Source: an uncultured Planctomycetota bacterium
GTDB taxonomy: Bacteria; Planctomycetota; Planctomycetia; Gemmatales; Gemmataceae
Reading direction: 5' to 3'
Assembly (NCBI GenBank): GCA_963784995.1
Contig: CAWATZ010000006.1
Location: forward strand, 72,853 to 136,852
DNA length: 64,000 bases
Shown here piece after piece: positions 1 to 64,000 of the stretch; position 1 is the first letter of the stretch; each line of letters begins with the position of its first letter. A model generated the notes under the pieces. The model made no database searches and was not told the origin of the DNA. It worked only from the letters and a program-made list of their open reading frames with translations. The translations under genes were made by a program, and so were the position numbers.

Positions 1-211
1 TGAAGGGCAAAAACTGGTTGGCGTCGTGGAAACTCACAGCGGCCAGAGCCAGCTGTTTCAGGTTGTTGACCGATTTGGTCCGGGCGGCGGATTCACGGAC
101 CTTCTGGACGGCGGGCAGCAGCAGGCCGATCAGGATGGCGATGATGGCAATCACCACCAGCAGCTCAATCAGCGTGAAGGCCCCGCGACGAGAACGCAAT
201 GGACGATCCAT
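1..211 (-). CDS. DUF1559 / prepilin-type N-terminal cleavage-methylation domain protein (N-terminal part; the gene continues beyond the window start)
   Basis: Reverse-complement translation from ATG at 209-211 reads [66 protein letters not shown]. This is the classic planctomycete H-X9-DG family N-terminus. It is missing from the supplied ORF track because it runs off the window. Confidence 0.8.
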
Positions 212-554
212 GGACGGACTCCCTCTCAAGGGTGGTTGGATTGCGAACAAGGGGAGAGATATTATGCAGGATACAAAACCCGAACCAAAAAGCAACAAGC
301 AAATGGAAGGACCTTCTCGATTGTTTCATCGCGTGCGCGCTCGTCGGCCACCCTCGGGAATCCCCTGCGGCGCGACCCGGAATGGCGGGCACGGCATCGG
401 GACGTCTCGACTTGCCTGATTGCGTTGCCCCACCCGGACCGCTAGAATGGCCAGGAGAGCCAGTTGCCCGACGAGCCGCCGGGATAAACCCGGCGGCTGC
501 TCTCTCCGTCCCTTTCGGGTTTGATTTCCTTGGCACCGCACGGGATGTCTGGTC

Positions 555-827
555 ATGTCACAAGCGATCGCTGATCCGGCCGAGCTGCGCCGCTTCGCAC
601 TCAACCTCAAGCGCTTCAACGAGGACCTGCAGGGCAACCTGGCCACGCTGCACAGCCAGATGCTCAGCCTCGGCGAAACCTGGCGCGACCAGGAACATGC
701 GCGCTTTATCCAGGAGTTTGAGCAGACCCTGGGAATGATGGACCATTTCATGGAAATGAACAACGAGTACATACCCTTCCTGATCCACAAGGCGGAGCGG
801 ATCGAGGAGTATCTGAGCCAACGGTGA
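555..827 (+). CDS. small helical protein, WXG100-like (central W-x-D variant of W-x-G)
   Basis: 90 aa, predicted all-helical. Central motif LGETWRDQEHARF resembles the WXG100 turn (W-x-G then an aromatic 7-8 residues later). It is the first gene of an operon ending in an FtsK/SpoIIIE ATPase. Confidence 0.55.
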   Translation: MSQAIADPAELRRFALNLKRFNEDLQGNLATLHSQMLSLGETWRDQEHARFIQEFEQTLGMMDHFMEMNNEYIPFLIHKAERIEEYLSQR

Positions 828-846
828 CCGCCCGGGAGGCACCATC

Positions 847-1398
847 ATGAACCCTGGAGCCGGCGTCCGCTCGCTGGAAGCGCTGAAGGACTGGTATAGT
901 GCCCTGACCCAGTTCCGCGGCGATGCCCAGAACGCCCTGATCTCGCTGTCGATGGCCCTGCAGCACGCCAGGGACTGGCTGGAGGAACAGCAGGACTTCT
1001 GGCGGCGGGCCATTCGCAAGGCCGAGGAGGACGTGACCCACGCCAAGCAGGAGCTGCGCACCCGGAAACAGCAGAAGTTCCTCGGCGAGCAGCCCGACAC
1101 CACCGTCCAGGAAAAGGAGCTGCGCCGGGCCCAGGCCGTGCTGGAGTATGCCGAGGAGCGGCTGGAGGCGGTGCGCCGCTGGATCCAGAAGCTGCCGCGC
1201 CTCATCCAGGACACCTACGAGGGGCCTTCGCGCAACCTGGAGTTCCTCCTCGACGCCGACCTGCCGCGGGCCCTGGCCCTGCTCGACCGGCAACTGGGCT
1301 CGCTGGAGCAGTACCTGGCGCTGAAGCCCGAGGTCCGGCCGGCCGCGACCCCGGCGACCCCGGCGACCGAAGCGACACCGAAGAAGGAGCCGACATGA
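847..1398 (+). CDS. coiled-coil protein with Pro/Thr-rich C-terminal tail (candidate secretion-system accessory or substrate)
   Basis: 183 aa. Long heptad-like helical segments are followed by PEVRPAATPATPATEATPKKEPT. It is tightly spaced with the neighbouring genes (20-bp gap upstream, 4-bp overlap downstream). Confidence 0.6.
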   Translation: MNPGAGVRSLEALKDWYSALTQFRGDAQNALISLSMALQHARDWLEEQQDFWRRAIRKAEEDVTHAKQELRTRKQQKFLGEQPDTTVQEKELRRAQAVLEYAEERLEAVRRWIQKLPRLIQDTYEGPSRNLEFLLDADLPRALALLDRQLGSLEQYLALKPEVRPAATPATPATEATPKKEPT

Positions 1399-1625
1399 GA
1401 CTCGATACCGGACGCGGCATGCTCTACGAGGCGCTGCAGACACTGCAAGCGCACTGGGACGAGACAGACCGTTACTGGCAGGACGCCATGCGCATTCAGT
1501 TCGTCGAGCAGGTCTGGGAGCCGCTGCAACAGCAAGTTGGCTCGGCGCTGGAAGCGATTGACCAGATGCAAGTCATCCTCAACCAGATGCGCCACGAGTG
1601 TGAAGGGGATGACGGGAACATTTGA
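1395..1625 (+). CDS. small helical protein, WXG100-like (W-x-D variant)
   Basis: 76 aa. RYWQDAMRIQF parallels the motif in the 555-827 protein (W-x-D-x5-F). Its start overlaps the stop of the previous gene by 4 bp (ATGA). Confidence 0.5.
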   Translation: MRLDTGRGMLYEALQTLQAHWDETDRYWQDAMRIQFVEQVWEPLQQQVGSALEAIDQMQVILNQMRHECEGDDGNI

Positions 1626-1651
1626 GTCACGAACACCAAGGCGCGACGGTT

Positions 1652-1782
1652 CCCGTGGGTGCGCTGCGCGACCCACGGCTGGGATACGTAACCCCTTCGG
1701 GGTAGAAGACAGGGCCGGGCCTTGGTTTTTACCCCGAAGGGGTTGCATATCCCAGCCGTGGGTCGCGCAGCGCACCCACGGG
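1652..1782. repeat. 131-bp composite palindrome (outer 37-bp inverted arms CCCGTGGGTGCGCTGCGCGACCCACGG... and an inner 14-bp hairpin)
   Basis: Arms 1652-1688 and 1746-1782 are reverse complements. The inner pair is AACCCCTTCGGGGT/ACCCCGAAGGGGTT. The same core CCGTGGGTCGCGCAGCGCACCCACGG recurs at 33594-33621. Confidence 0.85.
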
Positions 1783-1814
1783 AATTTGACCACGGATTCC
1801 TCCAGGAGCGACTG

Positions 1815-4800
1815 ATGCCAGCGCTGTTGCTTGATCGCCTGCGATTCACCCTCACCAGCCTGCTGCAGCTGTTCGATCAGCGGCAGCGCGGCCAGGATGA
1901 GAAGATTGGCCGGCTCGATCGCAACGAGGAAGCGGTCCGCGACGAGGCCGAGAAGGTCCTGCACCAGCAGAAGGAGAAGCGCGATCAGGAGCTGGCCGAA
2001 CTGGACCGCACTTACGAGCAGGAGACGCACCAGCTCAAGGCGCGGTCCACTGCCGAGGACCAGGCCCTCCAGCGCACCTATGCCGCCCACCAGTTGCAGA
2101 TCGACGAGGAGGAAAAGCAAACGCAGGAGCGTCTGCAAGCCGAGCTGAAAGACGCTCTCTGGACGGCCGACTCCCTCCTGGAGGCCGGGCAGAAACGCAT
2201 CCAGGAACAGCTGGATACGCATCAGCACAAGGTCAAGGAGGTTCGCGAACGGAGCGAGAAGCTGTGGACCGCATTGCAGCCACTCCTGAAGCGCTATGGC
2301 ATCGAGCGGGAGGAACTCCAGCCCGAGAAGGAAGTCCCGGCCAGCAAGGGCGACTCGCTCCGCGACGTCGATGGTTTCCTCGACAAGGGGCAGGAGCGCG
2401 TCACCGACGCCCTGGAGCTGCGCTTGCTGGGCTGGATCAGCTTGCCGATGCAGCTGGGCATGAGTCTCTGGCTGCTGCTGCTCGGGGCGGCCCCCGCGCT
2501 GTTCCTCAAGCCCTGGTCGATGTGGCTGGGTTCTGGCATGGGTGTGGCCCTGGGTGCGATCCTGCTGCAGCGGCAGGTGCTGATCGGCATGATTTACAAT
2601 CGCCTTTGGGACGCGGGCGAGAAACTGGCCGTCCTGCTGATCCAGGCCCAGCGCCTGAGCGAGACCTTGCTGGCACGCACCACGGCCTCGTCCAAGGTGC
2701 AGACAGCCCAGATCCAGCAGCAGCACGTCGCCGACCGCAAGAAGGCCGAGGCCCGCTTTCGGCCCCAGATCGAACAGGTGGAGCGCAGGGCCCGCAGTGA
2801 ACGGCAAGCCCTGGAGCAGAAGCATGCCGCGGCCCGGTTGGCCCTGAAGCAACGCTCCCAGCAGGCCCTGGAACAGGCCCGGCTGCGCTGCGAGCAGGTC
2901 CGCGAAGTCAGGGCCGCCCACCACGAGCAGACCCTGGAGCAGCTCAAGTCGGAATACAAGGACAAGCTCCGCACCATCCGCAAGAACAAGGCGGGGGCGG
3001 AGCAGCAACTGCTCTCCCACTGGGAGTCCAATTGCCAGCGCTTCCTGTCCTCGGTCGAGGAACTGCGGCAACTGGTCCGGCCGGCCGACCAGCTGCCCGG
3101 CGAGCCCCCCACGTCAGGGGGGGGAGGCAACGGCTCGACCAACGGTAAGGGCTTTCCCGAAGTCTTTCCCTTCGGCAGCGTGGGCGTGGACCTGCCGCAC
3201 CTGGCGGAGGAGTTCAACCTGCCGCTGGACCCGCTGCCGGCCCAGCAGCTCCAGGTGCCCGCGTTCCTGCCCTTTCCGCGCAACAGCGCCCTGATCCTCC
3301 AGGCCCACACTCAGGGCAAGGCCGTGGCCGTCCAGGCCCTGCAAACCCTGATGCTCCGCTTCCTGACGGCACTGCCGCCCGGCAAGGTCCGCTTCACCAT
3401 CCTCGATCCGGTGGGGCTGGGCGACAACTTCGCCGCCTTCATGCACCTGGCCGATCATGACGAAGCTCTGGTCACCAGCAAGATCTGGACCGAGCCGGGT
3501 CACATCGAAAAGCAGCTGTCGGACCTGACGCTGCACCTGGAGAACGTCATCCAGAAGTATCTGCGCAGCGAGTTCGCCAGCATCGAGGACTACAACGAGA
3601 AGGCCGGCGAGGTGGCCGAGCCCTACCGGGTACTGGTGGTGGCCAACTTCCCGGTCAATTTCACGCCCCAGGCGGCCCGCCGGCTGGTCAGCATCCTCCA
3701 GAGCGGCAGCAGCTGCGGCGTTTACGCCCTGATCAGCGTGGACGTGCGCCAGCCAATGCCCCAGGGGTTTTCGCTGGAAGACCTGACCTCGGCCGGTTTC
3801 TCGCTGCGCTGGCAGGGCACGCGCTTTGTCACCGACGACGCCGAGCTGGACCGCTTTCCGCTGGCCCTGGAGACGCCGCCCGAGAACAGTCGCATCGTCG
3901 AGGTGGTCCGGCAGATCGGTGTGCGCGCCAAGGACGCCAACCGCGTCCAGGTGCCGTTCTCCTACATCGCTCCGCCGGCCGAGGAGATCTGGAAGAGCGA
4001 CAGCCGGCGCGGCCTGAACATCCCGCTGGGCCGGGCCGGCGCCGTGCGCCGGCTGGCCATGCAGCTTGGCAAGGGCACCTCGCAGCACGTCCTGGTGGCC
4101 GGCAAGACCGGCTCGGGCAAATCGACCCTGTGGCACACCCTGATCGTGAACCTGGCCCTGCGCTACAGCCCCGATGAGGTCGAACTGTACCTGATCGACT
4201 TCAAGAAGGGCGTCGAGTTCAAGCTCTACTCCGAGCATCAGATGCCGCACGCCCGGGTCATCGCCATCGAGAGCGAGCGCGAGTTCGGTCTGAGCGTGCT
4301 GCAGCGGCTCGACGGCATCCTGAAGGAGCGCGGCGACCGCTTCCGGGCCGCGGGAGTCAACGACGTCGCCGGCTTCCGCCAGGAACATCCCGACGAGCCC
4401 TGTCCGCGCATCCTGCTGATCGTGGACGAGTTCCAGGAGTTCTTCATCGAGGACGACAAGGTGTCGCAGGAGACGGCGCTGCTGCTGGATCGGCTGGTCC
4501 GTCAGGGCCGGGCCTTCGGCATGCACGTCCTGCTCGGCTCCCAGACGCTGGGCGGAGCCTACTCGCTGGCCCGCAGTACCATCGACCAGATGGCGGTGCG
4601 GATCGCCCTGCAGTGCAGCGACAGCGACGCCCAGTACATCCTCGGCAAGGACAACAACGCCGCCCGGCTGCTGTCGCGCCCCGGCGAGGCGATCTACAAC
4701 GATGCCGCCGGCGCCCTGGAGGGCAACGAGATTTTCCAGGTGGTCTGGTTGACCGACGAGCAGCGAGCGGCCTCGCTGCAGTCGCTGCACCAGCTGGCCG

Positions 4801-5735
4801 AGAAGACACCGGGCCTGCGGCCGATTGTGCCGCCGCTGGTCTTCGAGGGCAACTTGCCGGCCGACCTGGATCGAAATCCCCAGCTGTTACGGCTGCTGGA
4901 CAGCGAGACGGAGCCGGCCGGTCCGGTGCGGGCGGCCAGAGCCTGGCTCGGCGACGCCATCGCTATCAAGGACCCGACCGCGGCGGTGTTCCGGCCACGG
5001 ACCGGCTGCAATCTCCTGATCGTCGGCCAGAACGAGGAGACGGCCCTGGCCCTGCTGGCCTCGGCGCTGATCGGCCTGGCCGTGCAGCATGCCGCCGACC
5101 AGGCCCGCTTTTTCGTGCTGGATGGGACCGGCATCGACGAGCCGAATGCGGACCTGCTGGAGCGGGTCCTCACCGGCTGGCCTTCCGCGATGAAGCGCGT
5201 CGATCGCGGCGAGATCGCTCCCACACTTGCCGGCCTGGCCGACGAGCTGAATCAGCGTCTGAAAGGGACGGCGACCGACAGGAGCAACCGCTACCTGGTG
5301 ATCCACGCCCTGCAGCGGTTCCGGGAGTTTCGCAAGGCCGACGACGACATGGGTTTCTCGCGCCGCGGAGCGGAGCGCACGGTCAGCCCGGCGGAGCATC
5401 TGCAAACGATCCTGCGCGACGGCCCCGGAGTCGGCATTCACGTCCTGACCTGGTGCGACATGCTGGTCAACCTGAGCCGGACGCTGGATCGGCAGGGGAT
5501 GCGTGAGTGCGGTCTGCGGGTGCTGTTCCAGATGAGCGCGGCCGACTCCAGCCAGCTGCTTGACAACCCCGCGGCCAGCAAGCTGGGCCGCAACCGGGCG
5601 CTGTTCTTCCATGACGAGATGTCGCAGCCGGAGAAGTTCCGGCCCTATGGCCTGCCGTCGATGGAGTGGCTCAAGGAGGTCAAGCAGAGCCTGGCCAGAA
5701 GTCAGAAACTTGTGGCGACGGGGAGAGCGGAGTGA
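1815..5735 (+). CDS. FtsK/SpoIIIE-family ATPase, EssC/EccC-like (type VII secretion-like translocase)
   Basis: About 1,306 aa from ATG 1815; the ORF track starts at 1722, inside the palindrome. Order of features: N-terminal coiled coil, two hydrophobic helices (ISLPMQLGMSLWLLLLGAAPALF / SMWLGSGMGVALGAILL), a second coiled coil, then three P-loop-like domains. Only the middle domain has a canonical Walker A (VLVAGKTGSGKST) and Walker B (ILLIVDEFQEF). The flanking domains are degenerate (FTILDPVGLGDNFAAF..., LLIVGQNEETALALL...). Confidence 0.8.
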   Translation: MPALLLDRLRFTLTSLLQLFDQRQRGQDEKIGRLDRNEEAVRDEAEKVLHQQKEKRDQELAELDRTYEQETHQLKARSTAEDQALQRTYAAHQLQIDEEEKQTQERLQAELKDALWTADSLLEAGQKRIQEQLDTHQHKVKEVRERSEKLWTALQPLLKRYGIEREELQPEKEVPASKGDSLRDVDGFLDKGQERVTDALELRLLGWISLPMQLGMSLWLLLLGAAPALFLKPWSMWLGSGMGVALGAILLQRQVLIGMIYNRLWDAGEKLAVLLIQAQRLSETLLARTTASSKVQTAQIQQQHVADRKKAEARFRPQIEQVERRARSERQALEQKHAAARLALKQRSQQALEQARLRCEQVREVRAAHHEQTLEQLKSEYKDKLRTIRKNKAGAEQQLLSHWESNCQRFLSSVEELRQLVRPADQLPGEPPTSGGGGNGSTNGKGFPEVFPFGSVGVDLPHLAEEFNLPLDPLPAQQLQVPAFLPFPRNSALILQAHTQGKAVAVQALQTLMLRFLTALPPGKVRFTILDPVGLGDNFAAFMHLADHDEALVTSKIWTEPGHIEKQLSDLTLHLENVIQKYLRSEFASIEDYNEKAGEVAEPYRVLVVANFPVNFTPQAARRLVSILQSGSSCGVYALISVDVRQPMPQGFSLEDLTSAGFSLRWQGTRFVTDDAELDRFPLALETPPENSRIVEVVRQIGVRAKDANRVQVPFSYIAPPAEEIWKSDSRRGLNIPLGRAGAVRRLAMQLGKGTSQHVLVAGKTGSGKSTLWHTLIVNLALRYSPDEVELYLIDFKKGVEFKLYSEHQMPHARVIAIESEREFGLSVLQRLDGILKERGDRFRAAGVNDVAGFRQEHPDEPCPRILLIVDEFQEFFIEDDKVSQETALLLDRLVRQGRAFGMHVLLGSQTLGGAYSLARSTIDQMAVRIALQCSDSDAQYILGKDNNAARLLSRPGEAIYNDAAGALEGNEIFQVVWLTDEQRAASLQSLHQLAEKTPGLRPIVPPLVFEGNLPADLDRNPQLLRLLDSETEPAGPVRAARAWLGDAIAIKDPTAAVFRPRTGCNLLIVGQNEETALALLASALIGLAVQHAADQARFFVLDGTGIDEPNADLLERVLTGWPSAMKRVDRGEIAPTLAGLADELNQRLKGTATDRSNRYLVIHALQRFREFRKADDDMGFSRRGAERTVSPAEHLQTILRDGPGVGIHVLTWCDMLVNLSRTLDRQGMRECGLRVLFQMSAADSSQLLDNPAASKLGRNRALFFHDEMSQPEKFRPYGLPSMEWLKEVKQSLARSQKLVATGRAE

Positions 5736-5942
5736 GCGCTTGTCTTGGCCCGCAACCTGACAGCGAAAGGAAACACTCCCGTCAGCCCCCTGCGCCACCG
5801 GGAGAATGGGAGAATGGCCTGGCCGGTAAATTCTTTGGACAGGGCTCTGGCCCTGTTGTACCCTGACGAGAGAGATCAGGCGTGTCAGGCCGGACCAACG
5901 GTTGACCTTGCGGCCGACGGTCTTCTTGGGGAAAACGAGTGC

Positions 5943-6182
5943 ATGGCGCGGCACCCCAACAAGGAAATCGAAGCGGCTCTGAAATACGCCCGGAGCAAAG
6001 GGTGGACGGTCATCAAGTCGCGCAAAGGGCACTGCTGGGGCATGATCCGCTGTTCCCATGGGCGCGGCGGTTGCCAGAAGTCCATCTGGTCAACGCCCAA
6101 AAACCCCCAGAACCACGCTGACGCGATCTGCCGCTTCGTGGATCGGTGCCCGCACCAGACGAATGCTGCCGAAGAACCATGA
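5943..6182 (+). CDS. small Cys/His-rich protein, possibly HicA-like
   Basis: 79 aa from the internal ATG. ALKYARSKGWTVIKSRKGHCWGMIRCSHGRGGCQKS loosely fits the HicA GW...KGSH pattern, with extra C/H pairs that could bind metal. The upstream part of the 5745 ORF looks non-coding. Confidence 0.4.
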   Translation: MARHPNKEIEAALKYARSKGWTVIKSRKGHCWGMIRCSHGRGGCQKSIWSTPKNPQNHADAICRFVDRCPHQTNAAEEP

Positions 6183-6466
6183 ATACCCATACCTTCACGT
6201 TGATTCTCTCCGGAATCGCAGAGTTGACCCCTGAACTGGCCGATGCCCTGTATGAAGCGACCCAGGGCGACATTGAGTTGAACCTCCGGGACGGGGTTGC
6301 CTTTGCCGAGGTCGAGCGGACGGCAGCCACGCTGCACAAAGCCATCACCACCGCGATCCGTCAGATCGAAGAGGCGGGTGTCGGCGTGCGCGTGGTCCGG
6401 GTGGAATCGGAAGCAGCCAATGTCATCGCCAAGATCAATGCCGATCTCCTGGGAGTGGCTGGCTGA
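6179..6466 (+). CDS. small hypothetical protein, partner of 5943-6182
   Basis: 95 aa starting MNTHTFTLILSGIAELTPELADALYEATQGD. Its start overlaps the upstream stop (ATGA), the coupled two-gene arrangement typical of toxin-antitoxin-like cassettes. No confident family assignment. Confidence 0.45.
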   Translation: MNTHTFTLILSGIAELTPELADALYEATQGDIELNLRDGVAFAEVERTAATLHKAITTAIRQIEEAGVGVRVVRVESEAANVIAKINADLLGVAG

Positions 6467-6495
6467 AGCAAGGACGTGGAGTCTCAAAGCACAAA

Positions 6496-6622
6496 TGGAC
6501 CGCAACCGGGCCCTGTTCTTCCACGACGTACGTGTCTCAACCGGAGAAGTTCCGGCCTTACGGCTTGGCCTCGATGGAATGGCTCACGGAGGTCAAACAG
6601 CAGCTGGCCAGAAGGAAAGAGG
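6496..6622 (+). pseudogene. degraded duplicate of the 3' end of the FtsK/SpoIIIE-like gene
   Basis: About 80% nucleotide identity to 5585-5710, with a 1-nt indel. It translates as DRNRALFFHD...FRPYGL.SMEWL.EVKQ.LAR, against NRALFFHDEMSQPEKFRPYGLPSMEWLKEVKQSLARS in the intact gene. Confidence 0.8.
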
Positions 6623-6823
6623 GCGTGATAGCCGGTTAACCTTCTTACAATCCTTGTACCTTCTTCCATTGCCGGTCTCGTCCCGGAGATCGGAAGCAGT
6701 TTCTCAACCACTTGTGTTGCAAGCTCTTAGAGACATTCCTCCCGGCGTCGTCCTGGTTGGCATGCCCCGTGCATTTGGTCAGGACGTTCCCGCAACCATG
6801 TCTTTTGGAAAGGACTCTCGCCA

Positions 6824-7039
6824 ATGATCGCCAATCCCATCTGCCGGCATCATTCGTCGGTCCGTACGACCCAGACCCCCCAGGCTGCCTCCTTGATCGA
6901 CCCGGAACTGCGTGAGCAGGGCGACAACCTGCTGCGCGACCTGGCCTTCGTGCTGCACTTGACGCGCAAGCTCAAACGGCAGATCCTGGCCGAGGAAGTG
7001 ACCCTGACCGTGGCCGGGACCACCCATGACTGCCGCTGA
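6824..7039 (+). CDS. hypothetical small protein (uncertain)
   Basis: 71-aa ORF whose stop overlaps the alkD start. Helical segment LLRDLAFVLHLTRKLKRQILAEE. No supporting homology. Confidence 0.25.
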   Translation: MIANPICRHHSSVRTTQTPQAASLIDPELREQGDNLLRDLAFVLHLTRKLKRQILAEEVTLTVAGTTHDCR

Positions 7040-7766
7040 GATCGATACCCGCCTCCGGCGCCTGGGCGATGAAGCCACCGCCCAGGTGCTGCGTCGTTTC
7101 TTCAAGACCGGCCCGGGCGAGTATGGCGAGGGCGACACATTCGTGGGTCTCAAGGTGCCGGCCCTGCGCCGGCTGGCCCGGGAGTATCAGCGCCTCCACC
7201 TGGTCGAGGCGGAGGGCCTGCTGCGCTCCCCGATTCACGAAGCCCGGATGCTGGCCCTGCTGATCCTGGTCCGCCAATTCACCAAGGGCAACGCCGACCT
7301 CAAGCGCCGCATCCACGAGCTGTATCTGAGGAACGTGGCCCGCGTCAACAACTGGGACCTGGTCGATGCGTCGGCCGAGCATCTCGTCGGGGGTTACCTG
7401 GCCTCCCGCGGCCGGGGATTGCTGGATCGCCTGGCCGGGTCGGCCCTGGTGTGGGAGCGGCGCATCAGCATCCTGGCGACGTTTCAGTTCATCAAGCGCG
7501 GCGAATTTGCCGACACACTGCGGATCGCCGCGTTGCTGCTTGAGGACAAACACGACCTGATCCACAAGGCGGTCGGCTGGATGCTGCGCGAAATTGGCAA
7601 ACGAGACCTGGTCACGCTGGAGGGTTTTCTTCGTATATACTATCAAAGGATGCCGCGGACCATGCTGCGCTATGCGATCGAACGCTTCTCGGAGGAGCGT
7701 CGCCAGCAGTACCTCAAGGGCACCCTCCCGCCGGCCACACGTGGCCAGGAACTGAACAAGCCGTGA
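7026..7766 (+). CDS. alkD: DNA alkylation repair enzyme (AlkC/AlkD-like HEAT-repeat glycosylase family)
   Basis: FFKTGPGEYGEGDTFVGLKVPALRRLAREY and WDLVDASAEHLVG are hallmark AlkD-family segments. Confidence 0.8.
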   Translation: MTAAEIDTRLRRLGDEATAQVLRRFFKTGPGEYGEGDTFVGLKVPALRRLAREYQRLHLVEAEGLLRSPIHEARMLALLILVRQFTKGNADLKRRIHELYLRNVARVNNWDLVDASAEHLVGGYLASRGRGLLDRLAGSALVWERRISILATFQFIKRGEFADTLRIAALLLEDKHDLIHKAVGWMLREIGKRDLVTLEGFLRIYYQRMPRTMLRYAIERFSEERRQQYLKGTLPPATRGQELNKP

Positions 7767-8758
7767 GCAAGGATTCCTTGTCGCCCTACCTGTGGATGCT
7801 GTCAGGCAGCTTTTCGTTTGCCATCATGGGCGTCATCGCCCACTCCCTCGGCGAGACCTGCGACTGGCAGGTGATTGCCCTGGCCCGCTGCGGCCTGGCT
7901 CTGCTCTTTGCCCTGGGCCTGGTCTGGCTGCACGGCGCCCGGCTGGCAATCTGGAAACCCGGCATCCTCTGGGTGCGCAGCCTGTCGGGCAGTGTCAGCA
8001 TGGTCTGCACCTTCTACTGCCTGGCCCATCTGCCCGTGGCCGACGTGCTGACGCTGACCAACACGTTCCCCATCTGGGTGACGCTGCTGTCCTGGCTGCT
8101 GGAAGGCGAGACGCCGCCGCGGTCGCTGTGGCTGGCGGTGCTGAGCGGAGTGGCCGGCGTCGCCCTGATGCAGCAGCCGCACGCCGGGGACGGCAACTGG
8201 GCCATGCTGCTGGCGCTGATCAGCTCGTTCTTCACGGCCGTGGCCATGCTCGGCCTGCACAACGTCAAGGGGGTGGACACGCGGGCCATCGTGGTCCATT
8301 TCTCCGGAGTGGCGACGTTCTTCGCCCTGGTCGCGCTGTTCACATTTGACCATTCCCCCGCGCCGGCGACGCGCCTGGCGCCCTGGACCCTGCTGCTGCT
8401 TCTGGCCGTCGGCGTGACGGCCACGATCGGCCAGCTGTTCCTGACGCGGGCCTTCTCGGCCGGCGAGCCGTCCCGGGTGTCGGTGGTGGGCCTGACGCAG
8501 ATCGTCTTCGCCATGCTGCTGGACGCGCTGCTGCTGGGCAATCACTTCAATCCGCTGCGGCTGCTGGGGATCACCCTGGTGATTGCCCCGACGGCCTGGA
8601 TGATGCTCCAGGGCCGGACTCCGGAGGCCAAGGAGGAGACGATCGAACAGTCGCAGGACGATTTCTCGTTTGCCGACAACGCGGAGCCGAATGGCGCGAC
8701 GGAGCGCGTCTTGCAGCACGCTCCGCTGTCCCACTGCGCGACTCCGCCGCGTGGTTAA
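7763..8758 (+). CDS. EamA/DMT-superfamily transporter
   Basis: GTG start overlapping the alkD stop. About 10 predicted TM helices with two EamA-like halves. Confidence 0.75.
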   Translation: MSKDSLSPYLWMLSGSFSFAIMGVIAHSLGETCDWQVIALARCGLALLFALGLVWLHGARLAIWKPGILWVRSLSGSVSMVCTFYCLAHLPVADVLTLTNTFPIWVTLLSWLLEGETPPRSLWLAVLSGVAGVALMQQPHAGDGNWAMLLALISSFFTAVAMLGLHNVKGVDTRAIVVHFSGVATFFALVALFTFDHSPAPATRLAPWTLLLLLAVGVTATIGQLFLTRAFSAGEPSRVSVVGLTQIVFAMLLDALLLGNHFNPLRLLGITLVIAPTAWMMLQGRTPEAKEETIEQSQDDFSFADNAEPNGATERVLQHAPLSHCATPPRG

Positions 8759-8873
8759 GGGATCTTCAAGAAACAAGCGGGAAGATTGTCGGACTCTGCT
8801 TGCGGCAACGTCAGGGAGCGTGCTACTCTGGGGCATCTGCAAGCGAAGCTAACAGCTCCGAAACCCCGGGAAG

Positions 8874-10050
8874 GTGTCTGCCATGTCCCCCAGCCGTATC
8901 CTTGTGCTGGCTGCCCTGCTGCTGGTGGCCCTGCTGGCCCAGCAAGCCTACCCAGCCTCGCCGAGCAAGGACCAGGTCGCCCGCTGGGTCGAACAACTCG
9001 GCCACGAGGGCTTCGCTGTCCGCGAGCAGGCCAGCGCTCGACCTCGCCGACGCCCTCGATGACGCCGAACCTGCCCTCCGCGTTGCGGCCCAAAGCCCCG
9101 ACGCCGAGGTCGCTCGCCGCGCCAAGCTGTTACTGGAGCGACTCCTCCCCATGACTCTTTATGGTCACTCACACGTGCTCCGACAGGTCAGTTACAGCTC
9201 CGACGGCAGACGCCTCGCCAGCAGTAGCCAGGATGGCACCGTGAAGGTCTGGGACGCCGCCAAGGGCACCGAAACCTTGACCTTCAAGGGGCACGTGGCG
9301 GAAGGGGCCGGGGCTGTGTTGAACGTGGTCTTTTCCGTGGCGTTCAGCCCCGACGGCAGACGCCTCGCCAGCAGTAGCCAGGAGGGCACCGTGAAGGTCT
9401 GGGATGCGGACAAGGGCCGCGAAGCCTTCACCCTCAAGAGGCACACAGGCCCGGTCTATGCTGTAGCGTACAGTCCCGACGGCAAACGCATCGTCAGCGG
9501 CAGCCTTGACAGGACGCTGAAGGTCTGGGACGCGGACAAGGGCCAGGAGGTCCGTACCCTCAAGGGGCATACAGGCCAGGTCTTTGCCGTCGCCTGCACT
9601 CCCGACGGCAAACGCATCGTCAGCGGCAGCGATGATCAGACGGTGAAGATCTGGGATGCGGACACGGGCCACGAAGCCTTCACCCTCAAGGGGCACACGG
9701 ATTGGGTCCATTCCGTGGCCGTTAGCCCCGACGGCAAACGCATCGTCAGCGCTAGCCGCGACAACACGGTGAAGGTCTGGGATGCCGCCAAGGGCCAGGA
9801 GATCCGCACCCTCAAGGGGGATACAGGCCAGATTTATTCCGTCGCTTACAACCCCGATGGCAAACGCCTCGTCATCGCCAGCAGCAACGAAGTGCAGGTC
9901 TGGGATGCGGACACGGGCCGCGAAGCCTTCATCCTCAAGGGGCACAAGGACTGGGTCTATTCCGTGGCCTTCAGTCCCGATGGCAAACACATCGCCAGCG
10001 CCAGCTGTGACGAGACGGTGAAGGTTTGGCGTGTCCCGAAACTGCGCTGA
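8874..10050 (+). CDS. WD40-repeat protein with planctomycete N-terminal leader domain (contains a 1-nt frameshift near 9037)
   Basis: Signal-like start MSPSRILVLAALLLVALLA..VARWVEQLGHEGFAVREQASA. The frame then shifts into LDLADALDDAEPALRVAAQSPDAEVARRAKLLLERL, followed by seven or more WD40 blades (GHT..V.SVAFSPDGKR..S.S.D.TVKVWD). Confidence 0.8.
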
Positions 10051-10241
10051 GCCGTGTTCCCTGGGTTGACGACCGTGCGGCGGCGGCGCCAGCAGCCCGT
10101 GGGCCCGGGAGCCTTTTTCGTGTTCAGCTGGCGACGAAAGAGGAGGTCAAGGTGGAGCCTGGGACAGGGCACACAAGGCCGACGCCCGGACGCATTTAGA
10201 CCTGACCGTCAAGGGAGAGGGAAAGCGAACGGACAGCAAAC

Positions 10242-11196
10242 ATGATCTTCCTCAAGGGACACACCAATGCCGTCAAGAAGCTCGCCTTCTCTCCGGACGG
10301 CCGACATCTCCTGACGGGGAGCAATGACGATACCGCCCGGCTGTGGGACCTCACGACCGGTTCCGAGCGTGCCTGCTTCCACTCCAGACAGCAGTTGCTT
10401 GCCCATGCGCTGTTCATCCCGAACCGAAGCCCCATGCAGGTGCTGGTTGGCAACGGCAAGCGGTTGGCGGTCTGGGAGCCGGATACAGGTCAGCAAAGGG
10501 ATTTCCCTGTCACGGGTGCGTCGCGGCTGGCGTTTGCCCCGGACGGACCTTACCTGGCCACGGTTCAGTACCACGTGATGGTGGGCCAGGCAGGAGGCAC
10601 TCCCGTTGGCATCGGAGACCGCTCCGAAGGCGGCTTGCGCTGCTGGGATCCGGGCACCGGTGAGTTGCGCGGTGTGGCTTTCGGAACCCCAGGCCGGCAG
10701 ATGCCTGACCTTCTCGCCCGATGGGAAGTTCCTCGCGACCGGCTGCCTGGATGGCACAGTGATTCTCTGGGACACTGCCGCAGGCAAGCCGAGCGGCACG
10801 CTGGGGCAGCCGGCACGCGGCACAGTCATCACCTCTCCGGCCATGATGGATCAGTTCATCAGCCACCTGGCCTTCGCCGGGGATTCACGGACGCTGGTCA
10901 CGGCCACGAGCCAGACGCTGACGGTCTGGGACACCACGACCCGACAGGCACTGGCGACGCACCGGCACAAGGGCAAGCACTACCAGGGGATCGCCGTTTC
11001 GCCGGACGGCCGGCTGCTGGCCACGGCCAACAACGATGCCACGGTGCGCTTCCGCCTGTTGCCCGGATTGGAGGAGCGGAAAGCGTTCACCTGGAAGATC
11101 GGACCGATCCTGGACGTTGCTTTCGCTCCCGATGGGTGCCGTTGCGCTGCCGCGGGGCGCCGCGGCAAGGTGATCGTTTGGGACGTGGATGATTGA
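10242..11196 (+). CDS. WD40-repeat protein (frameshift near 10675)
   Basis: MIFLKGHTNAVKKLAFSPDGRHLLTGSNDDTARLWDL..., then a frame switch into ...CLTFSPDGKFLATGCLDGTVILWD...VIVWDVDD. Confidence 0.75.
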
Positions 11197-11236
11197 GGAG
11201 GCGGGGCTGACCGCAGCGGCGCTCCGCAAGGTGCCA

Positions 11237-11400
11237 ACCTGTTAGTGGAGCAACTCCTCCCCATGACTCTTGCTGGGCACACCGGCCTGGTCAGTTGCGT
11301 GGCGTATAGCCCCGATGGCAAACACATCGTCCTGGGCAGCTTTGACAGCACGCTCAAGGTCTGGGATGCCGACAGGGCCATCGACCAGAGCCAGCACTGA
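11237..11400 (+). pseudogene. orphan WD40 fragment (single blade)
   Basis: Translates LLVEQLLPMTLAGHTGLVSCVAYSPDGKHIVLGSFDSTLKVWDADRA. It is about 75% nucleotide-identical to 9128-9270 of the upstream WD40 gene. Confidence 0.7.
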
Positions 11401-11424
11401 GGCGCTCGGTCTCCTGGCTTTGCC

Positions 11425-12474
11425 TCACTCGCCCCGCACGGCTCGGACGTAGGCCTCGAAGTTGGCCACCGGCGTTTGCCGATCGACTCCGTGGTTGAGG
11501 TTGACCACGTGCCGCCGGCCGCCGCCGGCCCGGACGCAGGCCCGGGTCGCTTCCGCCACCTGCTCCGGCGTCCCGGTGCGCAGGACCTCCTCATCCACGT
11601 TGCCCTGGAAGACCAGCTGCGGATAGTCGCGCCGGGCGGCCGCCAGGTCGTGACAGACCCCCAGGCTGATCACGTCCGCGCCGCTCTGGGTCAGCAGGTC
11701 CAGATAGGGACACTCCTTGACAAAGAGGATGCGCGGAATCCCAAAGGCCGACCTCAGGATGGCCTGGTGGTACGGCTGGGCCCAGCGCAGATATTCGTCG
11801 CGGGTCAGCATCCCGGCCCAGGAATCGAACAACTGATAGACGTCGGCTCCGTCCAACATCAGCCTGTTGAGGAAGCCCGTCGTCGCCGTCGCCAGCCGAT
11901 CCAGCAGACGCAGCCAGACCTCGGGCTGCTCCAGAACAAAGCGGCGTGTGGCCTCCATGTCCTTGCCGGTGCCGATGCAGTAGGTGGCCACGGTGAACGG
12001 AGCCCCGGCAAAGACCAGCACCGGCAGTTCGCCGCGCAGTTCCTCCTTGACCAGACGGAGCAGGTCGCGGATGTGCCGAAAGCGGCGCGGATCGGGCTGG
12101 GCTTCGAGGCGGTCCACGTCGGCCAGGGTGCGGATGGGGTGATCGGGGACGGGCCCCTGGTTGGGTTTGAGGACGAACGGTTGACCCATCGCCACGGGCA
12201 GCGAGGTGATGTCGTAGAAGAGGATGATGCCATCGACGCCAAAGCGCCGCGGCAGCAGCGATGCCCGGGCGGACAGTTCGACGTTCTCGGAGAAGTCGTA
12301 GAAGGACAGGCCGGTCCGCAGCCGGTTGAACTCGGGGTCCCAGCGGCCGGCCTGGCGCATGGCCCAGACCGGCGGTCGCTCCACCGCCTCGCCGCGGGCG
12401 GCCCGCACGAGCAGGGAAGTCGAGGCGAAGGAGAAGGGTGGACTGGTCATGCTTGGTTGTGCGTCCTCCGGCAA
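11425..12474 (-). CDS. hemE: uroporphyrinogen decarboxylase
   Basis: PPVWAMRQAGR signature (against PVWMMRQAGR in HemE). Full-length URO-D-like protein. Confidence 0.9.
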   Translation of the reverse strand: MPEDAQPSMTSPPFSFASTSLLVRAARGEAVERPPVWAMRQAGRWDPEFNRLRTGLSFYDFSENVELSARASLLPRRFGVDGIILFYDITSLPVAMGQPFVLKPNQGPVPDHPIRTLADVDRLEAQPDPRRFRHIRDLLRLVKEELRGELPVLVFAGAPFTVATYCIGTGKDMEATRRFVLEQPEVWLRLLDRLATATTGFLNRLMLDGADVYQLFDSWAGMLTRDEYLRWAQPYHQAILRSAFGIPRILFVKECPYLDLLTQSGADVISLGVCHDLAAARRDYPQLVFQGNVDEEVLRTGTPEQVAEATRACVRAGGGRRHVVNLNHGVDRQTPVANFEAYVRAVRGE

Positions 12475-12691
12475 CGGAAGAACCCTTTAGCTGGTGTGGC
12501 TTGCCCCGGCACCAGACGGCGACCGCAAACAATCCACGTCTTTGTTGTATGGATTGGTGCTTCGATCTGCCACGGATTGACGCCCCCGGAACGGTTTGTT
12601 ACCCTCACGCCGTGGAGGTCTACCCAAACCGGGAACGCTTGCAGCAAGCCGCCTCCAACCGAACGTAGACAGCGGCAGCGGGAGAGAAGTC

Positions 12692-13708
12692 ATGGCGGAC
12701 TTCGACGACGCGGAACGGCACGCTCTGCACGAGGTGGAGCCAGAGAAGCAGTTGCACTGGCTGCTGGAGGAAGTGGACCCGGATCTGGCGTTCTTCGGCT
12801 GGCAGCCAACGCAATTGTCCCCACCGCCCGGCGTGCCGCAGCTGCGCTGCGACTGCGTGGCCGGTCTGCGGTCGCGCAGCGGCTCGCAGTCGCCGTGGGC
12901 CTGCCTGATAGAAGCACAAGGCCAGCCGCTGGCCGGCATGGCCGTCTGGATGCTGATCTACCTGGGGCTGCTGCACAACCTGCTGCGTTATGATGGCCGC
13001 GATCCTTTCCAGATGATGGGCGTGATCCTCAACCTCAGCGAGGGCGAATTGAGCCACGCCATCGACTGGCGTGTGCCCCTCAAGAAGCCCACCGAGACGC
13101 CCTCCGCCGACGCCGACGCTGAACAATCCGTTGCTGAACCGTCGCCTGCGCCAGCCCCGGGCGTTGCCTGCACGTTCTTCGTCAAGAACGTGCGTCAGGA
13201 GAGCGCCGAGCGGACCTTGAACCGAATCGAGCGAGACGAACTCGGCTTGTGCATTTTGGTATGGGTTCCTTTAATGGCGGGAGCCGATCAGCCGGAGATC
13301 GTCCGCCGCTGGCGCGACCTGGCGATGCGGCAGGAGCAGTTGCATCTGCGGGCCGATTACGCCGCCCTGGCTGTGGTGTTCGCCGAGATGGCCGGCCGCA
13401 AGCAGCTGTGGGAAACCGGGTTGGAGGGATTCAGCGTGCAAGAGTCCGAAGTCGTGCGGGGCTGGCGTCAGGAGGGCGTGAAAGAGGGTCTGGAGAAGGG
13501 CCTGGAGAAAGGCGCTCTGACGACGGCGCGAGCGGCAGTGGTTAACGTGCTGCAGGTTCGTTTCCCGAACGTGGCCGTGCCGGAAGGAGTCCGCTCCGCA
13601 CTGGAGAAGAACACAGACGTGCGGCAACTGAGTGACTGGTTGCGCCAGGCGGTCTTGACGCCCTCGCCCGCCGAATTTGAACGGTCCCTCACTGCTCCCG
13701 CTGTCTGA
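12692..13708 (+). CDS. Rpn/YhgA-like PD-(D/E)XK family protein with DUF4351-like C-terminus (paralog 1 of the MADFDDAERHALHEV family)
   Basis: Core ACLIEAQGQPLAGMAVWMLIYLGLL resembles the ILIEhQS...m.fRml.Y motif of Rpn proteins. C-terminal EGLEKGLEKGALTTARAAVVNVLQVRFPNVAVPEGVRSALEKNTDVRQLSDWL is the DUF4351 pattern. About 90% nucleotide identity to 20485-21477. Confidence 0.65.
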   Translation: MADFDDAERHALHEVEPEKQLHWLLEEVDPDLAFFGWQPTQLSPPPGVPQLRCDCVAGLRSRSGSQSPWACLIEAQGQPLAGMAVWMLIYLGLLHNLLRYDGRDPFQMMGVILNLSEGELSHAIDWRVPLKKPTETPSADADAEQSVAEPSPAPAPGVACTFFVKNVRQESAERTLNRIERDELGLCILVWVPLMAGADQPEIVRRWRDLAMRQEQLHLRADYAALAVVFAEMAGRKQLWETGLEGFSVQESEVVRGWRQEGVKEGLEKGLEKGALTTARAAVVNVLQVRFPNVAVPEGVRSALEKNTDVRQLSDWLRQAVLTPSPAEFERSLTAPAV

Positions 13709-13723
13709 GGGTCTGCACCAACC

Positions 13724-15646
13724 TCACACGGCATCCTCCAGCGCCTTCTTGAATGCGACGGCCGTCTGGAACGCCAGCGCCGGCTCTTCTTTCAGCGCGA
13801 GATCGATCACCTCTGCCAGTCGCTGCGGCAGGTCCGATCGCCGCTTCCGGATCGGCGTGGGGTCCACCTCCAGCACCGCCAGGCATTTGTCGCCGTCGCC
13901 GAAGTCGCGCGGCGTGTACCCGGTCAGCAGATAGTACAGCGTTGCCGCCAGCGACCAGACATCGACCTCCGGCCCGGCGTCCTTGTAAAAGGCGACCTGC
14001 TTGCGGCACATGAACTCATACGTCCCGCCAACGTCGCCGGTGCGGGTGCCGCCGCTCAGGCCGGACTCCGCGAACGCCTTGGCCAGGCCGAAATCGCCGA
14101 CCTTCACGACGCGACCGCTGCCCCAGCCGGTCAGGAACAGGTTCGCCGGCTTGACGTCGCGGTGGACCATGCCCTTGCCCGGAGCGTAGCCGCCACCCTT
14201 CTGCTTCACGAAGGGAATCTCGGCCGCGTGGCAGTAGGCCAGCCCCTCCAGCGCTTGCAGAGCGATCTCGACCGCCTCGTCCATCGGCAGCACGCCGCCG
14301 CGCTGGACGCGCAGGTCCTCGACGTTGCCGCCATCGCAGTATTCCAGCACCATGAAGAAGGCGCCGCGAGCGAAGCCGTGATCGAGCAGGCGGACGACGT
14401 GGCGATGGTTCAGGCTCATGGTGTTGCGGATCTCACGCTGAAACAGCGCGACGGTGCCTTCATCGGCGGCGACCCTGGGGAGCATCAGCTTGATGGCCGC
14501 GGCCTCGCCGCTGCGCTGGTGGCGGGCGAGGTAGACCGCTCCCATGCCGCCGGTGCCCAGCTCGTCCAGAATGTCGTAGCCGCAGAGGAAGCGCAGCTCC
14601 CCGACGCCGGCCTGGGCCTGGCCGATCAGGTTCTGCATCATGCCCTGGACGTCCTTGCGGCAGTCGCCGCAGACGAACAGCCCCGGCCGATTGGCCCCGC
14701 GCTCCGTCCGCACCTCGCGCTGGCACCAGGCGCACGGCTTGACCACCGTGACCGTCGCGTCCTTGGCGCGGAGCCTGCAAGTCGGGCAGAGATAGCCGCC
14801 GGCGGGCAGGGCGCAGACCGGCTTCTGGTCCTGGGCGATGCTTGCGCCGCAGCCCAGACATCGGGGCGGGATGACGACGTGGACGCGAAACGCCACAACG
14901 CCTTCCTCCGCCAGCAGCACCTCGGCACCGTCGGGAACGTCTCTTTCGGCGGAGGCATGTTTCCGGTCGGGCTCGGTGCCGGGTGGACGTTTGCCGACGA
15001 GTTCGCTGTTGACGAAGGTGCCGTTGCGGCTGCCGAGGTCGCGGACGCAAACGTCGGGCGGGTTGATCTCGACCAGGGCGTGGTGTCGGGAGACGCGGCC
15101 GTGTTCCTTGCCGGAGAAGCACGGCTCGCAGTCCGGGTGCCGGCCGAGCAGGAGCGTGGTCGGTTCAGTGATGCAACGGGTCTGGCCCTTGAGTTGGCCG
15201 CGCGTGAATTCAAGGGTGACCTGGGGCCGGTCGGGGTCGGTGGCCGGCTCGCCCGGGCGGAACAGCAGCACCGAGACGATGTCGCTGACCTGCTGCTTGT
15301 TGCCGAAGCCAGCCGGAATGGTGGCGCCCTGCGGGTCGTCCGGCCGGCGCAGCGAGCGGCGGAGCTGGTCGGGCAGTTGCTGAAGGCAGTCGGAGACGTG
15401 CTGGCGGACGGCCTCCGGCTGCTCGGCGGCGACGTCGCGGACGACCGCATCGATCTGCTGGCGAAACTGCTCGCCCGCCATCTGGACGATGGCCTGCAAT
15501 TCGGCTTTGCGCTGGGCGGCGTCCCGGTCCTTGTTCCAGTCGTGCCAGACCTCCTCGACGGCCTCGGCCAGACCGAAGCCCGCGATCCGGGCGGCGTGCT
15601 TGAGCGCGGCCCTGGCAAGGCAATTGAGAAACGCGAGCGGACGCAT
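13724..15646 (-). CDS. Ser/Thr protein kinase with FHA domain and Cys4 zinc ribbons
   Basis: FHA (LLLGRHPDCE...SRHHALVEI...VRDLGSRNGTFVN). Cys-x2-Cys pairs. Kinase HRDVKPANLFL / VGDFGLAK. Confidence 0.9.
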   Translation of the reverse strand: MRPLAFLNCLARAALKHAARIAGFGLAEAVEEVWHDWNKDRDAAQRKAELQAIVQMAGEQFRQQIDAVVRDVAAEQPEAVRQHVSDCLQQLPDQLRRSLRRPDDPQGATIPAGFGNKQQVSDIVSVLLFRPGEPATDPDRPQVTLEFTRGQLKGQTRCITEPTTLLLGRHPDCEPCFSGKEHGRVSRHHALVEINPPDVCVRDLGSRNGTFVNSELVGKRPPGTEPDRKHASAERDVPDGAEVLLAEEGVVAFRVHVVIPPRCLGCGASIAQDQKPVCALPAGGYLCPTCRLRAKDATVTVVKPCAWCQREVRTERGANRPGLFVCGDCRKDVQGMMQNLIGQAQAGVGELRFLCGYDILDELGTGGMGAVYLARHQRSGEAAAIKLMLPRVAADEGTVALFQREIRNTMSLNHRHVVRLLDHGFARGAFFMVLEYCDGGNVEDLRVQRGGVLPMDEAVEIALQALEGLAYCHAAEIPFVKQKGGGYAPGKGMVHRDVKPANLFLTGWGSGRVVKVGDFGLAKAFAESGLSGGTRTGDVGGTYEFMCRKQVAFYKDAGPEVDVWSLAATLYYLLTGYTPRDFGDGDKCLAVLEVDPTPIRKRRSDLPQRLAEVIDLALKEEPALAFQTAVAFKKALEDAV

Positions 15647-15673
15647 GAGCGGGTCTCCGGTCGGTAAATGGCA

Positions 15674-18600
15674 TCAGGGGATAAGAGGCGGCGGCCCTTG
15701 CCAGGTGGCGGCCATCCCTTCGAGTTCACGGCGGACCCCCTCCGGGCGCAACCAGCCGTAGCCGCCGCACCCGAGCCTATCGAGCAAGCGGCGGAAATCA
15801 TCCTCGGTCCAGGTCGGCTTGCCTCGACGGACCAGGTCATCGGCATAGGGCGTGTGAAGGGTCAGGAACGTGGTGAGGAAGTGTCGCGCCCCTTCGTCCC
15901 AGTCTGCTGGTTGATTCTGTTCAAACTCCCAGTCCAGCTCCCACAGTCGCAGCGTGTTGTCGAAGCTCCCCGAGAGAGCAAAGCGCCCGTCGGGACTCCA
16001 TGACACCGAGTTCACCTCTTCGGTGTGCCCCTCGAAGCTGCGGATGCACTGGCCGGTGGACACCTCCCATAGCCGCAGCGTGTTGTCTTTACTCCCCAAT
16101 TCAGAGAATCCGCTTCCCGAGAGGGCGAAGCGGCCATCTGGGCTCCACGACACTGATTTTACCGGCTGGATGTGCCCCTGGAAGGAACGGAGGCACTGAC
16201 CGCTGAACACATCCCACAACCGTAGCGTTTTGTCAGCGCTTCCCGAAAGAGCAAAGCGGCCATCGGGGCTCCACGACACCGAGGTTACCTGCATCGTGTG
16301 CCCCTCGAAAGTGCGGAGGCATTCCCCGCGAAACACATCCCACAGCCGCAGCGTTTCGTCAGCGCTTCCCGAGAGAGCGAAGCGGCCATCGGGGCTCCAC
16401 GACACCGAGTTCACCTCTCTGGTGTGCCCCTCGAAGGTGTGTACGCACCTGCCGCTGGACACCTCCCACAACCGCAGCGTATTCTCCCCGCGTTTCTTCC
16501 CGGAAACAATGTCAAACATGTCATCAAGGTCTTTGGAGAGGTCCCCCGACCCCGCTGGTTTTCCGCTTCCCGAGAGGGCGAAGCAGCCGTCAGGGCTCCA
16601 GGACACGGAGTTCACCTCTCCGGTGTGCCCCTCGAAGCTACGGAGGCACTGGCCGGTGGACACCTCCCACAGCCGCAGCGTTGTGTCCAAGTTTCCCGAG
16701 AGAGCGAAGCGGCCATCGGGGCTCCACGACACGGATACCACGGCTTTGGTGTGTCCCTCAAAAGAGCGAAGACACTTGCCGCTGGACGGCTCCCACAGCC
16801 GCAGCGTACCCCCCCCATCGCCCGAGAGCGCGAAACGGCCATCCGGGCTCCACGACACACAGATCGCGCTGGCTTTTTGTCCCGCGAAGGTGCGCTTTTC
16901 CCAGCCGTTCACAAAGCTACGGTGGACCAGGGAGCGAGACAACCGCCTTGCCAGCTCCAGGGCTTCTTCCCTGCGCGAACAGCCGGGTTGTTGCCTGGCC
17001 TGTCGGAGCAAACCTGCCGCGATTGCTGGATTGCTGGCGAGCGCGTCTCGAGCTTGCTGGAGCCTTTGGGAATACAGCGTGGAGTCAGCTCCGGTTGCCC
17101 AGCTCAGGACGAAGGGAACAGGTTGCGCCGCGAACGCGATCCGCACTCGCATCAGCGCATCTCCGCTTACCGAGAGGGCAAAGCGGCCGTCGGAGTTCCA
17201 CGACACCGAGGTCACCGCTTTCTTGTGGTCTTCCAAGGTGCGGACGCATTTACCGCTGGACACCTCCCACAGCCGCAGCGTCGTGTCCCAACTCCCCGAG
17301 AGGGCGAAACGGCCATCCGGGCTCCACGACACCGAGGTCACCCCACTCACGTGCCCTTGAAAGGTACAGAGGCACTTGCCGCTGGACACTTCCCACAGCC
17401 GCAGCGTATCGTCCTCGCTGCCCGAGAGAGCAAGGCGGCCGTCAGGGCTCCACGCCACCGAGTAGACCTGCATCCTGTGCCCCGGGAAGGAGCGGAGATA
17501 CTGGCCGCTGGACACTTCCCAGAGCAGCAGCGTCCCGCCCCAGCCCCCCGAAAGAGCAAAGCGGCCGTCGGGGCTCCACGCCACCGAGGTCACTCTATCC
17601 GTGTGCCCTCTGGGGGTGCGTTCCTCCGTTACCGCCCGGAGTGCCGCCTCGAGCCGTAGCTCTCCAAAGCTGGTCTCCTTGCCCCGCAGCCTTGTGCGCA
17701 GGCCCTCCATCAGGTGTCGCACAAATGCGGCGGTGAGTCCATCGAAGATGCGGAAACACTGGCCGCTGGACACGTCCCACAACCGCAGCGTTTTGTCGTC
17801 GCTCCCCGAGAGAGCGCAGAGGCCGTTCGGGCTCCACGCCACCGCGTTCACCCCTTCGGTGTGTCCCTCGAAGACGCGGAGACACTGGCCGGTGGACACC
17901 TCCCACAGCCGCAGGGTTTTGTCCGCGCTCCCCGAGAGGGCGAAGCGGCCGTCAGGGCTCCACGCGACCGAGTACGCCGGCAACGTGTGCCCCTCGAAAG
18001 TGCGCAGACACTGGCCGCTGGACAGCTCCCAGAGCTGCAGCGAACAACCCAGTTCCTCCCGGGTAGCGCTGCTCTTCACGAGGACAAAGCGGCCATCAGG
18101 GCTCCACGGCCCTGAAGATAGCGGGGCCGTGAACTCCTCCGAGGTGCTGGGAAACTGTCTGGCTGGGTCGCGCAGGGATTGCGCCAGGGCCAGAGCGGAG
18201 GTGATTTCCGCCCGAACCGTGCCCGTCTCGCCGGCCTTGTTCAGCGAGTCAATGGCGGCCTGCGCATCGCCTCGCTCCACGTGAATCAGCCCTGTCAGGT
18301 AGTCGATGCGTGCGGCATCGGCGGACGAGGTGCGGACTTCCCGCAATGTCTGCAGCAGCATCTGGTCCGTCATCCGACCCGAACGCCACTGGATGAGGCC
18401 CCAGTTGTAGGTGGCTTCGGGATGGTGCGGGTCCACGCGCAGGGCCTCTTGCCAGTTTTTTTCGGCTGCTTCCAGGTTCTTCAGGTCCAGCAGCGACACA
18501 GCGCGGTTGTTGAGCATGTCCGCCAGCAGCTCCTCCGGTTTCGGCTGCTGGCGCGGATAGGTCTGTCCCATCGCCCGCTGGTAAATGTTCCGGAGCGAAT

Positions 18601-19656
18601 CCGCTACCTGCAACAGGTCATGCGGGCGGTCCTCCGGCCGTTTCTGGAGGCAGCTCTGCAGCAGGTCCTTCAGCCCTGACGGCATCGCCGGCAAGTGGGC
18701 TTCGTTCGGCTCACGCTGCAAGGCCACGTGGGCGACTTGCCCTTCCCGCCAGGGCGCTCCCCAAGGAACATCTCGAGTACGCTTACCGCCCACGACCAAA
18801 CATCGGTTCGCCGCGTGAGCTTGGGCAATTGCTCACGCGGCCTCCCCGCCATCATCCTCGCCGCAATCTCCGCTTGTTCCGGCGAGCAGTATGCTGGAGT
18901 CATCCCACCCCAGGTCGCCAGCAGCGTCGCCTCCACCGGCCGCTGCTCCTTCGCATCGAAGGCGACCGCCTTTGCGCCAGCTAACCCGAAGTCGGTTACC
19001 TTGGCGACGCCGTCCGCCGTCATCATCACGTTGAGCGGCTTGACGTCTTGGTGGATGAGTCCCAGTTCGTGGACGTAGTGCAGCCCCCACGCTGCCTGAA
19101 TGGCCACGTCCAGAATGCGTTCCAGGGCCGCATGCGGCCCGCCCTCGTACAGCCGCTTCGCGTCGATCCACTCCGAAAGCGTACCACCATCGACATACTC
19201 GATGAAGACACGCGGCACGCCCCCCAGTACGCGAACGTAGTGGCAGGAGACGACGTTCGGATGCAGCCCGATCGTATTGACCCATTGCTCGGCTTCCGTC
19301 GTGAATTTCTCGATGTCCCGGGCGCTGGCGGACCGCGCCGGCAGCACGGACTTCACCGCCAGCTCCCTGTTCCACTCGCGGTGCCGGACGAGGTTCACGC
19401 GACCCATGCCACCCTCGGCGTAGCCGAGCTTCCTTCCCGGCAGCTGGATGACCTCGTACAGGTCGAGGATGACGTCGCCCGGCTCCCAGTCGCGGGGAAT
19501 GCCGTCCTCGCCGCGTGGTCGTTCCGGTGAGGCGGGGTCTGGCCAGAACGGGTGCCCGCACGCCCCGTTCCGGCAGGTCACGGGCTTCCCGCGCTCCGCA
19601 TCGTCGATCGTACATTGCGTCGCACACAGCGGACACGAAACGCTGATGCTGGCCAT
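15674..19656 (-). CDS. Ser/Thr protein kinase-TPR-WD40 multidomain protein (frameshift near 18795)
   Basis: N-terminal zinc ribbon MASISVSCPLCATQC. Kinase (IHQDVKPLNVMM, VTDFGLAG). The frame then switches into the 15674 ORF carrying TPR-like helices and 14 or more near-identical WD40 blades (GHT..V.SVSWSPDGRFALSGS.D.TLRLWEVS.G). Confidence 0.8.
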
Positions 19657-19666
19657 GCCCACCTCG

Positions 19667-19894
19667 TCAGGAACGGACGTTTGCACCATAAACCGGGAAA
19701 CCCGGCTTCCATTCTTCCACCGCTTCCCCCGCCTGTCGAGTCCCTCCAGGGATCTCGTCCCAAATGGGCGGAAGCGAGGTCGGCCTGTCGGCTCTGACCC
19801 AGCAAACCACGTCGGCCGCCTGCTCGAAGAAGGAAGTGGCGTCGAAGAACGCAAAGCACTTGCAGTCGTCGGTGTGGACTTCAGCCAGAATCAT
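19667..19894 (-). CDS. hypothetical small protein
   Basis: 75 aa from the internal ATG (MILAEVHTDDCKCFAFFDATSFFEQAADVVCW...). It ends 11 bp before the kinase start, so it is probably co-transcribed. Confidence 0.35.
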   Translation of the reverse strand: MILAEVHTDDCKCFAFFDATSFFEQAADVVCWVRADRPTSLPPIWDEIPGGTRQAGEAVEEWKPGFPVYGANVRS

Positions 19895-19944
19895 CGCTTC
19901 TCCTTGGTGCAGCTGACCCCGTTGCGGTGGTTGCGGGTGATTCC

Positions 19945-20199
19945 TCAGCCCTCCCTGGCAAGAATCTCCTCCACGGTCCAATCGTGCCCGGGCAGCTCCG
20001 CCGAGGGCGCGTACAGCACGCCTTCCGCATCGTCCGGAAGAACAAGCAGCCTCCCCTTGGCTTCGATGGCCAGGGTCGATGCGGTTTGCTGGTACTGGTC
20101 CGTCTTGCGGATGACGCCGGCCTTTTCAGCCCAGAACACGCTCCCCGCGGAAATGAGATCGCCTTCGCAGCGACAATCGACCAGGAATTTGATCCACAT
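19945..20199 (-). CDS. hypothetical small protein
   Basis: 84 aa (MWIKFLVDCRCEGDLISAGSVFWAEKAG...LPDDAEGVLYAP...). With 19667-19894 it forms a pair of small genes ahead of the kinase. Confidence 0.35.
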   Translation of the reverse strand: MWIKFLVDCRCEGDLISAGSVFWAEKAGVIRKTDQYQQTASTLAIEAKGRLLVLPDDAEGVLYAPSAELPGHDWTVEEILAREG

Positions 20200-20484
20200 G
20201 GGTTGGTTCCCTTCTCTCCGTGTCGCGATCACTTGCCGAGACCCGGCTTCACTTCGGGCCTCACTTCTCTATTCGGGAACTTTTGCGGAACGTGGGAAAA
20301 ATTCGTGCGGAAATCTTTCAGGCTTGAGCCGTTGCCATGCAACCGCGCTGCGGGGTGGGTCCGTCTGGATACTTGATGCGGGATCGATAACACAACGGTG
20401 GCCAGCACTGGCCGGGCGCCCCGAAGACTGTTGCTCTTCTCTGAAGGCGCCGCCGCGCTGGCGGGCGGCGGCGGGAGACAAGCC

Positions 20485-21477
20485 ATGGCGGACTTCGACG
20501 ATGCGGAACGGCACGCGCTGCACGAGGTGGAGCCGGAGAAGCAACTGCACTGGCTGCTGGAGGAAGTGGACCCGGATCTGGCGTTCTTCGGCTGGCAGCC
20601 AACGCAGCTGTCGCCGCCGCCCGGCGTCCCGCAGTTGCGCTGCGACTGCGTGGCCGGCCTGCGTTCGCGCAGCGGCTCACAACCGCCGTGGGCCTGCCTG
20701 ATCGAAGCGCAGGGCCAACCGCTGGCCGGCATGGCCGTCTGGATGCTGATCTACCTGGGGCTGCTGCACAACCTGCTGCGTTATGATGGCCGCGATCCTT
20801 TCCAGATGATGGGCGTGATCCTCAACCTCAGCGAGGGCGAATTGAGCCACGCCATCGACTGGCGTGTGCCTCTGAAGAAGACCACCGGGACGCCCTCTGC
20901 CGACGCCGACGCTGAGCTACCCACTGCTGAGCCGTCGCCTGCACCAGCCCCAGGCGTTGCCTGCACGTTCTTCGTCAAGAACGTGCGCCAGGAAAGCGCT
21001 GAGCGGACCTTGAATCGTATCGATCGGGGCGAACTCGGCTTGTGCATTTTGGTGTGGGTTCCTTTAATGGCGGGAGCCGCTCAGCCGGAGGTCGTCCGCC
21101 GCTGGCGCGACCTGGCGCTGCGACAGGAACAGTTGCATCTGCGAGCCGATTACGTCGCCCTGGCGCTGGTGTTCGCCGACATGGCTGACCGCAAGGAACT
21201 CTGGAAAGCCGGATTGGGGGGATTCAACGTGCGAGAATCTGAAGTCGTGCGTGAGTGGCGCAAGGAAGCGTTTGAGGAGGGAACGCTGACAACCGCGCGA
21301 GCAGCAGTGGTGAACGTGCTGGAAGCACGGTTCCCGACAGTGCCCGTGCCGGAAGGAGTGCGCTCGGCGCTGGAGAAGAACACGGACGTACGGCAGCTCA
21401 GCGACTGGCTGCGCCGGGCGGTCTTGACGGCCTCGCCCGCCGACTTCGAGCGTTTCCTCACCACGCCTGCCGCCTGA
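20485..21477 (+). CDS. Rpn/YhgA-like / DUF4351 family protein (paralog 2)
   Basis: Same N-terminus (MADFDDAERHALHEVEPEKQLHWLLEEVDPDLAFFGWQP) and same C-terminal DUF4351-like tail as 12692-13708. Confidence 0.65.
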   Translation: MADFDDAERHALHEVEPEKQLHWLLEEVDPDLAFFGWQPTQLSPPPGVPQLRCDCVAGLRSRSGSQPPWACLIEAQGQPLAGMAVWMLIYLGLLHNLLRYDGRDPFQMMGVILNLSEGELSHAIDWRVPLKKTTGTPSADADAELPTAEPSPAPAPGVACTFFVKNVRQESAERTLNRIDRGELGLCILVWVPLMAGAAQPEVVRRWRDLALRQEQLHLRADYVALALVFADMADRKELWKAGLGGFNVRESEVVREWRKEAFEEGTLTTARAAVVNVLEARFPTVPVPEGVRSALEKNTDVRQLSDWLRRAVLTASPADFERFLTTPAA

Positions 21478-21518
21478 CCGCCTGCGGAAAAACAGCCGCA
21501 CCGTTTGAAACGCTACGT

Positions 21519-22271
21519 TTGCACCAGCACCGGAGGCCTGCAACCATGCCGGCGACCCCATCGGCTCGCTTTCCGACAACGGCCTGGAACTGCATCGAGG
21601 CCGCCCGCGATCCATTGCACCCGTCCTTCCAGACCGCCATCACCCGGCTCGTCTCGACCTACTGGCGGCCCGTGTTCCACTTCCTCCGCGCCAGAGGATA
21701 CGCGACCGCCGACGCCGAGGATCTGACGCAGGAATGCTTCGCTCGCTGCCTTCAACCAGGCTCGCCGCTGCACCGCGCCGACCGCGGCCAGCGCCGCTTC
21801 CGCGACTTCCTCCGTACCAGCGTGAAGCGCTTCGCCTACGAACAGATAGTCCGGCCGAGGAAGCAAGCCGCGTTCGAGCGCGGCCTCGTCTCCATCCACG
21901 ACCTGATGTGCGACAGCGATCGCGCCTACGAGCCGCCGGCCGGGGAGACGCCGGAAGATGCGTTCGACCGGGCGTGGAAGACCGGGCTGTTGCAATCCGT
22001 CCGCGACAACCTCGAAGCCCACTACGTGGCGCTGTCCGACGCCCAGGAGCGGCAGCGCTTCGAGATCTTCGCCGCCCTGAACTTTGTTGAGCGCGACGAA
22101 GACCGGCCGACCCTGGACGAGCTCGCCGAGCGCTTTGGCCTCACCCGCGATCGGGTGCGCTATGCCATCGACCAGGTACGGAAGCGCTCCGAACGCCTGC
22201 TGCGTCAGGAGATCCGCGACCAGGTGGGACCGGACGTGGACGTGGAGCAGGAGATGCGTAAACTGTTGTGA
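21519..22271 (+). CDS. sigma-70 family (ECF-like) RNA polymerase sigma factor
   Basis: Region-2-like YWRPVFHFLRARGYATADAEDLTQECFARCL. Region-4 helix-turn-helix RPTLDELAERFGLTRDRVRYAIDQVRKR. The start may instead be 21546. Confidence 0.7.
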   Translation: MHQHRRPATMPATPSARFPTTAWNCIEAARDPLHPSFQTAITRLVSTYWRPVFHFLRARGYATADAEDLTQECFARCLQPGSPLHRADRGQRRFRDFLRTSVKRFAYEQIVRPRKQAAFERGLVSIHDLMCDSDRAYEPPAGETPEDAFDRAWKTGLLQSVRDNLEAHYVALSDAQERQRFEIFAALNFVERDEDRPTLDELAERFGLTRDRVRYAIDQVRKRSERLLRQEIRDQVGPDVDVEQEMRKLL

Positions 22272-22447
22272 CGGATCCTTGTCGTTGCATCGTTGCAGTC
22301 ATTGCACGCATTGCACGCATTGCCCTGCAACGCAGGCCGGCTGGGCTGGCTGCAACCCTGCAACGCCGCAACGACACCGCCTTGTTGCCCCTCGGAACCG
22401 GCGCAGCCAGCACGTCGAATGGCTTTGCCTGCCCCTGGTTCTCTGCA

Positions 22448-22879
22448 TCAGGCGGGCTTCGCGCCCTCACCGAGTAACCGGGCCCGGATGCCCGCCGGGA
22501 TCTCCACCGACTCGATCCGGTGCTTCCCCGCGTCAATCCGGCAGCAGACGCAGCTGATCTTGCCCCGGGCCACTTCCTCATCGCTCAGCCGGAACGTGAA
22601 GCCGTAGGTCAGCGACTTGGTGCCCACTCGCTCCAGCCGCACCTCGATGTCCACCACGTCCTCGAAGCGGATCGGCTTGATGAAGTCGCAGGACGCCGAC
22701 ACCCGGGGGAAGCCGAGCGCCATCCCCTCCCAGTTCAGCACCACCGACAGATCCAGCGAACGCAGGAACTCGTGTTCGGCCCCCTCCATGAAGCGGAAGA
22801 AACTACTGAAGTGAACGATGCCGGCCATGTCGGTGTCGCTGAACTCCACCCGCCGGGTCGTGTGAAAGGAGCGCGTCAT
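22448..22879 (-). CDS. acyl-CoA thioesterase, hotdog fold (YbgC/4HBT family)
   Basis: RVEFSDTDMAGIVHFSSFFRFMEGAEHEFLRSL matches the 4HBT N-terminal core (D.D..GHV.N..Y). Confidence 0.8.
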   Translation of the reverse strand: MTRSFHTTRRVEFSDTDMAGIVHFSSFFRFMEGAEHEFLRSLDLSVVLNWEGMALGFPRVSASCDFIKPIRFEDVVDIEVRLERVGTKSLTYGFTFRLSDEEVARGKISCVCCRIDAGKHRIESVEIPAGIRARLLGEGAKPA

Positions 22880-22951
22880 CGGCTCGTCTCCTGCGGTAGG
22901 ACGGCCTTCCCAGGCCGTCCTCTTCCTTCTGGACGGCCTGGGAAGGCCGTC

Positions 22952-24243
22952 CTACCTTGGCAAATAGCGAGCATACACCTCCAGCGTCTCCCGGGCCATC
23001 TGATCGGCCGTGAAGCGCTCGTGGACCGTCTCCTTGCCCTTGCGGCCCAGCTCCTCCGCCAGCGTCCGGTCTTCCATCAAGCGGCGCAATCCCCGGGCGA
23101 GGTCGGCCGGGTCGCCCGGGTTGACCAGCAGACCGCCGCCCGTCGCCTGGATCAGCTCGGGAAACGACCCGTGTCTCGGCTGCACCACAGGCACCCCGTT
23201 GGCCAGCGCCTCCAGAACGTACAGGCCCTTTGGCTCGCGGTAGGTCGTCGGCACCGACAGCACGTCAATCCCATGCAGGAAGGCGACCTTGGAGTCGTGG
23301 TCGGGGCACTCGACGTGCTCGAAGGAGTCGCTCAGGCCGTCCGACTCCAGACGCTTGCGCAGGTCGGCGAAGTATTCCTTGTTGTTCTCGCCGAGCCAGC
23401 CGGACACGCGCAGCCGGCACGGCGGCAGGTCCGGGTTCTGCCGCAGCAGGCGAAACGCCTCGATCAGGACGTGCAGTCCCTTCTCGGGGCACATGCGGGC
23501 AAAGTAACCGATCGTGAAGGGATGCCCGGTGCGGTCGGGCGCGGTCCGCCGTGGCCCTTGAGGTTCAGACCGGGATAGACAACGTGGATGCGCTCGCGCG
23601 GCAGGCCCAGGTAGCCGGCCATGAAGTCGGCGTAGTAGCTGCACGTCGCGATGAAGCCATCGATGTATTGGCCCTGCTCACGGATCAGGTCGAGGGCCTT
23701 GCGGCGATACCTGTCCGGCAGGCTTTCGAGGAAGATGTCGTCGCCCTGGAGCGAGCAGAGGATCGGCACGCCCAGCTTCTCCTTGAGGGCGGGCACCATG
23801 CCGGAGAGCAGGGCGTTGGTGAGCTGGATCAGTCCCGGCTTGATCTCGTGAGCGAGCCACTGCACCAGCTTGGCCACTTCCTTGCGCTGGTAACCGTGCG
23901 TCCCTTGCAGCATCGAGATGGTCAGCTCGCCCAGCTCCTCGGCCTGCGTCTTGACCGCGAAGCGCGACACCCAGCGCAGCAGACCCGGGATGTCGAGCAG
24001 CCGGTCGAAGACCCAGGGCGTCCAGCGAAAGAAGCCCATCTTCTGCTGCAAGTAGACGTTGATGCCGCCGAAGAAGACGCGATGCTGGCTGACGTCCTCC
24101 TCATCGGTGCGGATGGGGGTGTAGGTGGGCACCAGCAGCGCGTCCCGGCCCTGGCGGGCCAGGGCGGCGACCAGGGTGTTGTCGTGCATGCAGGAGCCGC
24201 AGAACATGCCCGCGGCCCCGGCGGTGACGTAGACGATCCGCAT
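22952..24243 (-). CDS. glycosyltransferase family 4 (frameshift near 23555)
   Basis: N-terminal GT-B half (MRIVYVTAGAAGMFCGS..., 23464-24243) and C-terminal half with EPKGLYVLEALANGVPVV (22952-23644) lie in different frames. Confidence 0.75.
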
Positions 24244-24259
24244 GGCAGACCCCAGCGGC

Positions 24260-25717
24260 TCAGGCCGCCTTCTCTTCCGCCGGCGGCTCGGGGAGGAAGA
24301 AGCTGACCAGGAAGCCCAGGAAGAAGACCAGCCCGCCCGTGACCCCGGCGGCGAGGGCCACCTTTGCCGGCGTGACAGGACCTCCCCCGGTCCAGTTCGT
24401 GACCATTGGGGCGATGACGCCGGTGGTCAGGAACGCGGCACACGTGCCAATCATCCGGCCGCCCACGTTGGTGGCAAATGCACCTCCCGTGCCGCGCAAG
24501 TGAACCGGGAACACCTTGGGCAGATATTCTCCAAAGTACGAGAACTGGGCGACGATACACGCCCCGGCCAGGAACACGCCGACGGTGAAATACTGAGGCT
24601 GGTGCGCAAAGACCCAGAACCAGACCACCGGAATGATCACCAGGCCCGGCAGCTGGAACAACCACAGCAGCGTGCGTTTGCTGGCGATCAGCACCAGGGC
24701 CACCGCCAGCAGGACTCGTCCAGCCAGCCCGCCCAGCTCTTGCAGGAACTGCACGTGTTCCCGGTGCGGCTGGATCTCCTTGATAGTGATCTGGCCAATC
24801 TGTTTCAGGTTGGCGTTGAACTGTTGTTCCAGCTCCTTGTGTTCCGGCGAGTCCTTGGCTACCTTCTTCAGCTTCTTCTGGATCTCCTGGTTGGCATCGC
24901 TGAAGGGTTTCACGTGAGCCCGGGCTTCCGCCAGGTCGGGCAGGGGCAGACCCGGCACGCCCTGGGCCACGGTCACCTGCAAGGTGCCGAAAGCGGCGGC
25001 GTAGGCGCAGGCGCTCAGGATGGTGCCGACCAGGGTCGTCCGCAGCAGGGCGGGCGCGAACAGCTCACTGAAGCGCGGTCGGCGCAGCGTGCCGGCGCGC
25101 TTTCGCTCCAACCACGCCGCCGACTCAGGAACGAACGGCAGCAGCAGAGCGATCGGCAGAGCGGGAATCAGGCCGGTCATCAGGGTCCAGCGCCAGGAGG
25201 GATTCCCGACCCCCACGGGGAGGATTGGCAGCGCCTCGCTATCGACCAGATTCCGGATGCCGACGCTGACGCCGGTGACAAACAGGCCACCGACGCTGGC
25301 GAACGCCTGGGTCCAGCCCAGGACCAGTTCGCGCTGCTTCTTGTCGGGGAACAGCTCCGACAGCCAGGTGACGGCCGCCACGAACTCCACGCAAACACCG
25401 ACGAAGGTGGTGCAGCGGAAGAAGATCAGCCAAAACAGCTGGGTACTCAGCCCGGCCATCACCGGCGACAGCGAATAGACGAAGATGCTGCCAATCATCA
25501 CCGACTTGCGTCCGAGCCGGTCGATCAGCCAGCCGCCCAGCAGACCGAAGACGCCGCCGCACAAGGCGGTCATCCACAGCACCCGGCCGACCCACGCCGT
25601 CACGTCGGGGTGATTGGGCGGCAGCCGCAGCAACTCGGAGAGCGCCGGCGCCAGCACCAGCGGCGTCATCAGCAATTCGTAGGTGTCGAACAGGAACCCG
25701 ATCGACGCCACGATCAT
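24260..25717 (-). CDS. MFS transporter
   Basis: 12-TM profile. GWLIDRLGRKSVMIGS-type MFS motif between TM2 and TM3. The start is uncertain (MIVASIGFL chosen); the long N-terminal extension in the ORF track reads through palindromic repeat A. Confidence 0.75.
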   Translation of the reverse strand: MIVASIGFLFDTYELLMTPLVLAPALSELLRLPPNHPDVTAWVGRVLWMTALCGGVFGLLGGWLIDRLGRKSVMIGSIFVYSLSPVMAGLSTQLFWLIFFRCTTFVGVCVEFVAAVTWLSELFPDKKQRELVLGWTQAFASVGGLFVTGVSVGIRNLVDSEALPILPVGVGNPSWRWTLMTGLIPALPIALLLPFVPESAAWLERKRAGTLRRPRFSELFAPALLRTTLVGTILSACAYAAAFGTLQVTVAQGVPGLPLPDLAEARAHVKPFSDANQEIQKKLKKVAKDSPEHKELEQQFNANLKQIGQITIKEIQPHREHVQFLQELGGLAGRVLLAVALVLIASKRTLLWLFQLPGLVIIPVVWFWVFAHQPQYFTVGVFLAGACIVAQFSYFGEYLPKVFPVHLRGTGGAFATNVGGRMIGTCAAFLTTGVIAPMVTNWTGGGPVTPAKVALAAGVTGGLVFFLGFLVSFFLPEPPAEEKAA

Positions 25718-25940
25718 GACCAGCCAGGCGGTCAGCGTCAGTGGGCTGGGTGGTTGGGTGGGACTGGCCCCGGCACTGGGGCTGGCGGTAACGGCACCGG
25801 GGGGGATGGCAGTGAAGGACTCGGACACGATCAGCTCCGCAAGGTGCGAATGAGGATCAGCAGGGGACGGAAGGAGAAACGCTTCTCCGGCAGGATTCAG
25901 TCTATGGAGGTTGGGCTGCGGTGTCCGGTCAGACCCAGGC

Positions 25941-26008
25941 GAGCCCGCACGCCTGCGTGCGCTCCGGCCGGCAGGCCGGCCGGAGCGCACGCAGGCGTGC
26001 GGGCTCGC
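25941..26008. repeat. 68-bp near-perfect palindrome; head-to-head variant of the 40-bp GC-rich element family (copy A)
   Basis: GCGAGCCCGCACGCCTGCGTGCGCTCCGGCCGGC|AG|GCCGGCCGGAGCGCACGCAGGCGTGCGGGCTCGC. Intergenic, immediately 3' of the chorismate-lyase-like gene. Confidence 0.9.
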
Positions 26009-26010
26009 CT

Positions 26011-26551
26011 TATTTCTCCACAACGATCTCCAGCAGTTCCACCGCCGGCTGTTCGTCGCAATAGATGAACCCCAGCCGGCCGTACATCGGCCGGGGCTCG
26101 CTCAGGCCGAACCACTCCAGCTGTTTCGACCCCGGCTCCACCCGGAAATACGCCGTCGGCTCGATCCGCCGGAGGACGTTCTTCTCGATCAGGATGCGCC
26201 CCAGCGGCGTTTGCTCGGCCAGGATCGCCTCGCGGACGGCCGGGCGCAGTAATCGAGATTGATCCGGATGATCCCGAACAGGACCACCCGGCCGCTCTTC
26301 TGCAAGGTGAGCACGATCTTGCGCGAGTAGTAGTTGCCATCGCGGTAGCGTGCCAGGGGGCGGACGTTGACCAGGTCGCCGTGGTACGCTTCCACGGTGA
26401 CGGTCATGTGGTGCTCGTGGGCCAGCAGCGTGCGGAACGGCTCCGGCATGGCGTCGGCCGAGACCAGTTCGTGTTCGGGCAGGTCACCCACAGGCGGGAA
26501 CTGGACGAACAGGCTGATCAGGTCCGGCGTGACGCCAAGCGGAATGTTCAT
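26011..26551 (-). CDS. chorismate lyase family protein (UbiC/DUF98-like); frameshift near 26222
   Basis: FRTLLAHEHHMTVTVEAYHG in the N-terminal frame. After a -1 shift the C-terminal frame reads APAVREAILAEQTPLGRILIEKNVLRRIEPTAYFRVEPGSKQLEWFG... through to a stop at 26011. Compare E. coli UbiC ...TPLGRYLF.... Confidence 0.6.
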
Positions 26552-28359
26552 GGGGAAACCAGCTGTAACAAGGAAGCCGGCTCGGGGTCCGGCGGAGGTT
26601 GGCGGTCGAGTACGCTATCGACCAGGTAATACAGCAGCTCGCGCAGCTCGGTGGGTTCAATCTCGTCGGCAATCGCTTCGGAACGGGCCCGGTACTTCTC
26701 AACCAGCTTCTCGGCCTTGAGGAAGACGCCCGCTCGCAGGAACACCTGCCGGACTCGCTCGATCAGGCCTGGTAACTTTTCGCCCTTGTGGTGCAATAAT
26801 TGTACCAGTTCGGCCCGGTCGCGCGGTTGACTGCCTTCCAAAGCCAGGGCCAGCAGGAGCGTCGGGCGACCAGCAAGCACGTCCTGCCCGGCCAGCAATT
26901 TGTTGTCGCTATCGCCTTCCCAGTCCTTCAGGTCGTTGAGGATCTGGAAGGCCACACCCAGGTTCTTGCTAAATTCGACAATCGCTTTCTCGTAGGGGTC
27001 CGCGTCGCCGGCCAGGCGGATGCCGCTGTACAGGGCCGCCTCGAAGGCGGGGGCGGTCTTCAGGGCGTAGATTTTCAGGGCGTCCAGCGGCGTCAGCGTC
27101 TTGTCGGCACTGTCGCGCCACAGCAGCTCCGCTCCCTGGCCCTCCGACAGTTTCAGGTGGGCATCGGCCAGCCGGTGCAGGATGTCGGCTGTGCAATCGC
27201 CGCCTAGCTCCTTCCGCTCCCGGCTGATCAGGCGATAGCCCAGCCCGAGCAGGTAATCGCCGATGTTGATAGCAATGCAAGTCCCGTACCGCCGATGGAG
27301 CGTCTCCTGGCCGTAGCGGTAGCTGTCATCGTCCTCGATGTCGTCGTGGACCAGCGACGCCTTGTGGAAGGCCTCGATGGCCAGGGCGATGCGCTTGACG
27401 CTATCGGGCAAATTGCAGCCCTCCGCCGACACGGTGCCCGGGGCCCCCTTGAGGGCGTCGTAGGCGGCCAGGGTGATGAACGGGCGAGAGCGCTTGCCGC
27501 CGCGGGCCAAGAAGTCATAGGCAATGCTCTCGTGGCCGGTCAAGGGATCAGCCTTGGTTGGGGAGTTCTGCCCCATTCCGTTGCCATTCGTGCCTGCGGG
27601 CACAGCACGCGGCCGGGGCGCGAGCCGGCTGACCTCCGGCTCCTCGCAGGTCTGGTGGGCGGCCCGCATCAGGTGGACGTAGCCGCGGGTCTTGACGGGC
27701 GTTGGCTCGATCTTCAGGTCGATCATCTGGGAGACCCAGTCATCATCGACCGAAGTGCTGCGGCAGTTGCTCGAAAGCAGCGGCGCGGCGACGCAAGGGA
27801 TGCCGGCCAGGAGGATCTTGTCGATCGCCTTTTCCAGCACGTTCAGGCAAGCCACGCCGACAATGGCGTCCACGTGGCCGCTGACAATGATCTTCAGGAC
27901 GATGGGCGTCCCCTCGGAGACCAGCACCTTGTAGCCCAGTTCCTCGGCCTTGACCTTGAAGTCGGCAACGCTGCAGGCGCCGCACTTCTTGCAGTCGAGG
28001 CCAAACTCGTCGTAGTCGGCCGGACAGCCCTCGGCGTTCTTCAGACAGTGCGGCAATAACAGCAGCCGGCGCTTGAAGTCGATGGCGGCGACCTGCTCGC
28101 GCCAGAACTCGTTGGCCAGGCAGACCATGGTGAAACCCAGGTACTGCTCGCCCAACTCGAGCTGCCGGAGCAGGGTCTCGCCCATCTCCTGGAGGGCGGG
28201 CCGGGTCAGCGGCCGGCCCTTGTCGATGGTCTGCATGAATCGGCCGGCCGCGTCGCGAACCTGATCGCGGAGCTGGCGGGTTTCCGGCATGACCTTGAAG
28301 GCCGCGGAGCTGGTTTTCTTGTCCTTCTTCTCGGCGCGGGGTTCGGCAACGGTCGCCAC
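26548..28359 (-). CDS. DUF116 domain fused to polyprenyl (trans-isoprenyl) diphosphate synthase
   Basis: N-terminal LLLLPHCLKNAEGCPADYDEFGLDCKKCGACSV...GVACLNVL is the DUF116 pattern. C-terminal first DDxxD motif (LVHDDIEDDD) and second (FQILNDLKDWEGD) are typical of polyprenyl synthetases. Confidence 0.8.
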   Translation of the reverse strand: MATVAEPRAEKKDKKTSSAAFKVMPETRQLRDQVRDAAGRFMQTIDKGRPLTRPALQEMGETLLRQLELGEQYLGFTMVCLANEFWREQVAAIDFKRRLLLLPHCLKNAEGCPADYDEFGLDCKKCGACSVADFKVKAEELGYKVLVSEGTPIVLKIIVSGHVDAIVGVACLNVLEKAIDKILLAGIPCVAAPLLSSNCRSTSVDDDWVSQMIDLKIEPTPVKTRGYVHLMRAAHQTCEEPEVSRLAPRPRAVPAGTNGNGMGQNSPTKADPLTGHESIAYDFLARGGKRSRPFITLAAYDALKGAPGTVSAEGCNLPDSVKRIALAIEAFHKASLVHDDIEDDDSYRYGQETLHRRYGTCIAINIGDYLLGLGYRLISRERKELGGDCTADILHRLADAHLKLSEGQGAELLWRDSADKTLTPLDALKIYALKTAPAFEAALYSGIRLAGDADPYEKAIVEFSKNLGVAFQILNDLKDWEGDSDNKLLAGQDVLAGRPTLLLALALEGSQPRDRAELVQLLHHKGEKLPGLIERVRQVFLRAGVFLKAEKLVEKYRARSEAIADEIEPTELRELLYYLVDSVLDRQPPPDPEPASLLQLVSP

Positions 28360-28388
28360 GGTGTCGATTCCTCAGATTCTGCGGGTGT

Positions 28389-30239
28389 TTAGTCCTTGTT
28401 ACGTGTGCTGCGCAACCTCAATTGCAGAGCGCGTCCCAGCGCCGCAACCGCGAATACTACCGGGTAACACTTCTCGAAATACCAGAGCTTGGCAAAGTAA
28501 AAGCCAATTGGGGTGGGGTCGGAGAGCCGGCCTGACTCGACTTCCTGGACGAGCCAGTGCAAACCCTTATTCACGGCCGGGGCGATCCTTTCCTCCGGAC
28601 CGCAGGCAGCCAGGAGGGCATCGACCGCCAGGGCGGTTTCCTCGATGCTCGAAGGCGTCCCGGCAGCGCCGCCCCAGCCACCGTCGGCGTTCTGGGTGGA
28701 GAGCAGCCAGCGAACGCCGTGCTGGGCGGCGGGCAGCCTCATCTTATCGAGATCCCGAAACGCGGCCAGTACCCGGCTCGTGCCATAAGTCGGGTTGATC
28801 TCCTCCGGAGTGTGCTGATTGCCGAACCACAAGGGCAACCAGGAACCATCCGCCCGCTGACTCCGCTTCAGATAGGCCAGCCCCCGGTTGAACGCCCGCC
28901 CCACCCGGGCCCGGAAGGCGGCGTGGTCCGGGCCCACGATCTCTCGCCAGCGCCAGAGCGCCCTCATGGCGTGCGCGGTCAGGTCCACGCCGCTGCGATC
29001 GAACGGCAGCTTGCCCCATCCCCGGCAGAAGGTCGGCCAGCCGCCGTCGCGGTTTTGCAAGTCGAGCAACCAGCGCAGGGCCGAGCGAACGGTGTGCCCC
29101 AGGTCCACTCCCGGTAGAGGATTCAACCCCGGCAACCGCGAAAGGTTGTACAGGGCGAGCAAGGCCCCCGGCGTGTCGTCCGCGTCGGGCACGCTGCCGG
29201 ACAGGTACGACCAGCCCCAGCCGCCCGGATCGGCCCCGGTGTAGGGATGGCGCTCGATCACCTGCTGGTGGATCAGCCAGCGGTACAGTGGCTCCAGGTT
29301 CTCCAAACTCCCCAGGTCCCCGGCCATCGCCAGGGCATTGATGCTCAGGGTGGTGACCCAGACGGAGAGGTTGGTATCGATGGGCCAGCTGCCGTCAGGC
29401 CGGACGCCGCCGACCAGGAACTCGACGCATTTGCGGACCACGGCATGATCGGCCTGGCCGCTGCTGACCAGGCCCAGCGTCACAAAACTGGTCAGCGGGG
29501 CGGCTTCGAGGAAGCCGCCGCTGACCGGCTGGATCTTCTGCAAGACGTGCAAACTGGGCGAGATCGAGCGACGGCGGATCAGGCGCAGAGGAAAGGGAGG
29601 CGGCCGATGATGGAAGATCGACTGGCCAATCGCGATCAGTGCGGGCAAGGCGTAGCTGACGACGGGCAACTGGAGGAAGCGAAACCACGATTGCGGGAAG
29701 CAGGCCAGCTCGAAAGGGAGAGCGGGCACCTCGTTCCAGCCGACCAGGCCGGCGAGGGCGCTGGTCATGAGAATCGGGACGGAGAAGGTGCGATCCTGGC
29801 CGTAGCGGCGGCGGATGGCCTCGGCCAGCTGCTCGGGCGTCGAGCCGTAGCGAGCGGCCAGCCAGGCTTCGGCCCGGTGGAGGGTGTCGGAGTGAGCGGC
29901 CGCGGTGCCGGTGAGGTGGAACGCGGCCCGGCAGAGCATGGCGGTGGAGACGTTGCTGAAGCTGCGGACGGTGTCGCCCCAACCGCCATCGGCGTTCTGA
30001 TGGGCGACCAGCCAGCGGATGCCGGACTGGATCAGGGAGTCGAAAGTGCCAAGGGCGGTGGTGGCTTTCTGGACGTGAGCGAGGGCGCTGACGGCGGTGG
30101 CGGTGGAGAGGGCGGAGGTGGACAGCTCGCCGATCCAGTGACCGTCGGGAGTGCGTTCGGCGAGCAAGGCGGAGCGGGCGAGGGAAAAGGCGTGTCGGAG
30201 TCGATCAGTGGTCAGGTCCACGGCAGAGAAACACTCCAC
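28389..30239 (-). CDS. shc: squalene-hopene (triterpene) cyclase
   Basis: Multiple QW motifs (QNADGGWG, DGSWPIDTN...) and a DxDDT catalytic-like motif (VPDADDTPGALLAL). Confidence 0.85.
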   Translation of the reverse strand: MECFSAVDLTTDRLRHAFSLARSALLAERTPDGHWIGELSTSALSTATAVSALAHVQKATTALGTFDSLIQSGIRWLVAHQNADGGWGDTVRSFSNVSTAMLCRAAFHLTGTAAAHSDTLHRAEAWLAARYGSTPEQLAEAIRRRYGQDRTFSVPILMTSALAGLVGWNEVPALPFELACFPQSWFRFLQLPVVSYALPALIAIGQSIFHHRPPPFPLRLIRRRSISPSLHVLQKIQPVSGGFLEAAPLTSFVTLGLVSSGQADHAVVRKCVEFLVGGVRPDGSWPIDTNLSVWVTTLSINALAMAGDLGSLENLEPLYRWLIHQQVIERHPYTGADPGGWGWSYLSGSVPDADDTPGALLALYNLSRLPGLNPLPGVDLGHTVRSALRWLLDLQNRDGGWPTFCRGWGKLPFDRSGVDLTAHAMRALWRWREIVGPDHAAFRARVGRAFNRGLAYLKRSQRADGSWLPLWFGNQHTPEEINPTYGTSRVLAAFRDLDKMRLPAAQHGVRWLLSTQNADGGWGGAAGTPSSIEETALAVDALLAACGPEERIAPAVNKGLHWLVQEVESGRLSDPTPIGFYFAKLWYFEKCYPVVFAVAALGRALQLRLRSTRNKD

Positions 30240-30708
30240 GGCAAGGCCCGGTCAGGCGACGGGAGTGTTTTACGGCTCGGAGGCGAAAATGCCACGGTGC
30301 CAAGGGGGATAAGAGCGGTCGGCTGCCGAGCTACTGACCTCCGGTGGCCTGCCTGCACTGTCGGCCGAACCTGATCGGACGATAGTGCTGGACTGTGCCT
30401 GGCTGGCAGATCTTCCTTCCACGGCGTAACGCCGCAGCAAACGCTACCTCCGGACAGCCGGCCGCTCTCCCGCTTGGTGTAGGCCAGGACGAGGAAGCAG
30501 GCAAGGGAGATCGCGACCAGAACACATCCTTTTTTGCCTGGTTGCCGGGCATGGACCAGACTACAATGGGTTCTGGTTTGCAACGATTGCAGCTGGGGCG
30601 GCCTTGCAGCGCAGCGGTGTTGTGCGGCGAACCGAGTGACGTTCGGGAGTCATCGGCAGAACGGGAGTCGCGCAAACACGAGTCTCGAAATGGGATAGGG
30701 AGCCGGAC

Positions 30709-31324
30709 GTGACAACAGAGCAGCCAACGCTGACTTCTCTCCTGAAGCAGGTCCAGGCAGGTTCCCAGGAGGCGGCGCAAACGCTGTACGACCTCTACGC
30801 CTCCCACGTGCGCCAGGTGATCCGCTTGCGTCTCTCGGATCGGCTGCGCCGGCGGTTTGATTCCCTGGATTTCTGCCAGGACGTCTGGGCATCGATCTTC
30901 ACCTCTCCCCCGGAGCCGGACGCCTTTGAGTCGCCGGAGAAATTCGTTGCGTTCCTGACCCGCATGGCCCAGAACAAGGTGACCGACGCTACCCGGCAGC
31001 AACTGGGGACGGAGAAATACGATCTCGGTCGCGAGGAACCGTTCAGCCGGAGCAACGAAGGCAAGGTCCCGGTGCGACTCTTTGCCCGCGAGGACACTCC
31101 CAGCGTCCTCGCCGCCAGCAAGGAGGCGTGGGACAAGCTCCTCGTCAGCTTGCCTCCGGTACACCGGCGCGTCCTGGTGCTGCTTCACCAGGGAAAGACT
31201 CAGGAGGAGACGGCCGCGAAGCGCAGGCCGGCCTGCCGGCCGGAGCGCACGCAGGCGTGCGGGGGTCACCCGGAGGACCGTCGAACGGATCTATGCCCGT
31301 GCCGTGCAGCAGCTCCGTTCCTGA
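30709..31324 (+). CDS. ECF-type sigma factor, 3' end disrupted by 40-bp palindromic element copy B
   Basis: Region 2 (ASHVRQVIRLRLSDRLRRRFDSLDFCQDVWASIF) and the start of region 4 (VLVLLHQGKTQEETAAK) are followed by the element ([15 protein letters not shown]). The expected helix-turn-helix continuation GVTRRTVERIYARAVQQLRS* lies in a different frame. Confidence 0.7.
31222..31261. repeat. 40-bp GC-rich palindromic element, copy B (CGCAGGCCGGCCTGCCGGCCGGAGCGCACGCAGGCGTGCG)
   Basis: Exact consensus copy. Contains the CGCACGC-AGG-CGTGCG hairpin and a GGCCGGCC..CCGGCCGG palindrome. Confidence 0.9.
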
Positions 31325-31354
31325 AACCGGTTCTCCCGCCGCATTGACTGGACC

Positions 31355-33527
31355 GTGAAGTATTGGGATATCGCAGCGAACCTGGATTACAGACGAGTCA
31401 TGGCGGAAATGAGCCCAGAAGCACGAGCAGACGGTTGCATCCGAGAGGAGAGCTGGTCGGTCCTCCTGGAGGCAGCTTACTTTGAATACTGCTGCCTCGA
31501 GCAAGAGGGCCAGGCCGTCGATCTCCAGGCCTTCTGTGCGCGCTATCCAGGGATGCACGGCGCTCTGTGGATTCTCTTGCAGAGTCACCAGTTTCTGGAG
31601 AACAACCCGCACCTGCTGATTCGCGAGCCCAACTGGCCGCAGCCCGGCGCGACCTTTCGGGGTTTCCGCCTGGAACGGCTGCTCGGGCAAGGGTCGTTTG
31701 CCCGGGTCTTCCTGGCCCGCCAGCTGGCCCTCGGCGGCCGGCTGGTGGCTTTGAAGCTCTCGACTCGAACGGGCGCCGAAGCGCACGTGCTCGGGCGGCT
31801 GGTGCATCCCAACGTCATCCCCGTCTTTTCGGTGGAGCGCGACGAGGCCACCGAACTCACGGCCCTGTGCATGCCGTATTTCGGAGACGCGACCCTGCTG
31901 GACGTGCTGGTTCAGCTCCAGGCCGCTACCGCGCTGCCACGGAACGCGGCCGTCCTGCTGGACGTGCCCAGGCGGTTGGCCGCCGCGCTGCCGCTGGAAA
32001 ACGTGTTGCCACCGCCGCGCGTCCTGGTCCAGGGCAGCTACGAGGAAGGGGTGCGTCATCTCGGCAGCCAGCTCGTGGACGCGCTGGCCTACCTCCACGA
32101 GCAGGGCATTGTCCACCGCGACCTGAAACCGTCCAACATCCTGCTCACGCCTGCCGGGACGCCCCTGCTGCTGGACTTCAACCTCTGCGCCGCGGTCGAG
32201 CAAAACGATGCCGAACATGGGGGATCGGTCAGGTACATGGCTCCCGAGATCCTGGGGGCCATGATCCAGCAGGATGCCCCGGCGCCGCTCGATGGGCGTG
32301 CCGACCTCTTCTCCCTGGGAGTCATCCTTTACGAGCTGCTGACCGGTTGCCACCCGTTTGACCCACTGCCGAGGGAGCTGGACACGAAGGAATCCTGGCA
32401 GCAGTTGCTGAAGTGCCAGCAGGCGGGCAGCCGGCCTGTCCGGGCTTTGAACCCCCGCGTCGATCCCCAGCTGGGCGCCCTGGTGGATCAGTGTTTGTCC
32501 TGGGATGCCGCTCGGCGTCCGCCCCTCGCACGCCTGCGTGCGCTCCGGCCGGCAGGCCGGCCTGCGCTTCGCCGCCGTCGCGGCCTTGCGTCCACGCATC
32601 AGTTTCGTAACCCGCGTGCGGGCCCTGGCAACCCACCGTCCACGGACCGTTGCTGCTCTCCTGGTGTCGGGGCTCCTTGCTGTCCCGGCACTGGCGCTGG
32701 CGTTGTCCGGCGGGTTGCTCGGGACGGAGTTGGAACGCGGCCGGGAAGCGTACCGTCAGGGGCGGTACGAGCAGGCCGTGGTCCATTTCGATCGAGCGCT
32801 GGCAACCGACCCCAACGACGCCCAGGGATGGTTTGCGCGCGGACTGGCCTACCAGAAACTGGGGCAGTCGGATCGCAGGAACTACGCCCACGCCGCGGCG
32901 GACTTCGAGGGGGCCTGGCGCCTCGACCCGCAAGGAAAAAGCAAAGCCTGTCTGGGTTACTGTTTGCAGGCGCGAGGACAATCTCTGGAGGCCGCTCTGG
33001 TGTATGAGGAGGCCATCCAGAGCGGTTACGCTCCGGCCGAGTTGCTCAACAACCTCGGTGCCGCGGAATGGGCCCTGGCCCGTCTGGCTCTGGCCGAACA
33101 GCACCTCAGCGCTGCCATCAAGCTCGAACCACGCCTTCAGGCAGCCTACCATCACCGCGCTCTTGTCTATCTGCAACTCGCACGCCAGCAGACGGCGCCC
33201 GATGCCGCGTTACGCCGGGACAAGTTCCTCCGCGCGGGCATCGCAGACGCGAACAAGGCCCTTGCACTTGGGCCGCCCTCAGGGGAATTGTTTTACGACG
33301 CCGCTCAACTGTGTGGAGTGGCCGCACGTACTCACCCGGTGTGGGCGAACCCAGCACTGGACTACCTCGACCAGGCCTTGCGTTACGGCGTCAAGCCGAA
33401 GCAACTTGCCGACAAGGCCTGGGTCGCCCTGCACAAGGAACCCCGTTTCCAGGCACTCGAAAAACGCTCTCCCGTTCCTCACCCGGCATTCAAGGCCGTG
33501 CGCATCCTGCCTCCCGTGAAAGAGTAA
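31355..33527 (+). CDS. Ser/Thr protein kinase-TM-TPR protein, interrupted by 40-bp element copy C
   Basis: Kinase domain ([18 protein letters not shown]...RYMAPE) up to ...SWDAARRPP. Then the element. Then, in another frame, a TM segment ([20 protein letters not shown]) and TPR repeats ([38 protein letters not shown]...). Confidence 0.75.
32527..32566. repeat. 40-bp GC-rich palindromic element, copy C (reverse orientation)
   Basis: CGCACGCCTGCGTGCGCTCCGGCCGGCAGGCCGGCCTGCG is the exact reverse complement of copy B. Preceded on the element strand by CGAAG, as are copies B and D. Confidence 0.9.
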
Positions 33528-33593
33528 GGGCTGCTCTCCAGGCATGGTTAGGCGCGACGCGGAGCACGCCGGCCACAACCTTCGCGCTCCTGT

Positions 33594-33621
33594 CCCGTGG
33601 GTCGCGCAGCGCACCCACGGG
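33594..33621. repeat. 28-bp hairpin CCCGTGGGTCGCGCAGCGCACCCACGGG (single arm of the 1652-1782 palindrome family)
   Basis: Sequence identity to 1746-1782. Followed by an unusually AT-rich stretch. Confidence 0.8.
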
Positions 33622-33821
33622 GACCATTTTTTGCAAAAAAACTTTTTCGCAATGTCTCAATGCTGGGTCAAATCTCGATTATTAATAGGAGAAGCTTCTC
33701 ACCTTTTTACCAACACCGTCCCGGAACCCTGAGTGCGGTTTGACTGCCGCCGTGCTCCTGCGTGATCGGTGCGCGCCGGCAGGGGGACTGACTTGCGCCT
33801 GTGAGAAAGGTGGAATGAAGC

Positions 33822-34570
33822 ATGTGGAAGACTCTGCTTACGTGGTGGCAAAGGCCAGCAAGACGTGCCAGCGCCCAGCCGGTCCGGCTCTTTCTGGAGC
33901 ATCTGGAATCGCGCTGGTGTCCCTCGTCTGGAGGGGGAGGGGGAGGGGCGCCGACGTTGACTTACAACGTCACCCAGACCGGCGGCCAGACCGTCCTGAT
34001 CTCCGGCACGGTCACGGACCAGAACCCCAGCTCGGTGGACATTTCCTTCACGGGCGTGGTCAACACCAGCATCACCGCATCCGCCAACGGGACCTTTTCC
34101 GTCTCGACGACGGCCTCCGCCCTGGGAGAAATTGACGGCGTGGACAAAGGTGGCCCAGCAGTTGAGTTCGCCGCCACCCCGGGTTGCGCTGCGCTCCACC
34201 CGGGGCTCTATTCCCCAGGACAGGAGTAAAGCCCCGGGTGGAGCGCAGCGCAACCCGGGGGAGTTCGCCGGTCGTCCCCTTCAACCTGACGAACAACCCG
34301 CCGCAGATCGTGAATTTCCAGGCCGTCCAGGTGACGGGCAACATCTGGACGCTGAGCGGACAGGTCCAGGATGCCTGCGCCAGCGGGTTGGTGGTGACCT
34401 TCGGCGGGTTTCCCGAGCTGGACGGGCAGACGGTCCTGACGGATGACAACGGCAACTTTTCTTTTGCGGTCACGCTGGCCGATGGCGAGTACGGAACCGC
34501 GACCGCCCAGACCTGCGATGGCTGGGACATGGAGTCCAACGTCGCCGAGTGGTACATCAACCCGGCCTAG
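33822..34570 (+). CDS. secreted protein with two tandem Ig-like/beta-sandwich repeats, interrupted between the repeats by a hairpin MITE
   Basis: N-terminus RRASAQPVRLFLEHLESRWCPS (planctomycete secretion-type leader). Repeat 1 is ...ISGTVTDQNPSSVDISFTGVV...NGTFSV. Repeat 2 is ...LSGQVQDACASGLVVTFGG...NGNFSFAV. The two repeats lie in different frames on either side of 34176-34261. Confidence 0.6.
34176..34261. mobile_element. 86-bp hairpin MITE-like element (arms CCGGGTTGCGCTGCGCTCCACCCGGGG / CCCCGGGTGGAGCGCAGCGCAACCCGG) flanked by a 10-bp direct repeat GAGTTCGCCG
   Basis: Perfect ~27-bp inverted arms around a 28-nt loop. GAGTTCGCCG is present at 34164-34173 and 34261-34270. A second copy without an obvious duplication lies at 35716-35806. 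Confidence 0.75.
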
Positions 34571-34626
34571 CGTCCGATACGCAGACGGCAACAGGACCAC
34601 ACCAGGCCGCCCGATCGGAACCAACG

Positions 34627-34968
34627 ATGCACAAAAGCAAAGACGTGGACCGCCTCGTCGAGCGAACCCAGAGCGGGGATGCCGATGCGGCGGCGATCAT
34701 CCGCCGCCAGGTGAAGCCTCTCCTTGCCTGCAGGCTCCGCTGGAACCTGCAGGGAGAGGGAGGCACGACAGGGGTGGACCAGGTGCTGAGCGAATTCCTC
34801 CACGAGCAGTCGGCGACGGTCGATCGCGCGACCCTGGCGGAACCGAAGGAAATCGAGCGCCTCGCTGAGATCCTCACCGACCGATTCATGAACCGTCTGG
34901 CCGCACAGGGCGCAGTCGAGACAACCGTGCCGTACCAGCGAACCGTGCGCATGCCAGCGGTTCGCTGA
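34627..34968 (+). CDS. hypothetical protein
   Basis: 113 aa from MHKSKDVDRLVERTQSGDADAAAIIRRQ.... Helical, no recognisable family. Confidence 0.4.
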   Translation: MHKSKDVDRLVERTQSGDADAAAIIRRQVKPLLACRLRWNLQGEGGTTGVDQVLSEFLHEQSATVDRATLAEPKEIERLAEILTDRFMNRLAAQGAVETTVPYQRTVRMPAVR

Positions 34969-35117
34969 GCCGCGCTGCCGGCACAAGCACCCGCCCTCGC
35001 AGAGAGCCTTTGCATGGCGACCATCTTGATCGTCGATGACCAGCTGAGCATCCGCTACTATCTGGTGCGGCTGCTGGAGCACGCCGGCCATCGGTTGCTC
35101 CAGGCCGCCGACCGAAG

Positions 35118-35157
35118 CGCAGGCCGGCCTGCCGGCCGGAGCGCACGCAGGCGTGCG
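35118..35157. repeat. 40-bp GC-rich palindromic element, copy D
   Basis: Exact consensus. Sits between receiver-domain codons ...AADRS and EALATVK.... Removing 38 nt restores the receiver reading frame. Confidence 0.9.
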
Positions 35158-35715
35158 AGGCCCTGGCAACCGTCAAGGCGGAACGGCCCGACCTGGTGAT
35201 CACCGACATTCAGATGCCGAACGTGGACGGCTGCGAGTTTGTCCGCCAGCTCCGTGCGGATCCTGCCCTGGCAGCGACACCGGTCATCTTCTGCACGGCC
35301 CGCTCCAGGGAGGAGGCCCAGGTCCTGGCCGATGCCTGGGACGTCGCCGACGTCCTGACCAAACCCTGGGAGCCGGAAGCGGTTCAGCGCGCGGTGGCGT
35401 CCGCCCTGAGCATCGCCCCGCTTCCGGCACCTCCCACCCCGGAGCCTGAGATGCCGGACCAACCCAGAACGGCCAGGCAGACCGAGGCGGCGCTGCGCCA
35501 GTGAAGAACTCTTCCGCAGTGCCTTTGAGTACACCAACGTTGCCATGGTCCTCATGGACGTCAACAATCGCTTTGTTCGTGTCAACGCTGCATTTACCCA
35601 GCTGCTGGGCTATTCGGAAGCGGAGCTGCAACTGGCGATGAGCGACGTCACCCACCCGGACGATCTGGCAGAAAGCGACTCCCGTCGTGCGGCCCTGCCG
35701 GCCGGCACCAGGCGT

Positions 35716-35806
35716 CCCCGGGTTGCGCTGCGCTCCACCCGGGGCTTTACTCCTCAAACCAGGAGTAAAGCCCCGGGTGGAGCGAGGTACGAGCGCAACC
35801 CGGGGG
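35716..35806. mobile_element. 91-bp hairpin MITE-like element (same family as 34176-34261)
   Basis: CCCCGGGTTGCGCTGCGCTCCACCCGGGGCTTTACTCCT...AGGAGTAAAGCCCCGGGTGGAGCG.GGTACGAGCGCAACCCGGGGG. It is translated in frame as ...PRVALRSTRGFTPQTRSKAPGGARYERNPG... inside the first PAS region. Confidence 0.75.
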
Positions 35807-36169
35807 TCTTCCAGATGGAGACACGCTATCGGCACAAGGACGGACACGTCCTGTGGGGCTTGACGAACGTCTCCCTGGTGCGCGACACCAGCGGTCAGCC
35901 GATGCTGTACGTCGGCCAGGTGCAGGACGTCACCGAACGCAAACGCTCGGAAGAGGCACTGGCCAGGTCCGTCGAGCGCCTGCGCATCCTGCATCAGATT
36001 GACCTGGCTTTGATCAAGGGGGAAAGGCCGGAAGAAATTGCCGGAGCAGCCGTGGCACCCCTGCGCGAACTGCTCGGGGTGTCCCGTGCCGTCGTGAACC
36101 TGTTTGACCTGGCCAGCGGCGAGGTCGAGTGGCTGGCCAAAGCGGAGGCCAGCCCTCTGCCCGACCTGT

Positions 36170-36207
36170 CGGGCAGGCCCGACGGAGCGCACGCAGGCGT
36201 GCGGGGG
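36170..36207. repeat. partial or variant copy of the 40-bp element (copy E)
   Basis: GGGCAGGCCCGACGGAGCGCACGCAGGCGTGCGGGGG keeps the 3' hairpin half exactly. Read in frame within the GAF region ([15 protein letters not shown]). Confidence 0.7.
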
Positions 36208-36776
36208 CAGCACCGGGTCCACGTCGGTCCAGGCATCCGCTATTCGATCCGGTTCATGGGGGACGTGGAGGCCTTGCGGCGGGGTGAACTGCAAGTGATC
36301 GACGTCCACGCACTGCCTCCCGGGCCGGAAGTCGATGCCTTGCTGGCCTCCGGGGTCCACTCCTGCGTGGTCGTGCCCATGATCGCCGAAGGCGAACTGA
36401 TCGGCGCGCTCAGCTTCGGAGGCACCGAGGTCGCGTTGTCCCCGGAGCAGGTCACGGTCGCGCAGGAGGCCGCTTCGCAGTTCGCGATCTCCATCTCCCA
36501 GGCGCGACTCCATGAACGGGTCAAACGCCAGGCGCAGGAACTCGAAGCGCAGGTCACCGAGCGCAAACTCGCCGAGGAGGCATTGTGCCTGGCTCAGCAG
36601 CGCCTGCAACACGTGGTGAGTTCCAGCCCGGCCGTGCTCTGCACCCTGGCGGTCGAGGACAGCGACCTCCGGCTCACCTGGATCAGCGACAACGTGCGCG
36701 AGCTTCTTGGCTACTTGCCGGCGGAGGTGTTCTCGCCCCGCTGGTGGCAGGAGCGCGTCCACCCGGAGGACCGGCA

Positions 36777-36836
36777 GCACGCCTGCGTGCGCTCCGTCGG
36801 GCCTGCCCGACAGGTCGGGCAGAGGGCCGGCCTGCG
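36777..36836. repeat. 60-bp variant of the 40-bp element with an extra internal hairpin (copy F, reverse orientation)
   Basis: GCACGCCTGCGTGCGCTCCGTCGGGCCTGCCCGACAGGTCGGGCAGAGGGCCGGCCTGCGC. The histidine-kinase frame is lost exactly here. Confidence 0.8.
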
Positions 36837-37615
36837 CTTGGGGCCGAGATCCAGCAGGGGCTGTTGTCCCACGGTCGCCTGGCCAGTGAGTACCGCTTCC
36901 AGCACAAGGACGGGACCTATCGCTGGGTCCGGGGCGAGTTGCGGTTGCAGAGCGACCCGGCAGGCGGGGCCACGGAAATTGTGGGCTCCTGGTCGGACGT
37001 GACCCAGCGCAAACAGCTGGAGGAGCAGTTCCGCCAGGCGCAGAAAATGGAGGCGATCGGCCGGCTGGCGGGCGGGGTGGCGCATGATTTCAACAATCTG
37101 CTGACCATCATCAACGGCTACGGCACCCTGGTGCTGACCCGGTTGCCGGCCGACGACCCCACGCGCGAAATGATCCGGGAGGTCGTCGCCGCCGGGGACC
37201 GGGCTGCCGGTCTGACGCGCCAGCTGCTGGCCTTTAGCCGCAAGGCCTTCATCGAACCCAGGGTGCTGGACCTCAAAGTCCTGGTCGGCGACCTCCAGAA
37301 AATGCTTCGCCGCATCATCGGCGAGGACATCCAGCTGACCGTGGCGTCCGATCCCGACCTGGGCGCGGTGAATGCCGACCTCGGCCAGATCGAGCAGGTG
37401 ATCATGAACCTGGTGGTCAACGCCCGGGACGCCATGCAAGGGGGCGTTTGGGGAGACCCTCCACAACACCACCCGCCGGGGGGCCAGCTGACCATCGAAC
37501 TGCGCAACCGCGACCTGGACGAGACATCCGCTCGGGAGCAGCCGGAAGCCCGGGCCGGACCGTACGTGGTGCTGACGGTCCGCGACACGGGCTGCGGCAT
37601 GGACGCGGCCCCGAG

Positions 37616-37656
37616 CGCAGGCCGGCCTGCCGGCCGGAGCGCACGCAGGCGTGCTG
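37616..37656. repeat. 40-bp GC-rich palindromic element, copy G (3' end GTGCT variant)
   Basis: Inside the HATPase_c G1/G2 region, between GCGMDAAP and [11 protein letters not shown]. Confidence 0.85.
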
Positions 37657-37869
37657 GGCCCGGATCTTCGAGCCCTTTTTCACCACCAAGGGGGAAAAGG
37701 GCACCGGACTGGGGCTGGCCACGGTCTATGGCATCGTCAAGCAGAGCGGCGGCCACGTCACCGTCTCCAGCGCGGTGGGGGCCGGGACGACCTTCCAGGT
37801 GTACCTGCCGCGCGTGCAGCAACGGCCCTCGGAAAGGATGAAGGATGAAGGATGAATCAGAACCCCAAG

Positions 37870-37909
37870 CGCAGGCCGGCCTGCCGGCCGGAGCGCACGC
37901 AGGCGTGCG
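37870..37909. repeat. 40-bp GC-rich palindromic element, copy H
   Basis: Exact consensus, 17 bp downstream of the histidine-kinase stop. Possible terminator-like position. Confidence 0.9.
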
Positions 37910-37960
37910 TGGCACCCGGCAACTGACGCAGAGGGGCACCCGCTTGCGGGTCTGCCGGAA

Positions 37961-38989
37961 TCAAATCTCCAGTGCGTCCAGGTCGTCCATCAGCTTGTCC
38001 AGGTCATCCTTCGGCTGCTCGCACTTGCCCAGCTGTCGTTTCGGAATGCCCACAGTCAGCCCCACTGCCTCCCGACCGTCCTTGACCAGTTCGGTATCGC
38101 GTTCCTGAGCGGCGATGGCCATCGCATCGCCGCCGCCGAACAGCTTGGTCAGGTCGATCTTCAGCCCGCTGATGGCCCCGACCGGCGCACCGGCGATGGC
38201 CGGCGTCTTGTAGTCGGGAAACATGATGGCCTGCTCGGGACAGACCCGGCTGCACGCCGGGCAGCCGCGCTTGCAGTTGTCCTGGTTCTCGACGATGAGC
38301 CGATCCAGTTTGTCCACGCCGTAGACGCCGAACAGGCAGAAGTCCAGGCACTCCATGCAGTTGGTGCAGCGGCTGTAATCGATCACCGGATACCAGCGTC
38401 GGCCCGGTTGCTGGAGCATCTGTTCGGGGGTAAACGCCGCCGGTGCGGGCTTCTCCGGCTCCTCGCGCAGATAACGGCCCAGCTGCACCACGTTGGGCTG
38501 GCCGCCGATCCACTGTTTCAGCGTCTCCTGCCGGCGCTGCTTGCACTCCAGCCCGATCCGCTTGACTTCCTCGACGTAGACACGGTGGTCGCTGCTGTCG
38601 CGCAGGTCGAGGCAGTAGACGTGCCGATCCGGGACGTTGACCGAGCCGATGCCCTTGAGTTCCTCCGCCTCGCCTTCTTCTTCCTCTGCGTCGCTGTCGG
38701 CGGGTTTGATCTGCGTTTGCCCCTCGTGGCCGCGGATGCCGTCGCGGTCGAGCAGCCAGAAGGCGGCGCGGGGGAACAGCCAGGAGAGGACGACCATGTC
38801 GCCTTGCACCGACTCCAGGAACAGCCGGCCGGTGTGGTTGGCGTCGAGGTCGTACAGGTGCGGCACGATGGAGACGTCGAGGCCCGGCTCCATGATGAGG
38901 GCGGCGGCGATGCTCTCCTCCAGGGCCCGCCGGGTCGGGTTCTTGCCCTGGGCCTGTGACAGGACGACGGTCAGACGGTCTCGGCTCAT
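37961..38989 (-). CDS. 4Fe-4S ferredoxin-domain protein
   Basis: CTNCMECLDFCLFGVYGV and CKRGCPACSRVCPEQA are two Cx2Cx2Cx3C-type clusters. Confidence 0.7.
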   Translation of the reverse strand: MSRDRLTVVLSQAQGKNPTRRALEESIAAALIMEPGLDVSIVPHLYDLDANHTGRLFLESVQGDMVVLSWLFPRAAFWLLDRDGIRGHEGQTQIKPADSDAEEEEGEAEELKGIGSVNVPDRHVYCLDLRDSSDHRVYVEEVKRIGLECKQRRQETLKQWIGGQPNVVQLGRYLREEPEKPAPAAFTPEQMLQQPGRRWYPVIDYSRCTNCMECLDFCLFGVYGVDKLDRLIVENQDNCKRGCPACSRVCPEQAIMFPDYKTPAIAGAPVGAISGLKIDLTKLFGGGDAMAIAAQERDTELVKDGREAVGLTVGIPKRQLGKCEQPKDDLDKLMDDLDALEI

Positions 38990-38995
38990 GGCGGG

Positions 38996-39461
38996 TCAGT
39001 CCTCGAGGTTCATCTTGCCTTTGATCATGGCCTGGGTCTTTTCCCAGTTGGCCGTGAGGTGGTCATGATATTCCTGCACGGTGAGGGTGCCAGCGCCATC
39101 GCCATCCATCTCGAACAGCCAGCCACCGCCGTAGCCATCGACGTTGATCCCCGAGGGATCTTTCAGCAGCTCCTGGTTGAACTCCACCAGGACGCCGGCC
39201 ATCGGGGAGAACAGGTCCGAGACGGCCTTGGACGTCTCGATGTGGCCGATCTCCTGGAGCAGCCGGACTCGATCTCCCGGACTGACGTGCCAGTCCAGGA
39301 AGTACACGTCCTGCATCAGCCGGATGGCGTACGCCGTGAAACCAAAGCGCCACCGGCCCGGCTCGATTTCCTGGGTCCACGTGTGCGTGCGCGGTGCAGC
39401 GCAGCGCCGCGGGCAGCCGGGCCGGGAACTTGCCCATCAGGAAGGTCAGGTCGTCGGCCAT
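38996..39461 (-). CDS. glycine-cleavage H-protein-like (lipoyl-domain) protein; frameshift near 39400
   Basis: EIGHIETSKAVSDLFSPMAGVLVEFNQELLKDPSGINVDGYGGGWLF matches the GcvH lipoyl-lysine region (ESVKA...P..G.V.E.N..L...P..VN.DPYG.GW). The N-terminus MADDLTFLMGKFPARLP is in a second frame. Confidence 0.6.
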
Positions 39462-39464
39462 GGC

Positions 39465-40786
39465 TCAGGTGTACCGGCTGGTCTGGTGTTCCGGCTGGAA
39501 GAAGGTCGGCAGCAGCCGATCGACCTGCAGCAGCCCCTGGCGCGTCACCGCGACGCGGTCGGCCGAGAGGGTCACGTTGCCCGCGTCGGCCAGCTTCCGG
39601 AACCCGTCGCCAAACCGCTCCAGGATGTTAACCCCGAATTTGGCCTGGAAGTAGCGAGAATCGAGCGATCCAGTCTTCAGCTGGAGGATCATTTCGCGGA
39701 TCAGCCGCTGCTCGGCCGTCACCGGCAGGGCGCGGTTGAGCGGCAGCTCGTTGCGGTTGAGCAGCGCCAGGTACTGGTCCCAGGCATCGACGTTCTGGAC
39801 GTGGACGCCGTGAATGTGCCCGAACGAGGCCACGCCGGTGCCGAACATGTCGGCCCCGTGCCAGAGACTGTCGCGGTAGGCGAACTTGGTCCGCTCCCGG
39901 TCGCGCGCACCAGGGTGTAGGCGCTGGACACCTGATACCCCGCCGCGAGCATGGTATCGAAGGCGTAGCTGACCCAGGCCCGCTTGGTGGGCCAGTCGGC
40001 GATCTGCTGCCGCGGCTCATCCTGGCCGATCAGGTGCAGTTCCCGCGAGAAGACGGTGTTGTAGGGCAGTTCCATCTGGTAGATGGTGACGCTTTCGGGA
40101 GCCAGTTCGATGGTCTTGCGGACGCAGTCGCGCCAGTTGTCCCAGGTCTCGCCGACCATGCCGGCGATCAGGTCGATGTTGATCTGATCGAAGCCGACCT
40201 GCCGGGCCCAGCCGTAGGCCCGGAAGATCTCTTCGGACAGATGCGCCCGGCCGTTCTCCTCCAGGATCTGATCGCTGAAGTTCTCGATCCCCAGGCTGAG
40301 GCGGGTCACGCCCAGTTCGCGGAGCGCCTCCAGCTTGTGCAGCTGCAGGGTGCCCGGCTCGCACTCGAATGTCACCTCTTGGGCCCCGTCCCAGGGCAAG
40401 ACCGCCTTGACCCGGTTCATCAGGCCGCGGAGTTGATTGGCGCTGAGGTAACTCGGGGTGCCGCCGCCGAAGTAAACGAAGGTCAGGGGCCGGCCGCCGA
40501 CAGCGGGCAGACTGCTGTAGAGGGTGACTTCCTTGACCAGGGCATCGAGGTAGGTTTCGACGTCCCGGGCGTTCTTGTCGGTGTAGACGCGGAAGTAGCA
40601 GAACTTGCAGCGTTTGCGGCAGAACGGAATGTGCAAGTACAGGCCCAGCGGCGTGCCGGGCTCGGGGGGCTGTTCCAGGGCAGTGCGAGCGGCGGCGAGG
40701 TAAGTGGGCTTCCAGTGGGAAAACGGCGGGTAGTTGGCGACGAAGTAATTGCCAAGGCCCGTCTTTTCCTGGGTGTCGGCAAGCAT
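39465..40786 (-). CDS. hemN: oxygen-independent coproporphyrinogen III oxidase-like radical SAM protein (HemN/HemW family); frameshift near 39860
   Basis: YLHIPFCRKRCKFCYF radical-SAM cluster motif, GGGTPS, and a HemN_C-like C-terminal domain in the adjacent frame (39465-39848). Confidence 0.8.
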
Positions 40787-40976
40787 GGTGTACCTTACAG
40801 GCGGGGGGTAGGGGCGCAGCAGCGGCGTCGGCGCGGCAGCCACTGTGCCATTGTACCGCCCCGGACGGGGCTGCCAAGTGCATAAGTTTTTCATTGCACC
40901 CCCCATCGGCCCTGGGTATACTCGCTACCATCTCTTGACTCCTCCTCACCAACGCAGGATCGCAGCGGAAGCCGCC

Positions 40977-41597
40977 CATGAAGCCCGACACGTCCGCCTA
41001 CGGTTCGGTCACGGCCCTCCTCGAGCGCCTGAAGAGCGGCGACCACGAGGCCGCACGCCTGCTGTGGCAGCGCTACTACCCGCGTCTGGTGGCGCTGGCC
41101 CGGCAGAAGCCGCAATCGGGGTAGTCCAGCGTGGCGTCGCCGACGAGGAGGACGCGGTCCTCAGCGCCTTCAACAGCTTCTGCCGCCGGGCCGAAGAGGG
41201 GCACTTCCCCGACCTGAAGGACCGCGACGGCTTGTGGGCCTTGCTGGTGGTCCTCACGGTCCGCAAGGCCGCCGACCTGCTCCGGCACCACCAGCGCGAG
41301 AAGCGCGGCGGCGGTCTGGTCCAGGACGAGTCGGTCCTGCAGCCAGCCCAGGGTGACAGCGGCCCGGGCGGCCTTGACGTCCTGCCGGGCGACGAGCCGA
41401 CACCGCTGGAAGCGGCCCTCCTGGCGGAAGTAGTCGAGAACCTGCTGGCGCGGCTGCGTGAATCAGCGTTGCGTCAAATCGCGGTCTGGAAACTGGAGGG
41501 CTACACCAATGCCGAGATTGCCTCTCGACTGGGCTGTTCCGAGCCGACCGTGGAGCGCCGGCCGGTCATCATCCGCCGCTTGCTGAAAGGACCGTGA
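40977..41597 (+). CDS. ECF sigma factor (planctomycete kinase-associated type); frameshift near 41115
   Basis: MKPDTSAYGSVTALLERLKSGDHEAARLLWQRYYPRLVALARQK. Then a -1 shift into ...DEEDAVLSAFNSFCRRAEEGHFPDLKDRDGLWALLVVLTVRKAADLLRH.... Region 4 is LRQIAVWKLEGYTNAEIASRLGCSEPTVERR. Confidence 0.75.
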   Translation, partial: HEARHVRLRFGHGPPRAPEERRPRGRTPAVAALLPASGGAGPAEAAIGVVQRGVADEEDAVLSAFNSFCRRAEEGHFPDLKDRDGLWALLVVLTVRKAADLLRHHQREKRGGGLVQDESVLQPAQGDSGPGGLDVLPGDEPTPLEAALLAEVVENLLARLRESALRQIAVWKLEGYTNAEIASRLGCSEPTVERRPVIIRRLLKGP

Positions 41598-41629
41598 TCC
41601 CAACGTCCAGTCGAAGCGAAGGAAAAGCG

Positions 41630-42553
41630 ATGATACACGATAAACGATTCAAGGTGCTGTTGCGGGAGTTTCTGCGGGAGTTCCCGGCGCTGTTCTTTCC
41701 GGAGCTGTTTCCCCACCTGGACCTGGCCAAAGCGGACTGGCTGCACCAGGAGCTTTATCACGCGCTTCAAGAGGGCAGCACGGAGACCATCGACCTTTTG
41801 GTCCGGGTGCCACTCTTGTCCTCGGCAGCCAGCCTCGCTCCTCCCGATTGTCCGACATTCGATGCCATCCTCCTTCACATCGAGGTCGAGTCGGCTGACA
41901 CGGTGGCACCCTTCCGCAAACGGACGTACCACTATTATCACCAGCTGACCGAGGTCCACGGACTGAACGTGTTTCCGATCGCGGTGTATCTGCGAGTGGG
42001 GTTGGAGGGCCGGGGCAAGGATGCCTACGAGGTCCGCGTGCTGAACCGGACCCCTCTGCGCTTCGAGTATGATTACGTCGGGCTACCCGGTTTGGAGGGC
42101 AAGGATTACCTCCACCAGGACAACCCGCTGGGGATCGCCTGGTCCGCCCTGATGCGCTGGTCGCGGAAGCAGCGTGCCCAGGCCGCCGTCGAGGCCCTGG
42201 ACCGCATCGTGGCCAGCGCGGAGAGCCCGGCCCGCAAGATGCTGCTGTGTGAGTGCGTACAGGCGTATGCTCCCCTGGAAGACGACCAGCGTCTTGAGAT
42301 ATACTCGCTATTGAAACAACCTGAACATGAAGGAGTCCGTGCCATGGTCAAAACCTGGTCCGAAGAAGGCGAAGAAAGAGGCATCCTGAAAGGGCAACGC
42401 GAACTGTTGCTCAAACAACTGGTGGTGAAATTCCCCACGTTGAGCAAGGCAGCGCGTGAACGAGTGGCCAGTTGGCCACTGGAGAAAATCAACGAGGTGG
42501 GAGTCGCCATGTTCAACGCCCAATCGCTGCGCGAGCTGGGGCTGGAGGACTGA
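41630..42553 (+). CDS. Rpn/YhgA-like PD-(D/E)XK nuclease family protein ('transposase_31') with DUF4351 C-terminus
   Basis: KRFKVLLREFLREFPALFFPE... N-terminus typical of YhgA/Rpn. C-terminal ERGILKGQRELLLKQLVVKFPTLSKAARERVASWPLEKINEV is DUF4351-like. Confidence 0.75.
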   Translation: MIHDKRFKVLLREFLREFPALFFPELFPHLDLAKADWLHQELYHALQEGSTETIDLLVRVPLLSSAASLAPPDCPTFDAILLHIEVESADTVAPFRKRTYHYYHQLTEVHGLNVFPIAVYLRVGLEGRGKDAYEVRVLNRTPLRFEYDYVGLPGLEGKDYLHQDNPLGIAWSALMRWSRKQRAQAAVEALDRIVASAESPARKMLLCECVQAYAPLEDDQRLEIYSLLKQPEHEGVRAMVKTWSEEGEERGILKGQRELLLKQLVVKFPTLSKAARERVASWPLEKINEVGVAMFNAQSLRELGLED

Positions 42554-42561
42554 CAGGCTGC

Positions 42562-42644
42562 CGTTGCCACCCGGATGGGCTGTTCCGTGCCGACCGTGGA
42601 GCAGTGGCTGGCCATCATCCGCCACTTTCTGATGGAACCGTGAT
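42562..42644 (+). pseudogene. diverged duplicate of the ECF sigma factor gene 3' end
   Basis: About 78% identity to 41515-41597. Translates VATRMGCSVPTVEQWLAIIRHFLMEP*, against IASRLGCSEPTVERRPVIIRRLLKGP*. Confidence 0.8.
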
Positions 42645-42795
42645 GGCTCGCGGGACGATTTGACGATTGCCTTATTAGGTGGTGTGCGGAACCCCTCACC
42701 GTAGCGGGGCCGTTCGCCACCCTTCGCAAAATGGGCGAAGGGTGGCGAACGGCCCCGTTTCGCTGAATAGCAGAGGAGTTTCAGGTAGGACCAAG

Positions 42796-45700
42796 ATGAG
42801 CGACGCATCATCGCTGCTGAACGACCTGTCGGAGGAGGCGATCTGGCGTCTTGAAGAGGTCTGCTGCCGCTTCGAGCAGTCCTGGCAGACCGGCTCCCGG
42901 CCATGCCTGGAGGATTTCCTCTCCAGCACAACGGGGGCCGAGCGGCTCGCCCTCTTGCGCGAATTGCTGGTCCTGGACACCTACTACCGCCGCCGGGCCG
43001 GCGAGGAACCCTCGGTGCAGGACTACGCCACGCGCTTCCCCGACGCCGCCGACCTGCTCAGCGAGCTGGTCCCCGCCCTCCCCGAGGGCGGCGAGGCGTC
43101 TTCGGCACAGGGGGCCGAGAGTACCACCGATGACGTCGTCCGCACTGGCCCCTTCCTCGGGGCCAGGGACGCAGGCGGGCAGGAAGCTGGTCCTGCCCTC
43201 GATGCTCCGGCGGCGGGCCGCTTCCGGATGCTGCGCTTCCACGCGGCCGGCGGCCTGGGCGAGGTGTTCGTGGCCGAGGACCAGGAACTGCACCGCGAGG
43301 TCGCTCTCAAGGAGATCCAGCGCAAGTTTGCAGGCCACGACGAGTGCCGGGAACGCTTTGTGCTGGAAGCGGAGATCACCGGCAACCTCGAGCATCCGGG
43401 GATCGTGCCGGTCTACGGGCTTGGCACTTACCCCGACGGCCGGCCCTACTACGCCATGCGGTTCATCCGCGGCGAAACCCTGGGCACCGGCCATCAAGCA
43501 ATTCCACACGCAGACGCCGGTGCGTTTCGACTCCCTGACCTTCCGCCAGTTGCTGGGCCGGTTGGTGTCGGTGTGTCAGGCCGTGGCCTATGCGCACAGC
43601 CGTGGCGTGCTGCACCGGGACATCAAGCCGGGCAACGTCATGCTGGGCAAGTACGGCGAGACCCTGGTCGTGGACTGGGGCCTGGCCAAGGTCATCGGCC
43701 GGCCGGACGCCGGAGAGGCGGCTCCTGGGGAGGAGGGGTTGCTGCGCCCTTCCTCAGGAGGCGGGGCCCAGGCCACGCAGGGCGCGGTGGGCACGCCGGC
43801 GTTCATGAGCCCCGAACAGGCGGCGGGCAAGGTGGCGGAGCTGGGTCCGGCGACCGACACGTATAGCCTGGGAGCGACCCTCTATGAGCTGCTCACTAAC
43901 CGAGCGCCCTTCAAGGGCCCGGTGGTCGAGGTCATCAAGCAGGTCGAGAAGGGTGCCTGGCAGCCGGCGTGCCAGGTCAATGCCGCCGTGCCGCCAGCGC
44001 TGGACGCGATCTGCCGCAAGGCGATGGCGCTGCGTCCGGAGGAGCGCTATGGTTCGGCGCTGGCGTTGGCCGAGGACCTGGAGCACTGGTTGGCCGACGA
44101 ACCGGTGGGGGCTTACCAGGAGCCGGCCTGGGCGCGGCTGCGGCGATGGATGCGGAAACACCCCCGGCGGGTGAATGCAGCCGCAGCGTCGCTGGTCGCG
44201 GCAGTGGTCGTCCTGGCGGTAAGCGCGGTGGTCCTGGAAAGCAGCAGACAGGCGACACAGCGAAGCCTGGACACGGTACAGGAGCAGGCGGACTACTTCG
44301 TGTCGGAGGTGAGTGACAACCTGTTGCTGAACGAGCCAGGGCTGCAGCCACTGCGTCGGCGCATTCTGATGAAAACGGTGGAGGGCTACGCGAAGTTCCT
44401 CAAGGACCGCCCTGGAGATCCTCACGCTCGGCAGCAGCTGGCTGGGGCGAAGCGGCAACTGGGGGAATTGTGTGCGCAGATGAGCCAGCTTCGGGAGGCC
44501 AGGGCGTATGAGATCCAGGCCGTGGAGGATTATGAGGCGTTGTTGCAGCAGACGCCGACGGACCGAGGATCGCTGTTCGGGCTGGCGCGTGCCCGATACG
44601 TGATCGCCGACCTGCACGCGCAAGAGGGTAAATCCGAAGAAGGGACGAAGGAGGTTGAGCGGTCGATCGCGCTCCTGAAGACGCTGACAACCGAGGAACC
44701 GGGGAACGTCGCTTACCTGCTCCTGCTGGCCCGGTGCTATGAATTCCGGACAACAACTGAAGCCCAGCAGGGTAATGTGGAGTCGGGCCTCGCCGACAAC
44801 GAGCGGGTCCTGGAGACGCTGGGAAAGGCAGGTGTCCGCAATCCTGCCCACACACATTGGAGCGCCCCGGGGTGGGAGGGACCCCGCGTAGTCGATCACG
44901 GGCAAACCACGCCCCAAGCAATGGCCTGGCCGCGCGACCTCATGCTGGGACGCGCTTACACCACCCAGGGGACCTTGCTCAGCATGGCCGGTCGGAACAG
45001 CGAAGCGGTCCGGTTCCTCGAGGAGGCAATCGCCATCCATCGCCCGCTCCTGAAACAGAACCCTCGGGCAGGTCAGGTAAGCCACGGATTGGCTCTGGCC
45101 TTGCTCCACTCGGGCCGCGTCCTGGTCCAGCTCGACATGCCAGGGAGGGGTGAGGTCGCCCTTCGCGAAGCACTCGGGTTGATGCAACGGCTGGTCCAGG
45201 ATGATCCCCAAGTGAAGGAATACCGGGCCACCCGGCTGCTGGCCGCTGGCTACCTGGGCGATTCGCTTTTCCGCCAGGGCCGGACAGCCGCCGCCGCGGA
45301 ACTGCTCCGGGAGGTCGTCCAGGAGGGAGACAAGGAACTGGACCGTTCGTGCAAGGACCACAACGTGCGTGGGCAACACGCCCGCTTGCTCTCCGTCCTG
45401 GGGCGCCTGGAGGTCGAGGCCGGAAACTTTGACCGGGGCCTCGACATTTGCCGGATGGCCCAGGAGAAACTGGAGCAAGCCCTCCGCGAGACGTCGGGCG
45501 ACCGTTCGTTGCGCAGCGACTGGCTGGCCAACCGCGAAACGCTGGCCCGCTGTCGCTTCCTGAAGGAGGAGTTCAGCCGGGACGACTGGATTGCTGAGCA
45601 GCGGGCGATCCTCAAGGAACGGCAGGCCCTCGTGAGTCAAGGCCCGCCCGCCCCCCAGTTCCAGGGGGAAGTGGCAGGGTCAGCCGTCATCCTGGCGGGG

Positions 45701-46369
45701 CTGTTGCTCGAGGCCAATCAACCAGCCGAGGCGCTGGCTTGCGTTGACGAAGCGTTGCCAGGCCAGGAGCAACTCGTGCGGGATGAGCAGGAACGAGTGA
45801 AGAAGGCCGTGAAGGAACAACAGGAGGCCGGGCAAGGCCCTCTCAAGCCTGACCGTGACCAGTCGATCCAGTTTTACCTGCAGAGAACGGCAATCGTCCC
45901 CGACAACGCGCTGCACCGTCAGTGGGCACTGCTCCTTGCTCGTCGGGGAGCCGCGCTGGCCCGTCTCGGCCGGGGCGCGGAAGCGGTCGAAGCCGTCCAG
46001 CAGGCCGTCAGGATCACCGCAGGCATCCTCAGTGGAAACCGCCCGGTGCAGTTCCCGCCAGCCTCCCCGGCAGCACTCTGGACGTTCCTCCCAACGCTGC
46101 TCTGGCCGCTGGAAACGTGCGATCTCTACGACCTGGCCTGCCACCTGGCGCTGGCCTCGACGCTGCCCGGCGCCAACGGCAGGCCCGACGCGGCGGAGCA
46201 GGCGGTGGCTGCCCTCCGCTGCTGCATCGCCTCCGGCTTCGACAACCTCCATCAGCTCCGGACCGACCCGGCCCTGGAGCCGCTGCGGAAACGAGAAGAC
46301 TTCCAGAAACTCGTCCACGCCCTCGAGGCCAGTCGCCCGGGGCGCAAGGACGCTACCGCGAACCCCTAA
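42796..46369 (+). CDS. Ser/Thr protein kinase with long TPR/tetratricopeptide C-terminal region (frameshift near 43490)
   Basis: Kinase subdomains ([20 protein letters not shown]; then in the second frame [31 protein letters not shown]). A TM segment ([19 protein letters not shown]). About 700 aa of TPR-like helices. Confidence 0.8.
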
Positions 46370-46379
46370 AGAAGGGAGA

Positions 46380-47512
46380 ATGCCCATGCCCACTCCGCAA
46401 GCCTCTGTTCAAAACTCGCGCCGACGCTCGGCCTATACCCTGATCGAGTTGCTGGTGGTGATCGCCATTATCGCCGTCTTGATCGGCCTGCTCCTGGCTG
46501 CCGCCCAGTCCGCGCGGGCGGCAGCGAGTCGCGCCCAGTGCCAGAACAACCTGAAGCAAATCGCCCTGGCTGTGGCCAACTACGAAAGCGCGATCGGGGT
46601 GTTGCCGCCAGGGATCAATGTTAGCCCCAATTCGACCGACCCGAACGACGCTTATAACTGGCCGAAGCCCTGGGCAGGTCCGTACGTGGGTTGCCTGGCC
46701 TACCTGCTGCCCTACCTCGGGCAGGGCGTCGTTTATAAGGAACTCTGGGACTTCAATACACCTGCCCTTGCGCCTGGGGCCCTGTTCCAGCCTGACACGA
46801 CTTGTCCTGCCTGGGCTTACGGCTTCGGGCCCTGGGACTTCCAGGAGCCCACCATTATTGCGCAGGGGCTGCAGAACGGGACGGGCAATCGCTACCCCAC
46901 GGCCGCCAACAAAAAGTTTCCGACGTTCCTCTGTCCGGCTGACCCCGGCACTCCCGGTGCCGTTGTCACAGACATGCTGATGATCAACTCCGACGCCAGG
47001 CTGAATTGGGGCGTCTGGAACGATACCGTGCTGAACATCCCTGATTATGGGAAGGACCTGGGCGCACCAACTACCTCGCCGTTGGTGGAGCGTTCGGGAA
47101 GGTTCAACCAGGAGACCCCAGAACGGACCACGCACAAGGGGCGCGCTTCGCCGGAATCTATTACGCCAACTCGACGACCAGGACCACGGACATAACCGAC
47201 GGCCCGTCGAACACGCTGGCCTTTGGCGAGTCTCTGGGCGGGCTCCTCAACAATGGCACTCGGATGGATGAATTCTCCTGGTTGGGGGCAGGGTGGATGC
47301 CAACGTGGTATGGCCTCCAACCCATCTACGGCTCACAGAACAACGATTACAAGTGGATTCAGTTCCAGAGCATGCACCCCGGCCGTGTTGTGAACTTTGC
47401 CTTCGGCGACGGCTCGGTTCGCGGGATCAGCCAGTCGGTAGACTTCGACACCTTCATCGCTGCCTCTGGGATGCAGGATGGGGTGCCAGTCAACCAGGCC
47501 CTCCTGCAATAA
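46380..47512 (+). CDS. DUF1559 (H-X9-DG) prepilin-like N-terminal domain protein (one or more frameshifts, 47090-47260)
   Basis: [66 protein letters not shown]-terminal [19 protein letters not shown] (the H-X9-DG motif) is in the 47264 frame. Confidence 0.8.
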
Positions 47513-47552
47513 CGGTAAACGCTTCCTGGCCCCTTTGAAACGAGGTTCTCCC

Positions 47553-47732
47553 ATGCGCGCGATGAGCCGATTCCTGCTCGCTGCTCTGCTGACAGGGCTT
47601 GTCGTTGGCTGTCAAGCGAAGTCGAAGCATGCAGGTTCGACAAACACTCGCCCAGCTGAAAACGCCACGCCAGGTAAAACCACCCAGCAAGACCTTGAGA
47701 GAAAAATGCAGCGAGCGCAACAGGCAGAGTAG
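47553..47732 (+). CDS. small lipoprotein
   Basis: MRAMSRFLLAALLTGLVVGCQAKS carries a lipobox (LVVGC). Confidence 0.5.
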   Translation: MRAMSRFLLAALLTGLVVGCQAKSKHAGSTNTRPAENATPGKTTQQDLERKMQRAQQAE

Positions 47733-47902
47733 CCTGCTTGCGGCACGAACTTCGGAAGCAGGAAGGCTGTGCGGATGCGGGTCGAAACCAGGCGTTTCTC
47801 CTGGATTCGGGCTGCGGCAGTTCTCCGCACGATTGCCGCGGTAACCACCACACTGCCCGTTGCCTTGGCCTGGAACGGCACAGGCGCGTTGCCGCAGGCG
47901 CT

Positions 47903-48483
47903 TCAGACAGCAGAAGGAGTGAGGGACCGCTCAAAGTCGGTGGGAGAGGGCGTCAAGACTGCCTGGCGCAACCAGTCGCTCAGTTGCCGCACGTCCGTGT
48001 TCTTCTCCAGCGCCGAGCGCACCCCATCCGGCACGGGCGCCTCCGGGAAACGCGCTTGCAGCACGTTCACCACTGCTGCCCGCGCGTTCGTCAGCGTTCC
48101 CTCCTGAAAAGCCTCCTTGTGCCACTCACGCACGACTTCGGATTCTCGCACGTTGAATCCCTCCAACCCCGTTTGCCAGAGCTGCTTGCGGCCGGCCAGA
48201 TCGGCGAACACCAACGCCAGGGCGACGTAATCGGCAAGCAGATGCAACTGTTTCTGACGCAGCGCCAGCTCGCGCCAGCGCTGCACGACGTCCGGCTGGT
48301 CGGCCCCCGCCATTACAGGCAGCCACACCAAAATGCACAAGCCGAGTTCGCCCCGCTCGATGTTGGCTGCCAGCCGAAGAACTCCAGGTCCTCGTCCACT
48401 TCATCCAGGAGCCAGCGGAACTGCTCCACCGGTTCGACCTCATGGAGGGCATGCCGTTCCGCGTCATCATCAAAGTCCGCCAT
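47903..48483 (-). pseudogene. Rpn/YhgA-like / DUF4351 family paralog 3, truncated and frameshifted
   Basis: N-terminus MADFDDDAERHALHEVEPVEQFRWLLDEVDEDLEFFGWQP (48313-48483). C-terminal part ...CILVWLPVMAGADQPDVVQRWRELALRQKQLHL...DVRQLSDWLRQAVLTPSP (47903-48340). The middle section is missing. Confidence 0.7.
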
Positions 48484-49429
48484 CGCTTCCCTTCTTTTCC
48501 TGGGATTCCACAACCGCTTGCATTGGAGCCTCACCGCCCTGCACTTCCTGCTTCGGCCGGGCTTTCCCCAGCGGTGCCAGCATCCAGACGCAGGCCGCCC
48601 CGACCAGGGCCAGCACGCCCGAACAGACCTGCTGCACGTACAACGTCATGTAGCCCCGGCCGCACCCCAGCGTCCACCACGCCAGCCCGGCCGCGCAGAC
48701 GGCACCAACGCAGGCCTCCAGAATGGCCTTCGGCAACCGAGTTACCAGGAGCAGCAGCCCAATGCCGACAACTGAGGCAATCGCCACGATGATCCACGAC
48801 GGACCCGCGTAAGGGAACGGGGCCTCGGCGAGCTGTTCGGCGCTCACCGCATGCTCCAGCGGCGTGACCCACAGGTAGATGGGGCGTTCGACGCCATCTT
48901 CTCGCGATTTCACCTGGACGACCTTTGTCGGCGTGACTCCCGGCATGCTGAACTGATGCGACACGATCCGAGCGCCCGGTTCCATCTGGTCCAGTTGCGG
49001 GATCAGCTGGGCATTCAGGCTCGGCTTCAGGTAGAGGGTGATGACCGTCGCAGGGCGCAGGTCGAGCTTGAAGATGTCGCCCTGCCGGATCGTCACCAGG
49101 TCTTGCACTCCGTTCCGGACCGCGTTGGCCCGCGACTCCTCCACGCGTGCCGGATCGATGTCGATGCCGGTTGCTTTGCAGCCGTACTTTTTGGCAGCCG
49201 TCACCACGAAGCGGCCGTCGCCGCAACCCAGGTCGTAAACAGTGGCTTTCTCATCGACCCCGGCCAGTTCCAGCATCTTCTCCACCACGTCCTGGGGAGT
49301 GGGAATCGGCGGCGCATCGGGCAGATGCGTATCCTGGAGGTGCAAGAAGAGCGCGACCCAGATCACCCCGGCGATGCCGACCAGCAGCGGAGGAAGGTTT
49401 CGGAGCACGGTTCCCTCAGGAAGAGACAA
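48470..49429 (-). CDS. class I SAM-dependent methyltransferase with C-terminal membrane anchor
   Basis: VYDLGCGDGRFVVTAAKKYGCKATGIDID is SAM-binding motif I. Two C-terminal hydrophobic helices. Confidence 0.75.
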   Translation of the reverse strand: MSLPEGTVLRNLPPLLVGIAGVIWVALFLHLQDTHLPDAPPIPTPQDVVEKMLELAGVDEKATVYDLGCGDGRFVVTAAKKYGCKATGIDIDPARVEESRANAVRNGVQDLVTIRQGDIFKLDLRPATVITLYLKPSLNAQLIPQLDQMEPGARIVSHQFSMPGVTPTKVVQVKSREDGVERPIYLWVTPLEHAVSAEQLAEAPFPYAGPSWIIVAIASVVGIGLLLLVTRLPKAILEACVGAVCAAGLAWWTLGCGRGYMTLYVQQVCSGVLALVGAACVWMLAPLGKARPKQEVQGGEAPMQAVVESQEKKGSDGGL

Positions 49430-49557
49430 GGTTTGTCGCTAATCTATCGTCTCGACGTTCTTCGGCAACCGGGAAGGTCAGCGTTGCCTTCGCCCCGGAA
49501 CCGTTTACAATCAGCACAGTTTCCTCTTGCTGCAACTGTCCCTGCGGAGCCTGACTC

Positions 49558-50313
49558 ATGCACCCGGTCCTGCGCTGCTTCTGCCTGACGCTGCTTGTCC
49601 TTGCCCTTCCCGTGCTGATCCAGCCCGCGGTTTCGGCCGAGCCGAAATGGCTGGAGCTGACCGGCGCGAAATGGCAGGAGTTCTGGAAACCGCCGCTGGG
49701 CGACTGGTATCGGACCGACAGCGTCGGCCTCGATCCGGACAATCCGAAGAGGCTCAAGGGCAAGCCGGGCCAAGGCGACATCCTGGTCAACGGCCCGAAG
49801 GGCGTGGTCCGCGACCTGTACACCAGGCAGAGCTTCGGCGACGTCGAGCTGCACGCCGAGTTCTTGATCGCCAAGGGGTCCAATTCCGGCATCAAGTTCC
49901 ACGGCCACTACGAGATTCAGATCCTGGATAGCCACGGCAAGAAGAAACTGACCGGCGACGACTGCGGCGGCATCTACCCCCGGGCCGAATTGCTGCCGCG
50001 CTACCGCTATCTCGATGAGGGCATCCCGCCGAAGGTCAACGCCGCCAAGCCGGCCGGCGAATGGCAGATGCTCGACGTGATCTTCCTGGCCCCGCGCTTC
50101 GACAAGGACGGCAAGAAGACGCGAAACGCCCGCATCGTCAAGGCGACCCTCAATGGCCAGCTCATCCACGAGAACCAGGAACTGCTGACGCCCACCGGTC
50201 ACAACTACAAGAACAAGGAAGTGGCCACCGGGCCGCTGATGCTCCAGGGCGATCACGGTCCCGTCGCCTTCCGCAACGTCCGCGTGCGGGAGCAGCCAGG
50301 GAAGAAGGAATGA
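49558..50313 (+). CDS. secreted DUF1080 (3-keto-disaccharide hydrolase-like, concanavalin-type jellyroll) protein
   Basis: Signal peptide, then ...DILVNGPKGVVRDLYTRQSFGDVELHAEFLIAKGSNSGIKFHGHYEIQILDSHGK...DCGGIYP, the DUF1080 core. Confidence 0.8.
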   Translation: MHPVLRCFCLTLLVLALPVLIQPAVSAEPKWLELTGAKWQEFWKPPLGDWYRTDSVGLDPDNPKRLKGKPGQGDILVNGPKGVVRDLYTRQSFGDVELHAEFLIAKGSNSGIKFHGHYEIQILDSHGKKKLTGDDCGGIYPRAELLPRYRYLDEGIPPKVNAAKPAGEWQMLDVIFLAPRFDKDGKKTRNARIVKATLNGQLIHENQELLTPTGHNYKNKEVATGPLMLQGDHGPVAFRNVRVREQPGKKE

Positions 50314-50329
50314 GGGTCGATTGCCGATC

Positions 50330-50540
50330 GCTTCGTGCGTTTTCTTCGGTCGGACTTCTTTTCTTTGCTTTTCCCTCGCCCGCCCCACGTGCTGGGACTG
50401 GTTCCGCCCCTCTTGACTCGTTGCGGAGAACCTGTTTCCATGCCCCCGATTCAACCTTCGCGCGTCCTCCTCCCCGCGCTGCTGCTGACGCTCGTTTCTC
50501 TCCCTGTCAATGCTCAACCTCGGCCGGGCACGTCTGCCGA
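50330..50540 (+). repeat. duplicate (about 80% identity) of the promoter-leader and signal-peptide region of the 52127 amidohydrolase gene
   Basis: Matches 52020-52230. Encodes [30 protein letters not shown], against [30 protein letters not shown]. Identity ends where gene 50576-51058 begins. Confidence 0.8.
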
Positions 50541-50575
50541 AGCCGACGATTCGGGACGGCAAACTCATTCGGGCT

Positions 50576-59695: not shown

Positions 59696-62194
59696 TCACT
59701 CCTCGATCCCCTCCGGGCACTCCGCCGCGATCGTGCGGTAAAGCTGGATCGCCTTCTGGAAGGCTTGCCGCGCCGCTTCGCGCTCCCCGGCCGCGATCGC
59801 CTTGCTTCGGGCCCGCCACAGCTGCTCGATACATCCCGCGCACCACAAGGCACTGGACCGCGAGGCGCGAATCGGCTTGCCCAGAACCCGGACGGTGACC
59901 GGGTTGGTGTGCAGTTGCGGGAAGTGCCGCAGGGCGATCCAGCTGCTGCGCTCCACCAAGACGGTGAAGGTCACTTCGTGAATCCGATCGTCGGCAGGCA
60001 CGTCCTCGGCAGCAGCCACCTTGCCGTTGACCACAACCTCGACCCGGCGCTTACGGTTTTGGATTTTGTCCGGTCGAGTCTCGTGCAGGTTGACCGTGTC
60101 GCCGATAAGACGTGTCCCCCCTTTGGGCATGACCCCGCCGTAAGGGACTTCCAGGGGCGTCTCCGAGGCGAAGGCGACCCGGGCCGTCACCGTCACCCGG
60201 CCCGGCCTGTCCAGGGCCAACTCCTGACCAGCGGTCTTGCCGTTGACCGCGAAGGCCAGTGCGTGAGCGTAGCCATCGGAAACGTAGGACCGACCGCGGG
60301 CCAGCCCCTCGCACCAGGCGGCGAAATCGATCCTGTCCACCTTGCCCAGCTGAACGTAGACCCGGCCCTGGCCGACGCGCGTGCCGCTCATACAGGGAAA
60401 GTCGGTCTCGCCGCTGGCCTTCAGAGGGAAGCCGCTGTTCAGCACGTGATACCAGCAATTCCACTCCGCGATGCGTGCCGTGTCCATGGCGCTGATGAAG
60501 TCACACAGGCCCTCCGTAACGGTCACGAAGATTTCCTGGGCGCCGACGCCGCCCATTTCCGGGATCGCCAGGTTGGGCAGCCGATCCGCCACGCGGTCCA
60601 GACTGGTCAGCAGCTCCGCCTCGGTCAGGAAGCCGTCCCTGTCGGTGTCGATGGCGGCGAAGCGCTCGGGGAGCAGGCCCTTCCCGGCTTCCTCCCGGCT
60701 CAGCCGGCCGTCCCGGTCCGAGTCCAGCTCGGCAAGCAGCCGGCGGGCCGCCTCGCGCGGCACGATCGCCAGGCCGCTGGCCGAGTGGGCATAGCCGGTG
60801 ACCGCCCCTTGCTTTTTCGCCCAGCGCAGCACCGGCGTGGTCCAGGTGGGCCAGCCCCGGATGCCGTCCGAGCCGGGATACGACTGCTCCTGGAGGTTCA
60901 GCAGGCAGACGTGCCCCAGCGCCTGCGAGCCGAAGCCGCTGACCTCGACGTCGTATTTGAGGACACACAACGGCTCGCTCCGCCTGTCAATGGTGGGCGA
61001 GAAGAACTGCCGCTGGAACTGGTAACAAGGCCCCCAGGTGAGGATGCAGCCGACGTTGAGCCCCTCGCCCTGGACCTGCAAGAACATGTCCCGGGCCAGC
61101 ACGCCTTCGCTGGGAGAAGTGTAGTGAGCGCAGCCGGCCGCGTGGACGTGATGGTCGCCGGAATAGTAGCCGTGGTCGGCCGGGTTGATCCAGCGCTCCA
61201 GCCGCAGGGCGAGCGCCGCTTCGCCCCGGTCCGGGATGGCGACCTTGCGCTGCAGGGTGCGATACTCCGGACCGCGCGAATACGACAGCAGCAGCTCGCC
61301 CGGCGGCAGCAGGACGGTGTCGCCGTGGCGGCGGTAGATCTGCTGCTGAAAGAACAGGTCCGGAGCCAGCCGTTTGGCCTGCGGCGGATAGACCCGGCCG
61401 GTCCGGTCCTTGAAGATCAGCCGGCCCGTGGTGGGCCGGCCATCCGAATCCCGGATCGAGAACTGGACCGGCACCGCCGGCCGGATGTCGAAGCGAACCC
61501 GCGTTTCGCCCCGGCCCCTGTCGTCCGGATTGACCGAGAAGCCGATGGTCGCTTGCCGCTCCCCGGCGACGCTGGCATGCACCAGGGCGATGGCGTATTC
61601 CACCTCCAGACCGCTGAGCGTGGCGGTCATCGGCTGGCTGGTACACGTTTCCAGCTGCAGGAAGCGATCCTTGTCCCCCTTGACGTTCTCGTTCTCCCGG
61701 AGATGCGTCTGTCCCTGCCGGGTCATGCTGAGAGGAGCCACGCCCGCATAGACGGGGCCGGACTGCGGGCTGGAGATGCGCAGCGCCCGGGCGATCCCCG
61801 CCGGGTTAACGACCTTCAGCAGCACCGGGACGCAGCCGGCCTGCTGGAGTCGGGCCTGTGCCCCGGCCTTGCCGGGAGCGACCTTGACGGTCCCCTGGGC
61901 GTCCAGAGTGAGTATCAGGAAGACGTGGGGATCGAGGGTCTTCTGCATCGAGCCGCTGTCACGCGCCTCCCCGGCCTTCTTGAGCGCGGCCCGGGTCTCG
62001 GCCGGCAGCGGGGCGCCCAGAAGATCCAGTGCCGTGACGAGCCGCTGCACGTTGGCTGCCAGCGGCTGCCCCTCGACGGCCGGCGGAGCCGGCTCCGCGG
62101 CGCGAGCCAGGAGCGACACAAGGCACGTGAGGATGCCGGCCCAACCCAGCATCGCCCGGCCCGAGGCAAACCTGACCAGGGTTCCGGATCGCAT
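59696..62194 (-). CDS. secreted PHP-domain (CehA/McbA-like) metallohydrolase family protein with EF-hand-like Ca-binding loops
   Basis: Signal peptide. YYSGDHHVHAAGCAHY PHP metal site. DSDRDGRLSREE and DTDRDGFLTEAE are EF-hand loops. Confidence 0.65.
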   Translation of the reverse strand: MRSGTLVRFASGRAMLGWAGILTCLVSLLARAAEPAPPAVEGQPLAANVQRLVTALDLLGAPLPAETRAALKKAGEARDSGSMQKTLDPHVFLILTLDAQGTVKVAPGKAGAQARLQQAGCVPVLLKVVNPAGIARALRISSPQSGPVYAGVAPLSMTRQGQTHLRENENVKGDKDRFLQLETCTSQPMTATLSGLEVEYAIALVHASVAGERQATIGFSVNPDDRGRGETRVRFDIRPAVPVQFSIRDSDGRPTTGRLIFKDRTGRVYPPQAKRLAPDLFFQQQIYRRHGDTVLLPPGELLLSYSRGPEYRTLQRKVAIPDRGEAALALRLERWINPADHGYYSGDHHVHAAGCAHYTSPSEGVLARDMFLQVQGEGLNVGCILTWGPCYQFQRQFFSPTIDRRSEPLCVLKYDVEVSGFGSQALGHVCLLNLQEQSYPGSDGIRGWPTWTTPVLRWAKKQGAVTGYAHSASGLAIVPREAARRLLAELDSDRDGRLSREEAGKGLLPERFAAIDTDRDGFLTEAELLTSLDRVADRLPNLAIPEMGGVGAQEIFVTVTEGLCDFISAMDTARIAEWNCWYHVLNSGFPLKASGETDFPCMSGTRVGQGRVYVQLGKVDRIDFAAWCEGLARGRSYVSDGYAHALAFAVNGKTAGQELALDRPGRVTVTARVAFASETPLEVPYGGVMPKGGTRLIGDTVNLHETRPDKIQNRKRRVEVVVNGKVAAAEDVPADDRIHEVTFTVLVERSSWIALRHFPQLHTNPVTVRVLGKPIRASRSSALWCAGCIEQLWRARSKAIAAGEREAARQAFQKAIQLYRTIAAECPEGIEE

Positions 62195-62233
62195 GATCGT
62201 CCTCAGGGCTGGCAGCGAACACCAAACCTGGGT

Positions 62234-64000
62234 TCAGCGCGGCATGCCGCCGCGGGCCCGAATGCCCTGGATCGCTTGCATGGCCGCATTCCGGATCCCC
62301 AGGGTGCCTTTCTTGTCCTGGTTGGCGACCCCGCTCAGGACGGCGACGCTTTGCGCGGTCCCGATGTCCTTGAGGATGTTGCAGGCGTCAATCCATAGCG
62401 GCCTGTTCTGCGGCGTGAACAGCTGCGCGACCACCGGCTCGGCCACCGGGCCCATCTCCTTGAGCAGCCTGATCGCGTGGGGCTTGTCGTTCGGGTCCAC
62501 CATCCGATTGACCAGTGCCACCGCCGCCTTGGGGTCCTTGAATTTGGCCAGAGCGGTCATCGCTTCCTGGCGCTTGGGGTTCTGTGGGGCCAGCACCTGC
62601 TGAATCAGGGCCTGGAGGTCCTGACCGCCGGGTTGTCCGAGATTGCCGCCCATCGGGTTGCCGCCCGCCGGGTTGCCGGCCACCTGGGTGCCCCACTCCT
62701 GGAGGAGCTTCATGGCTCGCTTGTCGGCGCCATGCTGCTTGTTGGCGACGTAGGGCATGACGGCGTTGGCGGCCGTCTCTTTCCCCATTTGCCGCAGCGT
62801 TTCCTCGGCCTTGCCGGCTTCAAAGAAGTTCGTCAACTGCCTGGCGACGATCTCGGCGCCGCGGGTCTTTCAAACGGACCAGGGCCTGGCGCAGGAAGGC
62901 GTTGGCTTCCCCGTCGGGCAAGCCGCCCTCCTTGTTCAGCACTTCCCCCATGACCGGGATGGCGTCCGCCGTCGCCCAGTTCTTCATTCCCTTGGCGGCC
63001 GCACGCCGCGTCGAGTCGTTGCGGAGCAACCCCTCGAGGGCCTTGGAGATCGCCGCTTGCTGGTCGGCCACCGCCTCCGTCTGGCCCAGCCACTCACAGA
63101 CGGCGTTGCGGACCTCGTTCTCGGGGCTGTTCAGGTCCATCAGGGCCTGGGCCGCGATCTCGCCGTTGGTCGCGTTGAATTTCTTCAGTGCGGTCTGGAT
63201 CTGCTTGCGGGCCTCGTTTTTCTTGGTGAAGGCCAGACCCACCAGCTTGGGCTTGGCCTTGTCGCCGAACTTGTCCAGCGCCTCCTGCGCCGCCTGACCG
63301 TGAAAGAAATTGCCCAGCTGACTCACGATCACTTCCAGGCCGCGCTCGTCCTGCAGTTTGCCCAGCGTTCGCATGATCTCCTTGCGGCGGTCGTCGAGTT
63401 CATTGGTCTTCTCGAAGATGGTGATCAGCGTGGGGACCTGCTCCGCCGTGGCCCAGCGGATCAGGGCGTTCTCCCCGCCCCACACCCCGTTGACTCCCTG
63501 CAGGTTGGCCAGTTCCCGGGCCACGTCCGCCTGCTCGGGGCCGTTCGGCTCGGTCTTGGTCAGGTAGCGGATCGCTCGGTTCTTGTCGTCCAGGTTGGCA
63601 CCCCTGAGCAGCTTCAGCGCCTCGCCGACCGAAGTGGGCTCCGGCTTGGGTGCGAAAGGATTGTCGCCCCCGAAGACCTTGTTCGGGTCCGGGAAGTCGC
63701 CGGGGCGCGGCATGTTCTTCGGGTCGGGGAAGTTGATGTTGATCTGGGGGTTGTCCTTCCTCGCTTGGGCGATATCCTTGTTGGCCTGTTTGAATGCCTT
63801 GGCCAGCTCGGCCTCAAAATCGCCTTTCTCCCGGCGAATCTTGGCGATTTCCGGATCTTCCCCCTCCATCGTACACAGGATGACCACGACTCCGACGACG
63901 AGCAGCAGCACCAGGCCGCCGACGCCGAGGCCGATGATCAGGCCGACCGGGGCGCCGCCCTTCTTCTTGCCGGCGGGTTTCGACTTGCGGCCCTTGCGAT
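62234..64000 (-). CDS. HEAT-repeat protein (N-terminus beyond the window end; frameshift near 62840)
   Basis: Repeated ...AIRYL/AIRLL..., ...ALKKF/ALAKF.... armadillo/HEAT-like helices across 62234-62836 and 62820-64000. A TM segment (LLLVVGVVVILC) lies near the N-terminus. Confidence 0.6.

Follow-up and report, generated by a model that had tools for sequence, protein, structure and literature searches.

Small palindromic elements predicted to have broken most genes of a regulatory cluster in a Gemmataceae-like bacterium

The regulatory cluster and its palindromic repeats

The 64-kb stretch of DNA analysed here (the window) carries a cluster of regulatory genes comprising an ECF sigma factor, a Ser/Thr kinase (STK-TPR), a hypothetical gene (33822..34570) and a sensor kinase gene. 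Within this cluster and beside it lie eight copies (A–H) of a short, GC-rich palindromic element (Table 1). Judged from the sequence, insertions have broken most genes of the cluster. That the eight copies fall within 12 kb and nowhere else in the window had been proposed in the initial annotation of this DNA, and three kinds of search bear this out. With up to 3 mismatches allowed, a search for the 40-mer returned 6 copies against 0 expected in shuffles (25946-25985 and 32527-32566 on the minus strand; 31222-31261, 35118-35157, 37616-37655 and 37870-37909 on the plus strand), whilst a repeat search added two longer variants at ~36143-36203 (+) and ~36775-36836 (-). The 19-nt 3' module of the element, GGAGCGCACGCAGGCGTGC, occurs nine times with zero mismatches, every time inside the cluster, and matches with 1-3 mismatches were found nowhere else in the 64 kb. 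All eight copies thus lie at 25.9–37.9 kb, with none in the rest of the window, and the probability of such clustering (8 copies per 12 kb) is about 5e-5.

Six of the eight copies (B–G) are inside ORFs, again as first proposed, a proportion that describes one 64-kb window. The two intergenic copies, A and H, have placements typical of REP sequences, that is, downstream of genes or between convergent genes: A lies 179 nt downstream of the stop codon of an ORF at 26189..26551(-) and upstream of a minus-strand MFS transporter gene, and H begins 14 nt past the sensor kinase stop codon (37853-37855).

Table 1. Palindromic elements of the regulatory cluster and the sensor kinase gene that carries several of them (window positions)
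Feature	Position	Strand	Description
Copy A	25937..26010		74-nt perfect palindrome, two 3' modules head to head; intergenic
Copy B	31222..31261	+	40 nt in Sigma70 region 4 of the ECF sigma factor gene; preceded by CGAAG
Copy C	32527..32566	-	40 nt in the STK-TPR gene, where the kinase domain has its C-terminal end
elem2-arm-related hairpin	33594..33623		Just past the STK stop codon (33527)
elem2	34177..34260		84-nt near-perfect palindrome in the hypothetical gene
Sensor kinase gene	35014..37855	+	Interrupted RR-PAS-GAF-PAS-HisKA-HATPase_c gene carrying D, elem2, E, F, a 12-aa insert and G
Copy D	35118..35157	+	Receiver domain, residue 35; the frame needs a net 38 or 41 nt, not 40
elem2	35716..35805		90-nt copy in the sensor kinase gene (first PAS domain), adding exactly 30 aa in frame
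Copy E	36143..36203	+	Long variant with diverged 5' end; GAF domain, in frame
Copy F	36775..36836	-	Long variant, 62 nt, ends GCGTGCTG; second PAS domain, frame broken
Copy G	37616..37656	+	41 nt, ends GCGTGCTG; HATPase_c, between DTGCGMD and FEPFFTTK, frame broken
Copy H	37870..37909	+	40 nt; intergenic, between convergent genes

The element exists in three forms. In the short form, a 39-nt core that ends in GCGTGC is followed by 0-2 more bases; the long form has, in addition, an internal hairpin block of 21 nt; the third is the 74-nt head-to-head dimer seen in copy A. An identical 40-mer is common to five copies, with G carrying an extra T before the last base. The shared ending of F and G reflects this extra T rather than a G-to-T substitution, and their inserts are 62 and 41 nt, respectively. 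The 40-nt unit contains two 6-bp GC stems that are unlike each other (CCGGCC/GGCCGG and CGCACG/CGTGCG). The 19-nt module consists of GGAG and the hairpin CGCACG-CAGG-CGTGCG and is invariant across copies; what sets the long form apart from the short is the internal hairpin, the 3' hairpin module being exactly the same in both. The unit had been described as two stacked GC hairpins; as a monomer it folds no more stably than shuffled sequence (z = -0.9), and the fold of dimer A is exceptional (DNA fold -59 kcal/mol, z = -14.4). The 12-nt termini, CGCAGGCCGGCC and the reverse complement of the 3' end CGCACGCCTGCG, match at 9/12 positions, which is weak for so GC-rich a sequence. Five copies are in plus and two in minus orientation within 7 kb, a small sample.

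A second palindrome family of 84–90 nt (elem2) has also inserted into two of the genes in this 7-kb stretch. The copy at 34177 brings a TAA into the frame that is read upstream of it and shifts the reading frame.

Interrupted genes and insertion junctions

The sigma factor gene is in two pieces (30709..31221 and 31262..31324). Cutting out the 40 nt of B regains the frame and gives a protein one residue shorter than its homologue; the sigma factor of locus L038, which has the same sigma-to-STK gene pair, is without the insert. The STK-TPR gene is likewise split (31355/31400..32526 and 32567..33527) and its frame is regained once the 40 nt of C are cut out. Copy C had been placed in the linker between kinase and transmembrane segment: it does precede that segment, by 27 residues, but sits on the final residue of the Pkinase match. 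None of eight STK homologues (P0121-P0129) has an insert here. The window's other STK and sigma genes carry no element and are intact.

The source annotation of the ~850-aa sensor kinase consists solely of a 485-aa fragment (P0034, 35545..37002), and the gene has in addition a 12-aa in-frame insert at 37437-37472 and a frameshift at 35502 with no element. Relative to homologues, the net insert at E is exactly 60 nt (20 aa). Copy F, assigned in the initial annotation to the PAS/HisKA junction, is actually at about residue 524 within the second PAS (PAS_3) domain (494-572; HisKA is at 597-658), and the homologues have 2 residues more at this site. The homologues P0001, P0002, P0009 and P0016 (56-67% identity) lack the inserts E, F and G and elem2. 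A C-terminal receiver domain, present in all close homologues, is missing, and copy H lies where these homologues run on into it.

Once the elements are excised, the proteins give full-length Pfam domains, and the coding sequence beside each break is intact and conserved equally before and after. From the insert-free sigma, STK and sensor kinase homologues, every intragenic copy reads as an insertion: the homologues do not carry the segments as native sequence. The empty sites (B, C, E, F and G) are defined at the protein level, the best homologues being 54-67% identical and mostly not syntenic.

Frame breaks had been proposed at every internal copy except E, and five of the six intragenic copies indeed cause a frame shift (B, C, D, F and G), E being the exception. 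The target preference for CGAAG, first noted at B, C and D, is supported and can be widened: ..AAG stands 5' of all nine monomer copies (GAG in G), with AAG itself in at least 8/9 (P about 6e-15). The target is usually C-S-N-AAG, with the element directly 3' of AAG. As sites E and G match homologue length only when AAG is kept, AAG belongs to the host target and not to the element. Aligned flanks revealed no target-site duplication or direct repeat at any of the nine sites. The AAG-side junction is exact, whereas the opposite junction varies by 1-3 nt. Net inserts are 40 nt at B and C, 41 at G, 62 at F, 60 at E and 38 or 41 at D, and copies of identical sequence thus differ in net insert modulo 3 (B and C against D); with insert lengths of 39, 40, 41, 60 and 62 nt, the 3' junction is inexact. 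The contig has at least four frameshifts in 64 kb with no element nearby (at about 18745, about 23550, 35502 and about 54300), so single-base details of the junctions are uncertain.

Beyond the window, the 40-mer occurs in two JGI metagenome contigs (L034 and L035), 97.5-100% identical and each time preceded by ..AAG. Both copies lie in ORFs: that of L034 is in frame inside an intact 322-aa PyrK-like ORF, to which it adds 13-14 aa in the same frame as E, and that of L035 is within another histidine kinase. No 35-mer match was found among 185,579 species-representative genomes, and a 19-mer search gave scattered single matches at chance level only; viral contigs had no element match, and a frame-c peptide profile yielded one word-sharing candidate among 5.8 billion proteins. 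The element family is probably lineage-restricted.

Origin of the copies and competing explanations

Taken together, these results lead us to favour, with a probability of roughly 70%, a REP/MITE-like mobile palindrome, lineage-restricted and non-autonomous, that recently accumulated in a dispensable or decaying module. The sequence shows insertion directly 3' of a host AAG without target-site duplication; mobilisation would occur in trans through an enzyme encoded outside the window, most plausibly a hairpin- or ssDNA-recognising HUH-type transposase (RAYT, IS200/IS605-like or of rolling-circle type). As the ORFs scanned in the 64-kb window include no transposase of suitable type (Y1 and TnpA included), we infer both the mobility and the enzyme class. 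The 19-nt module is probably what the mobilising protein recognises, since it is invariant in every copy. Copies B, C, D, F and G would lead to truncated proteins, and E and the L034 copy, with net multiples of 3, are predicted to form tolerated Ala/Gly-rich loops of 13-20 aa.

The annotated suggestion that a REP/MITE-like family inserted into coding sequences of signalling genes is supported, most insertions shifting the frame. Recent activity fits the identical 40-mer of five copies, and the near-identity of copies indicates that the frame-breaking insertions are recent. Relaxed selection fits as well: the same genes have been hit by a further element family, contain a frameshift with no element and have lost the C-terminal receiver, the last two pointing to decay, and a sigma/STK/receiver/sensor-kinase module that was dispensable or already decaying could have let two element families accumulate. 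Some features fit less well. The unequal net inserts modulo 3 (B and C against D) are not predicted by precise cut-and-paste or peel-and-paste transposition, and the mixed orientations are a weak argument against the strand bias of the IS200/IS605 type.

Could the repeat be an artefact of assembly or basecalling, for instance an adapter, a chimera or GC hairpins that were systematically miscalled? The strong GC-richness and self-complementarity of the sequence and the stray frameshifts of the contig speak for this, yet we give this reading almost no credence, for the 40-mer with its AAG flank recurs in two independent metagenome assemblies in different gene contexts, variants exist with a 21-nt internal block as well as a diverged in-frame copy, and the copies sit in otherwise colinear coding sequence. 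Basecalling error, raised in the initial annotation, is thus rejected for the element itself; given the element-free frameshifts, the 1-2 nt differences at 3' junctions may still be error. This leads to a subtler proposal, unlikely in our view, in which the elements are real and the frame breaks are not: true inserts would be multiples of 3 (39, 60 and 84/90 nt) forming tolerated loops like those of Rickettsia palindromic elements (RPEs), and the extra one or two bases at 3' junctions would be residual long-read indel errors. The core lengths (39, 60 and, for elem2, 84/90 nt) are indeed all divisible by 3, elem2 at 35716 is in frame, as are E and the L034 copy (these two in the same one), a run of five G lies at the 3' junction of B, and the 1.44-Mb contig has its element-free frameshifts. 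The separate L034 and L035 assemblies, however, show 40 nt and not 39, and five independent errors would be needed, each a few bases from an element, against a background of about 1 per 16 kb and zero errors across nine 19-nt modules. Moreover, the junctions of D and G have no homopolymer, and elem2 at 34177 brings TAA into frame whatever the junction bases.

Ribosomes can bypass coding gaps, as in T4 gene 60 and with the 'byp' elements of yeast mitochondria. The interrupted genes might still function, through bypass, removal at the RNA level or precise DNA excision that would make them switchable regulators. Compact hairpins, coding flanks intact and conserved alike on both sides of each break, and net lengths free of any multiple-of-3 constraint, as expected if frame were immaterial, all speak for this. 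Very recent insertions predict intact flanks equally, however; no Rfam ribozyme or intron matched even at permissive thresholds, the monomer hairpins do not exceed shuffled sequence in stability, inspection found no convincing matched take-off and landing codons, and the element-free frameshift and lost domain in the same genes indicate decay. We consider it highly improbable. A classical MITE recognised by a DDE transposase through terminal inverted repeats, rather than by an HUH-type enzyme, is a more serious contender and still an unlikely one: the size, the absent coding capacity and the imperfect inverted repeat of the termini agree with it, but target-site duplications are seen at 0/9 sites, DDE transposition would not predict junctions so unequal, one abutting a fixed host trinucleotide and the other variable, and long and short forms share the 3' module exactly while differing in the internal hairpin. 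Rather doubtful, finally, is the proposal that a polar mode of insertion, so far undescribed, uses the element as its minimal substrate: a hairpin-specific nuclease or transferase would join one end exactly beside AAG, and the other end would be resolved imprecisely, with 0-3 nt gained or lost. If copies also moved by short-range 'local hopping', the presence of eight within 12 kb would be explained; in a bolder form, insertion and excision would switch signalling genes reversibly.

Implications and relation to known systems

If the favoured reading holds, a selfish element of only 40 nt is causing mutations by insertion in a planctomycete with a large genome, and the window captures a stage before purifying selection purges genic copies: in-frame copies would persist as extra protein loops, and frame-breaking ones would mark recently killed paralogues in an expanded signalling repertoire. 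The exact AAG junction and the invariant module would then be a testable predicted recognition site for the mobilising enzyme. Such elements fragment gene annotation, as the 485-aa piece of the kinase illustrates, and they and real sequencing error can each be mistaken for the other.

REP/REPIN sequences, mobilised by RAYT (Y1 HUH) enzymes, resemble the element in being short (20-40 nt), GC-rich imperfect palindromes with a conserved short motif adjoining the hairpin, occurring as single units and inverted dimers (copy A resembles a REPIN) and having intergenic copies downstream of genes and between convergent ones. REP superfamilies carry a GTAG or CGTC tag and are mostly extragenic, downstream of ORFs, with intragenic examples documented; a cognate RAYT gene flanked by REPs forms a REPtron (PMC3733652). 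Here, by contrast, both tags are missing from the element, whose ends read CGCA.. and ..GTGCG, and from the conserved ..AAG beside it; this AAG is apparently host target, 6/8 copies in this one window are intragenic and no RAYT gene is among the window ORFs scanned.

Subterminal hairpins, insertion directly 3' of a short specific target, absence of duplication and asymmetric ends also characterise IS200/IS605 elements and their miniature hairpin derivatives, which move by peel-and-paste of ssDNA (PMC3201880, PMC5027513). Their targets are specific tetra- or pentanucleotides, and their ends are precise, with similar imperfect palindromes close to each. The present element differs in its two dissimilar hairpins, inexact 3' junction and size (40 nt, far below that of described derivatives) and perhaps in its mixed orientations over 7 kb, and there is no TnpA gene within the window. 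Classical MITEs (Correia/NEMIS, Nezha, Chunjie) are likewise non-autonomous and small, have stem-loop potential and can inactivate genes through insertion (PMC3184786, PMC10969869), but the element is several-fold shorter, with a weak terminal inverted repeat and no target-site duplication.

RPEs, intragenic ERIC and Coxiella QMITE1 are palindromic selfish DNA within protein-coding genes, some copies being read in frame as peptide loops (PMC3184786, PMC10969869, PMC5896051), as is predicted for E, for the copy in L034 and for the elem2 copy at 35716. RPEs, however, are about 105-150 nt long and characteristically in frame, whereas the short form here measures 40 nt and the frame is broken by most of the local copies. 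Insertions of REPs, MITEs and RPEs within genes, some in frame and others inactivating, are known (PMC3733652, PMC3184786, PMC10969869), so that what had been called unusual about these insertions is their local density and not the phenomenon. The palindromic family itself is previously undescribed; the kind of selfish DNA to which it belongs is a familiar one.

Forms, folding and distribution of the element

The 40-nt element CGCAGGCCGGCCTGCCGGCCGGAGCGCACGCAGGCGTGCG has six matches in the window at up to three mismatches, against none in 100 shuffles, and repeat finding identified two further, longer variants (see table). When all copies are aligned together with their flanks, the long form differs from the short form by an added internal hairpin block of 21 nt, whilst copy A is a 74-nt perfect palindrome made up of two 3' modules arranged head to head. 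This 19-nt module, GGAGCGCACGCAGGCGTGC, occurs nine times without mismatch, always between 25.9 and 37.9 kb, and a search allowing one to three mismatches found none elsewhere in the 64 kb. Eight points placed at random would all fall in a 12-kb stretch of the 64 kb with a probability of about 5e-5. Match counts, shuffles and the lack of stray 3' modules thus bear out the initial annotation's description of a family present in this cluster and absent from the rest of the window.

The monomer, folded as single-stranded DNA, has two 6-bp hairpins with a stability no greater than that of shuffled sequence (z = -0.9); the folding of dimer A is exceptional by the same comparison (z = -14). The element termini form a weak inverted repeat (9/12 matches). 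The 5' end of the monomer corresponds to the left arm of dimer A minus 16 nt, suggesting that the short form may derive from a longer perfect palindrome.

Evidence that the element is not peculiar to this assembly comes from a metagenome scan, in which the 40-mer was found in two other contigs. In contig L034 the copy (97.5% identity) follows GGAAG and is read in frame within an intact 322-aa PyrK-like ORF; in contig L035 it matches at 100%, follows CCAAG and is located in the linker of another histidine kinase. In the same L035 ORF an unrelated palindrome of ~86 nt, ACGGCTTCGGGCACGGATGAACACGGATCAAAACAA...TTGTTTTGATCCGTGTTCATCCGTGCCCGAAGGCCGT (about 900-985, minus-strand reading), directly adjoins the 40-nt element, which raises the possibility that hairpin elements nest or have targets in common. 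The exact 35-mer has no match in GTDB species-representative genomes, a 19-mer scan of genomes gave nothing beyond single chance matches in unrelated phyla, and viral contigs matched neither palindrome family. One 19-mer match, in a Planctomycetota MAG (L018), was ruled out as an element copy, being ordinary coding sequence. At the protein level, a concatenated six-frame peptide query returned 601 word-sharing candidates, none at E ≤ 10, and a padded 40-column profile of the tolerated frame returned one such candidate and no match among 5.8 billion proteins. Taken together, these results indicate that the element is biological, base-conserved across datasets and confined to a narrow lineage. 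The host is Gemmataceae-like: the window encodes WD40-STK fusions, DUF1559 proteins and ECF-STK pairs, and the best named homologues are from Gemmata and Gemmataceae.

Insertions in the signalling genes

Frameshifts were called from Pfam domain continuity, because neither a GC3 frame plot nor a self-trained codon model gave a signal clear enough for the purpose. Reconstructions from which the elements were excised yield complete proteins by Pfam: an ECF sigma factor, a Ser/Thr kinase with a transmembrane segment and TPR repeats, and a receiver-PAS-GAF-PAS-HisKA-HATPase_c protein. On sequence comparison, insert-free homologues settle the insertion status of five sites (B, C, E, F and G). Excision of B restores the frame, leaving the product one residue short (..EEIASRLGVNERT.. 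against ..EETAAK-GVTRRT.. in the homologue), and excision of C leaves ..DAARRPP/.., which is 0-1 residue shorter than the homologue ..RPQSAAELAAALR... Copies F and G share the terminal sequence GCGTGCTG. The proposal that these are insertions into signalling genes that break the frame at every internal copy but E is upheld by the homologue comparison at B, C, E, F and G, and the frame is shifted at D as well. Domain positions agree with the earlier assignments for every copy except F, which falls within the second PAS domain instead of at the PAS/HisKA junction. The synteny comparison for empty sites used one locus, L038; the loci around the two best kinase homologues are unrelated to that of the window.

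Element copies and other features of the window (positions in nt; STK, Ser/Thr kinase)
Feature	Position (strand)	Net insert	Observation
Copy A	25937-26010		intergenic, between two co-directional genes
Copy B		40 nt	frame broken; against sigma factor of L038, a homologue locus with the same sigma-to-STK pair
Copy C		40 nt	frame broken; against eight STK homologues (48-54% identity)
Copy D		38 or 41 nt	frame broken; no close homologue, receiver-domain spacing slightly favours 38
Copy E		60 nt (+20 aa exactly)	in frame; against four sensor-kinase homologues (56-67% identity)
Copy F		62 nt	frame broken, site 2 residues shorter; against four sensor-kinase homologues
Copy G		41 nt	frame broken; against four sensor-kinase homologues
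Copy H			intergenic, between convergent genes, starting 14 nt after kinase stop codon
Longer variants (copies E and F)	about 36143-36203 (+); about 36775-36836 (-)
Second palindrome family	34177..34260
Second palindrome family	35716-35805	+30 aa exactly	in sensor kinase, in frame by homologue alignment
12-aa insert	37437-37472	12 aa	in frame, HATPase_c N-box; absent from all four close homologues
Receiver-PAS frameshift	35499-35505		shift at 35502, no element
Sensor kinase truncation	37853-37960
ORF identical to P0034	35545..37002
GT4-family glycosyltransferase	22952-24243 (-)		shift about 23550 (junction about 23530-23570), no element
Glyco_transf_4 N-domain ORF	23464..24243
Glycos_transf_1 C-domain ORF	22952..23644
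STK-WD40 fusion gene	18670-18799 (-)		shift about 18745, no element
Amidohydrolase gene	(+)		shift about 54300, no element
Rpn/YhgA-like ORFs	58157-59383 (+); 41594-42553 (+)
Direct repeats	57848/59344; 50356/52043		117 nt; 177 nt
Triplicated gene, about 1.1 kb	12596-13708 (+); 20398-21477 (+); 47903-48468 (-)
Genes between copy A and sigma factor	26548-30251 (-)		polyprenyl-synthetase fusion protein and squalene-hopene cyclase-like gene
Intergenic palindrome	1650-1784		135 nt
Hairpin	33594-33623

The kinase gene is affected in other ways. It carries five separate small inserts, and the annotation of the source, a public MAG with this region on a 1.44-Mb NCBI/ENA contig, calls just a 485-aa piece of it (database protein P0034). 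The 12-aa insert is not obviously palindromic and occurs once in the window. The receiver ORF stops at ..TEAALRQ(stop), with the PAS domain resuming in a different frame as (S)EELFRSAFEY; the database protein P0001 reads uninterrupted through the equivalent site as EEALRASQEIFRSAFEH, indicating that receiver and sensor kinase were once one gene, now split by a 1-2-nt indel. The kinase also stops right after HATPase_c, whilst every close homologue has a C-terminal receiver of about 130 aa. Copy H lies exactly at this truncation point, and deletion of the receiver may therefore be linked to the element. Two intragenic copies of a second palindrome family (84-90 nt) lie in the affected module, one bringing a TAA. 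A near-perfect intergenic palindrome near the start of the window (67-nt arms, 91% complementary) has outer arms, CCCGTGGGTGCGCTGCGCGACCCACGG, that resemble this second family and a further hairpin, placing the family outside the cluster also.

The second palindromes, the element-free frameshift and the receiver loss fit a paralogue cluster that is dispensable or already in decay and that tolerates insertions. Elsewhere in the window, two STKs (13.7 and 42.8 kb) and two sigma factors (21.5 and 40.8 kb) are intact and element-free. Five copies are identical, which points to recent frame-breaking insertion. Between copy A and the sigma factor, the polyprenyl-synthetase fusion and cyclase-like genes, as read from their translations, are intact and element-free.

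Insertion anatomy and competing explanations

AAG (GAG in the case of G) stands immediately before each of the nine monomer copies, with a chance probability of about 6e-15, and position -4 or -5 is usually C. Site lengths at E and G equal those of the homologues only when AAG is counted as host sequence, hence AAG is read as a target motif and not as part of the element; the target preference first hinted at by a CGAAG flank therefore holds in this broader form. No target-site duplication was seen in the flanks of the aligned copies. The junction beside AAG is exact; the far one is not constant (the net insert in L034 is 39 nt; for the other copies see table), and no fixed mobile unit of 38, 39, 40, 42, 45 or 48 nt, with or without AAG, a CG/AG duplication or a terminal CG, fits all the frame changes.

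Could the elements be in frame, with assembly error behind the apparent breaks? The contig does contain element-free frameshifts, about one per 16 kb, which could be residual long-read indel errors or scattered pseudogenes: the glycosyltransferase is split by a plain +/-1 indel (..VYPGLNLKGHGGPR / DRTGHPFTIGYFARM..), and the STK-WD40 fusion is shifted within its kinase domain (..LEMFLGERP / WREGQVAHVALQ..). Junction differences of 1-2 nt are consequently only as sure as the assembled sequence. Such a background cannot, however, create a 40-nt element or five junction-adjacent shifts, and we consider this explanation unlikely. That the element is itself a product of systematic basecalling error, as the initial annotation had allowed, is not borne out, the same 40-mer being present in independent metagenome contigs; a pure artefact, contradicted by these datasets, is the least probable explanation of all.

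Genuine insertions might still be neutralised by excision, splicing or bypass, but the element has no Rfam match at any threshold, its hairpins have no unusual stability and there are other signs of decay in the same genes, making this very improbable. As for ribosomal bypass, take-off and landing codons match only in the trivial way to be expected of GC-rich codons. Nor does any known structured RNA fit; sub-threshold Rfam matches were miRNA-precursor look-alikes on the long hairpin of the second family. A DDE-type MITE would account for the weak terminal inverted repeat but not for the missing duplication, and is doubtful to much the same degree as in-frame elements with assembly error.

Mobilisation and comparison with known elements

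The combination of a fixed target in the flank, subterminal hairpins and a lack of duplication suggests that the inserted element would be mobilised in trans by a hairpin- or ssDNA-recognising enzyme, these features being hallmarks of IS200/IS605 and RAYT systems (PMC3201880, PMC5027513, PMC3733652). The fit to those systems is not a simple one: the element lacks a GTAG/CGTC tag, its two hairpins differ from each other, its 3' junction is inexact and its orientations are mixed. This junction asymmetry would match a rolling-circle HUH enzyme that leaves one end precise and the other sloppy. The window encodes no HUH, DDE or serine transposase, only Rpn/YhgA-like ORFs ('Transposase_31' plus DUF4351, a recombination-promoting nuclease family). 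These have no link to the elements, and no homology supports them as mobilising genes; direct repeats of about 90% identity lie near them. Supporting homology is likewise lacking for a triplicated gene (76-92% nucleotide identity, no Pfam or NCBIfam match), which represents either a paralogue family that has expanded or a piece of an unrecognised mobile element.

Our results come from a single window with an assembly indel background, and within that scope the element provides a testable recognition site. The intergenic placements of A and H are typical for REP (PMC3733652). Intragenic small palindromic repeats are documented among REPs, ERIC, RPEs and Coxiella and cyanobacterial MITEs, and both in-frame 'decorations' and inactivating insertions are already known (PMC3733652, PMC3184786, PMC10969869, PMC5896051). 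We found no such palindromic family described in the literature for Gemmataceae or Planctomycetes. The element is thus a new family of an already known sort of small palindromic repeat, not conceptually new but distinguished by its very small size, AAG target without duplication, invariant 3' hairpin module, inexact far junction and extraordinary local load.

Follow-up and report, generated by a model that had tools for sequence, protein, structure and literature searches.

The long hairpin inserted in two genes of a 64-kb planctomycete window (the whole stretch of DNA analyzed here) is probably a tail-to-tail (tags-inside, TT) dimer of a REP-type repeat, with its mobility supplied in trans by a Y1 transposase from outside the window. 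What argues for this reading is that the constituent units occur singly, in dimers, and in arrays, and that inverted copies of them bracket Y1 transposase genes.

In the model that we favor, each unit joins a 9-nt tag, GGAATAWAG, to a stem-loop of 29 nt, CCCCGGGT-GGAGCGCAGCGCA-ACCCGGGG. By analogy with REP/BIME/REPIN systems, units and dimers would be non-autonomous DNA, which a Y1 transposase from elsewhere in the genome would cut and rejoin as single-stranded hairpins, a chemistry that would normally leave no target duplication. One dimer (copy 1) landed disruptively in the linker of an Ig-repeat protein and the other (copy 2) in frame in a PAS loop; the 10-nt repeat flanking copy 1 would be a rare by-product, not the mark of the mechanism.

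Copy 1 is a hairpin made of two tagged stem-loops

Copy 1 lies between two occurrences of a 10-nt direct repeat that is found nowhere else in the 64-kb window, and the 87 nt separating them comprise a CCA trinucleotide followed by an 84-nt palindrome (Table 1). The preliminary description of this site had correctly placed the two repeats and recognized the inverted arms, while its values for the element (86 bp) and for the perfect pairing of the arms (~27 bp) need correction. The 38-nt arms are 95% complementary and pair through a perfect stem of 31 bp, followed by one mismatch and a further 6 bp. As single-stranded DNA, the palindrome is predicted to fold with -51.3 kcal/mol (z = -12.8).

Each arm is in turn a self-folding 29-nt stem-loop with a 9-nt tag. 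Taken alone as DNA, the 29-nt unit forms an 8-bp stem with a 13-nt loop at a predicted -9.7 kcal/mol. The 29-nt arm core has three matches in the window versus 0 expected, the third of which is the start of copy 2.

Several other identities for the hairpin or its parts were rejected. The CCA beside copy 1 does not represent the conserved 3-nt tail seen in some REP families, because 48 aligned units have no conserved base at the untagged end. A search of Rfam returned only generic long-hairpin miRNA models, far under thresholds, and a known RNA family was therefore dismissed. We similarly discarded intrinsic terminators, as neither dimer is followed by a T-run and a terminator scan calls nothing at either place.

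Table 1. Coordinates of the hairpin dimers, their parts, and related repeats in the 64-kb window
Feature	Position	Strand	Remarks
Interrupted gene, protein with two Ig-like repeats	33822..34570	+	GC3 phase switch at element; orthologue P0001; Big_6 in homologues
Left direct repeat GAGTTCGCCG	34164..34173	+	Upstream frame reads E-F-A
CCA, 3 nt, left repeat to palindrome	34174..34176	+	Outside conserved unit (48-unit profile: no conserved tail at untagged end)
Left REP-type unit body CCCCGGGTTGCGCTGCGCTCCACCCGGGG	34177..34205	-	8-bp stem, 13-nt loop; 23-nt core identical in at least 85 loci, other phyla
Left unit tag CTCTATTCC, complement of GGAATAGAG	34206..34214	-	Fits family tag GGAATAWAG
8-nt spacer CCAGGACA, loop of long hairpin	34215..34222	.	
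Right unit tag GGAGTAAAG	34223..34231	+	Contains TAA (34227-34229) terminating upstream ORF
Right REP-type unit body CCCCGGGTGGAGCGCAGCGCAACCCGGGG	34232..34260	+	Match to 29-nt arm core
Right direct repeat GAGTTCGCCG	34261..34270	+	Downstream frame reads (G)-S-S-P
Copy 2, 90-nt TT dimer	35716..35805	+	Body 35716-35744, tag CTTTACTCC, spacer TCAAACCA, tag GGAGTAAAG, body 35771-35805
Sister REP family, single unit CCCGTGGGTCGCGCAGCGCACCCACGGG	33594..33621	+	Between genes, after kinase-TPR gene; T6 run 5 nt downstream
Sister REP family, dimer	1650..1784	.	~70-nt structured spacer; 67-nt arms, 91% complementary
~42-nt family sites	25937-26010, 31207-31267, 32527-32567, 35103-35163, 36172-36206, 36776-36816, 37601-37661, 37855-37915		

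Copy 1 truncates a gene for a small exported-looking protein

The gene for the Ig-repeat protein is split at copy 1, and the GC3 phase of the coding signal changes exactly there. Ig-like repeat 1 is encoded by an upstream ORF (33822-34229) that terminates at a TAA within the element, and repeat 2 lies in the native downstream frame (34262-34570), which differs from the upstream one. A protein rebuilt from both halves matches an orthologue (P0001; 220 aa, 64% identity) whose contig has the same gene order: a kinase-TPR gene, the gene for the Ig-repeat protein, an ORF of ~110 aa, and an intact 852-aa response-regulator/PAS/GAF/histidine-kinase gene.

Homologues of the Ig-repeat protein carry the Big_6 domain (44.6 and 36.8 bits versus a cut-off of 27.6), and their alignment puts the insertion point in the linker between the two Ig-like repeats, as had been proposed. 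The extra residues are absent from five of five homologues. Copy 1 is thus an insertion relative to the orthologues, one that truncates a small exported-looking protein through the TAA of its tag plus a frameshift.

Deleting copy 1 together with one direct repeat (97 nt) leaves the Ig-repeat gene out of frame; 98 nt have to be removed, as is also required by the gapless alignment of GGPAV/SSPVVPF with DDQAM/NSGVVEV in the homologues. The reading frame thus gives no support to the clean target duplication proposed earlier. The surplus base possibly is the second T of GTTGAG. This TT (34162-34163), beside the left direct repeat, presents a single-base frame problem not attributable to an element.

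Copy 2 adds 30 residues to a PAS domain

For the second dimer, the original claim of an in-frame copy in a histidine-kinase gene with no duplication agrees with what we see. Alignment to five orthologues identifies copy 2 as an exact 90-nt insertion without target duplication, its greater length being due to 6 additional nt in the right-arm loop. The insert is read in frame as 30 aa with no stop, within a loop of the PAS domain: four residues connect ...LLAG to FQME... in the five orthologous kinases, and their place is taken in the window protein by TRR, the 30 element-encoded residues, and V. Pfam PAS models cover the insert as part of one domain, spanning 130 residues for a profile of ~100 positions, and the insertion site is a surface loop of that domain. 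With orthologues lacking either copy, the view of the hairpin as a non-autonomous element inserted into genes is upheld.

Besides the copy 2 site, the kinase gene has at least four further frame breaks. A frame problem at ~35495-35510 comes without an element: the frame ends in ...ALRQ* and resumes as SEELFRSAFEY in the next frame, adjoining a CC run. This and the single-base problem beside copy 1 could be real mutations in dead genes or assembly homopolymer errors. One homologue of a window kinase comes from a Gemmataceae MAG.

The repeated entity is a tagged stem-loop present in several phyla

For a view of the element beyond the window, we scanned other genomes, one per species, with the 23-nt arm core. 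The scan yielded at least 85 stretches with an exact copy of the core; they belong to Bradyrhizobium, further Alpha-, Beta-, and Gammaproteobacteria, Acidobacteria (Terracidiphilus), and Phycisphaerae, with at least 11 to 13 loci in each of three Bradyrhizobium genomes. In these genomes, the unit appears as singletons, as inverted pairs 50 to 60 nt apart, and as tandem arrays. Since units are seen alone, in dimers, and in arrays, the repeated entity is the ~38-nt tagged stem-loop and not the 84-nt hairpin. This also speaks against the initial classification as a MITE with the arms as its terminal inverted repeats: the arms are self-folding REP-type units with an existence outside the hairpin.

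Two forms of the unit can be told apart by stem and tag. The proteobacterial unit, CGTAG-CCCGGGTGGAGCGCAGCGCAACCCGGG, is mostly found in the inverted pairs, with the GTAG tags outside; CGTAG is the tag on 108 proteobacterial units, GTAG itself being present in 100 of the 108. Planctomycete and acidobacterial copies, together with those on 16 metagenome contigs, have a stem that is one pair longer and the tag GGAATAWAG (48 units), which GGAGTAAAG and GGAATAGAG of the window fit. Units of the latter type occur as singletons, as tags-inside dimers with ~40-nt spacers (L087, L092, L094, and L099), and as tandem arrays (L098, L100, L037, and L072). By the nomenclature of Di Nocera et al. (PMC3733652), the window holds TT dimers, whereas those of Bradyrhizobium, with their tags outside, are head-to-head (HH) dimers.

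The window units carry GTAAAG and ATAGAG in place of a strict GTAG, and this counts against the favored model. GTAG is present on the proteobacterial units and also on the cassette-flanking units of L042 and L005; we therefore regard the window copies as relatives of GTAG REPs, not strict members.

The 16 metagenome contigs were obtained with an ungapped arm-plus-tag pattern; a gapped pattern demanding both inner arms gave no match in the metagenomes, and the viral contigs and plasmids scanned for the element held no copy. The window itself has four units of this family and three of a sister family. Among 157 units from other sequences, 146 fall outside long ORFs with codon bias; both window dimers are inside genes.

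On five Phycisphaerae-type contigs (L098, L100, L037, L072, and L076), we noted tandem arrays with a period of ~86 nt in which REP units alternate with small GC hairpins of another type, such as CACCCCCTGCGGGGGTT or GCCCGCTGCGCGGGC. This arrangement is BIME-like.

Inverted units bracket Y1 transposase genes

The loci were picked by arm sequence alone and not by transposase content, and across 102 of them the genes bracketed by arms are exclusively Y1 transposases. In L005, L040, L042, L072, and L086, inverted units with their tags outside bracket an ORF of 150 to 175 aa; L097 has a frameshifted copy of this ORF and L034 a fragment. Pfam Y1_Tnp matches the ORFs of L042 and L040 with E values of 7e-26 and 3e-26, respectively, and the NCBIfam model for IS200/IS605 transposases gives 66 to 69 bits (versus a cut-off of 55); tblastn ties the remaining Phycisphaerae-type loci to these two proteins. 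Against the RAYT equivalog, the Phycisphaerae enzymes reach 28 bits with a cut-off of 80 and score as IS200/IS605 transposases instead, another point against the favored model. At the Bradyrhizobium locus L049, the gene flanked by the units encodes a REP-associated tyrosine transposase (NF047646, 193.9 bits versus a cut-off of 80). RAYT candidates were found with an approximate E. coli RAYT seed, each then being checked by Pfam or NCBIfam. In genomes other than the source, physical linkage thus exists between the family and Y1 genes, and of the IS partners initially proposed for the arms, it is IS200/IS605 that fits, through the bracketed Phycisphaerae Y1 genes and the Bradyrhizobium RAYT.

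Neither tblastn nor domain checks revealed a related Y1 transposase gene in the 64-kb window, in agreement with the preliminary description; this, too, speaks against the favored model. A weak tblastn match to RAYT at 41680-42003 (E = 0.05) was rejected, as it belongs to a DUF4351 protein without a Y1 domain. We infer that the source genome encodes a Y1 enzyme of the kind seen in the cassettes, which would have moved the window copies; it should be kept in mind that REP mobility by Y1 enzymes is still unproven in vivo (PMC8266576).

The DUF4351-domain ORF (41594-42553, 319 aa) sits between 81-nt direct repeats (41518-41598 and 42564-42644, 81% identical). These resemble the 3′-terminal part of a gene for a sigma-factor-like protein (...LGCSEPTVERR...), and the arrangement looks as though a segment of ~1 kb had inserted and duplicated the gene end.

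The orientation of the units also deserves attention. In the cassettes, the tagged ends face outward, whereas in the window dimers they face each other across an 8-nt spacer, and tags inside in the window versus tags outside in cassettes and Bradyrhizobium dimers is a further argument against the model. With its tagged ends face to face, a window dimer appears to resemble the right-end/left-end junction of a cassette. Such a likeness would fit the published proposal that dimers arise by processing of circular intermediates (PMC3733652).

Flanking direct repeats are rare in the family

The preliminary description had read the 10-bp duplication around copy 1 as a signature of transposition. Using direct repeats of at least 10 nt within 32 nt of a REP cluster as the criterion, we found them at 3 of the 114 clusters with usable flanks versus 0.2 expected. 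With an expectation of ~0.002 per cluster, the copy 1 repeat is not due to chance, and the excess of such repeats is real, though resting on three cases. All three clusters are dimers, namely, copy 1 (10 nt) and the Bradyrhizobium HH dimers L070 (positions 468-549; 10 nt) and L082 (137-220; 11 nt).

At copy 1, we rejected the possibility that the 10-mer is a coincidental protein-level repeat, which had been raised as a caveat: it is read as E-F-A on the left and S-S-P on the right, and the five homologues do not have the residues. The copy 1 repeat has the behavior of a duplication that arose upon insertion or later. Nevertheless, target duplication is not a property of the family. The repeat is absent from copy 2, from 111 of the 114 clusters, and from 53 of 55 Bradyrhizobium-type dimers, and a mismatch-tolerant test for decayed repeats showed no excess (mean best match, 6.48 versus 6.31 in shuffled pairs). 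In addition, target duplication is not known for the IS200/IS605 family (PMC2817692), nor is the term in use in the REPIN/RAYT-focused papers surveyed. A perfect 10-nt repeat thus sits uneasily with Y1/IS200-type transposition and counts against a Y1-mobilized TT dimer at this site. The route of REP spread is itself described as unresolved (PMC8266576).

Were target duplication the true explanation, the empty site of copy 1 would read ...GCAGT(T)GAGTTCGCCGGTCG... with a single 10-mer. Orthologous genes without the element were found; the sequences searched contain no site with a single 10-mer, nor an empty site for either of the other two repeat-flanked dimers.

One alternative, which we consider improbable, keeps the REP dimers but adds a second, rarer integration route that duplicates 10 to 11 bp, for example, at a staggered break or a filled-in replication-fork gap, with the repeat-flanked dimers being the freshest. 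It would account for three independent dimers having repeats of similar length (10, 10, and 11 nt), for the absence of repeats from all of the ~60 singletons, and for a distribution that is all-or-none and not graded. At L070 and L082, moreover, the perfect repeats lie 6 to 8 nt outside the GTAG tags on both sides, and the L082 repeat is a duplicate of the neighboring gene's final codons, stop codon included. These are nonetheless three cases, the window case requires one extra nucleotide, and L038, a locus orthologous to L082, has the dimer without the left repeat. Tandem duplication of REPIN-plus-flank units is also a known alternative source of such repeats (PMC3116915). If this second route were true, copy 1, L070, and L082 would be fresh insertions that keep an integration footprint, one pointing to a staggered or fork-associated route distinct from the classical single-strand insertion of IS200/IS605.

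A conventional MITE, as initially suggested, would have the ~30-nt arms as the terminal inverted repeats of a DDE-type IS whose staggered cuts produce a 10-bp target-site duplication. The perfect repeat at copy 1 and those of the two Bradyrhizobium dimers are what this predicts, yet we judge it very unlikely, with copy 2 being an exact insertion that lacks a duplication and decayed repeats not being in excess. Solitary and arrayed arms are unexpected of MITE inverted repeats, the only genes that the arms bracket in the 102 loci are those of Y1 transposases, removal of the element with one repeat does not restore the frame, and the CCA intervenes between the left repeat and the palindrome. Least credible of all is an artefact or later accident, that is, an assembly or polishing error beside a strong hairpin or a local slippage duplication independent of insertion, which the surplus base at copy 1 and the element-free frameshift beside the CC run at ~35500 might suggest, but errors do not make perfect 10-nt duplicates, and the element has a sound structure and matches copies from other genomes exactly.

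Further repeats and gene damage in the window

The window, which has a GC content of 65%, encodes FHA-Ser/Thr kinases, WD40 arrays, hemE, a squalene-hopene cyclase, and an FtsK-like protein. A stretch of ~7 kb (31200-37900) contains 10 of its ~12 REP-type insertions, namely, both dimers, a single unit of the sister family, and seven copies of a ~42-nt repeat. Changes of coding phase fall at 32527, 35103, 36776, and 37601, and of four genes found intact on the metagenome contig with the orthologues, three (kinase-TPR, Ig-repeat, and RR-PAS-GAF-kinase) are broken here. As the codon signal is still strong in every gene fragment, the damage looks recent.

The sister REP family has a CCCGTGGGT/ACCCACGGG stem and the same GCGCAGCGC loop core as the hairpin dimers, and this common design bears out the kinship that had been noted between the element and the palindromes at 1650-1784 and 33594. 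Hairpins of ACCCCTTCGGGGT occupy the spacer of the sister dimer, which lies just upstream of the FtsK-like ORF. A terminator scan of the single unit at 33594-33621 gave no call.

The ~42-nt repeat, AGCGCAGGCCGGCCTGCCGGCCGGAGCGCACGCAGGCGTGC, forms a second short family, with a variant of ~63 nt that has an extra CTGCCCGACCTGTCGGGCAG palindrome. Its suspected link to the hairpin dimers rests only on the short common string GAGCGCA, and we do not maintain it. At 25937-26010, the family forms a perfect hairpin dimer with 36-nt arms. Its insertion at ~36150-36210 contributes 20 in-frame aa, and those at the other intragenic sites cause frameshifts; no flanking duplication was seen at its copies in the window.

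Other long hairpins were observed outside this region. Those at 58007-58093 (30-nt perfect arms) and 59500-59608 (36-nt arms of GTGACAAGG-like repeats) differ from each other within the same conserved flanks, ...TCCCAGGGAAGGCTGTTTCAGCCCCG / GGTCCGAGAGCCTTCCG.GTCCCAGGTC..., and each lies downstream of a 117-nt repeat (57848-57964 and 59344-59460; 91% identical), a cassette-like pattern. Another perfect hairpin with 26-nt arms (GGTAGGACGGCCTTCCCAGGCCGTCC...) is located at 22895-22956, exactly where two minus-strand codon-biased ORFs (22448-22951 and 22952-23677) meet.

Relation to known repeat systems

Like the GTAG REPs (Di Nocera et al. 2013, PMC3733652), of which 24 families have been published, the window family consists of short GC-rich stem-loops with a tag at one end. 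The two have in common singletons, HH and TT dimers, clusters, loop-length variants, and Y1 transposase genes flanked by inverted units. They differ in that the window tags, GGAGTAAAG and GGAATAGAG, fall within GGAATAWAG and not strict GTAG, and in the 10-nt duplication flanking copy 1, which is not described in that survey. GTAG REPs are predominantly extragenic, whereas both window dimers are intragenic, but exceptions are documented: occasional intragenic dimers encode 20 to 30 aa, and the PVC bacterium Opitutus terrae has the largest number of them (PMC3733652). Since intragenic REP dimers of this size have already been described, the element belongs to a known kind. The precedents for HH/TT dimers, for intragenic dimers of 20 to 30 residues, and for REP-flanked Y1 genes, all from GTAG REPs (PMC3733652), would also favor a Y1-mobilized TT dimer.

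As in REPIN-RAYT systems (Bertels & Rainey 2011, PMC3116915; Ton-Hoang 2012, PMC3333891; Corneloup 2021, PMC8266576), in which a single-copy Y1 enzyme with a REP-flanked gene is believed to act in trans, two inverted REPs and a spacer make one long, non-autonomous hairpin, and the Bradyrhizobium member of the family comes with a bona fide RAYT. Unlike in these systems, the Phycisphaerae-linked enzyme scores as an IS200/IS605 transposase and not as a RAYT, and the units of the window dimers are oriented opposite to those of the cassette.

Copy 2 is reminiscent of the Rickettsia palindromic elements (RPEs) in that it is in frame, free of stops, located in a surface loop, and adds 30 residues. 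Unlike with RPEs, the kinase gene hosting it is otherwise frameshifted, copy 1 is disruptive through a stop and a frameshift, and the sequence is unrelated. With bacterial MITEs (Correia/NEMIS, RUP), the dimers share small size, inverted arms, and the absence of coding potential, and copy 1 alone also has a flanking repeat; they differ in that the duplication is not constant, the arms are independent self-folding units, and the linked enzyme is Y1, not DDE.

Implications

For annotation, hairpins of this type are REP-type repeats, not MITEs, and they account for several neighboring genes being called as fragments in this genome. The window also illustrates that REP-type units can accumulate within coding sequence, with about ten insertions in 7 kb. 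The rare repeats of 10 to 11 nt, if confirmed as target duplications, would be a clue to the integration step of REP dimers. A single REP core of 23 to 29 nt is common to Proteobacteria, Acidobacteria, and Planctomycetota, with a RAYT as the linked gene in one phylum and an IS200-like Y1 gene in a second.

Follow-up and report, generated by a model that had tools for sequence, protein, structure and literature searches.

Selfish DNA within protein-coding genes is a known phenomenon, and the crowded locus of a Gemmata-like bacterium described here is a dense case of it. In-frame RPEs have been described from Rickettsia (Ogata et al., 2000, 2002, as summarized in PMC10969869). According to the RPE part of that summary, these are palindromic selfish sequences of about 100–150 bp which reside inside unrelated protein-coding genes of an AT-rich, reduced genome, often in frame and with the encoded peptide at a tolerated position, and several families occur within one genome. 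Intragenic REPs, with several per ORF, are known in the PVC bacterium Opitutus terrae (PMC3733652). REPs tagged with GTAG or CGTC are palindromic repeats of 20–40 nt which are found as singletons and as inverted dimers (Di Nocera et al., 2013, PMC3733652). Some of them are located wholly inside ORFs, where they code for 20–30 aa, and some ORFs carry two; extragenic copies are found near the 3′ ends of convergent genes, the classical REP position.

The window (the whole 64-kb stretch of DNA that was analyzed) contains the following features.

25937–26010, no strand assigned: copy A, intergenic; perfect inverted dimer (36 + 36 nt) of the right-hand module, REPIN-like
31219–31260, forward strand: copy B, in an ECF sigma-factor gene, at the helix-turn-helix
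32528–32569, reverse strand: copy C, in a Ser/Thr kinase-TPR gene, at the end of the kinase domain
34164–34270 (including repeats), forward strand: hairpin copy 1 (34174–34260 without the repeats), made up of CCA and a hairpin of 84 nt
35014–37855, forward strand: histidine kinase gene, receiver-PAS-GAF-PAS-HisKA-HATPase_c (Pfam matches on the repaired protein)
35115–35156, forward strand: copy D, short form, 37 nt preceded by AAGCG; receiver domain of the histidine kinase, conserved D-G-x-E-A-L stretch
35500–35502, forward strand: element-free frame change, cgccag^tgaagaa; fits AGAG reduced to AG
35716–35808, forward strand: kinase hairpin copy, 93 nt, in a PAS loop; right arm with an extra AGGTAC
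36140–36204, forward strand: copy E, long form, AAGCG + 58 nt + GG; GAF loop of the histidine kinase
36777–36839, reverse strand: copy F, long form; second PAS domain of the histidine kinase, between two of its helices
37437–37472, forward strand: 36-nt insert, in frame, 12 residues; HATPase_c domain, after the N-box helix
37613–37654, forward strand: copy G, short form, 37 nt preceded by GAGCG; in the ATP-lid region, flanked by the G1 and F boxes
37867–37908, forward strand: copy H, short form; extragenic, between convergent genes

As in the RPE system, as far as it is portrayed in PMC10969869, palindromic DNA lies inside unrelated protein-coding genes, often in frame and with its peptide at a tolerated position, and more than one family is present. 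The kinase hairpin copy (+30 aa), copy E (+20 aa), the 36-nt insert, and a copy in an NfnA-like gene from metagenomes (+12 aa, see below) are all in frame, in unrelated ORFs, and fold-compatible, being placed in coil in a structural model or in a variable alignment loop. Copies B, C, D, F, and G shift the frame. The systems differ in that the elements measure 37/58 nt and 84–93 nt, are very GC-rich, and belong to a large genome of a free-living planctomycete, unlike the RPEs as characterized in that source, and in that the canonical short insertion (37 nt) is out of frame. Sequence homology to RPE families is unlikely, judged by composition and length alone.

Repeat families in the window

The short repeat family is REP-like and comprises eight loci (A–H), as had been predicted. 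Its 19-mer GGAGCGCACGCAGGCGTGC occurs nine times in the 64-kb window (0.18 expected), and the full 40-mer six times (0 expected). The canonical insert of the short form has 37 nt; that of the long form, which contains a nested 20-nt hairpin, has 58 nt. The original prediction took the copies to be 40-bp elements, five of them inside the histidine kinase gene. Copies E and F, however, represent a 63-nt variant with an additional 20-nt hairpin; they are arranged in inverted orientation, flank 532 nt, and are the only long-form copies in the window. Within the kinase gene there are only copies D, E, F, and G, while copy H starts 12 nt past the kinase stop codon (37853–37855) in a 105-nt spacer before a convergent gene. 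Six of the eight loci in the window are intragenic.

Insertion is directly 3′ of AAGCG or GAGCG, with ends that vary by −1 to +2 nt. A/G-AGCG precedes all copies which have a left end, a feature missing only from the inverted dimer A, and the right end is GCGTGC(G)(G) in all copies. Flanking direct repeats or target duplications were found at none of the 37/58-nt family copies having a left end. In the ECF sigma-factor gene (starting at 30709), deletion of 31224–31260 (37 nt) restores an ORF of 192 aa, with a Sigma70_r4 match that is continuous across the repaired joint. In the Ser/Thr kinase-TPR gene (31355–33527), deletion of 32528–32564 (37 nt) restores an ORF of 711 aa, and the joint is just past the end of the Pkinase match. 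Since exact deletion of 37 nt after AAGCG restores both genes, the canonical insertion causes a frameshift and is not accompanied by a target duplication. Net additions are variable despite an identical core, being 36, 37, 37, 38, and 38 nt for the short form and 59 and 60 nt for the long form. Clean cut-and-paste leaves this variation unexplained, which speaks against the explanation that we favor below.

The claim that the short element is palindromic was not clearly borne out for the single 40-mer: it has two small stems, each of 6 bp, and its folding is not superior to that of shuffled sequences (z −0.9). Strong folding (z −12 to −14) is found for copy A and the hairpin elements. The two arms of copy A, 36 nt each, are 100% complementary and separated by a 2-nt gap, resulting in a perfect 35-bp hairpin (z −14).

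The short family resembles the GTAG/CGTC-tagged REPs (PMC3733652) in size, in the occurrence of singletons and an inverted dimer, and in having copies wholly inside ORFs; copy H is placed like their extragenic members, near the 3′ ends of convergent genes. It differs because neither tag is present at the ends of any window copy, AAGCG being conserved instead, and because the singlet is not one clean stem-loop. Most window copies are intragenic, unlike these REPs and unlike the predominantly extragenic REPs and REPINs in general, and the six inserts in one ORF surpass the cases described in PMC3733652. Similarities also exist to REPIN/RAYT (Bertels & Rainey, 2011, PMC3116915) and to minimal elements derived from IS200/IS605: copy A is an inverted dimer which forms a long hairpin, a fixed short motif adjoins the element, a target duplication is lacking, and small hairpins are located near both ends. 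Our best guess is that the family is mobilized by a RAYT or by an IS200/IS605-type single-strand transposase. Pfam scans of 10 window ORFs, however, revealed neither a RAYT nor a TnpA gene, as would be present in REPIN/RAYT systems, and no transposase of any kind. HUH transposition would also not be expected to produce net lengths as ragged as these (−1 to +2 nt). With regard to PATE-like elements of the IS200/IS605 type, AAGCG/GAGCG precedes every copy with a left end and a duplication is lacking, but the net lengths vary from 36 to 38 nt and the element is far smaller than known PATEs.

The second family consists of 84–93-nt hairpin MITEs, one copy having a 10-bp target duplication. The predicted larger hairpin within the kinase gene was confirmed (35716–35808), and a second copy (copy 1, 34174–34260) was found 1.5 kb away; a distant relative is located at 1650–1784. 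Copy 1 is flanked by the 10-bp direct repeat GAGTTCGCCG (34164–34173 and 34261–34270) and disrupts a gene for a secreted protein (33822–34570). It has the attributes of a MITE (terminal inverted repeats with target-site duplication, non-coding, <500 bp), and with its long terminal inverted repeats, 10-bp duplication, and inactivation of a gene it is similar to the classical MITEs (Correia, ERIC, Nezha, and others) as these are treated in PMC10969869. Unlike those, the family is almost all stem (in copy 1, 38-nt arms with 95% complementarity and an 8-nt loop), and no target duplication was recognized at the kinase copy (35716–35808). CGTC happens to precede the kinase copy; copy 1 is without it. 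The 36-nt insert is present in a single copy in the window and is missing from all homologues aligned.

A further repeat (I7, 104–190 and 46422–46508) was considered as a mobile element and rejected, as it is a conserved prepilin-like N-terminal coding segment.

Reading frames of the histidine kinase gene and sequence quality

According to the original prediction, the elements split the kinase gene into four frames. Three-frame translation and a GC3 frame plot revealed five segments (35014–35112, 35157–35501, 35503–36776, 36840–37612, and 37658–37855), and the break at 35500–35502, which may be an assembly error, is element-free. As predicted, the hairpin copy and copy E are in frame (+30 and +20 aa) and the other copies are not, D (net +38 nt), F (net +59 nt), and G (net +38 nt) changing the frame. 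Each element is an insertion that is lacking in homologues, as revealed by alignment with seven of these (up to 68% identity). The proposed comparison with relatives thus confirmed the insertions at the protein level, but with the best homologue being just 68% identical it does not provide an empty site at the nucleotide level. The translation of the ORF at 35545–37002 matches the public protein P0032 (NCBI/ENA contig of 1.44 Mb) exactly. As P0032 includes the hairpin and copy E in translated form, the elements belong to the deposited record.

The kinase retains the H, N, G1, F, and G2 boxes and the receiver aspartates in intact form, together with an undisturbed GC3 codon bias, so that any decay would be recent. 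In an AlphaFold model, the hairpin, copies E, F, and G, and the 36-nt insert all occupy coil segments that connect secondary-structure elements, or the margins of such segments; the share of coil among native residues of the model is 0.26–0.29. Every insertion site in the kinase that could be scored is a loop, which would be unexpected if the gene had been dead before the elements arrived; this observation, too, does not sit easily with our favored explanation.

About six element-free frameshifts exist in the window, including the kinase break at 35500–35502. Of the five outside the kinase, one is directly upstream of hairpin copy 1; the other four are distributed over three long genes that are intact apart from them. 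For three of these four, correction of a single base gave complete ORFs of 1230, 832, and 1394 aa, across which the Pfam domains were continuous. Such frameshifts in otherwise intact long genes indicate that the assembly is noisy, and the window sequence likely contains assembly errors in addition to the elements. The breaks at D, F, and G may therefore be artefacts, and the kinase may be intact. Pseudogene calls from this record are thus unreliable without read-level checks. In addition, the elements split ORFs, so that gene callers yield fragments: P0032 and P0122 are fragments of the histidine kinase, and P0123 is a truncated sigma-factor ORF.

Occurrence in other sequences

The 40-mer is also present in two metagenome contigs. 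An intact NfnA-like gene (L035, L046-49) carries the short element in frame (+12 aa) in a protein that is otherwise 83–87% conserved and scores 316 bits against PDB 5jca_S. The allele with the element was found in four JGI samples (Illumina metagenomes); a homologue with an empty site has GAAGCC at the corresponding position. In a contig from another organism (L040), the element is part of an uninterrupted reading frame that codes for a different histidine kinase. Within the window and in L040, the short-form cores do not differ from each other, while the NfnA copy differs by one base. The hairpin family is represented by an in-frame carrier, P0125, on a 2.9-Mb contig.

Contamination by adapter or vector sequence was rejected as a source of the 40-mer, which occurs in Illumina metagenome contigs and in different genes.

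A scan of 185,579 species genomes for the exact 19-mer returned 33 single matches, none with the remainder of the element, which are therefore regarded as chance matches. Either the short element is missing from every representative genome or it is too diverged to be detected by an exact 19-mer. Neither family matched the viral contigs. Rfam returned nothing at gathering score, only generic hairpin matches to miRNA models. A protein search with six-frame translations of the elements (short, compositionally biased peptides) retrieved only the window's own sigma ORF (E = 1.8).

Explanations for the crowding

The kinase gene had been proposed to be a single-gene insertion hotspot. The crowding is real but extends over a 7-kb block of four adjacent genes (31.2–37.9 kb), which code for the ECF sigma factor, the Ser/Thr kinase-TPR protein, the secreted protein, and the histidine kinase; copies B and C and hairpin copy 1 disrupt the three genes directly upstream of the kinase gene. 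Together, the four genes have nine or ten insertions. The predicted excess over random dispersal was corroborated, with a binomial P of 9e-6 for five of eight loci in 2.9 kb and of 1e-8, for both families, for nine of ten loci in 6.7 kb. The remaining non-coding DNA of the window has only copy A and the distant hairpin relative at 1650–1784.

On balance, we favor the explanation that REP/MITE-like elements accumulate in tolerant loops of proteins and in a block of regulatory genes that is redundant and decaying, a process to which short-range re-insertion probably contributes. Two unrelated GC-rich families of tiny, presumably mobile repeats and an orphan 36-nt insert have gathered in the 7-kb four-gene block, and their density would reflect the survival of copies at this place. 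The block may be under weakened selection, with many sigma/kinase paralogues probably present in the genome (several further sigma/kinase modules are found in the window). The sigma-factor and Ser/Thr kinase genes are cleanly knocked out by 37-nt insertions, and D, F, and G probably also break the histidine kinase. Copies with a net length that is a multiple of three would be tolerated in surface loops of modular sensor domains, similar to the NfnA case. Re-insertion over a short range probably raises the density further. The co-clustering of three unrelated insert types speaks for a regional property (tolerance or relaxed selection) no less than for a property of one element. As the rest of the non-coding DNA in the window is nearly element-free, tolerance alone may not explain the density.

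Local hopping, which had been suggested in the original prediction, is a possible but less probable main cause. The elements would be re-inserted within a few kb of their donor, by cis-acting transposition or by fork-templated copying with microhomology, and the cluster would reflect the elements and not selection. This fits the restriction of the long variant to the E/F pair, 532 nt apart, the distance of only 1.5 kb between the close hairpin copies, and the location of seven of the eight short-family loci within 6.7 kb. The ragged junctions and the overlap of AAGC(G) with the target resemble microhomology-guided joining, but ends which are conserved within 2 nt across genomes point to defined, enzyme-cut ends and not to free template switching. 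The behavior of one element is also insufficient to account for three unrelated insert types in the same block. Moreover, the near-identity of the short-form cores (window, L040, and, with one base difference, NfnA) makes the genealogy of the copies unreadable.

We consider it somewhat less probable still that an intact kinase functions with six in-frame peptides inserted into its surface loops, like the Rickettsia RPE proteins. The breaks at D, F, G, and 35500 would then be due to indel errors in a noisy assembly of long reads, a problem that insertion polymorphism within the sampled population might have aggravated. The element-free frameshifts, three of them repairable by one base to complete ORFs, are in line with such errors, as are the preserved catalytic motifs and codon bias, the loop position of every scorable insert, and the in-frame elements in Illumina assemblies. 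Copies F and G have 4-nt homopolymers (CCCC/GGGG) at their junctions, and one added base there would result in net additions of +60 for F (as in E) and of +39 for G. The junctions of D, however, are without a homopolymer, and about one error per 10 kb cannot by chance strike five of six intragenic junctions. The match of the 40-mer cores to the Illumina copies indicates that the elements themselves were correctly read, and the perfect restoration of B and C at 37 nt indicates that the canonical insertion is truly out of frame and that the junctions are accurate.

It appears unlikely that the short repeats represent an undescribed class of ultra-short (37/58-nt) mobile elements in Gemmataceae. 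Such elements would insert raggedly 3′ of AAGCG and re-insert preferentially within a few kb, and would hence pile up in regulatory genes and, where the net length is a multiple of three, create new loop peptides in working proteins. Their chemistry would be distinct from that of RAYT/REP or classical MITEs, e.g., microhomology-guided templated insertion.

A target motif enriched in GC-rich signaling domains, by which the kinase would have been struck more often, had also been suggested and is very improbable. A/G-AGCG, in most cases with C/G-rich bases before it, stands in front of each copy that has a left end, and the empty-site NfnA homologue has the similar GAAGCC. The frequency of AAGCG, however, is 3.1 per kb in the window (200 sites), 3.9 per kb in the kinase, where the count includes sites supplied by the elements, and 2.4 per kb in the wider block; other kinase genes and PAS-free GC-rich genes of the window are element-free. 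Translational bypass was rejected as unsupported, and skipping of the inserts in the RNA or during translation (by ribosomal bypass or by frameshifting, cf. T4 gene 60 and the mitochondrial 'byp' elements), which would render the broken frames harmless, is hardly credible: the analogy lies in short, GC-rich, structured inserts in the coding sequence of an otherwise intact-looking gene, but a common take-off/landing codon pair, a stop at the upstream edge (the first stops are >40 nt downstream), and slippery heptamers are absent, the folding of the single 40-mer does not exceed that of shuffled sequence, and the frame offsets are unequal (+1 at B and C, +2 at D, F, and G).

If the accumulation of REP/MITE-like elements is the correct explanation, Planctomycetes would join Rickettsia and Opitutus as lineages with selfish palindromic DNA inside protein-coding genes. 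The setting would be a large, GC-rich genome of a free-living organism, with elements down to 37 nt. The NfnA case indicates that such inserts can become fixed in a conserved, NfnA-like redox enzyme.

Short repeats and the block of affected genes

The window has a GC content of 65% and its proteins have their closest relatives in Gemmata and other Gemmataceae. The 19-mer GGAGCGCACGCAGGCGTGC occurs nine times in the window (0.18 expected) and the full 40-mer six times (0 expected). These matches correspond to eight loci (A-H) of a short repeat family, listed together with the two copies of a 91-bp hairpin element:

25937-26010: A, perfect inverted dimer (36+36 nt), intergenic spacer
31219-31260: B, within an ECF sigma-factor gene
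32528-32569, minus strand: C, within a Ser/Thr kinase-TPR gene
34174-34260: hairpin copy 1, within the gene just upstream of the histidine kinase gene
35014-37855, plus strand: histidine kinase gene, containing D, E (36140-36204), F (36777-36839) and G
35716-35808: hairpin copy within the histidine kinase gene
37867-37908: H, 12 nt past the kinase stop codon (37853-37855), spacer ahead of a convergent gene

All copies having a left end (all except the inverted dimer A) are preceded by A/G-AGCG. The 40-mer core is identical across the short-form copies, the sole exception being one substitution in a copy from a metagenomic NfnA-like gene. E and F represent a longer variant which carries an additional perfect 20-nt hairpin. 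As an inverted pair, they enclose 532 nt of the kinase gene. This segment runs from where the GAF domain ends to where the second PAS domain begins, and recombination between E and F would invert it.

The original prediction regarded the kinase gene as an insertion hotspot with five short copies. The density is indeed non-random, with nine of the ten loci from both families falling in 31.2-37.9 kb (binomial P ~1e-8), but the hot region is a block of four genes: B, C and hairpin copy 1 break the three genes directly upstream of the kinase gene. Only four of the short copies (D, E, F, G) are intragenic, H being located past the stop codon.

Removal of exactly 37 nt after AAGCG restores a 192-aa sigma factor at B, with a Sigma70_r4 match spanning the joint, and a 711-aa kinase-TPR protein at C. 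The junctions of B and C are thus accurate, and the short insertion in its canonical form measures 37 nt, lacks a target duplication and is inherently out of frame. Other copies deviate from the canonical length of their form by -1 to +2 nt.

Net additions by individual copies (canonical length: short 37 nt, long 58 nt)
NfnA copy (short): 36 nt
B and C (short): 37 nt each
D and G (short): 38 nt each
F (long): 59 nt
E (long): 60 nt

The in-frame copies are those in functional-looking genes. The ragged lengths possibly arose because insertion ends vary and selection filters them, because compensating indels followed later, or because the assembly contains errors.

Among the other repeats, the direct-repeat list is dominated by long WD40 arrays (126-nt coding units) joined to Ser/Thr kinases (9160-10050, 15900-18150), which have no relation to the short-element insertions. 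Three paralogous segments of ~1 kb (12596-13708, 20398-21477 and, on the minus strand, 47903-48468) are 76-92% identical, and their proteins have no Pfam match.

Insertions and frame breaks in the histidine kinase gene

Once the inserts are taken out, a receiver-PAS-GAF-PAS-HisKA-HATPase_c protein is encoded. Every element in this gene is extra sequence absent from all seven aligned homologues, as is a 36-nt in-frame stretch (37437-37472) which is single-copy in the window. The alignment confirms that the hairpin (+30 aa) and E (+20 aa) are carried in frame; D, F and G shift the frame. Frame breakage is evident from the alignment and from the GC3 frame plot, where the same switches are visible, but there are five segments rather than the four proposed, and the elements are not the source of all breaks: the frame change at 35500-35502 occurs without any element. 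The ORF 35545-37002 is identical to a public protein (P0032, from a 1.44 Mb NCBI/ENA contig) which carries the hairpin and E in translated form, so that these elements are part of the deposited record. At the gene end, AGGATGA occurs three times (37835-37855), placing TGA in all three frames within 21 nt; translation thus stops there whatever the frame.

In the AlphaFold model of the frame-joined kinase (mean pLDDT 66.8, shallow alignment, receiver domain poorly modelled), the hairpin, E, F, the 36-nt insert and G each fall within coil linking secondary-structure elements, or at its margin. Coil accounts for 26-29% of native residues in the model, and all five inserts would land there by chance with a probability of ~0.002. 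D is presumably located in the beta2-alpha2 loop of the receiver domain. Kinase motifs, receiver motifs and codon bias are all intact. Together with the modelled coil positions, this suggests either that selection was acting on the kinase when the inserts arrived or that the target motif has a bias towards sequence coding for loops.

Element-free frame switches were also encountered elsewhere:

18.75 kb (18740-18760): Ser/Thr kinase-WD40 gene, CCCC read as CCC
~34.12 kb (about 34100-34160): secreted-protein gene, upstream of hairpin copy 1
43.49 kb (43482-43492): Ser/Thr kinase gene, extra G
54.26 kb (54249-54260) and 55.78 kb (55770-55790): amidohydrolase gene

Those at 18.75, 43.49, 54.26 and 55.78 kb are in three long, otherwise intact genes; single-base repair of three of the four yields ORFs of 1230, 832 and 1394 aa, with one continuous Pfam domain across each repair. 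Such switches are best explained as probable indel errors of long-read assembly and amount, with those at 35.50 and ~34.12 kb, to about one per 10 kb. The kinase could nevertheless be intact, with one base missing from the record at each of D, F and G; the joints of F and G contain 4-nt homopolymers. However, at a rate of ~1 per 10 kb, errors could not coincide by chance with five of the six element junctions inside genes, and the 37-nt deletion repairs B and C perfectly. We thus consider the element-linked frame shifts to be probably real. Translational bypass found no support.

Related elements within and beyond the window

Hairpin copy 1 has the 10-bp direct repeat GAGTTCGCCG on both sides, a classical MITE signature; no target duplication was found around the kinase copy. 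A 134-nt near-perfect hairpin (1650-1784; 67-nt arms, 91% complementary), located outside the hot block and close to the start of ORF 1722-5735, shares the core TGCGCTGCGC in its arms with the 91-bp hairpin and is a distant relative. A profile of the hairpin-arm peptide retrieved 17 proteins among 1.84 billion representatives, including P0032 from the window itself and an in-frame carrier on a 2.9-Mb contig. The arm motif PRVALRSTRG is also repeated in tandem, with 4-5 units per array, in proteins predicted from other assemblies (P0124, P0126, P0135), and related stems may therefore exist elsewhere as tandem repeats.

None of 185,579 species genomes contains the exact 19-mer as an element (33 matches, all by chance), nor do viral contigs; no Rfam family is matched by the elements. 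Two true loci of the short element were detected in JGI metagenomes. On contig L035, it is in frame within an NfnA/PyrK-like ferredoxin-NADP reductase subunit (316 bits to PDB 5jca_S; 83-87% identity to ten Gemmataceae homologues), in an allele identical in four separate samples. It represents a 12-aa loop insertion compared to nine of the homologues, the tenth (P0144) having a longer loop there. An empty-site homologue reads GAAGCC at the position where the filled gene has GAAGCG and then the element. On contig L040, a further histidine kinase contains the short element within its open frame, where it directly adjoins a different, perfect hairpin of ~70 nt (893-963; GGCACGGATGAACACGGATCAAAAC...). 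This gives a second case, from another metagenome, of repeats stacked within a sensor kinase.

A proposed permissive region with probable local re-insertion

A sequence context enriched in GC-rich signalling domains had been suggested as a cause of the clustering, but this fails because AAGCG-like sites are as frequent elsewhere. Local hopping fits the spacing: among elements of one kind, E and F lie nearest to each other, and so do the two hairpin copies. The co-clustering of three unrelated insert types points to a permissive region, where tolerance and relaxed selection would allow inserts to accumulate. The window holds several paralogous sigma/kinase modules, so that loss of one set should cost little. 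Tolerance and relaxed selection, together with short-range re-insertion of REP/MITE-like elements, give the best account; a RAYT or IS200/IS605-like enzyme might be responsible for the re-insertion.

In Rickettsia, RPEs preserve the reading frame of the genes they enter and fit the fold of the protein (PMC10969869). REPs tagged with GTAG or CGTC also occur inside genes, and such intragenic copies reach their highest number in Opitutus terrae, a PVC bacterium in which certain ORFs contain two (PMC3733652). The elements described here lack GTAG and CGTC tags, are shorter, and occur at unusual density. Selfish palindromes inside genes are already known and, pending read-level verification, the present elements add to this known kind.

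Follow-up and report, generated by a model that had tools for sequence, protein, structure and literature searches.

A single small gene separates the gene of an ECF sigma factor from that of its cognate Ser/Thr kinase in the window, by which we mean the whole 64-kb stretch of planctomycete DNA that was analysed. An 84-bp segment with the 3' end of the sigma gene is found on both sides of this small gene (41515-41598 and 42561-42644), the second copy following directly after the 307-aa gene. The likely explanation is that a putative nuclease-type toxin/antitoxin gene was inserted between the sigma and kinase genes with duplication of an 84-bp target, and that the resulting scar was made by the host. 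The inserted unit, hereafter cassette 1, is neither an autonomous transposon nor an att-site element.

All features of the locus lie on the plus strand. The sigma factor gene (40978-41597, PF07638) is split between two frames at about 41124, probably by a long-read indel; its ortholog in contig L002 is unbroken and encodes 204 aa. The left copy of the duplicated target (41515-41598) comprises the sigma 3' end including the stop codon, plus 1 nt, and remains part of the gene. It retains the ancestral C-terminus RR(L/P)xIIRRLLKG, matching L002 and L086. The insert (41599-42560) has a length of 0.96 kb and contains one ORF, the Rpn-like gene at 41630-42553, with 31 bp in front of it (Shine-Dalgarno sequence GAAGGAAAAG) and about 7 bp behind it. 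Neither a promoter-like nor a terminator-like site was detected in cassette 1, and the insert gave no transposase or integrase match. The right copy (42561-42644), an orphan, has decayed (QWLAIIRHFLMEP, then a stop codon) and has no conserved start. It is followed by the native sigma-kinase spacer (42645-42796), which is homologous to that found at the empty sites described below and includes an extra 71-bp palindrome (42696-42766) missing from L002. The Ser/Thr kinase with a TPR region, the partner of the sigma factor, is encoded at 42797-46369, and its reading frame appears to shift at about 43480.

A self-BLAST of the window bore out the original prediction that the 3' end of the sigma gene recurs after the Rpn-like gene: 41518-41598 and 42564-42644 are 81.5% identical over 81 bp (E = 7.6e-15). 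Since no further pair of this kind was found within the 64-kb window, the repeat is not a generic GC-rich sequence. Scans for tRNA genes and Rfam families gave no matches in the window. The CTGGAGG... similarity to the left of the repeat was considered as an extension of the sigma duplication and rejected, as it corresponds to the conserved LGLED C-terminus, with its stop codon, of the Rpn-like family. Likewise, the W of the right copy was rejected as the ancestral state, since L002 and L086 show that RRL is ancestral.

The insertion is evident from comparison with two metagenome contigs, L086 and L087, in which the duplicated segment is single-copy and the sigma stop codon is followed by a spacer of about 77-80 bp and the orthologous kinase gene. 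Their spacer is homologous to the sequence following the right copy in the window. These empty sites are interspecific, from fairly distant relatives and not from the same species, the sigma factors being 79% (L086) and 71% (L087) identical in amino acid sequence. The occupied arrangement also occurs in independent short-read contigs, L002 and L003, at about 86% nucleotide identity. With L001 included, cassette 1 is reproduced by three further assemblies. The repeat of L002 is 92.5% identical over 80 bp, and the right copies of the window and L002 have four derived sites in common, which points to one ancestral event; the identical occupied layout of L002 indicates that the insertion predates the split between the two lineages. 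Thus, the locus does hold an inserted cassette, and the copy downstream of it arose by duplication and displacement of the host gene's 3' end, both as had been predicted. Among the relatives compared, none carried the duplicate without the cassette. A separate observation on L002 is that its 3keto-disac_hyd gene has a different right-hand neighbour from that in the window.

The product of the gene at 41630-42553 was originally taken for an Rpn/YhgA protein, and this identification stands in part. Neither PF04754 nor TIGR01784 matches it, and DUF4351 (PF14261) is the sole match, at 28.3 bits; the Rpn-like assignment follows from fold and architecture. The protein consists of an N-terminal domain with the PD-(D/E)XK fold, in which D55, E85 and E87 are invariant, and a C-terminal DUF4351 domain. 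A profile comparison with the PF04754 protein encoded elsewhere in the window was colinear and not significant (E = 0.13). A PDB sequence search with the family profile gave no match, and an initial contig scan with a single protein found no relatives. PF14261 matches all 33 of the 33 family members, and the DUF4351 domain is preceded by four-residue repeats, (E/Q)(K/R)G(I/M/L/V), numbering from one to about nine units (in A2).

The DUF4351 tail probably has its own internal translation start. The candidate internal gene (42330-42553, plus strand) would encode an RpnS-like protein of 69 aa from AAGGAG, an 8-nt spacer and an in-frame ATG at 42344, and it spans the repeat and the DUF4351 part. 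The AAGGAG-8 nt-ATG arrangement (42330-42346) is kept in L002, L004, L005 and L008, and GGAG is present in many others. Stand-alone DUF4351 genes are located downstream at seven loci, as well as in L117. By analogy with the Rpn proteins of E. coli, the cargo of cassette 1 may be a nuclease toxin with an intragenic antitoxin and serve as a module of addiction or defence. The family is linked neither functionally nor by its targets to sigma or kinase genes, its 80 homologous loci being found in diverse contexts.

Three other cassettes in the window carry scars of the same type. Two of these repeat-bracketed loci had been predicted and were confirmed by self-BLAST, which added a fourth pair, so that four scars occur within 64 kb. 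In cassette 2, the cargo is an Rpn/YhgA-like gene (58220-59248, plus strand) with a DUF4351-like C-terminus and a 1-nt frameshift at about 59085. Its product matches PF04754 at 54.7 bits, above the 21-bit cut-off, and TIGR01784 at 16.8 bits, below the cut-off of 52.1 bits. The left repeat (57848-58145, plus strand) consists of two conserved blocks around a hairpin with a 30-bp stem; the right repeat (59344-59658, plus strand) has the same blocks around a different hairpin and adjoins the 3' end of a CehA/McbA-like gene (59696-62194, minus strand). Block 1 (57848-58006 and 59344-59502) is 90.6% identical over 160 bp (E = 1.5e-55), and block 2 (58095-58145 and 59608-59658) is 90% identical; the hairpin cores dividing them are non-homologous. 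The claim that this repeat includes the C-terminal codons and stop of an upstream membrane-protein gene was not upheld, as the ORFs concerned are poor in coding signal and run through a perfect 29-bp hairpin. An empty site was not found for cassette 2; the closest homolog with available DNA, L116 (71% amino acid identity), has non-alignable flanks.

Cassette 3 is associated with the FtsK/EssC-like gene at 1722-5735. The left copy (5577-5708, plus strand) is the 3' part of this gene, and the right copy (6488-6618, plus strand) is a frameshifted fragment of the same part with a different tail. The cargo between them (5937-6466, plus strand) includes a HicA-like gene (PADLOC PDC-M06A, E = 1e-25) and a second gene encoding a 106-aa partner with a weak PDC-M06B match. 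The predicted repeat pair is real (5584-5701 and 6496-6614, 84% over 119 bp, E = 5.9e-29); the predicted simple bracket is not, because the left copy, its tail and about 45 bp downstream represent a tail type resident in a relative, which makes the locus more complex. In this gene, each gene-attached copy brings its own C-terminal tail and cargo. At the FtsK/EssC-like locus of L114, a 3-kb cargo lies next to a 1.7-kb duplicate, and the orphan bears the tail that is gene-attached in the window.

Cassette 4 (50356-52238) is absent from the original prediction and duplicates the 5' end of a gene. The left copy (50356-50553, plus strand), a pseudo copy, contains the upstream region, start codon and signal peptide of an amidohydrolase-like gene, and the right, functional copy (52043-52238, plus strand) runs on into this gene. 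Two genes without a family match, encoding 181 aa and 141 aa, form the cargo (50576-51589, minus strand). The copies (50356-50537 and 52043-52223) are 89% identical over 182 bp (E = 4.5e-62). For cassettes 2 and 4, the window assembly is the only source.

Insertions with target duplications recur within the family of the cassette 1 protein as well as in the window, as had been expected. In L119 and L120, which derive from two different samples, a 111-bp repeat with 98.2% identity spans the hisC/hisB junction, and each copy contains an uninterrupted junction of hisC stop, 15-bp spacer and hisB start. Cassette 1 is the only one with an external empty site, and the proof in L119 is internal. L049 has a 38-bp repeat (92%) at a DUF1553/DUF1501 junction, the right copy being directly abutted by a 32-bp fragment of the 5' end of the downstream gene, and L066 has a 46-bp repeat. 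Tight brackets were found in 4 of the 76 independent family contexts versus 3 of the 335 displaced control intervals (Fisher p = 0.024), and tandem paralogs or internal repeats account for all three control brackets. For the distant family set taken by itself, the enrichment was not significant (2/72 versus 3/335 in the local control, p = 0.22). About 95% of the family loci have no bracket. The wide brackets of L018, L026, L027, L072 and L075 were rejected as insertion scars and represent REP-like elements or segmental duplications.

The target duplications of 38, 46, 84 and 111 bp lie in targets unrelated in sequence. The cassettes of the window, L002, L049 and L119 have no common terminal sequences or inverted repeats and no recombinase, and scars of the same kind surround unrelated cargos in the window and in L114. 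The scar probably originated in host break repair or recombination, with no cassette-encoded transposase or integrase. By one route, DNA could be joined into a break with long staggered ends, which would then be filled in. By the other, a circularised or one-end-homologous fragment carrying the cargo could enter through a single homologous exchange, either of the Campbell type or as homology-facilitated illegitimate recombination. The geometry varies from event to event (e.g., L049 versus L119), so more than one pathway may be at work. At cassette 1, the left copy has since been conserved as part of the sigma gene, and the right copy is decaying as an orphan. Once made, a repeat-cargo-repeat unit can be lost, amplified or re-integrated through its repeats.

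Homology-anchored capture is an unlikely explanation of the scars, and the evidence on it is divided. A related genome would contribute DNA in which the cargo already neighboured the orthologous gene; this DNA would recombine with the resident locus by homology on one side and be joined illegitimately on the other, or would circularise and enter by a single crossover. The left copy would then be an import and the right copy the resident end after its displacement. Orphan toxin/immunity arrays are organised in this way, and a published account of T6SS/Rhs arrays gives this model (PMC5361080). The 32-bp fragment beside the right copy of L049 gives the order expected from circularisation or an illegitimate junction of a fragment of an occupied locus, the window repeats are 8-19% diverged, and the FtsK/EssC-like copies with their own tails and cargos, including the L114 orphan with the tail attached in the window, fit such an exchange. 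However, both copies in L119 keep the intact hisC/hisB junction at 98% identity, which a clean-insertion donor cannot yield. The left and right copies of L114 are closest to each other (91% and 87% in two segments, versus 77-87% to the window), which fits duplication within the lineage. Moreover, no remnants of donor flanks were found at the four window cassettes, and the model leaves the origin of the first occupied locus unexplained.

A further idea, which we regard as improbable, is that Rpn-like PD-(D/E)XK proteins are themselves the agents of insertion, acting in cis or in trans through widely staggered nicks, and that this is a major route of gene gain in Planctomycetota. Breaks with long overhangs would receive ligated small promoterless cassettes, including the nuclease's own gene. 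If this were true, the enzyme missing so far from the account of insertion with long target duplication would be an Rpn-type nuclease.

The narrower proposal, in which the Rpn-like protein itself would make a long-staggered cut in the target and bring in its own gene, as a novel kind of single-gene transposon with long target-site duplications, is very unlikely. The protein does have a nuclease fold, expression of E. coli RpnA, a nonspecific endonuclease, raises RecA-independent recombination (PMC5350276), one family shows four independent bracketed insertions, and a second Rpn type is bracketed too. Nevertheless, conserved ends and inverted repeats are absent from the cassettes, the duplications range from 38 bp to over 300 bp, the majority of family members are unbracketed, and evidence for autonomous rpn transposition is absent from the study of rpn genes (PMC10400941). 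Cargos without a nuclease have the identical type of scar. It is also found around HicA-like, unknown and CopG/trypsin cargos, and the predicted cargo-specific, Rpn-driven mechanism is not supported. The cassettes also lack the inverted repeats or conserved ends and the fixed short target-site duplication of classical transposons and IS elements.

Integration at a specific site by a recombinase supplied in trans, for which the gene end would be the att site in the manner of tRNA genes or icd, has a negligible probability. Direct repeats at a gene end and the preservation of the gene by the cassette-proximal copy would suit it; however, an integrase is absent in or near every cassette, the targets are unrelated in sequence, and the repeats are variable in length with no common core. 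Neither a tyrosine or serine recombinase gene nor a common att core was found in or next to any cassette. The suggested comparison with integrative elements at tRNA genes is not supported, given the absence of a recombinase and of common ends or core and repeats of 38 bp to 1.7 kb. Nor is there support for the assumed specificity for gene 3' ends: cassette 4 duplicates a 5' end, the repeat of L119 covers the junction of two genes, and the family loci are diverse in context.

An artefact, whether misassembly of a long-read bin or dispersed repeats flanking a gene by accident, is just as improbable: the window apparently comes from an error-prone long-read MAG with many apparent frameshifts, REP-like palindromes are common in it and build the wide bracket of L018, and a 26-nt motif of the cassette 2 repeat is also present in L114, but cassette 1 recurs in the three other assemblies, L119 and L120 come from separate samples, the copies differ by 2-19%, well above assembly noise, and the repeat E-values are 1e-15 to 1e-62.

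The preferred reading, insertion of a small gene with long target duplication and a host-made scar, provides a concrete insertion footprint for the Rpn-like family, with an empty site and four independent targets. The insertion, the duplicated target, its recurrence and the lack of conserved ends are shown by the comparisons, and the toxin/antitoxin role and the repair route are inferred from them and from analogy. The reading leads to the testable idea that break-causing genes enter genomes through the repair of staggered breaks. Soil planctomycete genomes stand out as rich in such events, some of them recent, as indicated by the 98% identical his-operon repeats.

Integrative elements that restore the 3' end of a protein gene, such as e14 in icd, encode an integrase and have a fixed att core. 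Cassette 1 resembles them in that a duplicated gene 3' end brackets the insert and the gene stays intact, but the integrase and the fixed att core are absent.

Homology-anchored displacement has been described for T6SS effector-immunity (toxin/immunity) arrays, and orphan modules of Rhs/CDI systems through the references therein (PMC5361080). There, too, a module is anchored by homology to the upstream gene, and the old 3' end is pushed downstream with a conserved stretch. The FtsK/EssC-like locus (cassette 3 and L114) and L049 agree with this picture. In contrast, the sigma, his and amidohydrolase genes targeted here do not encode polymorphic toxins, and the intact target junction in the L119 repeats is not produced by that model.

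With Rpn and RpnL-RpnS proteins (PMC5350276, PMC10400941), the cassette 1 protein shares the combination of PD-(D/E)XK and DUF4351-type C-terminal domains, variable four-residue repeats, a candidate internal start signal ahead of the C-terminal domain, and additional stand-alone C-terminal copies downstream at several loci; in both cases the genes are patchily distributed single genes that have moved horizontally. Unlike them, it has no PF04754 or TIGR01784 match, and its motif has E in third position instead of Q or K. No repeats or target-site duplications were found around rpn genes, and spread by hitch-hiking or recombination was concluded (PMC10400941), whereas long target duplications occur here at four sites. 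The bracketed arrangement is undescribed for Rpn genes, as originally supposed, the scar itself being known from restriction-modification systems (PMC2853133).

Insertion with long target duplication was described for restriction-modification complexes (Nobusato et al. 2000, Gene 259:99; Furuta et al. 2010, NAR, PMC2853133). The latter study reports that these systems lie between long direct repeats of variable length (its tables list 46 bp to more than 400 bp), some of which overlap the 3' end of a gene; mobility genes are absent, and the empty sites have a single copy. It required repeats longer than 30 bp, an insert shorter than 20 kb without other mobility genes, a relative without the insert that is similar on both sides and has one copy at the empty site, and repeats that are not dispersed, tRNA or att sequences; cassette 1 shows all four of these properties, the uniqueness of its repeat being judged within the window. 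The differences are that the cargo here is a single Rpn-like gene or another small cassette instead of an R and M pair, that the host is a planctomycete, that the empty sites are interspecific, and that one event is old enough to be common to two lineages. In both cases, a small nuclease-encoding unit of the addiction type, putatively so for cassette 1, is located between long variable direct repeats, some of which overlap the 3' end of the neighbouring gene, the empty site has one copy, the insert is free of transposase and integrase genes and of inverted repeats, and the suspected cause is double-strand breakage. The scar of cassette 1 thus matches that of restriction-modification systems, and the Rpn-like family is now tied to the mode of insertion described for them.

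Comparison of the window with itself recovered the repeat that the original prediction had described at the 3′ end of the ECF sigma gene. Positions 41518–41598 and 42564–42644 are 81.5% identical over 81 bp (E = 7.6e-15), and no further copies of the segment were found in the 64 kb; since it forms a single pair, it is not generic GC-rich sequence. The duplicated unit was delimited as 41515–41598 and 42561–42644, i.e., the final 84 bp of the sigma gene, by local alignment and by a four-way alignment that included a relative; on the right, both copies extend one base past the sigma stop codon (..CCGTGAT). Weaker similarity to the left of the repeat was rejected as part of the duplication because it coincides with the C-terminal codons of the inserted gene, or cargo (..LGLED and stop), which are conserved across the whole cargo family. 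The insert (41599–42560) is nearly all ORF, with 31 bp ahead of it that include a Shine–Dalgarno sequence and ~7 bp behind it; neither a promoter-like nor a terminator-like site was seen in the insert.

Two short-read metagenome contigs, L002 and L003, are orthologous to the sigma locus (~86% nucleotide identity) and have the same order of sigma gene, cargo, duplicate, and kinase N-terminus, with a repeat 92.5% identical over 80 bp. The right-hand copies of the window and the relative have four derived positions in common; therefore, a single event preceded the split of the two lineages. The right copy of the window accumulated about nine further changes, and just two positions separate the left copies, which keep the ancestral C-terminus. 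A search of metagenomes with the sigma protein returned uninterrupted loci of the kind that the original prediction had proposed to compare: in L086 (sigma 79% aa identity) and L087 (71%), the cargo is absent, the segment is single-copy, and the sigma stop is followed by ~77–80 bp and the start of the orthologous kinase (MTDSAALLEGLSEEAVWRLEE..). The spacer of these empty sites (TGATGGGTCGCCAGGCTGTTTGTCGATTCC.. and TGACGGCTGGGTGGCCCACTTGGCGATTACC..) is visibly homologous to the DNA after the right copy in the window (TGATGGCTCGCGGGACGATTTGACGATTGCC..). Thus, the order before the insertion was sigma–spacer–kinase. The L002 kinase has lost its catalytic domain. In L002, a 3keto-disac_hyd gene (1–1293, versus 49202–50311 in the window) immediately precedes the sigma promoter; in the window it is 9 kb downstream, and the neighbor of the sigma block is a HemN-like gene, so a rearrangement with its breakpoint at 40885 distinguishes the two genomes.

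The protein encoded by the cargo (41630–42553) matches DUF4351 (PF14261) only; PF04754, TIGR01784, and all PADLOC models gave no match. The second Rpn-type protein of the window (58220–59248) matches PF04754 with 54.7 bits and has a DUF4351-like C-terminus if a 1-nt frameshift near 59085 is allowed. BLASTP found no similarity between the two proteins, and their profiles are colinear, with D...ExE/ExQ motifs aligned, at a non-significant level (E = 0.13). In an alignment of 33 cargo homologs, the HD.RFK N-terminus and the residues D55, E85, and E87 are invariant, the four-residue repeats (E/Q)(K/R)G(I/M/L/V) form a variable run of 1 to about 9 units, and the DUF4351 domain is C-terminal. An intragenic AAGGAG, spaced by 8 nt from an in-frame ATG (42330–42346) ahead of the repeat/DUF4351 part, is conserved in close homologs, and a stand-alone DUF4351 copy is located immediately downstream in 7 of 80 homologous loci and in the metagenome locus L117. 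Likewise, RpnL/RpnS toxin–antitoxin genes encode a small antitoxin within the gene, contain variable repeats of four residues, and occur alongside separate DUF4351 genes (PMC10400941). Given this likeness, which includes a putative intragenic start, the gene was named Rpn-like by architecture and fold, with PF04754 membership not demonstrated; of the two genes originally given an Rpn-type identity, 58220–59248 alone matches PF04754. In L117 (5103–6238) and L118 (713–1633), metagenome contigs that are related, the Rpn-like gene is immediately upstream of rpsJ of the S10 ribosomal protein operon, and in L117 it is followed by a separate 69-aa DUF4351 gene.

The family was surveyed at 80 loci of Planctomycetota genomes and at several closer metagenome loci. 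Its contexts are very diverse, with no association with sigma genes among the surveyed loci. Most of the loci have no bracketing repeats, and three further independent events with the same scar were found. In L119/L120 (two samples, protein 68% identical), the gene lies between hisC and hisB within a 111-bp repeat of 98.2% identity. Each copy covers the 3′-terminal 45 bp of hisC, the stop, a 15-bp spacer, and the initial 50 bp of hisB; the junction is uninterrupted in each copy and both genes are intact. This event is recent, and its empty site is proven internally. In L049, the last 28 bp and stop of a DUF1553-type gene and 10 bp past it recur beyond the cargo (38 bp, 92%), and a 32-bp stretch from the 5′ end of the downstream DUF1501 gene abuts the right copy on its left. 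In L066, the repeat around the cargo is 46 bp from the 5′ end of a gene. At a flank-against-flank score of 25 or more, 4 of 76 independent family contexts are bracketed, versus 3 of 335 displaced control intervals in the same loci (Fisher p = 0.024). All three control brackets are tandem paralogs or internal repeats, and their exclusion gives p = 0.001; for the distant family set alone, the enrichment is not significant (p = 0.22). In L057 (8214–10246), two diverged small genes, read from sequence as Uma2-family (DUF820-like), stand in tandem with a highly conserved ~100–165 bp spacer between successive units (93–96% identity), and may be another case of small nuclease-type genes with flanking direct repeats.

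Unrelated cargos bear the same scar. Both other repeat pairs of the original prediction are real: 57848–58145 and 59344–59658 around the PF04754 gene contain two conserved blocks (about 90%) around unrelated hairpins, and 5577–5708 and 6488–6618 around the HicA-like cassette are 84% identical. The latter cargo has two genes, as described: one is HicA-like (PADLOC candidate system PDC-M06A, E = 1e-25), the other its partner. The membrane-protein gene end supposed to lie within the former repeat is not demonstrable, as ORFs with a weak coding signal cross a perfect 29-bp hairpin there. The repeat parts 57979–58114 and 59475–59608 have one conserved frame (CCCAGGGAAGGCTGTTTCAGCCCCGC ... GGGTCCGAGAGCCTTCC) around two unrelated long hairpins, with no Rfam match for frame or hairpins; a 26-nt motif of the frame also occurs at 19224–19253 of L114, a contig syntenic with the window start. 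A fourth pair, absent from the original prediction (50356–50553 and 52043–52238, 89% over 182 bp), brackets two minus-strand genes (181 and 141 aa) for which no family match was found. What it duplicates is the 5′ end of an amidohydrolase-like gene, with the upstream region, start codon, and signal peptide. Four scars in 64 kb is an unusually high density in a soil planctomycete.

L114 (~81% nucleotide identity) contains the same WXG100 gene, small genes, and FtsK/EssC-like gene as the window. In this type VII secretion-like locus (window 555–5735, L114 5362–10540), a 1337-aa FtsK/EssC-like ATPase is encoded after small genes of the WXG100 type. In L114, a different cargo of 3 kb, with CopG-like and trypsin-like genes among others, comes after the ATPase gene, and then an IS-split 1.7-kb duplicate of the 3′ part of that gene. 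The two L114 copies are mutually closest (91% and 87% in two aligned segments, versus 77–87% to the window). Three tails of the gene can be distinguished: the first, with ~45 bp downstream, is common to the attached copy of the window and the displaced copy of L114, the second belongs to the attached copy of L114, and the third to the displaced copy of the window. Different tails and cargos make this gene end a recurrent insertion point, resembling the module displacement known at polymorphic toxin loci.

The source genome appears to be a long-read metagenome bin: an exact protein match was obtained in run ERR11523662 and on a contig of 1.44 Mb, a one-indel difference from Logan contig L001 lies at about 41300, and many genes read as two overlapping frames (41124, ~43480, 22952–24243, 39465–40906, 51833–55863, ~59085), which suggests long-read indel errors rather than pseudogenes. 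Other repeats include a 1-kb paralogous gene without a family match (12596–13708 and 20398–21477, 87% nucleotide identity; truncated inverted copy 47903–48340, minus strand), the first copy of which adjoins a gene read as a kinase (13724–15646, minus strand). A partly palindromic REP-like element of 36–60 nt is dispersed at 25940–26010, 31209–31273, 32523–32579, 35103–35170, 36137–36207, 36775–36842, 37601–37661, and 37863–37923. Long palindromes are located at 1650–1784, 22895–22956, 34177–34260, 35716–35805, 42696–42766 (missing from the orthologous spacer of L002), and 57567–57716.

Taken together, the original observation is confirmed and its interpretation holds in part. Insertion duplicates tens to hundreds of bp of target and recurs at unrelated targets, with lengths of 38, 46, 84, 111, ~130, ~190, ~300, and 1700 bp. 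We infer the pathway from the geometry of single events. Because the junction is intact in both copies, L119 needs either a true target duplication, e.g., through filling in the long staggered ends of a break, or a circle of cargo and one repeat that integrated again. Repeated homology-directed capture, also considered originally, does not account for these junctions; it is a live rival for L049 and the FtsK tails, where a fragment could have been captured from an already occupied homologous locus by a single crossover or homology-facilitated illegitimate recombination (PMC5361080 and references therein). Both routes, staggered break or circle and homologous capture, may be at work. Specificity for gene 3′ ends is not borne out, as the 50356–52238 cassette duplicates a 5′ end and the L119 repeat spans a gene junction. 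An integrative element of the tRNA-gene type finds no support in cassettes with variable repeat length and neither recombinase nor conserved ends (no terminal sequence or inverted repeats are common to the window, L002, L049, and L119 cassettes). For the same reasons, and with unrelated cargos bearing the same scar, transposition encoded by the cassette is unlikely, and autonomous transposition of rpn genes is unsupported (PMC10400941).

As for the breaks, Rpn-type nucleases might supply them: E. coli RpnA is a nonspecific endonuclease, the expression of which raises RecA-independent recombination (PMC5350276). According to an explicit statement in PMC10400941, rpn genes have variable ends without identifiable inverted repeats or target-site duplications, whereas long target duplications are present in the cargo family described here. 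The scar is a concrete, testable footprint for the genome entry of Rpn-like toxin/antitoxin nuclease genes. In its variable repeats, recurrence at unrelated targets, unrelated cargos, and lack of recombinase and conserved ends, it has the defining properties of the "insertion with long target duplication" found by genome comparison for restriction–modification types I–IV (Nobusato et al., 2000; Furuta et al., 2010, PMC2853133), examples of which include repeats overlapping gene 3′ ends; the authors of these studies suspected that double-strand breaks are involved and put forward a cycle in which the unit inserts, is amplified via its repeats, and is released. The scar type is already known; judged by the available literature, its tie to an Rpn-like family is new.
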